Sequence record: DRR723986_3419
Strand: one strand, 5' to 3'
DNA length: 34,449 bases
The notes beneath the pieces are model-generated. The model did not search any database. It was not told the origin of the DNA and saw only the letters and a list, made by a program, of their open reading frames with translations. Both the position numbers and the translations under genes were made by a program. This document shows positions 1 to 34,449 of the stretch, one piece after another. Within the stretch, counting starts at the first letter, position 1, and each line of letters begins with the position of its first letter.

Positions 1-99
1 AGTCAGATTTCCATTTCAATCGCCTGCGCCGGGAGTCAGATTCCCATTTCAATCGCCTGCGACCGGAGTCAGATTCCCACCTGAATCGCCTGCGTACCG
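1..99. repeat. 33-bp tandem repeat, ~3 copies, probably truncated by the window edge
   Basis: Units start at 1, 34 and 67: AGTCAGATT(T/C)CCATTTCAATCGCCTGCG(CCGGG/ACCGG). The third copy is degenerate. No spacers. Confidence 0.9.
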
Positions 100-449
100 A
101 AACTCTCACAGCCTCTCAAGCTATTCAACCGCTCGTGACCCCAGACCCAGCGAAAAACAAAACCCTCAAAAAGCAAGCCCCCAAAAAAGGGGCGCTGCAA
201 TCTTTGGTGAGTTAAACGCGGACAAATCGGCTGAGTTAATTTGGGCCGGTGCGCGCATGTAGACGGGAAAAAATAATGCGACCACGCAACAGATGGCGCT
301 CAATAAAAAGGCAATTCGCCGGAAGGCACGTGCCAAGGGATTTTTTGCTTGCACCGCTTTCGCTATTTTCGCGCTGAAATCTTGTGGAGTTATTAAAGCA
401 TAACGCCGTTCGATTGCTGATGCTCCGCCAATGATGCGTACACAGGCAC

Positions 450-1919
450 ATGTTATTTAACTCCTTCACCTTTATGTTGGCATTCCTGCCGCTGAGCCTC
501 CTGGGCTACTTTAACCTGAACAGGTTGCTGGGCGCGCGGGCTGGAAAAGTGTGGCTGGTATGTGCCTCGCTGACCTTCTACAGCTGGTGGAACCCAGTGT
601 ATCTGCCGCTGATACTGGGGTCGATGTTCTTCAACTTTTACGTTGGAGGCAGGCTGGGGCGCAAAGACATTGCCGGGCCGAAGCGTGGCCTGCTGATAGG
701 CGGGGTGACGGTTAATCTGCTGCTGCTGGGCTATTTTAAGTATGCCGACTTTTTTATTGGCAACCTGAACTGGGTGCTGCGCAGTGACATTCCCTTGCTG
801 GAGTTAGTGCTGCCGCTGGCGATCAGCTTTTTTACCTTTCAGCAAATTGCCTACCTGGTGGACTCGTACCGCGCTGAAACACGCGAATACGACTTCCTGA
901 ACTACGCGCTCTTCGTCACCTTTTTTCCGCAATTGATTGCCGGGCCGATTGTGCATCACAAAGAGATGATGCCGCAGTTTGCCGCGGACGAACACAAAAA
1001 TCTGCGGGCCGATAACCTGGCACGTGGCGTTTTCCTGTTTAGTCTGGGCCTGTTTAAGAAAGTGGTGATAGCCGATACGCTGGCGATTTGGGCGACGAAT
1101 GCTTACGACGTGGCCGCTACAGTGACCTTTGTGGAAGCCTGGGCGGCGGGATTGTGTTATACGCTGCAGCTCTATTTTGACTTTAGCGGTTACACGGATA
1201 TGGCGATCGGCGCGGCGCTGATGTTTAACATTCGTCTGCCGCTTAACTTTGCCGCGCCGTACAAGGCATTGGATCTGCAGGACTTCTGGCGGCGCTGGCA
1301 CATCACGCTCGGGCGTTTTTTGCGTGACTACGTCTACATTCCACTGGGCGGCAATCGCGCGGCGGAGTGGCGCACGTGGAGCAATCTGTTCCTGACATTT
1401 TTGCTGGGAGGGTTGTGGCATGGCGCGGGCTGGACCTTTGTGATCTGGGGCGCGCTGCACGGCATTGGACTTGTGGTGCATCGCTGGTGGAACCGCGCCG
1501 GTTTGCGGATGCCGAACTGGCTGGGCTGGCTGACAACTTTCCTGTTTGTGCATTTTACCTGGGTGTTTTTCCGTGCGGAAACATTTAGCGATGCGCTTAA
1601 ACTGCTGCGCGGCATGTTTGGGCTGGAAGGTGTTGTACTGCGCGAATCGATGGCGGGGCGGCTGGGCTGGCTGAAGGACTATGGCGTTGAGTTTGGCGTG
1701 ATGTTCGGCAATGTGCGCGGCACCACGGCGGGCTACGAAACTGAATATCTGCTGATTCTGTTTGGGGCGCTGCTGGCGGCCGTGCGTTTCCGCGACTCAA
1801 ATCAATTGGTGGCGGAGCTGCAGTTTAACTGGCGTACGGCGCTGCTCGGCGCGCTGCTGCTGACCGTGGCAATTATTTGTATGAGCCGCATCAGCGAATT
1901 CCTGTATTTTAACTTTTAA
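450..1919 (+). CDS. MBOAT family O-acyltransferase (AlgI/PatA/DltB-like)
   Basis: Starts MLFNS. Motifs LPLAISFFTFQQIAY, FFPQLIAGPI, YFDFSGYTDMAIG, DFWRRWHITL and GLWHGA (catalytic His). C-terminus is EFLYFNF. Confidence 0.95.
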   Translation: MLFNSFTFMLAFLPLSLLGYFNLNRLLGARAGKVWLVCASLTFYSWWNPVYLPLILGSMFFNFYVGGRLGRKDIAGPKRGLLIGGVTVNLLLLGYFKYADFFIGNLNWVLRSDIPLLELVLPLAISFFTFQQIAYLVDSYRAETREYDFLNYALFVTFFPQLIAGPIVHHKEMMPQFAADEHKNLRADNLARGVFLFSLGLFKKVVIADTLAIWATNAYDVAATVTFVEAWAAGLCYTLQLYFDFSGYTDMAIGAALMFNIRLPLNFAAPYKALDLQDFWRRWHITLGRFLRDYVYIPLGGNRAAEWRTWSNLFLTFLLGGLWHGAGWTFVIWGALHGIGLVVHRWWNRAGLRMPNWLGWLTTFLFVHFTWVFFRAETFSDALKLLRGMFGLEGVVLRESMAGRLGWLKDYGVEFGVMFGNVRGTTAGYETEYLLILFGALLAAVRFRDSNQLVAELQFNWRTALLGALLLTVAIICMSRISEFLYFNF

Positions 1920-1953
1920 CTGAATATTTAGAAGCAGAGGATGCACCTTTGAT

Positions 1954-3024
1954 TTGAATACACTTGCTCCAAATACTGCAGAAACAACTGCGCCGGCACG
2001 GCGTTGGCTGGGAATCTTCGGGCTGTGCAGCGCCCTGTTCCTGGCTGCCATCTGCGTGTTTAACTGGAGCGTGGACCCGCTGGCCTGCCGCAGTAAAGCC
2101 GGCGCATATGTGGACCTGATGTACGATGACTCGCCCGAATTTGTGAAGGCGCGCTTTGACGGTGGGGCTTATGACCTGGCGCTGATTGGATCTTCGCGCC
2201 TGTTTCGCATGAATCCTTGGTTCCTGGATTCTTTGACGGGCAAATATTCGGTTAACCTTTCGGTTGCGGGCGCACCGTTCAGTTTAAATGTGATGCTGCT
2301 GGAACGTGTTAAACAGCGCGGCAGCGCGGTTCTGTGCGGCTTTGATGCATTTACGATGAATCAGGCGCGTGAGGAATATGCGGAGGAATCGGCTAAGCTG
2401 CAGCGTTTTACGCAGGTGTTTGAGAGCCCGGCCTGGGCGGACTTCATGACGGTGCGTCTGTTAAACTACGGGACGCTGCGGCAGAGCGCGCGCGTGATGT
2501 ATCGGCATGTGATTAACAAACCTTCCGGTGCGGCAATTGCGGCCTGGAACGCCGAAACTTCCTCGATGCACACGGAGCTTATCCCCGAATCATTTGCTGC
2601 TGAGAGCGGAAATAAGTTCTCAAATTACAAGATGTATCCCGACTCTGTGCTGCTGCATTTTGCGCAGCTGTTTGAGCCGGGAGATATGATAATTATTCCA
2701 GCCAAGTTCCACCGCTGGTACGACTACTTTGACGACTACGGCGTCTCCGAGCAGTATTTTAAGGCAATCGAATTGCTGGTTAACAACACAGATGCGGCGG
2801 TCTACAGTTATTACGGCCGTTCGGAGCTGACGCGTGATTCAACGAATTTTGACGAATTCGGTTGGCACTATAAACCACGTGTAGCGCGGCAGATGTTAAA
2901 GCGCATATACGCCGGCGCAGACACGCAGTTTGGCGTGCGTTTGACGCCCGAAAATGTGCTTGCTTACCTGGATGAGCTGCGTCAACGTCGCTATGACTTC
3001 GCTGCAGGGCGCCGGTCAAAATAA
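1954..3024 (+). CDS. Membrane-anchored SGNH-like acyltransferase partner (AlgJ/DltD-like)
   Basis: N-terminal TM ending FNWSVDP, block-I-like LIGSSR, NLSVAGA, and late NFDEFGWHY. Lies directly after the MBOAT gene. TTG start with AGAGGA upstream. Confidence 0.7.
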   Translation: MNTLAPNTAETTAPARRWLGIFGLCSALFLAAICVFNWSVDPLACRSKAGAYVDLMYDDSPEFVKARFDGGAYDLALIGSSRLFRMNPWFLDSLTGKYSVNLSVAGAPFSLNVMLLERVKQRGSAVLCGFDAFTMNQAREEYAEESAKLQRFTQVFESPAWADFMTVRLLNYGTLRQSARVMYRHVINKPSGAAIAAWNAETSSMHTELIPESFAAESGNKFSNYKMYPDSVLLHFAQLFEPGDMIIIPAKFHRWYDYFDDYGVSEQYFKAIELLVNNTDAAVYSYYGRSELTRDSTNFDEFGWHYKPRVARQMLKRIYAGADTQFGVRLTPENVLAYLDELRQRRYDFAAGRRSK

Positions 3025-3078
3025 CGTAAGAAAATGTGTTAAGCACTTCCCCTAGTTATTCACTTGAGAGTATTTACC

Positions 3079-3753
3079 ATGATTCTGCAAATTCCGAATG
3101 TTTTAAGTGAGTCAGAATGTGCTGCCATTGAAAATGGCCTGAAGTCCGCTACATTCGTGGACGGTCGCCTAACGGCTGGGCCAGGTGCGCGTGATGTTAA
3201 AAATAATATGCAACTGGACTTCCCGCGCAGTGAACATGGTGTGGCGCTGGAACAACTGATTTTTGGGGCGCTGGGGCGCAACGCTTCGCTCAGTGCTGCA
3301 GTTTTACCGAAGGCCTGGTCAAATGTGCTGATCAGTCGTTACGAGCCGGGCATGAGTTATGGCCGCCACGTGGATGCGCCGATTCTGGGGCAGACACCGC
3401 CGGTGCGCAGTGATGTCTCGGTAACGATTTTCCTTAACGAGCCGAGCGAATACGAGGGCGGCGAGTTAACAATTCACGACGGCGACAGGAGCCAGAAGTT
3501 TAAGTTAAAGCGCGGTGATGCGGTAGCCTATCCGACGTATTTTCTGCACGAGGTGGCGGAGGTGACGAGCGGGCTGCGTACGGTTGCGGTCCTATGGCTG
3601 CAGAGTGTTGTGCGCGATCCGTTTAAGCGCGATTTGCTGTTTGATCTTAACAAAGCGCAGAGTCAGTTAACTATTGATTCGCCGAATGGGGAAGTGACGC
3701 AGCTGGTGCGCAACTCCTATGCAAATCTGGTGCGAATGTGGTCTGAGGTGTGA
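3079..3753 (+). CDS. PKHD-type Fe(II)/2-oxoglutarate-dependent dioxygenase (PiuC/YbiX family)
   Basis: MILQIPNVL, FVDGRLTAG, YGRHVD (HxD), RSDVSVTIFL, YEGGEL, LHEV..VTSG.R, YANLVRMWSEV. ATG at 3079 preferred over the TTG at 3064. Confidence 0.92.
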   Translation: MILQIPNVLSESECAAIENGLKSATFVDGRLTAGPGARDVKNNMQLDFPRSEHGVALEQLIFGALGRNASLSAAVLPKAWSNVLISRYEPGMSYGRHVDAPILGQTPPVRSDVSVTIFLNEPSEYEGGELTIHDGDRSQKFKLKRGDAVAYPTYFLHEVAEVTSGLRTVAVLWLQSVVRDPFKRDLLFDLNKAQSQLTIDSPNGEVTQLVRNSYANLVRMWSEV

Positions 3754-3910
3754 CAGGGGCTGGGTTTGATTGAAATTGTTGGCTGTTAAGCGACTCTACC
3801 GTGGCGCCCTTGTTGCACTGCCGGCTTACGGTTTTGAGCACTGCGCCGCTGCGATGACTTTGGCGGCTGGCTTGTTCTTTTTGTTTGGCATTGGGTGATC
3901 AGTTGTTAAA

Positions 3911-3950
3911 TATTTGAGGCTGTGTGAATTTGCGCAGCCTCAAGTGTTTT
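3911..3950 (+). terminator. Long hairpin followed by TTTT; possible terminator of the MBOAT-SGNH-oxygenase unit
   Basis: TTGAGGCTG...CAGCCTCAA stem extended by G-U pairs, then GTGTTTT. Confidence 0.5.
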
Positions 3951-3979
3951 AGGCTGTGGCAGAAACTGCCGGCTTGTGG

Positions 3980-4015
3980 CCTGATGCCTGACCTGATGTC
4001 TGGCCTGGTGTTTTG
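3980..4015. repeat. Degenerate 12-bp tandem repeat x3
   Basis: CCTGATGCCTGA / CCTGATGTCTGG / CCTGGTGTTTTG. Confidence 0.6.
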
Positions 4016-4200
4016 TGGCTGATGTGTTAAAAGACTTGAGGCTCGGTGGTTTGGGGCTTGTGGCTCAGTGACTAACAAGAGAACTCATAGAAAGCCACGC
4101 GGACTGTTAATGCAGCACAAAACTATTGGTGAGTTTTAACTGCGTGAGCTGCTCAGGCTGCCCATTATTCCTGAACTTGTGTTTATGCGAAGCTGTTAAC

Positions 4201-4238
4201 AAAAAAAAAGCCGCTCCATCCCAAGGATGAAGCGGCTT
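4201..4238 (-). terminator. Rho-independent terminator of the 4276-6270 gene
   Basis: Minus strand reads AAGCCGCTTCATCC-TTG-GGATGGAGCGGCTT followed by a long T run. Confidence 0.88.
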
Positions 4239-4275
4239 CTATTTACATGCGCATTTGAAAACGCGTCATTCACGA

Positions 4276-6270
4276 TTAACGTGAGATGACGAAGCTCTCA
4301 GCAACGCTGGCACCATCGAGGGTTACCTGAACGAAGTATGTACCGCCAGTACGTTCGCCGGCTTCGAAGGAAAGTGAGTGCGGTCCTGCAGGCAGCATGC
4401 CATCTTGCAGAGTTGCAACTTTACGTCCGAAGAGGTCAAAAACGTTAACCTGAGCAACACCGTTATTCGGCAGAGTAAAGCTGATAGTAGCTTGAGCTGC
4501 AACCGGGTTAGGTGTGATTGCTACGTTTGTAGCTTTAGGCAGGGATTCACCTTCACCAACGCTTGAGCCGATCAGGACATCATAGAGATCCAGTTTGGCA
4601 TACATCACGTGCTGGTTGTCAAAGATTTGACGCTGTGCGATGTTAAGGTTAAGTGAGTCAGTTGGGTCTTCCTGTGAGTTTAACCATGCATTGGTAGCAA
4701 AGTTTGTACGGTTCGTGATGAACGGAACTTCTCTGAGACTTGGAAGCGTACGAGGCATCCAGGTTGTTTTCTCGTGGAAGATACTGTTCGTAACGTTAAC
4801 AACCGGACCCCATGAGTCAACACCAATTTCACGAGCTGTGAAGAAGATGTCATAGGCTGTGATTTCTGTTTCTTCGCCGTTAATTACAACGGTGTAAGGC
4901 ACCAGGTCAACCCATTTAGCGAGCATGAACTCAGGCGTGTCAGGATTGTTGTCTTCCGTGATTGAGATTTGGATGTCCGGCAGCGTTTGTGGCTGGTCAC
5001 CATCGTTGTTGTCGAAGTCAGCCTGTGAACCGAAGAAGGACTGGAAAGTACCGGTGTTGAGACCGATAGCACGAATTGTCCATTCGCCGGAGCGGTATTC
5101 GAGTTCGAGGATGCGGTCGAGTGTACCACCGTCAACGTTTTCAACGAGTGAGCAAACGAAGATAACGTGGTCTTCACCGATAACTTGCATGTCCTGACCG
5201 AGCAGGAAGTAGACGTCGTTAGTTGGGAAAACGGCACCGAGTCCTGTCAGGAAGTCGATGAATACCTGCTCAGGCATGTAGTCCCACTCAGTCCAGCTGT
5301 CGCCAAGGTCGGATGTTTTGATGACCATCGGTACGTCCCATGCAGCGTTGCCGTTTTCACGGTGTTCGCCGATGACACCAACATAGAGGTCGTTGTTGTG
5401 CCAGTCGATTTGAACCATGCGGTTTGTGCGCAGGTCTTCGGCAGCAGTTGTACCGATATCTTGTGGTTCGTCAAATACCGTTGTTTGGAACGGAGGAGGA
5501 ACCATTGCAACCGGCTCATCATCTTCGGCAAAGTTGTAGCGGATCATACCGATGTTGTTGTTCTGAACCGGAAGCGCAAATTCAGGAGCGTCCAGGTGAA
5601 CAAAAGCGATACCGGTTTGACCGTCGGGAGCGATTGTCAGGCATGTACCTGGCAGCCAGGAGTACTCTTCGCCTTCGATGACGAATGGAGGCACGGCGAT
5701 TTCAAATGGATCAGGAGCGTCACCGAAGGTGAAACCGATACCATAGTAACCCCAGCCACCGTTTACGAATGGGTTGGAGTGCACGAATGTCAGGTCTGCA
5801 ATGCTGGATGCGCCTTCAGGTGAGTGGATCGCAACGTTGGGGTAGCGCAGTGAATCCTGGACGTTTTCGCCTGGATCCTGCAATGGTCCGAGTGATTCTG
5901 ACCATGTGTCGCCAAGGTCGGTTGAGTAGCGCAGGAAGCCGCGGTTACGATTGAAGACTGGATCACCTTCGATACCACCGCGGAGGACGGTAACGAGGAT
6001 TCCGGTTTGCGGGTCGTATTCGAGTGGCGTTTGTGTGCCATTATAATACGAGAAGCCATTTTCCAGCGAATCGAGAATTTTGGGGTTGAGGGAGAGCAGG
6101 ATGTCTGCTTGTTTTTTGACACGCAATTGCTGAGCCCGGGCTCCTGGGTCATCAGATTTTTGCAGGCCCATTTTTGCACGCGCTTCGGCGGTAGTGTAGC
6201 GGGCTTCGCTCACTGCAGTCGAAACCACGAGGCCGGCCAAGGCCGTGCAAAGTAGTTTGCTAATTTTCAT
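4276..6270 (-). CDS. T9SS type A CTD-containing secreted protein with Asp-box (BNR) repeats, acidic
   Basis: Start reassigned to MKISKLL (GGAG RBS upstream, signal peptide ending VSEA). Asp boxes STDLGDTW and TSDLGDSW. CTD with PNP, VNVFDLFGRKV and GGTYFVQV. Confidence 0.85.
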   Translation of the reverse strand: MKISKLLCTALAGLVVSTAVSEARYTTAEARAKMGLQKSDDPGARAQQLRVKKQADILLSLNPKILDSLENGFSYYNGTQTPLEYDPQTGILVTVLRGGIEGDPVFNRNRGFLRYSTDLGDTWSESLGPLQDPGENVQDSLRYPNVAIHSPEGASSIADLTFVHSNPFVNGGWGYYGIGFTFGDAPDPFEIAVPPFVIEGEEYSWLPGTCLTIAPDGQTGIAFVHLDAPEFALPVQNNNIGMIRYNFAEDDEPVAMVPPPFQTTVFDEPQDIGTTAAEDLRTNRMVQIDWHNNDLYVGVIGEHRENGNAAWDVPMVIKTSDLGDSWTEWDYMPEQVFIDFLTGLGAVFPTNDVYFLLGQDMQVIGEDHVIFVCSLVENVDGGTLDRILELEYRSGEWTIRAIGLNTGTFQSFFGSQADFDNNDGDQPQTLPDIQISITEDNNPDTPEFMLAKWVDLVPYTVVINGEETEITAYDIFFTAREIGVDSWGPVVNVTNSIFHEKTTWMPRTLPSLREVPFITNRTNFATNAWLNSQEDPTDSLNLNIAQRQIFDNQHVMYAKLDLYDVLIGSSVGEGESLPKATNVAITPNPVAAQATISFTLPNNGVAQVNVFDLFGRKVATLQDGMLPAGPHSLSFEAGERTGGTYFVQVTLDGASVAESFVISR

Positions 6271-6464
6271 ATGATACACGCTCCAAAAAAAATTAGAATG
6301 ATGTTTATAAAAAACAATCAAAAGTAGTGTCGTAGTGTTATGGCGCCTGGAATACAAGAATACCGGGCAGTCGTAGAGAAGGTCACGCTGCGGCTGAAAC
6401 ATCCAGCGGCAGTATGAGCGTTAGTCACATAATAGCACGATCGTAAAAAATCGTTAACCTATAA

Positions 6465-6491
6465 ATTATACATATTTCACTTCTCCATCAA
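6465..6491 (-). promoter_or_regulatory. Possible sigma70-like promoter for the 4276-6270 gene
   Basis: Minus strand TTGATG-N15-TATAAT. The spacing is short. Confidence 0.3.
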
Positions 6492-6983
6492 ATACCATGT
6501 TGCAGCAAGGTATCCCGGGATAATAGATGTAGTGAGTGCGAAATTGGTTTCATCGGGAATCCAAAAATCGACTTGTGTTGGGTAGAATGCGGCCCTCCGC
6601 CGGGCGCATGTACTACTGATTTTTGGTTTTGACCACAGATTATACGGCATGCAGGCTGATGCCGTAATTTCTGGAGACAGGGCTCATCTATTATGCGCTG
6701 TTTTGCGCCCAACCACAAAGATTGCAACGAAGTTCCACAGCTGGTAAGTGTAAAACGCTTTTTTCTTCGGCGAAAATTTCAGATTTTGGCATGCTTGAGT
6801 GGAAACTCGAGACTTTGGCAAAGTGTGTCTGGCGCATATCAATTTGGCGCCAGGGCATGCACCACAAGGCCGCAAAAGAGTTGATTCCGCAGATAGGCCG
6901 GCAGCGCGAGAGCATTGCCGGAATCATTTGAGGAAAGAACGGTGTACTGGCAGTATGAATGACGGCATGGAGACAATAGTCGA

Positions 6984-8822
6984 ATGAGAAAATCTGGAAT
7001 GCGCCTGAAGTCCAATAGCAGGTCAATTTATGGACTGACAGCGCTGGTGGTACTGGGCCTGATATTAGGCAGTGGTGAGCCCACCGGTACCTTCGCAAAG
7101 AAGTCCAAAGATGAACTGCAAGCTGAGCGACGCACTGTAAACGCCGGCTACACATATTTCCACCGCCAAACACAAAACTCTCTATCTCAACGCCTGGATT
7201 ACCTGCCGGAGCAAAACCTGCTGCGACTGGTATGGATGGGTGCTGTAGATGAACAGGGGGCAGAGACACGCGGCAGCTACTACACACTTTACGACCTGCG
7301 CGATGATGATATGGCGCAGGTCAGCGACTGGAAGCGCGTGGAGTTTGCGAATGCCGGCTGGCCCGACATGAGCAGATATTCTGACGGTACGATTGGGATT
7401 GCCTCACACACGCCTGCTCAATTTTCAAAAAACAGTCGGCTGCGCGAAGAATCGTTCCAAACGATCAGCGCAGCCCCATTTTCGACGTTCTTTCCGCGTT
7501 CAGCAGTTGGTACTTCTGACCGCACACACATGGTATACACCTATGTGTCGGGTTCCAAAGCGCGCCACAGCTACTATGTGCAGTCCGACGACCTGGGCTC
7601 TACCTGGTCGAGCGAGCTGGCGATGACGAGCAGTGCTTCACCGGATGGTGCCGGTCCGCGGATGCTGGAGTTTGACGCGGTTGATCTGGATGCGCGTGGC
7701 GACGATGTTGTTTTTGTCTATCTGGACGGCAACCACACTTTGCACCAACGCCGTTCGAGCGACAATGGCGCCAGCTGGCAGAATCTGACGACGGTTATGC
7801 AGCCAGAATTTACACGCTTTAACGACCTCGGTACGGTCAGCGGTTCGGCGGTATTCGTCAGCGATACAGTTTTTGCACCTGGCTCTGATTTTGACGTTAG
7901 AATTGACGGTCTTGGCCGAGTGCATCTGGTCTTCTCACTTCTGCGCGTATATGTTTCCGGACTGGGAGCACGCCAGGGTGGGGAAATTGTACGTGACGGC
8001 CGTGATACGATCCATGTGGACACGACGGCCTTTGGTCGTTTCGGTTTGGCGTACAAGTTGGACAATCAGGCAGGATTTACGGAGATAGGCAGACCGGGTG
8101 GCGATACCTGGGATGGAGTCGGCACTTTTGTGGAACGCGGAACAGCCAGCAGCTACTCGCGTTACCCGCAACTGGCGCTGGACGCCGATAACCGGCCATA
8201 CTGTGTGTATACGTCCGTCAAAAACGGCGATATGACAGATCTGACGCGTGCGGGTGACCCCGTTACGATTAGGGATGCGCTCTATGGGCACATTTATGTG
8301 ACGCGTGAGCTAAGCCCAGGGAACTGGACGGTGGCGCAGGATCTGAGCCCGGAGGGCCGGGACTGCATGTATGGCGCGGTGGCTCCCTTCGTGGATGATC
8401 ACTTGTTCATAGCCTGGCAGCAGGGGGACCGGCCTGGTTTGCGCCTTGAAAATGAGAATCCCGAGCTTGACTCGGTTGTAATTCTACGTTTTCCTGTTGA
8501 GGACCTGACGGATGTGATTGCATCGGTGTCTGAATTGACGCAGGTGCCTGCGACCAGTCAATTTGAGCTGGAAGTTTTTCCGAATCCAGTAGGTACAGAA
8601 TTTACTTTGCGCGTGAATGCGCAGCAGACGGCGGATGTAGAGCTAAGGCTTTACGATGCGATCGGCAATCTGATTGGCAATTTATATCGCGGACGGGTCG
8701 CTACCGGCGTGACGGATTTGCCGATTTCGATTGAAAATTTTCAACTTCCTGATGGAGTATATTACTGCACGATTTCGGACGGTCGCTCGCAGGCGGGCAT
8801 CGGTCTAAGATTTTTTCAGTAG
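6984..8822 (+). CDS. T9SS type A CTD-containing secreted protein with Asp-box (BNR) repeats
   Basis: N-terminal hydrophobic segment. Asp boxes SDDLGSTW and SSDNGASW. CTD with VFPNPV, LYDAIGNLI and LPDGVYYCTI. Start could alternatively be 6999. Confidence 0.85.
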   Translation: MRKSGMRLKSNSRSIYGLTALVVLGLILGSGEPTGTFAKKSKDELQAERRTVNAGYTYFHRQTQNSLSQRLDYLPEQNLLRLVWMGAVDEQGAETRGSYYTLYDLRDDDMAQVSDWKRVEFANAGWPDMSRYSDGTIGIASHTPAQFSKNSRLREESFQTISAAPFSTFFPRSAVGTSDRTHMVYTYVSGSKARHSYYVQSDDLGSTWSSELAMTSSASPDGAGPRMLEFDAVDLDARGDDVVFVYLDGNHTLHQRRSSDNGASWQNLTTVMQPEFTRFNDLGTVSGSAVFVSDTVFAPGSDFDVRIDGLGRVHLVFSLLRVYVSGLGARQGGEIVRDGRDTIHVDTTAFGRFGLAYKLDNQAGFTEIGRPGGDTWDGVGTFVERGTASSYSRYPQLALDADNRPYCVYTSVKNGDMTDLTRAGDPVTIRDALYGHIYVTRELSPGNWTVAQDLSPEGRDCMYGAVAPFVDDHLFIAWQQGDRPGLRLENENPELDSVVILRFPVEDLTDVIASVSELTQVPATSQFELEVFPNPVGTEFTLRVNAQQTADVELRLYDAIGNLIGNLYRGRVATGVTDLPISIENFQLPDGVYYCTISDGRSQAGIGLRFFQ

Positions 8823-9072
8823 TGAAAAATGTCGTTTGACGGGAACCAGGGGCGGATTCACACCGTTTAACGGCGGGCTACAACTATTCCACTGCTTTTC
8901 AAGTCAAAAGAAAGTTCATTATTTGCGCTTTCTTATCTATCTTTCGACTTTTTTTGGCGCAAGCCGGGGAAAAAGCAAAGAGTTGTTGGCAAGAATACCG
9001 ATGCACATGGTGTTTGCCGAGGTAGGTGTGGACCATCCGCATTTTTACCTTGTGCTGTGAGGGTTACCAGGA

Positions 9073-9100
9073 TGTAACCTTTTTGCAAAGGGACTTGTCT
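9073..9100 (+). promoter_or_regulatory. ECF-sigma-type promoter upstream of the TBDR unit
   Basis: TGTAAC-N17-TGTCT, resembling the AAC-N16/17-CGT/GTC architecture of ECF promoters. Confidence 0.55.
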
Positions 9101-9360
9101 ACGCAGGAGTTTCGCGAGTACAAACCGGCGAATGTGATATCAAACGGCCATTCATGCGCCTTGCGCTTGGCGCGGCCTTAGGCTTTGATGACACATGGGT
9201 ACGGCGCGAGGCGGCATGCAGTTTCAAAAAAAACTGCAGAAAAATTACATCGAGCAAAAATTACAGACATATTTCAATGAACCATTGAACGTCAGCGCCG
9301 CAGCCTCGAGTGTTTCACCGAATCGGCCGCGTTCATCTATTAACTGAAGGAGTTGGACCT

Positions 9361-12300
9361 ATGCTGCAAAGGTTACTCATTCTTTTCGTTGCCGCCCTCT
9401 TCGTACCGGGACTGAGCTATGCCAGTATCTACGGTATTCTTGAAGGCACAGTAACGAACGAGGATGGCAAGCCGCTGGTCGGCGCGACAGTCAAGCTACG
9501 TGGAACGACAAAAGGTGCTTTTACAAACACCGAAGGCAAGTTTCGCATGGTGCAGGTTGAAGCTCGTCAATACACGATGGAGGTGACGTACGTTAGCTAC
9601 ACACCTTACGTGAAGACCGGAATTACGGTCAATCCAGACCAAACGACCAAAGTAAATGTCGAAATGTCGCCTGCAGGTGATGTTCGGACAGACGATGTTG
9701 TTGTCGTTGCTGATAGAAATGTTCTGGTCAAAAATGACCAGATCGGTACTTCACGTGCCATCAGCAGTGATCAGGCGACGTCAATTCCGCGGGACAACAT
9801 TGCCGGCGCCGTAACGCGTTCGGCTGGTGTTCAGGCTGGCGGAAGCGGCTTTAACATCCGTGGCCAACGTGCCGAGCACACGCAAGTGCGTATCAATGGT
9901 TTTAACGTCAATGACGAATTCAGTGGTGCAGGTGGTGGTCTAGGCCTTAACCTGCAGCCGACTATCAGCCCATTTGCTACAGAGCAGGTTGAAGTTGTGA
10001 CTGGTGGTCTTGGCGCTGAGTATGGTAACGCTATCGGTGGTATTGTTAATACCGTCGTAAAAGGTGGCCGTACTGACCGTTATGAAGGTTATGCCCGCTG
10101 GCGTACCAATGCCGAATTCCTTTATGGTGAGGCAGACAATGGCGCGCAAGCACAGGCAGGGAATGCTAACACCTACGAATTTGGTGTTGGTGGCCCAATC
10201 CCAGCAATTGACAATACGACATTCTTCCTCTCCGGTCGCTACGTTCACAATGAGTTTCGTGGTGCCGGTCTTGAAGTTTTTGACCCAATTGGAAACAACC
10301 TGGGCCAACGCCCGGACCAAGGTTCATGGGTACGCAACGTTACAGGTCGATTTGACATCGGCTTGACTAGCGACATTCGCCTGCAGGTTGGTGGTACGTA
10401 TGGTGCTACTTCCGCAGAAAACTCCGCATGGCAGTGGTTGTATGTTAATGATACATCCGTACTTCCGGACGGTACCACGAATGATGTACCAGAGCGCGTT
10501 GCCAAACAAGCTGTTACTAATCTGACGATCAACCAGCTGTATGCTCGTATGAGCCACACGGTTACGAATAGCAGTTTCTATGAGATGTCATTCTCATGGA
10601 GCTCCCGCCGTCAGGAAACAAACAAACGTAAAAGCTTTGACGATCCAACGATTCTGGGCAACATCGAACTGTGGGAACCACTTGATGAAGTCACAATCTT
10701 CACAGGTGCCAACGATGATGTTGTTGTAGAGAATCAGCCTGACCGTATTCTGGATTACTATGCTGAGACAGAAGCACAAACACTGACAGAAGATGGTCTG
10801 CTTCCTGGTATTCGTCCAGTTCGCAATCCAATCACTGGATACATCGAAGGTGGTGAGAACAACACTGGTACTGCCAATCCTTATGGATTGCAGCAGCTGA
10901 CGACGGGTGGTAACAACTACTTCGTCACCCATGGTAACCAGCGTGCTCTTGACTTCCGTACATCAACCTTCTTCCAGGTTGACGGTAACTACACTTCGAT
11001 CTTTGACATGAACGGTTTTAACCACACCCTGAAAGCTGGTTTTGAGCTGCGTCTCTTCTCACTTGAGCGTCACTCAAACTCGCTGCCATGGAATGACCAA
11101 CCGTTTTATGACATCTATACTTCAGAGTGGGGTGGAAACTTCTACGCTGAAGATCCAGAAGTTCGTGACCTGACGTCACAGCCATACGAACCACTTGACG
11201 CTGCATTCTACATCCAGGATCAGATCAAGTACAAAGGCATTATCTTCTCGCCTGGCGTTCGTCTTGACTTTATGACACCAAACGCTGAATTCCGTGCTCG
11301 CGCCGACTCATTTGTTTCGATCGTGGACAAAGTCCGCGCACCGGAATTCTTTGAAGATTCGCCGACGCAGGTTCGCGTAAGCCCTCGTTTGAGCGTTGCT
11401 TACCCAGTAACGGACCGTTCAAACTTGAGCTTGAGCTACACTGTTCAGTACCAGCGTCCAACGTTTAACCGCTTCTACGATGCGTTTAACACAGACCTGC
11501 TTCGCGGTAACCAGATCATCGGTACACCGAACCTGGAACCACAAACAGTAAAAGCATACCAGATGGCCTACAACGGTCAGTTTACGGATGACATGGCCTT
11601 TGACGTTACAGCGTACTATCGCGACATGTTTAACATGACCGGTATCACCTACGTCCCGGCTACTCCAGTTCCTTACTCGGTGTACTCAGTTGCTGAATAC
11701 GGCAACTCCCGCGGGGTTGAGCTGACGTTCCGTAAACTTCCTGTAAACGATAACATTGGCTTCTCAGCCAACTATACACTGGCGCAGGCTCGTGGTACTT
11801 CATCCGCTACCGGAACCAACTACTCCCTGATTGTTACAGGTGGTACTGACGGTTTCACGGATAGTATCCGCACCTTCCCACTGTCCGAATATTACCTGAG
11901 CTTTGACATTCGCCATCGCATCAACTCTTCACTGGATATCATTTTCCGTGATGGAGAAGGTCCAACGATTGGTGGTCTTAAAGTTCTTGAGCACACTCGT
12001 ATGACATTTACTGCTGACTACTCCAGCGGTACGCCGTATACGAAACTCAATCGTGCCGGTGAGCAGATTGGTGAATTCAACGGCGAACGTCAGCCAGACT
12101 TCTGGCGCATTGACACCCGTATTCAGCGTGACATTCCGCTCAAGGACCTCTTTGGCGAATCATTGGGCAACACTCGCCTGACGCTGTTCATGGATATCTT
12201 TAATATCACTAACCGTACGCAGGCGACTGGGTTCTTTGCCCGGACTGGTAATCCCGACAACGACGGCAACGTTTTGGACCGTCAAGTTGGTGATTTTTCG

Positions 12301-12534
12301 TCGGTGGAGTTTTACCGCGATGCTGATTCGGATCCACGTGCTTCACGTGCCGATCAGTACGACTCATTCGGAAACCGTTTGTACAACGTGAATTCCGATA
12401 CGAACCTTGATGGTGTTATCACTCAGCAAGAGAAGTTCGAGTCGTACCAGCAATTTGTGTCTGACTTCCAGTCACGTCGGCCGAACTACCAATACCCACG
12501 CACTGTCAGCTTCGGCTTGATTTTGCAGTTCTGA
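9361..12534 (+). CDS. TonB-dependent receptor-like outer-membrane barrel with N-terminal carboxypeptidase-regulatory-like domain
   Basis: ATG 9361 with GAAGGAG RBS and a signal peptide. G.VT..DGKPLVGATV domain, TonB-box-like DDVVVVA, plug motifs NIRG..ING and VEVVTGGLGAEYGNAIGGIVN, NLEPQ, C-terminal Phe. Confidence 0.92.
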   Translation: MLQRLLILFVAALFVPGLSYASIYGILEGTVTNEDGKPLVGATVKLRGTTKGAFTNTEGKFRMVQVEARQYTMEVTYVSYTPYVKTGITVNPDQTTKVNVEMSPAGDVRTDDVVVVADRNVLVKNDQIGTSRAISSDQATSIPRDNIAGAVTRSAGVQAGGSGFNIRGQRAEHTQVRINGFNVNDEFSGAGGGLGLNLQPTISPFATEQVEVVTGGLGAEYGNAIGGIVNTVVKGGRTDRYEGYARWRTNAEFLYGEADNGAQAQAGNANTYEFGVGGPIPAIDNTTFFLSGRYVHNEFRGAGLEVFDPIGNNLGQRPDQGSWVRNVTGRFDIGLTSDIRLQVGGTYGATSAENSAWQWLYVNDTSVLPDGTTNDVPERVAKQAVTNLTINQLYARMSHTVTNSSFYEMSFSWSSRRQETNKRKSFDDPTILGNIELWEPLDEVTIFTGANDDVVVENQPDRILDYYAETEAQTLTEDGLLPGIRPVRNPITGYIEGGENNTGTANPYGLQQLTTGGNNYFVTHGNQRALDFRTSTFFQVDGNYTSIFDMNGFNHTLKAGFELRLFSLERHSNSLPWNDQPFYDIYTSEWGGNFYAEDPEVRDLTSQPYEPLDAAFYIQDQIKYKGIIFSPGVRLDFMTPNAEFRARADSFVSIVDKVRAPEFFEDSPTQVRVSPRLSVAYPVTDRSNLSLSYTVQYQRPTFNRFYDAFNTDLLRGNQIIGTPNLEPQTVKAYQMAYNGQFTDDMAFDVTAYYRDMFNMTGITYVPATPVPYSVYSVAEYGNSRGVELTFRKLPVNDNIGFSANYTLAQARGTSSATGTNYSLIVTGGTDGFTDSIRTFPLSEYYLSFDIRHRINSSLDIIFRDGEGPTIGGLKVLEHTRMTFTADYSSGTPYTKLNRAGEQIGEFNGERQPDFWRIDTRIQRDIPLKDLFGESLGNTRLTLFMDIFNITNRTQATGFFARTGNPDNDGNVLDRQVGDFSSVEFYRDADSDPRASRADQYDSFGNRLYNVNSDTNLDGVITQQEKFESYQQFVSDFQSRRPNYQYPRTVSFGLILQF

Positions 12535-12550
12535 TCTTACGCTTGATTGC

Positions 12551-12574
12551 CGGCCGGGCTGAGAGGCTCGGCCG
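12551..12574 (+). other. Intercistronic GC-rich hairpin with GAGA tetraloop, no U-tract
   Basis: CGGCCGGGCT-GAGA-GGCTCGGCCG. Confidence 0.7.
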
Positions 12575-12636
12575 CTCTCACGTTTTATCTGGATGGATGG
12601 ATAATCATCAACTTTAACCATAGAGTAAGTCAACGC

Positions 12637-15600
12637 ATGAAAACTTTCAAACTTCTGGTGACAGGTCTGGCCCTGCTCCTTATCGGTTTTATGACCGATA
12701 CGGCGCTGGCTGCGACTGCAGCAAGCGCGAAGAAGGGAACCGGCGATCAGATTCAGCGACGTGGTTCGCTCTTCGATTTGCAAGAGAACACAATCAGTAA
12801 TATCCAGTTCTTCTCAACGAACTATGGGATCTTCGGTCTGAACGTTGCCGGTAACTCCGGTGGTGGTTTCTGGCCGCGCAACTCAAACAACGCTTACATC
12901 TTTGGTGGCGGTATCTGGTTTGGTGCTCTTAAGCGCCTCGAAGGTGCTACAAACCCAAGTAAGCTTGTTGTGATCTCATACAATCCTAACTCCGGTCTCT
13001 CCTGGATGTCTCCAGGTAAGATTCAGGATGGTGATGGAATCATTAACGAACAGGATGCCATCGAAAAATACCGCGCGTATTTTTCAACCGACTTTGACAA
13101 AACAGGTGAGCCACTTGATGCCGGCGACGGTCCAAACTGGCCAATCTGGGATACACAAAACGAGGAAACACTGAAGCGCGACCGCTATCTTGGCGATTTC
13201 GTTTTTGATGTAGATCAGCGCAATAGCGACTCCTATCCAAAAGGCCCGGCCTTCATTTCACAGGAAGACATTGTTAGTGTATTTAAAGACACTGACCTGA
13301 CTCTGTATGAAGGTGGTCGTGAGTCACGCCGCCGTCGTGGATATCCAATGCGCCTCGACTTCGAACAAACGATCTACTCATGGGGCTTTGGTGATTACAA
13401 GGACTTTATGTTCTTGTCATACAGAATCATCAACCAGTCGCCTGACACGTTGTTCGAATGTTTCATGGCTCCTGCCATGGACATGGATATCGCACCACGC
13501 TCCAACCAGCGTAATGGTGCTGACAATGACCGTACGCGTTTCTACGAAGAAGAAGACACTCTGAACCTTGCCGTCCAATGGTCGGAAGGTAACCGCGGTG
13601 AAAACGAACAAGGTTTTGGTTATATCGGTTTTGACTTCCTTGAAAGTCCTGCCGTAGACGAAGACGGTTTCCTGCGTACAGACAAGAAATTCTACGATAA
13701 CGACGAGCAACTTGGTCTCGCTACGTTTAGAAACTGGGTTATCCAGAATGACCCGACTGGTGATGAAGAACGTTATGACTTTATGTCGGCTCAGATTCGC
13801 GATGGTGACTCTGATGCTGGTGACAAACGTTTCTTGATGGCCACCGGCCCATTTAACCTCCGTCCTGGTGACACAGCCAACGTCGTTGTTGGTCTGATCA
13901 TCGGTTCCGCCGCCACGTCCGTTGGTCGTGCCACGGTTCCAGACGGTTCGGAAGAGGATCTCCAAGAGCTGATCCGCAAGGACAAATTTGCTCAAACTGT
14001 TTATGATGACAACTTCCGTGCTCCAGTCCCACCAGATGCTAGTCGCATGCAGTGGCGTCCACTGGACAACGGTATGATTGTAACCTGGGATAGCCTGGCA
14101 GAAGTTTCCGTTGACTCTCTGGAAGACGGTCTTGACTTCATGGGTTATCGCATCTTCCGTGCGCGCCGACTTGACCTTGATACTTTCAACACGAATACTG
14201 AGGGTCCTTCACTGGAATACTCACGTGGCCGTGGACCTTTGGGCTGGAAACAAATTGCAGAATTTGTTGTGCCTGCTCCATTCACGAAAGTACCAATCGA
14301 CGGCGTACTTGAGTTCAATCCTCGCGGTGAAGTTGCTCCGCAGATTGACTCCATGGTTGCATTTGGCCTTGATGTCGCCTCACGTACATATCGTGTAGCG
14401 CGTTATGGTAACGGTATGATACCTGCAGTTGCTGTGCCTCAGGGTGGAACAGTGCCGGTTTACAATCCGGACTTTGACGACCCGCGTTTGGAATCAAACG
14501 GTCTTTTCCCACTGCCAAACGGCGATTGGTTTGACTTCTTTAACGCGCTTGACAAACAGCCAGGCGGTGGCGATCAGCTGCGTGCGATGTTCATTGGTAC
14601 CATCGTCGTTTCGCCTGCCATTACAGACCTTCCACCGCTGAACGATGAGTTCCTGATGGATACGCTTTACGCGTACATCCAGCGTGGACAGGCCGTTGCT
14701 GAATTCGCCGACATTGGTGACCGTCTTGACGCCAAAAACTACGTTGTTGGTTTGATGGATGAACTCACGACTGGATTTCAGTTCGTAGATGTTGGTGATG
14801 ACAACAATGATGGTATCGTAACTGAGACCACAAGCCTTGCAACAACTGAGAAACTGATCAACAACGTTGACTATTTCTACAGTATGCTGGCATTTGACGA
14901 AGGTGACTTTAACCAGGGTACACCTGGTAAATTCAACTCGCGTATTCGCGGTCGTAACCAAATTGCCTCGATTCCTTTGGCACCACGTGCACGCAAGGAA
15001 GCTGACATCCAGTTTAACATCGCTCCCGAAGATTCAGCCCGCCTTGGCGGTTTGTACAACTTCCGTGTTGATGTACTTGACTATGAGCGCCTTGCACAAC
15101 TGTACTCCGGTCACACATTCGAAGTAAGCTTTGAGCCGGTATGGCTCGGTGTAAGCCTCGTATTCCGTGACGCTGACGGTACCAATGAGCGCCGCTATGA
15201 TAACACCGGTTTGTATGCTCGTGACGTTGTAATTCGCGACGTAACAGAGGATCGTGAGATCAGCCGTTACCCAGCTTACAACTTCAACGGCCGTAACAGC
15301 TTTGTTATCGGTTCCTATGCTGAAAACGGTGCCGGATATATCGGTACTGATACGCTCAGTATTGGTGAGCAGGATGCTACAAATGCAACGATTCTTTCAC
15401 GTGGTGGTGCATTTAACTCCCGTGACGTTCGCTGGCGTCCAAACCAGTTCATCGGCGGAACATTTGCGATTGCATTTGACCACTACATGCAGCAGTACGG
15501 CGGTACGTATCGTGCGTTTGACGCAACGATCACGAACGGCGATGCTAACACTCACGTGACATTTAGTGATCAGGTTGCTCTGATGCAAGTTGGTGAAGGT

Positions 15601-16674
15601 GGACGTTTTGAGAGCTTTAACAACGGTCCTGGTGTATATGAAGTTGAGTTCTTGCCTGGTGGTTCAGGTGAGCGTGTTGACGTGACTGTTAATCAGTCCG
15701 GTGGCCAATCAGCTACATATACATATGAATTGTCGTGGTTGAACATCCGTGTTCGCAACGTCATTTCCTATGATCGTCCAGTTTCACAAACTGAAAACGT
15801 TGCTGTTACCTACCCAGGTGAGCTGACGGAACAAACGATTCCGCTGCCATCCGAGTACGAAACAATTGGTGCGAACGGACCAGAGACTGTGACTCTCGAA
15901 TTCCCTGACCCACGTAATGTAGAAGTTGGAAGTTTCAACCTCTCAGCCTACGGCTGGGTTGATGGACGTGAGTCCGACCGCCTTATCGACCGCCGGAATC
16001 AGGCTGCCTGCCAGAATGAAGGTTGCCCGGTTGGTACACAAGGCCGTTACTATCTTTCCGCTACGTCGCTTGACGGCCAGCACACGATTGACTTCACACA
16101 CTTCCTGGTTGTAGGTGGTGTTGAGTTCGGTCTTGACTTTGCCAACAAGCGTGGCCGCCGCTCCAGCGATAGCTGGGATGGTGCCGAAGAAACTCCTACA
16201 ATTGACTTTGAAGCCGGTGACGTCGTACGTTTCTCGACGTTTGGTGGTGGCCTTGGTTTACCACTGCCGGATGCCAAAGTTCAATTTACAATCAATGAAC
16301 TGTTGCCAGAGTTGGATGAGTACACTGACGAGCTGCTGAAGCAAGTCAAAGTAGTTCCCAACCCGTATATCGTGTCGCACATCGGTCAGCCAACAACTGA
16401 CCAAGGTAAGATCTACTTCACACACCTGCCTCAGCAGTGTACGATCAAGATCTATACCATTAATGGAGACCTGATTCGCGAAATCAATCACACTGATGGA
16501 GCGAGCGGTGAAGAGAGCGGAACCCGCGCCTTCGCCGTTTGGGACCTTCTCAGTGACGGTCGCCAGCGCGTCGGTTCTCAAACCCTCGTTGCGCATGTGG
16601 AAACGCCAAATGGAGCCTCCCACATCGTGAAGTTCTCGGTTATTACCGGTGGCTTCCGGAACGTGGCACGCTAA
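12637..16674 (+). CDS. Large secreted protein (~1345 aa) with FN3-like region and T9SS-like C-terminal sorting domain; function unknown
   Basis: Start reassigned to MKTFKLL (signal peptide ending ALA). Motifs WP....YIFGGGIWFG, GFDFLESP, GDKRFLMATGPF, IVTWD..GYRIFR..YFYSMLAFD. C-terminus VKVVPNPY..IYFTHLP..CTIKIYT.NG.LIR..WDL..KFSVI. Confidence 0.85.
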   Translation: MKTFKLLVTGLALLLIGFMTDTALAATAASAKKGTGDQIQRRGSLFDLQENTISNIQFFSTNYGIFGLNVAGNSGGGFWPRNSNNAYIFGGGIWFGALKRLEGATNPSKLVVISYNPNSGLSWMSPGKIQDGDGIINEQDAIEKYRAYFSTDFDKTGEPLDAGDGPNWPIWDTQNEETLKRDRYLGDFVFDVDQRNSDSYPKGPAFISQEDIVSVFKDTDLTLYEGGRESRRRRGYPMRLDFEQTIYSWGFGDYKDFMFLSYRIINQSPDTLFECFMAPAMDMDIAPRSNQRNGADNDRTRFYEEEDTLNLAVQWSEGNRGENEQGFGYIGFDFLESPAVDEDGFLRTDKKFYDNDEQLGLATFRNWVIQNDPTGDEERYDFMSAQIRDGDSDAGDKRFLMATGPFNLRPGDTANVVVGLIIGSAATSVGRATVPDGSEEDLQELIRKDKFAQTVYDDNFRAPVPPDASRMQWRPLDNGMIVTWDSLAEVSVDSLEDGLDFMGYRIFRARRLDLDTFNTNTEGPSLEYSRGRGPLGWKQIAEFVVPAPFTKVPIDGVLEFNPRGEVAPQIDSMVAFGLDVASRTYRVARYGNGMIPAVAVPQGGTVPVYNPDFDDPRLESNGLFPLPNGDWFDFFNALDKQPGGGDQLRAMFIGTIVVSPAITDLPPLNDEFLMDTLYAYIQRGQAVAEFADIGDRLDAKNYVVGLMDELTTGFQFVDVGDDNNDGIVTETTSLATTEKLINNVDYFYSMLAFDEGDFNQGTPGKFNSRIRGRNQIASIPLAPRARKEADIQFNIAPEDSARLGGLYNFRVDVLDYERLAQLYSGHTFEVSFEPVWLGVSLVFRDADGTNERRYDNTGLYARDVVIRDVTEDREISRYPAYNFNGRNSFVIGSYAENGAGYIGTDTLSIGEQDATNATILSRGGAFNSRDVRWRPNQFIGGTFAIAFDHYMQQYGGTYRAFDATITNGDANTHVTFSDQVALMQVGEGGRFESFNNGPGVYEVEFLPGGSGERVDVTVNQSGGQSATYTYELSWLNIRVRNVISYDRPVSQTENVAVTYPGELTEQTIPLPSEYETIGANGPETVTLEFPDPRNVEVGSFNLSAYGWVDGRESDRLIDRRNQAACQNEGCPVGTQGRYYLSATSLDGQHTIDFTHFLVVGGVEFGLDFANKRGRRSSDSWDGAEETPTIDFEAGDVVRFSTFGGGLGLPLPDAKVQFTINELLPELDEYTDELLKQVKVVPNPYIVSHIGQPTTDQGKIYFTHLPQQCTIKIYTINGDLIREINHTDGASGEESGTRAFAVWDLLSDGRQRVGSQTLVAHVETPNGASHIVKFSVITGGFRNVAR

Positions 16675-16691
16675 ACGATAATCCGCTAGGA

Positions 16692-16720
16692 CGCCTCCGC
16701 GGCAGCACGCCGCGGAGGTG
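16692..16720 (+). other. Intercistronic GC-rich hairpin, no U-tract
   Basis: CGCCTCCGCGGC-AGCAC-GCCGCGGAGGTG. Confidence 0.75.
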
Positions 16721-16770
16721 ACTAACGCAGAACCAAAGCAAAACAATTGATAAGGTGGGAGCTAATCTCC

Positions 16771-17841
16771 ATGAAACGACTTTTTCTATGTATCGCGTGC
16801 GCAGCAATTATTGGCGCTGGAGCCGATGAAGCCTTTGCTCAGGCAGCACCTGCAGCTTCATCCGGTACCGACTTTAAAAAAGTTGGTGCAGCCGGTGGTC
16901 AATTCCTGAAAATGGAAGTGGGCGCACGTGCAGTTGGTATGGGCGGTGCATATACCGGCGTCGCCAATGATCTGACTGCTCTCTTCTGGAATCCAGCTGG
17001 AATTGCCGACCTTGAAGGTGTCTCGGCCAGCTTTTCCTACACAAACTGGTTTGCCGGGTTTGGCCACAACTTTGTTGCAGCTTCGCTGCCGGTTGGTGAT
17101 CAATTCCGTGCTGCACTGAGTGTAACTACATTCAGTAGCGGTGAAATTGAAGTAACGACTCTGCTTAATCCCGATGGCACAGGCTCGTTCTACTCGCGTG
17201 ATGATATTGCCGTGGGCGCGTCCTTCGGTGGTTATCTTACTGAGCAGTTCTCCTTTGCTGTGACGGCTAAATACGTCGAAGAAGGTTTCTCTTCGGTTTC
17301 AAGTAGCGGCATGGTTTTTGACATCGGTACCATGTACGATACCGGTATCAACGGCGTGCGCCTTGGTTTCTCGATCAGTAACCTCGGTTCCGACTTTAAC
17401 TACTCAGGTCAGGATCTCATCTTCCAGGCCGATCAGGAACCAGTTCTTGATCGTCGTGAAAGCGATGCTACTCTGCTGTCCAACCCTTACTCTCTGCCAC
17501 TGTCCTTCCGCGCCGGCCTTGCCGCCGACGTTCTGGAAAACTTCTTCGACATGAAAACCGAAGAAGGTGAAGTTCGCGAACACGCACTGCTTGTAGCTGC
17601 TGACTTCGTGACACTTTCGGACACGCCAGAGCAGTTTAACGTTGGTGCAGAGTACATGTGGAATGAGCTCCTCGCTCTGCGTGGTGGCTACAAAATCAAC
17701 CATGATGAACTCGGCCTCTCCGGCGGCCTTGGAATCAACTATGTCGGTGGCGGTTTCAGCGGCCAGCTCGACTATGCGATTTCAACGATGTCTAATTTTG
17801 ATGTTGTTCATCGCGTGACGATCGGTGTGGATCTCAACTAA
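16771..17841 (+). CDS. PorV/PorQ (UPF0164, FadL-like) family outer-membrane beta-barrel
   Basis: ATG 16771 with GGGAG RBS and a signal peptide. FLKMEVGARAVGMGGA, ALFWNPAG, FDIG, LPLSFRAG, GAEY, LRGGY, DYA, HRV. Confidence 0.9.
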   Translation: MKRLFLCIACAAIIGAGADEAFAQAAPAASSGTDFKKVGAAGGQFLKMEVGARAVGMGGAYTGVANDLTALFWNPAGIADLEGVSASFSYTNWFAGFGHNFVAASLPVGDQFRAALSVTTFSSGEIEVTTLLNPDGTGSFYSRDDIAVGASFGGYLTEQFSFAVTAKYVEEGFSSVSSSGMVFDIGTMYDTGINGVRLGFSISNLGSDFNYSGQDLIFQADQEPVLDRRESDATLLSNPYSLPLSFRAGLAADVLENFFDMKTEEGEVREHALLVAADFVTLSDTPEQFNVGAEYMWNELLALRGGYKINHDELGLSGGLGINYVGGGFSGQLDYAISTMSNFDVVHRVTIGVDLN

Positions 17842-17872
17842 GATTCCACCGTCTTCATTTCAGGGATGTATG

Positions 17873-17911
17873 AAAATTGCCGCTGTCTACAAGGTCAGCG
17901 GCAATTTTTTT
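17873..17911 (+). terminator. Rho-independent (possibly bidirectional) terminator closing the three-gene unit
   Basis: AAAATTGCCGCTG-N10-CAGCGGCAATTTTTTT. Confidence 0.85.
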
Positions 17912-17925
17912 AAAAAGGTGTTTCG

Positions 17926-19404
17926 ATGACTATTACTGCAACAAACAGCCATAAACCAGCCACGCGCTTCCTACAGACTGTCGCTCTGCTGCTCTGCGGA
18001 TTGGCCCTGGCATCCTCATATTCCTTTGCCAAGAGTGTTCCCGTCGTAAGTATCGATGCGGCGTTCTTCCGCTATGATGAATCGAAGAATTACTGCGAAG
18101 TATTTTATTCGATTCCCGATTCCTCACTGACGTACCGCCCCGATCCAAACGGAGAGTATATCGGTGAAGTCTACATGCGTGTAGAAGTCGGTACCAAAGT
18201 CAAACAGGAACTGGCCTTCCACTGGATTGTTGAGCATAAATCCGACGTCGAAAAACCTTCATACGATATGGACCTGAATGGCCTCAAGTCTTTCTTGCTT
18301 CCGCCGGGAAACTACGATGCCACCATCGTGATTAAAGATCTGGCCTTCCCGAATGACTCGACGCTGGTCACCGTGCCCATGCAGGTGCCCAAATTTGGCA
18401 ATGATCGCGTACAGCTCAGCTCGCCAATTCTGGCAAGTACTATCGAACCAGTCGATAAAAGCGACAAGGAACGCTACGAGTCCGTGTATCGCCATTCTTC
18501 CATGTACGTCGTGCCGAATGCATCACAAATACTATCCGGAACTACACCGGTGCTGCAAACCTACCTGGAAGTCTACAACACTCAACGTTTTCTTGGAGAA
18601 GGATTTACGGCCCGCTACCGCGTCCTGAGTTCGGACGGCAAGGAAAGAGCGCGCCAGGAAAGTCAACATAAGGCCACCAGCAACGCGCAGGTACTGGCAC
18701 AGTCCATGCCTGTTGATACGCTGCCCAGCGGAATGTATTACGTCAATATTGGAATTGTAGATGCGGAAGGGCAGCTGCAAACCGAAACCGCTAAACGCTT
18801 CTATCTGGTGAATCCCGACCGTCCTCCGGTCCAGGAGCGCCTCTTCTCCGTTGATGAGCGCTTTGAGACCAGTGAATTTGCAACACTCAACGGCCGCGAA
18901 ATCAAAAAAGCCTGGGAGCAGTTCCGCGTTCTGGCGGCACCCTCCGAAGTCGCCGTTTGGGAAGACCTGACGGACGATAAGGCCCGCGCCCGTTTCCTGT
19001 TTCAGCAGTGGGACCTGCGTGATCCGGACCGCCAAACCAAAATCAATGAGTCCCTGGAAGAATTTAAAGCGCGCATCGAACATGCCAACACCTTCTTCCA
19101 GAGCCTGCGCCACAAAGAAGGCTGGCGCTCCAGCCGCGGACGTGTGCTCCTGCAATACGGCCAGCCCGATGACGTCCGCCGTCACTACAGTGAGCCGGAA
19201 ACGCGCCCTTATGAAATCTGGACATTTACGCAGATTCAGGGTGGTGTGACCTTCGTATTCGTAGATATGAGTGGTGCCGGTGCCTTTTCACTTGTGCATT
19301 CAACCGCACTCGAAGAGCATCTTGATGAAGACTGGTTTAACCGCTTTGCGCGCGTAGTGCCGGGTGGCAATGTCAATCAGGATGATCCGCTCATGGGCCG
19401 GTGA
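17926..19404 (+). CDS. GWxTD domain-containing protein
   Basis: Signal peptide and Ig-like N-terminal region. W..RDPD..T..NE, RIEHAN..F, GWRSSRGRV...YGQPD, PYEIW, FVFVD..G.G.F.LVHST. Confidence 0.88.
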   Translation: MTITATNSHKPATRFLQTVALLLCGLALASSYSFAKSVPVVSIDAAFFRYDESKNYCEVFYSIPDSSLTYRPDPNGEYIGEVYMRVEVGTKVKQELAFHWIVEHKSDVEKPSYDMDLNGLKSFLLPPGNYDATIVIKDLAFPNDSTLVTVPMQVPKFGNDRVQLSSPILASTIEPVDKSDKERYESVYRHSSMYVVPNASQILSGTTPVLQTYLEVYNTQRFLGEGFTARYRVLSSDGKERARQESQHKATSNAQVLAQSMPVDTLPSGMYYVNIGIVDAEGQLQTETAKRFYLVNPDRPPVQERLFSVDERFETSEFATLNGREIKKAWEQFRVLAAPSEVAVWEDLTDDKARARFLFQQWDLRDPDRQTKINESLEEFKARIEHANTFFQSLRHKEGWRSSRGRVLLQYGQPDDVRRHYSEPETRPYEIWTFTQIQGGVTFVFVDMSGAGAFSLVHSTALEEHLDEDWFNRFARVVPGGNVNQDDPLMGR

Positions 19405-19446
19405 ACGGCGCTGCCTTAAAGATAGACTTTGTAGTGAGGGCCTGCC

Positions 19447-20364
19447 GTGGCGCAATGGTTATTGACGCAATTTCTGGCGTTTCTCGGCGTAATCAGCCGC
19501 GTCTTGCCCTGGGGCATGCGCCAGTTTATGGGCCGGCGTGTCGGTGACGTCCTGCGCCTGCTGAGCCGTAAACGACGTGAAATCACCGAGTCGAACCTGC
19601 AGCACTCCTTCCCCGAAACCACAAGTGCGCAGCGCGAACAGATAGCGCGTGAGTCCTATCACAACCTCGGCATCACACTTCTTGAACTCCTGGCATTTCC
19701 GGCGCTCAGCGACGCAGAAATTGAGCGCGTTATCCGCTTCGAAAATATTGAACTGATTCAGTCGGCCTGTGCTTCCGGTGGCGGCGTGATTCTGCTTTCC
19801 GCCCACTTTGGCAACTGGGAGCTTTCCGCCTTTGCCGTTGCCCATCACCTGGGCCTGCCGCTAAATGTCATCGTAAAACATCAACGCAATCAATATGCTG
19901 ACCGCATGCTCAACCGCATTCGTGCGGCACGTGGTAATAATCTGGTTTCAATGGACCGCGCCGCGCGCGAAGCCGTGCGCGTCTTCCGTTCCGGTGGAAT
20001 TTTAGCCTTGCTTGCCGACCAAAGTGCCCGGCCCGGCTCCGATCCATTTCTGAACGTTTTTGGCCGTCCGGCGCCCGTCTACCGCGCCCCGGCAGCTCTT
20101 GCCCTGCGCTTTGGTGTGCCGATTGTGATGGGCCTGTGCACGCGCCAGGCCGACGGTACCTATGTTGTACGCCTGCATGCCGTGGATATGGAGGGTCTGC
20201 CACCCGATGAGGAGGGCATCATGGAGTTAACGCGCCGCCACCTGGCGATGATGGAAAATCATATACGCGAATTCCCGGGCCAATGGGTTTGGCAGCACCG
20301 CCGCTGGAAACACAAGGCCCCACCCGAATTTACAAGTGGCGCAACAGCTGAGAAGCCGCAATGA
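19447..20364 (+). CDS. Lipid A biosynthesis late acyltransferase (LpxL/HtrB family)
   Basis: NL..SFPE, HFGNWE, LADQ, FGRPA, PGQWVWQHRRWK. Confidence 0.92.
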   Translation: MAQWLLTQFLAFLGVISRVLPWGMRQFMGRRVGDVLRLLSRKRREITESNLQHSFPETTSAQREQIARESYHNLGITLLELLAFPALSDAEIERVIRFENIELIQSACASGGGVILLSAHFGNWELSAFAVAHHLGLPLNVIVKHQRNQYADRMLNRIRAARGNNLVSMDRAAREAVRVFRSGGILALLADQSARPGSDPFLNVFGRPAPVYRAPAALALRFGVPIVMGLCTRQADGTYVVRLHAVDMEGLPPDEEGIMELTRRHLAMMENHIREFPGQWVWQHRRWKHKAPPEFTSGATAEKPQ

Positions 20365-21467
20365 GCATTGCCAAGGAAGACCTGCACACTGCCCGGCGCC
20401 TCGCAATTTTGCACACAGCCTTCATTGGGGATGTGGCGCTCGCTGCCGTCCTGGCGCAAAAAATCAAAGACCTGGCGCCGCAAGCCGAGCTGCATTTTAT
20501 CACAACTCCGCAGGCGGCGCCACTGGCTGAGTGTTTTGCGGCCGTTGATCAGGTGCATGTTTTTGACAAGCGCGGCAGTGCGCGCGGAATCGCCGGAATG
20601 CGCAAATTTGCCGCGCAGCTGGCCGAACTCAGCTTTGATGGAATGATTGTGCCGCATCGCTCGCTGCGAAGTACCTTGCTGGCGCGCTGGTGCCGCCCCG
20701 GGTGGTCGCTCGGTTTTAACTCAGCCGGACTGGCGAAGCTGCATACATTCACTGAACACTATCAGCAGCATCTGCACGAAGTCGATCGCAATTTGGCGCT
20801 TCTGCGCAGATTTTTACCTGGTGGCACAAGTGATTATGCCGACCTGCGGCCGCGCAGCGTGGCTGTCGACCTTGCACCTGACGTGTCCGGCGCAGTTGAT
20901 CAATTGCTGCAGGACTGTGGGCTAGATTATGGAAAGGGTGGCTCAACTGAGATCCTGGCGATAGCTCCGGGCTCGGTTTGGCCAACTAAACGCTGGCCCA
21001 CCTCAAAATTCCGCGAGCTGATTACGATGCTCAAATCCCAGCCGGGAAGTACCGCACTCACGCCCCTGCTTGTTGGTGGACCGGCGGATCGCGAAATCTG
21101 TGACTCCCTGGCGCAGGACCTCAATATTGCCAACCTTGCCGGCCGCACGAGTCTGCCCGAACTGCTCGAAATTCTGCGCCGCTCAGCGCTCCTGTTGAGT
21201 AACGACAGTGCGCCGACGCATCTGGCCAACCTGATAAACTGTCCCGTTGCAGTTCTGTTTGGTCCCACAATTCCCGAATTTGGCTTTGCGCCACGCAAGG
21301 CACATGACCGTGTAATTCAGATGCAAAATATGCCATGCCGCCCCTGTTCCATCCACGGCCCCCGCCGCTGCCCACTTGGAACTCACGCCTGCATGCACGA
21401 AATTCCCGTCGAATCCGTACTCGATACGCTCAAGGACATGCACGCAATCGCATCCAAAAATTCCTGA
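20361..21467 (+). CDS. waaF: GT9 glycosyltransferase (LPS heptosyltransferase II-like)
   Basis: TAFIGDV, PHRSLRS, HEVDRNL, APGSVWPTKRWP, NDSAPTHLA, FGPT, CRPCSIHG..CPLG.H.CM. ATGA overlap with the lpxL-like gene. Confidence 0.88.
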   Translation: MSIAKEDLHTARRLAILHTAFIGDVALAAVLAQKIKDLAPQAELHFITTPQAAPLAECFAAVDQVHVFDKRGSARGIAGMRKFAAQLAELSFDGMIVPHRSLRSTLLARWCRPGWSLGFNSAGLAKLHTFTEHYQQHLHEVDRNLALLRRFLPGGTSDYADLRPRSVAVDLAPDVSGAVDQLLQDCGLDYGKGGSTEILAIAPGSVWPTKRWPTSKFRELITMLKSQPGSTALTPLLVGGPADREICDSLAQDLNIANLAGRTSLPELLEILRRSALLLSNDSAPTHLANLINCPVAVLFGPTIPEFGFAPRKAHDRVIQMQNMPCRPCSIHGPRRCPLGTHACMHEIPVESVLDTLKDMHAIASKNS

Positions 21468-21472
21468 CTCGT

Positions 21473-22477
21473 ATGAAACCGACCGAATCCATTCCCGACT
21501 CTCTGTTTGCCGAAGGTGTTGCAGCCATGCAGGCAACTATGCTGGACGAAGCCGAGGCTGTTAAACAAGCCGCCGAACGCATTGACCATAAAACTGTTGT
21601 TAAGGCCCTTCAGATTCTGCTTAAGGCGCGCAACTGTATTGTGACGGGAGTCGGCAAATCCGGTTTAATCGGACGCAAAATTGCCGCGAGTTTAACAAGT
21701 ACGGGCGCACCGGCACTGTTTATGCATCCCGTGGAAGCGCTGCACGGTGACCTGGGAATTGTTGGAGATGACGACTGTGTTATTCTGCTCTCAAAAAGCG
21801 GTACTACGGCCGAAATAATGCGTTTAATGCCCGTGTTAAAGTCACGTGGCCTGCCCTGCATTGGAATTCTGGGCGCAACAGATTCACCACTGGCCGAAAT
21901 GATGGACCTGGTTCTGGATGCGTCGGTAGTACGCGAAGCATGTAAACTTAACGCCGCTCCTACAAGCAGTACAACCACCGCGCTCGCAATTGGTGATGCC
22001 TTAACAGTGGCGCTGATGCACATCCGCAAAGTTGGGCATGCCGACTTTGCGCAGCACCATCCACTGGGGCAACTTGGCCGCAACCTGACTCTGCGTGTTA
22101 AGGACGTAATGCACTCAGGCGACGCTGTGCCGCTTGTTAACACTTCTGCCGATTTCCGTGAGGCAATTATCGCGAGTAGTGCCAAACACCTGGGCTGTGT
22201 TCTCATTGCCGCCGATGGCAAGCTGCATGGAATATTAACTGATGGTGACGTGCGCCGCGCACTGCAGGATCACGCCGATATTCGTTCCCTAAGTGCCGCG
22301 CAGGTTATGACGTCCAATCCCGTAACTGCACATCCCGATATGCTGCTGGGTGAGGCTCTGGAGTTAATGGAGAACCGCCGAACACAAATCAGTGTGCTGC
22401 CCGTGGTCGATGACGTCGCCCGGCTCTGTGGCGTGATTCGTTTGCACGATATTATTCGCGCCGGTAAAGATGTTTAA
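21473..22477 (+). CDS. kdsD: KpsF/GutQ arabinose-5-phosphate isomerase (SIS + 2 CBS)
   Basis: TGVGKSG, STG.PA.F.HP.EALHGDLG, SKSG, APTSSTT, HP.G.LG, TDGD.RR. Start reassigned to ATG 21473. Confidence 0.95.
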   Translation: MKPTESIPDSLFAEGVAAMQATMLDEAEAVKQAAERIDHKTVVKALQILLKARNCIVTGVGKSGLIGRKIAASLTSTGAPALFMHPVEALHGDLGIVGDDDCVILLSKSGTTAEIMRLMPVLKSRGLPCIGILGATDSPLAEMMDLVLDASVVREACKLNAAPTSSTTTALAIGDALTVALMHIRKVGHADFAQHHPLGQLGRNLTLRVKDVMHSGDAVPLVNTSADFREAIIASSAKHLGCVLIAADGKLHGILTDGDVRRALQDHADIRSLSAAQVMTSNPVTAHPDMLLGEALELMENRRTQISVLPVVDDVARLCGVIRLHDIIRAGKDV

Positions 22478-22724
22478 CAGTTGAATTGTTAAGCGGCGCT
22501 TTGAGTTCGTCCCTTTGGTCCGCCCTCAGGCTGTATTGATTTTCTTGTTTGTCGCTGTGTTGTAAGTCACAGCCTTGAGTCTGTGTGGCTCAGCTGTTTA
22601 ATGGCTGTCTCAAAAGTTGATCGTTGCGGACGCATTAACTAACAAAGAGAAAAAAAGCAAGCCACTTCATCAGGGGCGAAGCGCTCATGCCTGGGTGTTG
22701 ATTTCTGCCAAGTGTTGTTAAGTG

Positions 22725-22757
22725 CTGTATCGTGAACTACTGTGTCGTGAACTACTG
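22725..22757. repeat. 15-bp tandem duplication overlapping the rodZ-like stop codon
   Basis: CTGTATCGTGAACTA / CTGTGTCGTGAACTA / CTG. Confidence 0.75.
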
Positions 22758-23654
22758 ATTAACTGCGCTGCTGTCGCCAATTGCCGTGTTTGCTGAATCG
22801 GGCGCTGCCTGTACACGTAGATGTCGTGGTGTGAATACGCGTCCGTTGCTGGCAAATATACCTTTGCGATTAACGCGTACATCGCGCATTACCTTTGAGC
22901 CCAGCGGTGGAACTTTTTCACCTAAGTAAAAGAAGGAGACGGCTCCGGCATTGCCAAGTGTTAACTTAAAGTTGTCTTTGGCTTTCCAGCTAATTGATTC
23001 GCCTTCCTGCAGTATGCCTTCCCAGCTTTTGCGGCCATCCATTACCATGCTAATCCAGATCTCGGCTGAGGCGTCGGCACGTAAAGTCAGGGAGTCGCTG
23101 AGGTCGACTGCACTTGTTAAGTTTTGAGCATCGCCTGCTGAAACGGCTGCCGTGCCTACGTTAAGTGGTTCAACGGCAGGGGGGACATTTGTTAAGAGCG
23201 TTTCGTCCTCGGGGTCGTCGCTGTCAAGGAGGACAAACATGGCTACAAAAAGCAGGGCAACCACGATGGTCGCATAGATAATTTTTGTGAGGATTGAGTT
23301 TGCGGGAGTGGAAAATGCGGTGTTAAGGTCGTTGCTTTGGAAGGTGCCGCCACCTACGTCGGCGGTAGCTGTCTGGCCTGGACCGCTGCGTAAACCGGTA
23401 AATGTGGAGTCCATCAGAGCTTCCAGTTGGTCGGCCGGCATGCCCAGGAATAGGCCATACTTACGCACAAAGGAGCGCATGTATGGGGCGGGGAGTTGTT
23501 CCCAGCGTGCTTCCTCTATCGAGTGCAGGACCGTACCGCGAATGCTGGTTTCCTGTTCTACCTCGGCATACGATAGCTTGCGTTGTTCGCGTCGGGCGCG
23601 GAGGGCTTCGTGTAAAGCTACCGCAGGTGCGCCGTCTTTATCGTGCTGTGACAT
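22752..23654 (-). CDS. rodZ: RodZ-like HTH / TM / DUF4115 protein
   Basis: N-terminal HTH (LRARRE..LS..V..T.I..L..IE..LP..Y.RSF.RKY..FLG), one TM, C-terminal W.S...DG and LGNAGAV. Confidence 0.8.
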   Translation of the reverse strand: MSQHDKDGAPAVALHEALRARREQRKLSYAEVEQETSIRGTVLHSIEEARWEQLPAPYMRSFVRKYGLFLGMPADQLEALMDSTFTGLRSGPGQTATADVGGGTFQSNDLNTAFSTPANSILTKIIYATIVVALLFVAMFVLLDSDDPEDETLLTNVPPAVEPLNVGTAAVSAGDAQNLTSAVDLSDSLTLRADASAEIWISMVMDGRKSWEGILQEGESISWKAKDNFKLTLGNAGAVSFFYLGEKVPPLGSKVMRDVRVNRKGIFASNGRVFTPRHLRVQAAPDSANTAIGDSSAVNQ

Positions 23655-24129
23655 AACTGTGTGAGTCCCCGCAAATCCTGCCGAGTGTCGGTCCGGAAGT
23701 GTACCTGGCTACAGCAACAAGCGTAACTAGCGCTCGCCGGTTAAAGAGAGACGCGTAGAATCGTTGCGCGGCTCATTCTCAACCGGGCGACAAATTATTG
23801 ATCAATCAAGGCAAAATCAAGCGGAAAATCGAAGTATTTTCTTATAAACCAAAAACTTAGGGGAGTTTCTTCACGTCAATTCGAGTCAGTTGGTATCGCT
23901 CAATTCTGTAAGTGGTTGATCTGTATGGACTTGTGAGAGCTGGATGGCGAATGCGCCCGCCGGCAAAAACTTGACCGAAATTCTACGTAAGCAGTAACTT
24001 GTACATTAAATCAGAAAAAAAGTTTGGCACTCTCGGCAATTCAATAGTTTCCGCGCGGCCTAAAACGCTAAATTTCGGCCGGGCATTGATTGGGAACTTT
24101 AGGAGGGAACGGCGCGAGCCGCCAGGTAC

Positions 24130-25404
24130 ATGAGTAAAACCGGCCCCGGAAATATTGGGGGACAGGCACGTCCCCAGCTGCCCGACTCGCTGCCTGTGCG
24201 GCAGTCGGCACCACGGCATGCCTCAGCGGCCGCTGGCACCAGGCTGCAGGCCGGCGCTTTGGTGCGCGCCACGCTACTGCAATCGCCAATGCGCGGTCGT
24301 GCGGCTGTCCAGCTTCCCACTGGAAGTGTGGAGGCGGTAGTGCAGGCCGATAGTTTGCGCCGCGGTGACACCGTTTTGTTTCGTGTGCAGGAGGCGGGCG
24401 AACGTCTGGTCCTGCGCGTGGAGGGCGTTCCGGCGGCGCAGCTGGGCGCGCAGATAGACTCGGCGGATATCCTCAGAATTCTGGGGCGCCCGGTCAACAA
24501 GCTGGACCTGGCGATTGTGGATTTTCTGCGCGGGCAGGATGGTGGCACGGTAAAAGGGGAGACGGTGCAGGAGCTGCATGCAGCGGTGCGCCGCCTGGTC
24601 GATAATGTGGACCTGAGCCGCCTGGAGCCCGTGTTGCAGACAATTAACAAGTTGCGCGCCTTGCAGCTTCCGGTGGAAGCGACCTGGTTCAATCGATTGC
24701 ATCCGCTGTTTGCCGATACACAAAGTTATGCGCGCGATTTGACCACCTTGCGTGAGCTGGCGCGCGGCGATGAGCCTGCGGTGCGTTCGCTGGGGGAGCA
24801 GATTCAGTCGGCGCTGGGGCGCTCACGCGCGTCGATTTCGGGGCTGATGCGCTTTTTCGCGATGCCGCAGCGCTCCGGTGAGCAGCAGAATATGTATAAT
24901 ATTCTACGCGAATTTGTGCGTGGTGCGGCGGCGCGGCCACCTTCGGCTGCAGTCTCAGAGGCTGTGCGCCTGGCCGAAGGCATGCTCGATTCGATGGAGG
25001 CCCAGCGGCTGCACAACTGGCGTGCAGCCGAACAGAGTGGCGCGCTGCTGTTCAGCCTGGCTTTGCCGCTGGGAGAGGAGCTGCTGCCGGCACGTGTAGA
25101 GGTGCAGACGCGTAGCGCAGCCGAAGGCGGCGACGGTTCGGCGCACTTTCGCGTTAGTTCGGACCTGAGTGCTCTGGGGCCGGTTTCGGCGGGCGGCACG
25201 CTGCAGCGGCGCATGCTTTCTTTGACAATTTTGGCGGCCGACGAGGCCCGCGCTGCAATACTTGAGGCTGAGAGCGAAGAACTGTTACAAAGTTTGCGCA
25301 GCGCAGACTATATCATCCGCGCTTTTGCGGTGCGCGTGGCAGATGCCGAAGGCGGGGATGGCGGAATTGGCACTTCGCCACGCAGTGTGGACATCGTTGT
25401 CTAG
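24130..25404 (+). CDS. Hypothetical protein with FliK-like C-terminal domain
   Basis: GGAGG RBS. Ala-rich, with C-terminal LPL..ARVEV, DLSALGPV, LSLTILA, L...EEL..SL. More GC-rich than its neighbours. Confidence 0.55.
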   Translation: MSKTGPGNIGGQARPQLPDSLPVRQSAPRHASAAAGTRLQAGALVRATLLQSPMRGRAAVQLPTGSVEAVVQADSLRRGDTVLFRVQEAGERLVLRVEGVPAAQLGAQIDSADILRILGRPVNKLDLAIVDFLRGQDGGTVKGETVQELHAAVRRLVDNVDLSRLEPVLQTINKLRALQLPVEATWFNRLHPLFADTQSYARDLTTLRELARGDEPAVRSLGEQIQSALGRSRASISGLMRFFAMPQRSGEQQNMYNILREFVRGAAARPPSAAVSEAVRLAEGMLDSMEAQRLHNWRAAEQSGALLFSLALPLGEELLPARVEVQTRSAAEGGDGSAHFRVSSDLSALGPVSAGGTLQRRMLSLTILAADEARAAILEAESEELLQSLRSADYIIRAFAVRVADAEGGDGGIGTSPRSVDIVV

Positions 25405-25468
25405 GCGTGTTGTTTCGCAAATTGAATAATTAAAACGGCCGCGCGCCTGCATTGAAGCGAAAATCCGC

Positions 25469-25476
25469 TATATTTG
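25469..25476 (+). promoter_or_regulatory. Bacteroidota-type -7 promoter element
   Basis: TATATTTG matches TAnnTTTG, 130 nt upstream of the lipoprotein gene. Confidence 0.45.
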
Positions 25477-25605
25477 CGGCTTGATGGCCGCACTTTGTGC
25501 TCCTCCGGGCATGTGTATGAGTCGCGTATTCTGGCTGGTGTCAGGTCTGTCCCGCAGGCTGCAGGCAGTTGAAATGGACGGCCGTCTTCCAGGGAATCTA
25601 CAATT

Positions 25606-26484
25606 ATGAGTATTGGAATGAATGCCGGGCAGTGCAGCTGCCGGTCGCGTGTATTTCTCCTATCGGCCTTGCTGGCCGGCGTCCTGACGCTGGGTGGATG
25701 TAGCGATGGTGCTCCCGACGCCGGACATCCGGACCTGCCAATTACACACACGTTTGGTATCGAGCAAATGCAGGGTGGTGGCGTAGCCGTGGAAGGTTCT
25801 GTGGAAGGCACAAGTGCCGGTGACGGCACGTCGCTCACGTTTGCGCGCAACATCAAAGCAATGACCATGATCCTGCGCAAAGTAGATGGAACTGCGCTGG
25901 ACACGCTGCCGATGAGCCCGATTGCCGATGCCGGAATGTGGAGTGGCAAAGGTGGGAGTGACACTTTGCGACTTAAAGATGAAGTTGTCTGGCCCAATCC
26001 CGAAGGTCTCAAGCTCAAAAACATCATAGCCGTATTGGAAGTTGAACACGTTGACGGCAGTATGTATGCCGCCACCCAGAATTTTGTGCTTGGAGAAGCC
26101 AAAAAGCAAGTCTTTAAGGGCTTGAGCCTGCGTCCTATCATTGAGGACCAATCGGAATCTTCGGCCACCTTTACGATGCTGGCGCAGCGCCGCCGTGCAA
26201 TTAAGAACGAACATTTTACGACGGAAGAAACCTTCCGTGTGGAAATACTGGATGGGTCTGAGGTCCTGTGGAGCTCAGCTCACGGGCGTCAGTTTAACCC
26301 GCTGTATGCCGTGGTGGAGCCGGTCAACGATGGCTCATTTCACCGCAATTCAATTGAATGGGATGGTATGACCAACGCCGGGGAACCTTTGGCGGCGGGT
26401 GAGTATACCGTCCGGATGACTATTCCCTGCCTGCCTGCGGCATATTCTGATTCGCTTACTCTTAAATGGAAACTATCGCAATGA
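25606..26484 (+). CDS. Putative lipoprotein with C-terminal BsuPI/FlgD-like Ig domain
   Basis: Hydrophobic stretch plus lipobox LGGC. C-terminal FRVEI..LWSS..G..F..WDG...G.PL..GEY.V. Exact start uncertain. Confidence 0.6.
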   Translation: MSIGMNAGQCSCRSRVFLLSALLAGVLTLGGCSDGAPDAGHPDLPITHTFGIEQMQGGGVAVEGSVEGTSAGDGTSLTFARNIKAMTMILRKVDGTALDTLPMSPIADAGMWSGKGGSDTLRLKDEVVWPNPEGLKLKNIIAVLEVEHVDGSMYAATQNFVLGEAKKQVFKGLSLRPIIEDQSESSATFTMLAQRRRAIKNEHFTTEETFRVEILDGSEVLWSSAHGRQFNPLYAVVEPVNDGSFHRNSIEWDGMTNAGEPLAAGEYTVRMTIPCLPAAYSDSLTLKWKLSQ

Positions 26485-27602
26485 CAGATCGCGAGGCGAT
26501 GCAGCACGCCCTGGAGTTGGCTTTGCGCGGCACGGGCCACGTCAGCCCCAACCCGCGTGTTGGAAGTGTAATTTTGCGTGACGGTACGCTGATCGCTGAG
26601 GGCTGGCACGCCAAATTTGGTGAGGCACATGCTGAAGTGGTGGCTTTGACGCAGGCCTCCGAAGCCGGTGAGTCCGTAACTGGGGCGACTTTGTATACGA
26701 CGCTGGAGCCTTGTAATCATCAAGGCAAACAGGGGCCGTGCACGCAGGCGATTATTGCCGCGGGCATCGGCCGCGTTGTGATTGGCGCAATTGATGCAAA
26801 TCCCGAAGTCAGTGGCAGCGGCGTTCAGGCCCTGCGCGACGCAGGTATCGAAGTTGAGACTGGAGTGCTGCAGGAAGAATGCGAATGGCAGCTGCGCGCC
26901 TACAATCACTTTGCCGCCACCGGGCGTCCCTACGTGATTGCCAAAGCCGCGCAGTCGCTGGATGGTTCGATCGCAACCTCAATGGGGCAGTCGCGCTGGA
27001 TCAGCGGTGAAGAAAGCCGTACACGTGTGCATCGCCTGCGTCGTGATGTGGACGCTGTTATGGTTGGCGCTGCAACGGTCAAAAAGGACAATCCGGAATT
27101 AACGGTGCGTCTGGTTGACGGACCGTCACCACGCAGAGTTGTGCTGGATACGACCATGGAGTCGTCATTGCGCGCCAAATTGTTCGTGGGACCGGACAGA
27201 TTCAAAACAATTTTGTTCATTGGTGAAGCACACAAGAACAGCGTCAAATCCAATGCACTTGCAGTCAGTGGAATTCAGGTTCGCAGTGTTCCCGAATCTT
27301 CGGTGGAAATGCTGGACATTGATGCAGTTTTGAAGCAGCTGGCAGAGGAAGGCATCACCAGCGTTTTGGTTGAAGGTGGTGCGCGCGTGCTCTCCAGCAT
27401 TGCAGAGCGCGGCCTGATCGATGAGATGCATTTGTTTGTGGCCCCCATGATTCTCGGCAAAGGCATGGGAACATTTGAACATTTGAAAGTCATGCGGCTG
27501 GACCAGGCACCACGGATGCAATTCCATACAATTAGCCGCAGCGGCGACGACATGCACGTGATTCTACGCCGCATTCCAGAGCCCAAAGAAGGCGATGCTT
27601 AG
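26481..27602 (+). CDS. ribD: Riboflavin biosynthesis bifunctional deaminase/reductase
   Basis: PNPRVG, HAE, TLEPC.H.G..PC, SLDG, WISG, DNPELTVR, VEGG. ATG 26481 overlaps the upstream TGA. Confidence 0.96.
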   Translation: MTDREAMQHALELALRGTGHVSPNPRVGSVILRDGTLIAEGWHAKFGEAHAEVVALTQASEAGESVTGATLYTTLEPCNHQGKQGPCTQAIIAAGIGRVVIGAIDANPEVSGSGVQALRDAGIEVETGVLQEECEWQLRAYNHFAATGRPYVIAKAAQSLDGSIATSMGQSRWISGEESRTRVHRLRRDVDAVMVGAATVKKDNPELTVRLVDGPSPRRVVLDTTMESSLRAKLFVGPDRFKTILFIGEAHKNSVKSNALAVSGIQVRSVPESSVEMLDIDAVLKQLAEEGITSVLVEGGARVLSSIAERGLIDEMHLFVAPMILGKGMGTFEHLKVMRLDQAPRMQFHTISRSGDDMHVILRRIPEPKEGDA

Positions 27603-27644
27603 GCCTGAGTGAAACACTCTTATTAATACTAGCGAACAAATTGG

Positions 27645-27673
27645 TTGGCTATACGCCCTACGATTCGTATTTT
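27645..27673 (+). promoter_or_regulatory. Possible sigma70-like promoter for the amidohydrolase-nuoLMN genes
   Basis: TTGGCT-N17-TATTTT. Confidence 0.3.
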
Positions 27674-27792
27674 CGGGTTTGTTTTGATGATGCCGACGCG
27701 ATTCGGGCAGGATTAGGATGTGCCGATCCTGTGGCGCGCCGGAAAACATCAAAAGCTGTTTCGGTCTTACCGGCGGCGGACGGGAAAACATT

Positions 27793-28713
27793 ATGTGTAG
27801 ATTTCTCGCCTATATCGGCCCTCCCGTGCGAGCGGAAGATTTGCTGTACAAACCCAAGTACTCACTTGTGGTGGCACAGAGCATGCACGCTGCCGAGATG
27901 TCGGTTACCGTTAACGGCGATGGTTTTGGCCTCGGCTGGTATCAGCCGGAGATTGACAACCAACCATGTGTTTTCCGCAGCGTCAAACCTTCCTGGAGCG
28001 ACGCCAACCTGCGCAATCTATCGCGCAAGGTGCATTCACCGCTGATCTTTGCACATATCCGTGCAGCGTCGCCGGGTTCTTTGGTAGAAGAAGTCAACTC
28101 CCATCCGTTTTGGTGCGGCAACTTAATGTTCATGCACAACGGTCTTGTGAGCGACTTCGGCAAAATTCGCCGCTCTCTGCTGCGACGATTGAATGACACG
28201 GCCTACGACGCCATTCTGGGCTCAACAGACTCCGAACACCTATTTGGTCTGTTTCTCAACCACATTGAAAATCCGCATGGCAACGTCACCTGTGACGAAA
28301 TGCGCTATGCCATGAGCAAAATGCTCGAAGATTTCAGCGCGCTGTTAATTGAAAACGGCGTAAAAAGTCATGCCTATCTCAATCTCTGCGTGACGAACGG
28401 CAACAGTATTGTCTCCGTGCGATACACAACCAATCCTGCCGTGCAGCCTTCAACGCTCTACTACATGTATGGCCGCGAGTATCACTGCCGTGAGGATTAT
28501 TGTAAAATGGAGCCGAGCGACACGCAGCCAACGTGTATTGTTCTTGCCTCAGAGCCACTGACATTGCGGCGTTCCGACTGGTTCAAAGTCGGCCGTAATT
28601 CGATGATGGTGATTGACGAGACGATGCGCATTCATTTTAGTGATATCCGGCTTGAGGCTGAAAGTGCAATGTTCGATGCGAACAATGCCAAGCCAAGAGT
28701 CAAAGCCGGCTAA
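27793..28713 (+). CDS. Class II glutamine amidotransferase / Ntn hydrolase (EgtC/DUG3/YafJ-like)
   Basis: MCRFLAYIG (N-terminal Cys nucleophile sets the start at 27793), NGDGFGLGWY, AHIRAAS, NSHPF, FMHNG, GSTDSE, ASEPL. Confidence 0.9.
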   Translation: MCRFLAYIGPPVRAEDLLYKPKYSLVVAQSMHAAEMSVTVNGDGFGLGWYQPEIDNQPCVFRSVKPSWSDANLRNLSRKVHSPLIFAHIRAASPGSLVEEVNSHPFWCGNLMFMHNGLVSDFGKIRRSLLRRLNDTAYDAILGSTDSEHLFGLFLNHIENPHGNVTCDEMRYAMSKMLEDFSALLIENGVKSHAYLNLCVTNGNSIVSVRYTTNPAVQPSTLYYMYGREYHCREDYCKMEPSDTQPTCIVLASEPLTLRRSDWFKVGRNSMMVIDETMRIHFSDIRLEAESAMFDANNAKPRVKAG

Positions 28714-28781
28714 CGCGACCGCGTTGGCGTCGCTAAAGTCCAGGTTCCCCACAAACGATTCATTTACAATCGAACGGCAGT

Positions 28782-30803
28782 ATGCTTACTCTGATTCCGG
28801 TTGTCATTCTCTTGCCGCTCGTCGGCTTTGTCATTTTGGGCCTCTTCGGCTCGCGTATTAAAAATGAAAAAGTCGTCGGCTGGTTAGGAAGCGGCATGGT
28901 GGGGATTGCATTCCTCATTGCCCTGAGCATATTTTTTGAACTTCAGGGCATGGCGCCCGAGGCGCGCACAGGTCCGCAGAACATCGTCCACGTGTATTCG
29001 TGGATGGCGGTCGGCAACCTGAGCGTGGACATCGCTTACCTCGTGGATCCACTCTCGATTCTATTCACGCTGATCATTACCGGCGTTGGTTTTCTGATTC
29101 ACGTATACTCGATAGGGTATATGCATGGAGACGAAAGCTTTCCGCGATTCTTCGCCTATCTCAATCTCTTCATCTTTATGATGTTGAACCTGGTGTTGGC
29201 CAGCAATTTCTTGCTGACGTTCCTGGGCTGGGAAGGAGTGGGACTCGCGTCATACCTGCTGATCGGCTTTTGGTACAAGCGTAAGTTCCCAGGCGTGGGT
29301 TTAACGTGGACCGGCGATGCCGCGCGCAAGGCTTTTATAGCCAACCGCGTTGGTGACTTCGGCATGTTGATTGCCATGTTCATCCTGTTTAATGGCGCAA
29401 TGACGCTTGATTACTTGGGTGTTGCGGACGCCGCTGCGGCCGGTAACTTCACCGGACCAGCCTTGATGGCTGCCACGCTGCTGCTCTTCCTGGGCTGTAC
29501 CGGTAAATCTGCACAGATACCACTCTTTGTTTGGCTGCCCGACGCTATGGCCGGTCCAACTTCGGTCTCTGCGCTGATCCACGCCGCCACCATGGTTACC
29601 TCGGGGATCTTCCTCGTAGCGCGTAACGCATCGCTGTTTGTGATGTCTGTTGACACCATGATGTTTGTGGCACTGATTGGTGCTGCTACGGCGCTGCTTG
29701 CGGCGACGATGGGCATCTTCCAAAACGATATCAAAAAAGTACTGGCATATTCGACTGTCAGCCAGTTGGGCTTCATGTTTGTGGCACTGGGAGTCGGCGC
29801 TTTTGGCGTTGCGGTTTTCCACGTGATGACACACGCCTTCTTTAAGGCTTGTTTGTTCCTTGGCTCCGGGTCGGTAATCCACTCGATGCACGAAGAGCAA
29901 AACATCCAGAAAATGGGTGGCCTGCGCAAACATATGCCGTCAACCTATAAAACCTTCCTGATCTCATCGCTTGCTATCTCTGGGATTCCCTTCTTTAGCG
30001 GTTTCTTCTCCAAAGATGAAATTCTGTGGAAAGCATTCTCGCAGGGCGGCATGTACCTCGGTGGAATGGGTGGGTACCTAATTTGGGCTATGGTTGCGGT
30101 TGCAGCATTTTGCACCGCATTCTATATGTTCCGCCTGGTCTTTATGACGTTTCATGGCAAAGAGCGCTTTGACGTTGACAAAGTGCATCCGCATGAATCT
30201 CCAGCCACGATGACAGGCCCGCTGTGGGTTTTGGCTGGGCTGGCTGCATTTGCCGGATTCCTGAGTGTGCCGCATGTCTTTCACGAAATGCCGCTGCACG
30301 GACTCGGGTTGGGTTATATCCCAAATTTCCTGGGTGAGTGGTTGGCTCCCGTGGTGGGTTCAGCAGAAGCTGCCTGGTCTGTGACGCTCAAAAATTCAGT
30401 CGGAACCATTCCACACGGGTGGGTTCTTGAGTCGTTTTTGATGCTTGGCTCCGTCGTATTAGCTGTTGCGGCAATTATGATTGCGCGCAAGCTGTACGAT
30501 ACCAGTCAGCCGACTCTTGAAAAAACTGAGACTTCCTGGACCGGCTACAAAGTCTTGTTCAACAAGTACTATGTAGACGAGATCTACCAGAAATTGATTC
30601 TGAATCCAATCGATCGACTCTCAAACTCCTTCCTCTTTAGAGTGGTGGACGTGCAGGTTGTTGATGGACTGGTTAACGGTACCGCTACGCTCGTAGGGCG
30701 TTCGGCCGATATATTACGCCGTGTGCAAACCGGTGTAGTGCAAAATTATGCGGCGCTGATGCTCATGGGCATCGTAGGCGTCATTGTCTGGATGGCAATG
30801 TAA
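28782..30803 (+). CDS. nuoL: NADH-quinone oxidoreductase subunit L
   Basis: IHVYSIGYM, GWEGVGLASYLLIGFW, NRVGD, GKSAQIPL..WLPDAMAGPT, YSTVSQLG, THAFFKA, FSKDEIL. Confidence 0.97.
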   Translation: MLTLIPVVILLPLVGFVILGLFGSRIKNEKVVGWLGSGMVGIAFLIALSIFFELQGMAPEARTGPQNIVHVYSWMAVGNLSVDIAYLVDPLSILFTLIITGVGFLIHVYSIGYMHGDESFPRFFAYLNLFIFMMLNLVLASNFLLTFLGWEGVGLASYLLIGFWYKRKFPGVGLTWTGDAARKAFIANRVGDFGMLIAMFILFNGAMTLDYLGVADAAAAGNFTGPALMAATLLLFLGCTGKSAQIPLFVWLPDAMAGPTSVSALIHAATMVTSGIFLVARNASLFVMSVDTMMFVALIGAATALLAATMGIFQNDIKKVLAYSTVSQLGFMFVALGVGAFGVAVFHVMTHAFFKACLFLGSGSVIHSMHEEQNIQKMGGLRKHMPSTYKTFLISSLAISGIPFFSGFFSKDEILWKAFSQGGMYLGGMGGYLIWAMVAVAAFCTAFYMFRLVFMTFHGKERFDVDKVHPHESPATMTGPLWVLAGLAAFAGFLSVPHVFHEMPLHGLGLGYIPNFLGEWLAPVVGSAEAAWSVTLKNSVGTIPHGWVLESFLMLGSVVLAVAAIMIARKLYDTSQPTLEKTETSWTGYKVLFNKYYVDEIYQKLILNPIDRLSNSFLFRVVDVQVVDGLVNGTATLVGRSADILRRVQTGVVQNYAALMLMGIVGVIVWMAM

Positions 30804-30884
30804 TCCTGATTGCAGGCCTCCAGACTCTGACCGACCGTTTTTTAGACTGTTAACGCATGTTTCATTCAGGTAATCCGAATACCT

Positions 30885-32486
30885 ATGGCATTGCTTCCGG
30901 TTTTGTTTCTGCCGCTCCTGGGCGCTATCGCGCTAATGTTCACTGATCGCAATGCGGTCAAGGGCATCAAGGCTACGGCGCTGATTTTCTCGATTCTGAC
31001 CTTTGTCGCTTCGCTCGTGGCGTTCCTGATGTTCGACCACAGCTCCGGCGACTTCCAATTTCTGATCGACTGGACCTGGATTGCTTCGCTCGACGCCGGC
31101 TTCCGTACGGGGGCCGACGGCATGTCGATTTTGCTCGTCATGCTCACCACGGTCATTATGCCCGTGGCGATTCTGACGTCATTCACGTCGATCAAGAAAA
31201 GTGAAAAACTGTACTACGTCATGCTGATGCTTTTGCAATTCGGCATGACGGGTGTATTCCTGGCACTCGACACCTTCCTTTTTTATGTATTCTGGGAGGT
31301 GATTCTGATACCGATGTACTTCATCATTGGTATCTGGGGTGGTAAAAACCGGATCTACGCTTCCATCAAGTTTTTCCTCTACACCATGTTCGGTTCGCTG
31401 CTGATGCTGATTGCCATTATCTGGCTTGGCTTCCACGGTGACCCGACGGCAACAGGCTCCAGCTTCACAGCTAATCTGCTGGACCTGCGCAATGTTGGGC
31501 CTGCAATTCCCATGGACGTCCAGCAATGGCTCTTCCTGGCTTTTGCACTCTCATTTGCCATCAAAGTGCCGCTGTTTCCCTTCCACACCTGGTTGCCCGA
31601 CGCTCACGTGCAGGCACCCACGGCGGGTTCGGTGATTCTGGCGGGTGTTCTGCTCAAACTTGGTACCTACGGTCTCATTCGTTTTAATCTGGAATTGTTC
31701 CCACAGGCCTCGTATTACTTTGCTGATGCGATGTGTCTACTCGCCGTTATTGGTGTGATTTATGGTGCGATGGTTGCCATGGTTCAGACCGATATCAAAA
31801 AACTCGTGGCTTACTCTTCGGTCTCACACATGGGATTCATCGTCCTCGGGATCTTCTCGATGACGAACGAAGGTCTGCAGGGCGCAATCCTGCAGATGGT
31901 CAACCACGGGATTTCGACCGGGATGCTCTTCCTCTGTGTAGGCGCGCTCTACGAGCGTCGTCACACACGCGAAATTGAAGACTATGGCGGAGTCATGGCG
32001 CGCATGCCGCGTTTTGGAGTGATTTTTGGAATCGCCATGCTCGCGTCCGTCGGCCTTCCCGGCCTCAACGGATTCGTTGGTGAATTCCTGACTCTCCTCG
32101 GTGCATACAACGCCACGGCGCTGGACCACAACGTCTGGTATACCGTGTTTGCCGCTTCCGGTGTGATCCTCGCCGCCGTATATCTACTCAAGATGTACAA
32201 CGGCGTGATGTTTGGGCCAATCAATAATGATAAGAACAAGAGCCTTACAGATATGACGCGCAGCGAAGCCTGGCAACTCGTGCCGCTCGCCGCACTCTGC
32301 TTCTGGATCGGCCTCTTCCCGAATATGTTCCTGGATTACTCCAAGGCTTCAACCAGTCAGCTGGTCGAAAAAGTACAGTCCTATCACAAGGGCGGTGCCA
32401 ACTTTACGAATGTGACGACCGAGCCGGCACTCGAAGCTCCGCTTAGCGAAGCTGTAGCGCCCAAGCTCGATTCCGATAAACAATAA
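30885..32486 (+). CDS. nuoM: NADH-quinone oxidoreductase subunit M
   Basis: FYVFWE..LIPMY, KFFLYT..GS, IKVPLFPFHTWLPDAHVQAPT, LKLGTYG, YSSVSHMG, LPGLNGFVGEF. Confidence 0.97.
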   Translation: MALLPVLFLPLLGAIALMFTDRNAVKGIKATALIFSILTFVASLVAFLMFDHSSGDFQFLIDWTWIASLDAGFRTGADGMSILLVMLTTVIMPVAILTSFTSIKKSEKLYYVMLMLLQFGMTGVFLALDTFLFYVFWEVILIPMYFIIGIWGGKNRIYASIKFFLYTMFGSLLMLIAIIWLGFHGDPTATGSSFTANLLDLRNVGPAIPMDVQQWLFLAFALSFAIKVPLFPFHTWLPDAHVQAPTAGSVILAGVLLKLGTYGLIRFNLELFPQASYYFADAMCLLAVIGVIYGAMVAMVQTDIKKLVAYSSVSHMGFIVLGIFSMTNEGLQGAILQMVNHGISTGMLFLCVGALYERRHTREIEDYGGVMARMPRFGVIFGIAMLASVGLPGLNGFVGEFLTLLGAYNATALDHNVWYTVFAASGVILAAVYLLKMYNGVMFGPINNDKNKSLTDMTRSEAWQLVPLAALCFWIGLFPNMFLDYSKASTSQLVEKVQSYHKGGANFTNVTTEPALEAPLSEAVAPKLDSDKQ

Positions 32487-32530
32487 GCTCCGCAGCGTAT
32501 TAACCATTATCTGTTCGGCGAAATTACTTT

Positions 32531-33991
32531 ATGAATGATTCTACGCTGATGACCGAGTTGCTTTCCATGGCGCCGGTACTCCTATTTTGGTTTTTTGCGA
32601 TTTCGAGCAGTGTGTTCGACGCGCTGATCAGCAACAGCCGCAACTTCACCTTTGGTTATTCGCTGACCGGGTTGGCATTGGTGGCGATTTCAGCCGCACT
32701 TGTCCCCATGTGGGGAGAAGCGGGCTTTGCTTTCGAAAATATGATCCGCGTCGGCGGAACTACGGTCTATTTTGACGTGCTCTTTGCCGTCGGTGGAATA
32801 TTGACGCTGGTGGCGGCCCGACCGTATTTGCAAAAAATGGAATATGAGCTCGATGAATTTTATTCCCTGGTGCAGTATGCGCTCGGCGGAATGATTCTGA
32901 TGGCACACGCCAATCACATGGTCGTTGTGTTCATCGGGATCGAGATCATGTCGATCTGTTTCTACGTGCTCTCCGGTTATATTCGGACGTCCAGCTTTTC
33001 GATCGAAGCCGCTCTCAAATACTTCCTGCTCGGTGCATTTGCCTCGGGATTCCTGGTCTACGGAATGGCGCTGGTCTACGGTGCCACGGGATCGATGGAG
33101 TACGGACCAATTGCTGCCGCTCTCAGTGCCGGCACTGAGTTCCCGTCGCTCCTGCTTGTCGGAATAGGATTGATTATCGTGGGGCTTTGTTTTAAGGTCG
33201 CTGCATTTCCGTTTCATTCCTGGGTGCCCGATGTCTATCAGGGCGCGCCCAGTGTGGTAACCGGATTCATGAGTACGGCTGGTAAAGCTGCTGCATTTGC
33301 CGCCTTCCTGTCGTTGATGGCTGTGCTGATGCCGAATCACGATGGCACATATAAGATTCAGATGCTGCTCGCCGTAATTGCAGCCGCATCGATGTTGTAT
33401 GGAAACATTAGCGCACTGCGCCAGAGCAACGTCAAACGTATGCTCGCCTACTCATCCATCGCGCATGCCGGTTATCTGATGATCGGGATTGTGACGGGTA
33501 CTCCGGCCGGTTCAAGCGCCACGATGTTCTACCTGGGTGCATACCTCTTCATGCAGCTCGGTGCATTTGTGATCATCGGTATCCTCGAAGATCGCGAAGG
33601 AAAATTCGTCAACTTTGACGACTATGCAGGCCTCGCCAAACATCAGCCCACGCTTGCCGCTCTGATGGCCGTATTCCTGTTCTCGTTAACGGGGATTCCG
33701 CCGCTCGCCGGTTTCTTTGCCAAATATTACCTCTTCTACGCCGCCGTCGAATCCGGGTTCACCTGGCTGACGATTATTGGTGTAGCCAGCTCAATCATTT
33801 CGGTCTATTTTTATCTGGGCCTCGTGGTACAAATGTACTTCAAGGAGCCTGCCGAAGGATTTGTGGCGCCACAGGTTAAAACTGGCATGGCCGGCATTAC
33901 GCTTCTGGTCACTACGGTCGCTGTTTTCCTGCTGGGTCTCTATCCGGTCATGGTTCAGTCGGTCACCAAGGCTATGGCGGCACTATACTGA
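32531..33991 (+). CDS. nuoN: NADH-quinone oxidoreductase subunit N
   Basis: EAALKYFLLG, FKVAAFPFH.W.PDVYQGAP, KRMLAYSSIAHAGY, SLTGIPPLAGF.AK. Confidence 0.97.
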   Translation: MNDSTLMTELLSMAPVLLFWFFAISSSVFDALISNSRNFTFGYSLTGLALVAISAALVPMWGEAGFAFENMIRVGGTTVYFDVLFAVGGILTLVAARPYLQKMEYELDEFYSLVQYALGGMILMAHANHMVVVFIGIEIMSICFYVLSGYIRTSSFSIEAALKYFLLGAFASGFLVYGMALVYGATGSMEYGPIAAALSAGTEFPSLLLVGIGLIIVGLCFKVAAFPFHSWVPDVYQGAPSVVTGFMSTAGKAAAFAAFLSLMAVLMPNHDGTYKIQMLLAVIAAASMLYGNISALRQSNVKRMLAYSSIAHAGYLMIGIVTGTPAGSSATMFYLGAYLFMQLGAFVIIGILEDREGKFVNFDDYAGLAKHQPTLAALMAVFLFSLTGIPPLAGFFAKYYLFYAAVESGFTWLTIIGVASSIISVYFYLGLVVQMYFKEPAEGFVAPQVKTGMAGITLLVTTVAVFLLGLYPVMVQSVTKAMAALY

Positions 33992-34037
33992 TGCAAACGC
34001 ATTGACTTGTCGCTTGCGGCAGGACTCAAAATCTTGC

Positions 34038-34077
34038 GATGGGACGTTCCGTAATTGGAGCGTCCCATCCTTGTTTT
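34038..34077 (+). terminator. Rho-independent terminator after nuoN
   Basis: GATGGGACGTTCC-GTAATT-GGAGCGTCCCATC then CTTGTTTT. Confidence 0.8.
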
Positions 34078-34169
34078 AAAGGGAAGTGTAGCGCTACTGC
34101 CTTGGGCCGGTTAGCGGCTGCCTTTTGATTGTAGGCTTGTTGTTCGCGCTAACTTGCCGGGCAATTTGT

Positions 34170-34242
34170 ATCGGGTATTTGGAATCGGGTATTTGGTACC
34201 GAGTATTTGTTATCGGGTATTTGTTATCGGGTATTTGTTATC
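34170..34242. repeat. 14-bp tandem repeat x5
   Basis: Consensus ATCGGGTATTTGTT; units start at 34170, 34184, 34198, 34212 and 34226. Confidence 0.92.
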
Positions 34243-34376
34243 TGCTGTTTTTGGCGTGTTTTTGGTGGCTGAATTTCTGGTGGCGGTCTCGGCATTTCTG
34301 GATGTGCCTTTCAGCATCTGTCTTGTGGTTTGGTGGCCCGACTGCTGGATTTTGTTTTGTGGCTCAATGCTGAGGA

Positions 34377-34449
34377 ATTGGGCTGACGCATTTGGCTGAC
34401 GGATTGGGCTGACGCATTGGGCTGACGCATTTGGCTGACGCATTTGGCT
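34377..34449. repeat. 13-bp tandem repeat x5.6, running off the window end
   Basis: Consensus ATT(G/T)GGCTGACGC; units start at 34377, 34390, 34403, 34416, 34429 and 34442. Confidence 0.95.

Follow-up and report, generated by a model that had tools for sequence, protein, structure and literature searches.

The sprB-sprF pair exemplifies cargo whose C-terminal domain (CTD) is of type B and whose gene adjoins that of a PorP/SprF-like carrier. Such cargo is described as being anchored by carrier binding rather than by LPS (PMC12365241). PorU and PorZ of P. gingivalis are described as T9SS-exported proteins that retain their CTDs and are anchored on the barrels PorV and PorQ, and PorQ, it is proposed, recruits a substrate of its own (PMC10947112, PMC12365241). 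A further T9SS component, PorF (PG0534; 92 kDa, PMC5445135), is annotated as a TonB-dependent receptor (TBDR), and its partners are given as unknown; the porF mutant resembles porQ and porZ mutants, and its authors propose glycan import for A-LPS (PMC12704123, PMC5445135). In C. hutchinsonii, both SprA and a TBDR sharing 32.8% identity with PorF were co-purified with PorV (PMC8564354).

Here, we analyzed a 34,449-nt stretch of record DRR723986_3419 (the window), in which the stretch 9361..17841 carries genes for a TBDR-like transporter, a giant secreted protein, and a PorV/PorQ-family barrel (Table 1). To our knowledge, nobody has studied such a transporter/giant protein/barrel cluster. Like the PorQ-PorZ and PorV-PorU pairs, it combines a PorZ/PorU-like tail with a barrel of the same family. 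Unlike those pairs, the passenger has neither the propellers of PorZ nor the C25 peptidase of PorU, the genes for giant protein and barrel lie side by side and in company with a transporter gene, no equivalog cutoff is reached by the barrel, and retention of the tail is something we infer. A dedicated barrel gene right after the cargo gene also recalls type B cargo and its carrier, but this barrel belongs to the PorV/PorQ family, and the type B CTD model was matched neither by the giant protein at an E value of ≤0.1 nor by 56 tails of its family at ≤1. The transporter is likened to PorF by class, as a TBDR-type outer-membrane protein, the T9SS tie being that of PorF (PMC12704123); unlike the 92-kDa PorF (PMC5445135), it has 1,057 aa and an N-terminal extension. 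As in SusC/SusD systems, surface-protein genes flank that of a TonB-dependent transporter bearing a carboxypeptidase-regulatory-like extension, but SusD is missing, the transporter stays below the cutoff of the SusC/RagA model (58 bits versus 368), and its partners would be delivered by the T9SS instead of being lipoproteins. Moreover, each locus seen has one copy of the cluster, which the clade as a whole conserves, unlike variable SusC/SusD utilization loci.

Table 1. Positions of genes, domains, and hairpins in the window
Feature	Position	Strand	Basis or remark
612-aa secreted protein, propeller-like, with Asp-box (SxDxGxTW-like) repeats and canonical type A CTD	6984..8822	+	TIGR04183, Pfam
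TBDR-like outer-membrane protein, 1057 aa	9361..12534	+	Pfam, family profile
TonB-box-like segment DDVVVVA, residues 111-117	9691..9711	+	Between N-terminal extension and plug
1345-aa secreted protein, no known family	12637..16674	+	ATG start
N-terminal domain of giant protein, residues ~45-470 (~430 aa)	12769..14046	+	Modeled beta-supersandwich
C-terminal domain of giant protein, residues ~1238-1345, CTD-like beta-sandwich, PorZ/PorU type	16348..16671	+	NCBIfam scan, model
G+C-rich hairpin without following T run	16692..16720	+	Between giant and barrel genes
PorV/PorQ-family outer-membrane barrel, 356 aa	16771..17841	+	NF033709, 190 bits vs cutoff 90
Intrinsic-terminator-like hairpin and T run	17872..17912	+	Hairpin 17872-17909
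492-aa GWxTD-domain protein with signal peptide	17926..19404	+	TIGR04514, 80.2 bits vs cutoff 28; Pfam PF20094
Lipid A acyltransferase	19447-20364	+	Pfam
GT9 heptosyltransferase-type gene	20361-21467	+	Pfam
SIS+CBS KpsF-like gene	21335-22477	+	Pfam

Organization and conservation of the cluster

Coordinates and strand of the three co-oriented genes reported in the initial annotation were checked and found correct, and each product begins with a signal-peptide-like hydrophobic stretch, as judged by eye and not by a predictor. The ATG of the transporter gene lies 6 nt after GGAG, and that of the giant gene sits within a longer TTG open reading frame (12547-16674). A Pfam scan of the 20 open reading frames in the window confirmed the reported absence of SusD, CAZyme, and regulator families, and the window yielded no riboswitch or regulator pointing to a substrate. 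The genes had also been credited with their own candidate promoter, a claim we could not reproduce, as a consensus scan of the plus strand in 8823-9360 gave no sigma-70-like site and the TAnnTTTG motif was likewise absent from this region. The closing terminator, on the other hand, holds: its hairpin, overlooked by a consensus terminator scan, is followed by a T run and has a folding energy of -22.4 kcal/mol (z = -4.6), a value equaled by none of 200 shuffles. The hairpin between the giant and barrel genes has a 12-bp stem and -29.9 kcal/mol (z = -4.9), again with none of 200 shuffles reaching this value.

Across genomes of Kapabacteria-type Bacteroidota, the cluster forms a conserved outer-membrane module that comprises four genes at the least and five as a rule. 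We compared the best 80 of 255 GTDB matches, at up to 24 kb per genome, and the counts therefore describe closer relatives. Synteny, which the initial annotation had proposed to score, proved strongly conserved: every informative locus among these 80 carries the TBDR, giant-protein, and barrel genes in this order, all on the same strand and with short intergenic gaps. Where a locus has room, the TBDR gene adjoins the giant gene in 66 of 67 cases and the barrel gene lies directly 3' of the giant gene in 65/66, the lone miss being a counting artefact in both counts. A single full-length copy was seen per locus, and the recurrence of the gene order exceeds chance.

The conserved unit is nonetheless wider than the trio to which it had been confined; the trio itself stands, but its boundary does not, since the Asp-box gene upstream and the GWxTD gene downstream also belong. 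Of 57 loci with room, 52 have a homologue of the Asp-box gene directly upstream of the TBDR gene and on the same strand, often at <30 nt (605 nt in locus L003). Its product in the window scores 26.1 bits with TIGR04183 (cutoff, 23), matches Por_Secre_tail at residues 531-602 and BNR_2 weakly, and belongs to a divergent family. The GWxTD gene lies no more than 500 nt downstream of the barrel gene in 41/58 loci and no more than 1 kb downstream in 43/58, making it a frequent fifth member. Beyond it lie LPS genes, with an LpxL-like gene next in all 40 loci with room and then GT9 in 29 of them. In a comparison within one set of 29 genomes, mean pairwise identity is 0.62 for the N-terminal domain of the giant protein, 0.56 for its tail, 0.53 for the barrel, and 0.49 for the transporter, each thus more conserved than LpxL (0.44) and GT9 (0.41).

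All 80 loci kept, as well as every named relative, come from Kapabacteria/Ignavibacteria/Bacteroidota-type MAGs, and the spread to Calditrichota and Rhodothermota suggested in the initial annotation was not confirmed. Feature-based look-alikes are the sole hint of a range beyond these taxa.

Transporter, giant protein, and barrel

The transporter is composed of a signal peptide, a carboxypeptidase-regulatory-like N-terminal extension (CarboxypepD_reg, residues 27-102), a TonB-box-like stretch, a plug (residues 126-228), and a large barrel. CarboxypepD_reg and Plug were detected in all 45 family members scanned, and TonB_dep_Rec_b-barrel in nine of them. Against solved structures, the family profile matched PhuR (1e-17), the TonB-linked receptor 9gbc (1e-15), and the SusC homologue 8aa4 (1e-10). 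The segment DDVVVVA, which we take to resemble a SusC-type TonB box, is well kept in the family: positions 113 and 115 are occupied by V or I in 67 to 68 of 70 members, and position 117 by A in 42/70.

The giant protein has 346 relatives, every one called “hypothetical,” and its body has no sequence match in Pfam, NCBIfam, or PDB. A signal peptide is followed by a conserved N-terminal beta-supersandwich, a variable linker, beta-sandwich modules, and a PorZ/PorU-like C-terminal domain (structure models: residues 1-660, pLDDT 80.2; residues 641-1345, pLDDT 75.6). The whole-protein models of PorZ and PorU miss it, and a Foldseek search with the structure models gave no match to a gingipain-like fold.

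No other part of the cluster is as conserved as the N-terminal domain, whose mean pairwise identity is 0.62. Top Foldseek matches of its model are GH116-, GH94-, and GH15-type enzyme chains together with the YidC periplasmic domain (E ~1e-7), all weak at query-normalized TM values of 0.2 to 0.3 and 8 to 12% identity. The part matched in the enzyme chains appears, in our reading, to be their noncatalytic N-terminal beta-sandwich. Because the matches are weak and point to noncatalytic domains, a glycan-like ligand for this domain would be a guess. Its profile retrieves 2,761 representative proteins at an E value of ≤1e-3, including proteins of 513 to 584 aa that consist of the domain and an ordinary type A CTD (15/15 scanned). 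The long forms scanned have no ordinary type A CTD, and the PorZ/PorU-like tail thus goes with the long form beside the barrel.

That tail, modeled with six strands and ending in a conserved GGFR, supports the initial description of a CTD protein as far as a CTD-like domain is concerned, but as one of PorZ/PorU type and not of type A. Among 56 tails searched with NCBIfam at an E value of ≤1, the PorZ C-terminus was matched by 51 (best, 3.8e-8), the PorU C-terminus by 32 (best, 6.4e-4), and the generic type A model by 10. A standard type A CTD was rejected for the giant protein (TIGR04183, 12.5 bits versus a cutoff of 23; no match to Pfam Por_Secre_tail). Mean pairwise identity is 0.58 for the tail and 0.51 for the barrel; the ordinary type A CTD of the upstream family, at 0.29, is far less conserved than this tail.

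The barrel matches the PorV/PorQ family model over its full length and stays below the cutoffs of PorQ (75 versus 220 bits), PorV (70 versus 250), and PorV2 (58 versus 325), a pattern of family match without equivalog common to 56/56 relatives. It aligns with most of the PorQ model and with the N-terminal half of the PorV model, and the match to the solved PorV 6h3i_F (1.8e-9) is likewise confined to the N-terminal half.

Possible roles of the module

Given the conserved order of the trio, the PorZ/PorU-like tail, the non-equivalog PorV/PorQ barrel, and the strong constraint under which both tail and barrel evolve, we tentatively favor, at a probability of roughly 0.4, the view that the giant protein has in this barrel a private shuttle and anchor, the part played by PorQ toward PorZ, and that the giant protein cooperates with the transporter. 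The CTD of the giant protein would remain uncleaved and dock on the barrel encoded next door, from which we propose the anchoring role; the barrel would thereby probably keep the giant protein on the cell surface. A private shuttle or anchor had already been suggested in the initial annotation, and it fits both the frequency of PorZ/PorU matches and the difference in identity between this tail and the type A CTD, docking itself being presumed. The surface-held beta-supersandwich might then bind or process a glycan-like ligand, favored because its model resembles sandwich domains of glycan-active enzymes, probably assisted by the Asp-box protein, and the TonB-energized transporter would import it. 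The plug, TonB-box-like stretch, and barrel homology of the transporter speak for this reading, in which inward transport and contact between giant protein and transporter are presumed; the giant protein might even act as a lid of the transporter barrel, an alternative to SusCD, as the initial annotation suggested. Points against this reading include the weak fold matches of the N-terminal domain and the absence of specific tail-barrel covariation in a distance-matrix test, where the partial r with the barrel was 0.27 for the tail, 0.35 for the N-terminal domain, and 0.38 for the middle region. A further point is that the module is more conserved than the LPS enzymes and lies beside LPS genes, which suits a housekeeping role in the envelope no less than it does nutrient capture.

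The initial annotation overlooked the PorF precedent and also the conserved LPS genes that adjoin the cluster. Together these give rise to a serious rival, which we consider somewhat unlikely: the cluster would be T9SS machinery, a Kapabacterial counterpart of PorF, PorQ/PorV, and PorZ/PorU with a late role in secretion. Seated on its barrel, the giant protein would handle a glycan of LPS type and assist in the attachment of ordinary type A cargo to the surface, and the transporter would fill the role of PorF. The resemblance of tail and barrel to PorZ/PorU and PorQ/PorV argues for this, as do the T9SS-related phenotype of the TBDR-annotated PorF (PMC12704123, PMC5445135) and the PorF-related TBDR recovered with PorV and SprA (PMC8564354). 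The single full-length copy per locus, the LpxL and GT9 genes 3' of the cluster, and the greater conservation of the module than of these two point the same way. However, the giant body shows neither the propellers of PorZ nor the C25 peptidase of PorU and gave no match to a gingipain-like fold, and its N-terminal domain, being shared with many ordinary cargo proteins, is easier to reconcile with an extracellular function than with a place in the machinery. In addition, since a single class is concerned, the position beside LPS genes may be inherited gene order that carries no functional meaning.

It is improbable that the barrel is instead the general PorV of the organism, serving all type A cargo and physically tied to neither transporter nor giant protein. 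Ordinary type A cargo in the window and in relatives does need a PorV, and no second PorV-family gene was found in the window or the 80 loci, save one weak open reading frame in locus L072, but with at most 24 kb per genome this lack says little. That the barrel gene comes after the gene for a large CTD protein is reminiscent of the adjacent porU and porV of other Bacteroidota; the giant protein, however, is not PorU, and the barrel falls far below the PorV equivalog cutoff, aligning with only half of that model versus the whole family model and most of PorQ. That the transporter is a TonB-dependent exporter like Oar of Myxococcus, which is reportedly necessary for secretion of a protease, and moves the giant or upstream protein outward through the outer membrane with the barrel as receiver seems highly improbable: a CarboxypepD_reg-like domain, plug, large barrel, and length of ~1,050 aa recall Oar, and Pfam OMP_b-brl_4 was matched by one of 45 relatives, but this match is limited to that one member, and the T9SS-type C-terminal domains of both proteins already explain their export.

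Gene order and spread of the cluster

The initial annotation had described a triad of plus-strand genes encoding a transporter resembling a TonB-dependent receptor (TBDR), a giant protein and a barrel, and all three are present where it placed them. Of the transcription signals it had assigned to them, the closing terminator is borne out by a hairpin (-22.4 kcal/mol, z = -4.6) with a run of T behind it. A promoter of their own could not be upheld, the region 8823-9360 holding neither a sigma-70-like plus-strand site nor the consensus motif TAnnTTTG. An additional G+C-rich hairpin of 12 bp between the giant and barrel genes (-29.9 kcal/mol, z = -4.9, T run absent) may serve in processing or stabilising the transcript. 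Rfam returned no riboswitch or other RNA family in a scan of the entire window or in a permissive scan of 6350-9450.

Features of the cluster and its flanks in the window
Feature	Coordinates	Strand	Remarks
Second type A CTD protein gene	4276-6402	-	708 aa; Asp-box-like motifs
Upstream protein gene	6984-8822	+	612 aa; Asp-box repeats, type A CTD
Transporter gene	9361-12534	+	1057 aa; ATG start behind GGAG; start signal-peptide-like
Giant protein gene	12637-16674	+	1345 aa; tail at residues ~1238-1345
N-domain of giant protein	12769-14046		residues ~45-470
G+C-rich hairpin	16692-16720		between giant and barrel genes
Barrel gene	16771-17841	+	356 aa; PorV/PorQ family
Terminator hairpin	17872-17909		followed by T run
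GWxTD gene	17926-19404
LpxL gene	19447-20364		lipid A acyltransferase
GT9 ORF	20361-21467		heptosyltransferase type
KpsF-like ORF	21335-22477		coordinates as listed
ORF	24130-25404		weak flagellar-type match
ORF	25606-26484		weak flagellar-type match

Relatives of the giant protein number 346 matches, and all source names shown for them read "hypothetical". When GTDB species genomes were scanned by pattern, 288 candidate stretches emerged, 255 of which encode such a relative, and the best 80 of these 255 were kept with their flanks. All 80 loci are MAG records, with titles mostly naming Kapabacteria, Kapaibacterium, Ignavibacteria, Bacteroidota or Chlorobi. Several others, including L001, L012, L024 and L037, carry the titles "uncultured Hyphomicrobiales", "Chloroflexota" or "Chitinophagaceae"; these look like mislabelled MAGs, because their gene content is that of the Kapabacteria-type cluster. 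The Protein Atlas yielded look-alike clusters only, without names and with few taxon labels (WOR-3, Calditrichota, Fidelibacterota), and no usable named match when searched with the N-domain alone.

Synteny was counted by rule among these closest 80 of 255 matches, at loci with room for the gene in question. The transporter gene lies directly 5' of the giant gene on the same strand in 66 of 67 loci, and the barrel gene directly 3' in 65 of 66; the single misses (transporter in L012, barrel in L021) are counting artefacts, the gene being in place in both. The gene order claimed for the triad is conserved, but the unit is bigger than three genes. An upstream protein of 610-700 aa, homologous to the product of 6984-8822 or of 4276-6402, is encoded in 52 of 57 loci. 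This family, with its Asp-box repeats and type A CTD, is often separated from the transporter gene by <30 nt (605 nt in L003), and its recurrence there makes the conserved unit wider than originally delimited. On the other side, the GWxTD gene is found at most 500 nt from the barrel gene in 41 of 58 loci and at most 1 kb away in 43 of 58, with an LpxL-like gene after it in 40/40 loci and a GT9 gene after LpxL in 29/40. As an observation, the cluster is solid and class-wide.

The second type A CTD gene is divergent from the upstream protein gene; significant BLASTP similarity between the two products is confined to the tail, and a minus-strand counterpart at that position occurs in only the three closest loci (L001-L003). 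Farther downstream in the window, the GT9 and KpsF-like ORFs overlap by 133 nt as listed, and the real start of the latter is probably downstream of 21335. The two ORFs with flagellar-type matches (Flg_hook, 24.1 bits, under cut-off; FlgD_ig, 28.2 bits across just 25 residues) need not be flagellar, because the FlgD Ig-like fold is also found in T9SS-type tails.

Within the same 29 genomes, mean pairwise identity is 0.62 for the N-domain, 0.56 for the tail, 0.53 for the barrel and 0.49 for the transporter, each being more conserved than the LPS enzymes LpxL (0.44) and GT9 (0.41).

The giant protein and its tail

The last ~110 residues of the giant protein model as a six-strand sandwich with a PNPY-type motif at its start, and the tail holds the only near-invariant Cys of the protein. 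Earlier described simply as a CTD protein, it is not type A cargo by score (TIGR04183, 12.5 bits versus a cut-off of 23), and Pfam finds no type A CTD (PF18962) in it; the proteins encoded at 6984-8822 and 4276-6402 pass TIGR04183 with 26.1 and 27.9 bits. What stands of the description is a CTD-like tail of the PorZ/PorU kind. When the tails of 56 relatives were scanned at E <= 1, the C-terminal part of the PorZ model matched in 51 (best E 3.8e-8) and that of the PorU model in 32 (best E 6.4e-4), with the generic type A model matching in 10 (best E 8.3e-5). Mean pairwise identity of the tail is 0.58; at the same loci, the type A CTDs of the upstream family reach 0.29. According to two studies (PMC10947112, PMC12365241), the T9SS substrates with uncleaved CTDs are PorU and PorZ, seated on PorV and PorQ, respectively, and PorQ is proposed to collect its own substrate at the translocon.

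Outside its tail, the giant protein resembles neither of these two substrates. Against the model for PorZ proper (NF052228, cut-off 260), the match is confined to the final 70-90 positions of the model, with 13-19 bits for the window protein, and the strand pattern of its AlphaFold models contains no propeller. The PorU sortase model (NF033707, peptidase C25) matches at positions 1004-1076 only, which correspond to the tail, and both fold searches with the giant protein lack a gingipain or caspase-like fold. The PorU hypothesis, suggested by the porU-porV gene pair of other Bacteroidota, is rejected because the C25 domain and a gingipain-like fold are absent.

The body of the protein belongs to no Pfam or NCBIfam family, and PDB sequence and profile searches with the protein gave no match. 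Two AlphaFold models built from 53-sequence alignments cover residues 1-660 (pLDDT 80.2) and 641-1345 (pLDDT 75.6). The N-terminal ~430 residues, our N-domain, model as a large beta structure, with PDB fold matches to GH116, GH94 and GH15-type enzyme chains and to the YidC periplasmic domain; the best of these have E ~1e-7, a query-normalised TM of 0.2-0.3 and 8-12% identity. We read the matched part of the enzymes as their N-terminal sandwich domains. The remainder appears as a string of beta sandwiches whose sole informative fold match is PorZ 5m11 (Foldseek E 1.3e-4, query-normalised TM 0.13).

The N-domain profile matches 2761 representative proteins at E <= 1e-3, of which 336 still match at E <= 1e-30. 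Many of these are 513-584 aa long and consist of the N-domain followed by an ordinary type A CTD; Por_Secre_tail is found at E <= 0.01 in 15/15 short N-domain proteins scanned and in 19/26 of all scanned. Those with a name carry the annotation "T9SS type A sorting domain-containing protein" and come from Ignavibacteriae or Bacteroidota MAGs, the taxonomy of the distant members being drawn from few source names. Based on these profile matches and type A CTD relatives, the N-domain is a common, unannotated T9SS cargo domain. In two pairs among the short cargo proteins (P0167-P0255), both members come from contigs of equal length, which suggests several copies per genome. In L012, a 594-aa short N-domain paralogue (4956-6737) lies directly 5' of the transporter gene, replacing the usual Asp-box protein. 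A second paralogous family of 1240-1430 aa (P0245, P0308-P0391) has the N-domain in common and comes from Kapabacteria-named MAGs; a search from its distant long member P0245 recovered this family in such MAGs and in no other phylum. A propeller is inserted in some of the long relatives, such as P0158 (Ycf48-like Asp-box propeller, residues ~540-663) and P0120 (PF07494, precomputed annotation). Propeller and supersandwich are thus found both fused and as adjacent genes.

Proposed partner barrels and alternative readings

By analogy with PorQ-PorZ, we consider it somewhat probable that the giant protein is a surface-retained T9SS substrate held on the adjacent barrel by an uncleaved PorZ/PorU-type tail. 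It would leave the cell via the T9SS and remain on the surface, its tail binding the neighboring barrel as PorZ binds PorQ, and the resulting assembly would capture a ligand for the adjacent TonB-dependent transporter. This whole chain is our first choice, tentatively held at a probability of about 0.4. The ligand would probably be a glycan, as the modeled fold of the N-domain suggests. Distance matrices from 40 non-redundant genomes show that all cluster parts correlate (r 0.49-0.82), as expected from shared descent; after transporter distances are regressed out, partial r is 0.27 for tail and barrel, no higher than for N-domain and barrel (0.35) or for the middle region and barrel (0.38), so this comparison does not single out the tail-barrel pair.

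On sequence grounds, the transporter is assigned as a TonB-dependent receptor. Its carboxypeptidase-regulatory-like extension spans residues 27-102 and its TonB-dependent-receptor plug residues 126-228 (42.4 bits versus a cut-off of 23.9); both are found in all 45 relatives scanned, with the Pfam TBDR barrel model matching in 9/45. Its family profile matches barrels and plugs in solved structures of PhuR, a SusC homologue and a TonB-linked receptor, and a conserved (D/E)-x-V-V-V-x-A motif, a candidate TonB box, sits between extension and plug, where such a box would be expected. An assignment to SusC/RagA was rejected (TIGR04056, 58.1 bits versus 368, N-terminal 130 residues only). As initially annotated, SusD is missing: none of the 20 window ORFs scanned matches a SusD family.

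The main alternative, which we rate as rather unlikely, is that the cluster itself is a late-stage T9SS and LPS module. In P. gingivalis, the T9SS component PorF (PG0534) is similar to a TBDR, and its mutant resembles porQ and porZ mutants (PMC12704123); in C. hutchinsonii, PorV was co-purified together with a TBDR akin to PorF (PMC8564354). LPS genes also lie 3' of the cluster. No NCBIfam match under the PorF name was obtained at E <= 0.1. The GWxTD domain of the intervening protein is confirmed (TIGR04514, 80.2 bits versus 28; PF20094, 35.6 versus 26.9), and we found no literature on this domain (TIGR04514/PF20094). The operon would then tie together genetically three T9SS parts: a TonB-dependent barrel of the PorF type, a second barrel of the PorQ/PorV type and a protein with a retained CTD of the PorZ/PorU type. 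Along with the GWxTD protein and the adjacent LPS genes, these would make up one outer-membrane machine for LPS-linked glycan handling and surface attachment of secreted proteins. The giant protein would be its unrecognised working subunit, neither propeller nor C25, a proposal we likewise hold as doubtful. Ligand capture and the T9SS/LPS module would converge if the transporter imports glycans for LPS-linked attachment, an import that the PorF authors suggest for PorF (PMC12704123).

We think it improbable that the barrel merely serves the organism as its general PorV. The barrel belongs to the PorV/PorQ family (NF033709, 190 bits versus a cut-off of 90, positions 4-326 of 326), as do 56/56 relatives, and falls below the equivalog cut-offs for PorV (NF033710, 69.7 versus 250) and PorQ (NF033711, 75.3 versus 220), as well as that for PorV2 (NF052325, 57.6 versus 325). 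Best E values among the 56 relatives are 2.6e-24 for PorV, 6.3e-29 for PorQ and 7.1e-23 for PorV2, and solved PorV (6h3i_F) matches the N-terminal half of the barrel only. Other classes presumably underlie the equivalog cut-offs, so the barrel could be a distant orthologue. An HMM of the barrel family, run on every ORF in the window and in the 80 loci (at most 24 kb per genome), recovered no further member except a weak ORF in L072, which says little for genomes as a whole. A type B CTD served by a PorP/SprF carrier was rejected, since neither family was matched in NCBIfam scans and the neighbor is of the PorV/PorQ family. Finally, protein export by the transporter, by likeness to the protein exporter Oar, is very improbable.

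Known principle and a proposed new passenger

In the literature on Kapabacteria/Ignavibacteria T9SS, PorV and GWxTD, we found no description of this cluster. The anchoring principle is already known from PorQ-PorZ and PorV-PorU; not known from those pairs are the passenger, its domain family, the constant association with a TonB-dependent barrel, and the GWxTD protein. What the cluster does is something we infer. It is among the most constrained envelope gene sets in these loci, yet its central protein is known by no other source name than "hypothetical" in those shown. By analogy, the principle of a private barrel, an uncleaved tail and a T9SS-exported protein would extend from PorQ-PorZ to a new passenger. 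The N-domain adds a large T9SS cargo domain family that has no Pfam model. In addition, the barrel/passenger pair is genetically tied to a TonB-dependent barrel, a tie that bears on the T9SS question of PorF's role and partners (PMC12704123) and makes it testable. If the nutrient-capture reading is true, the cluster would represent a SusD-free way to give a TonB-dependent transporter surface partners.
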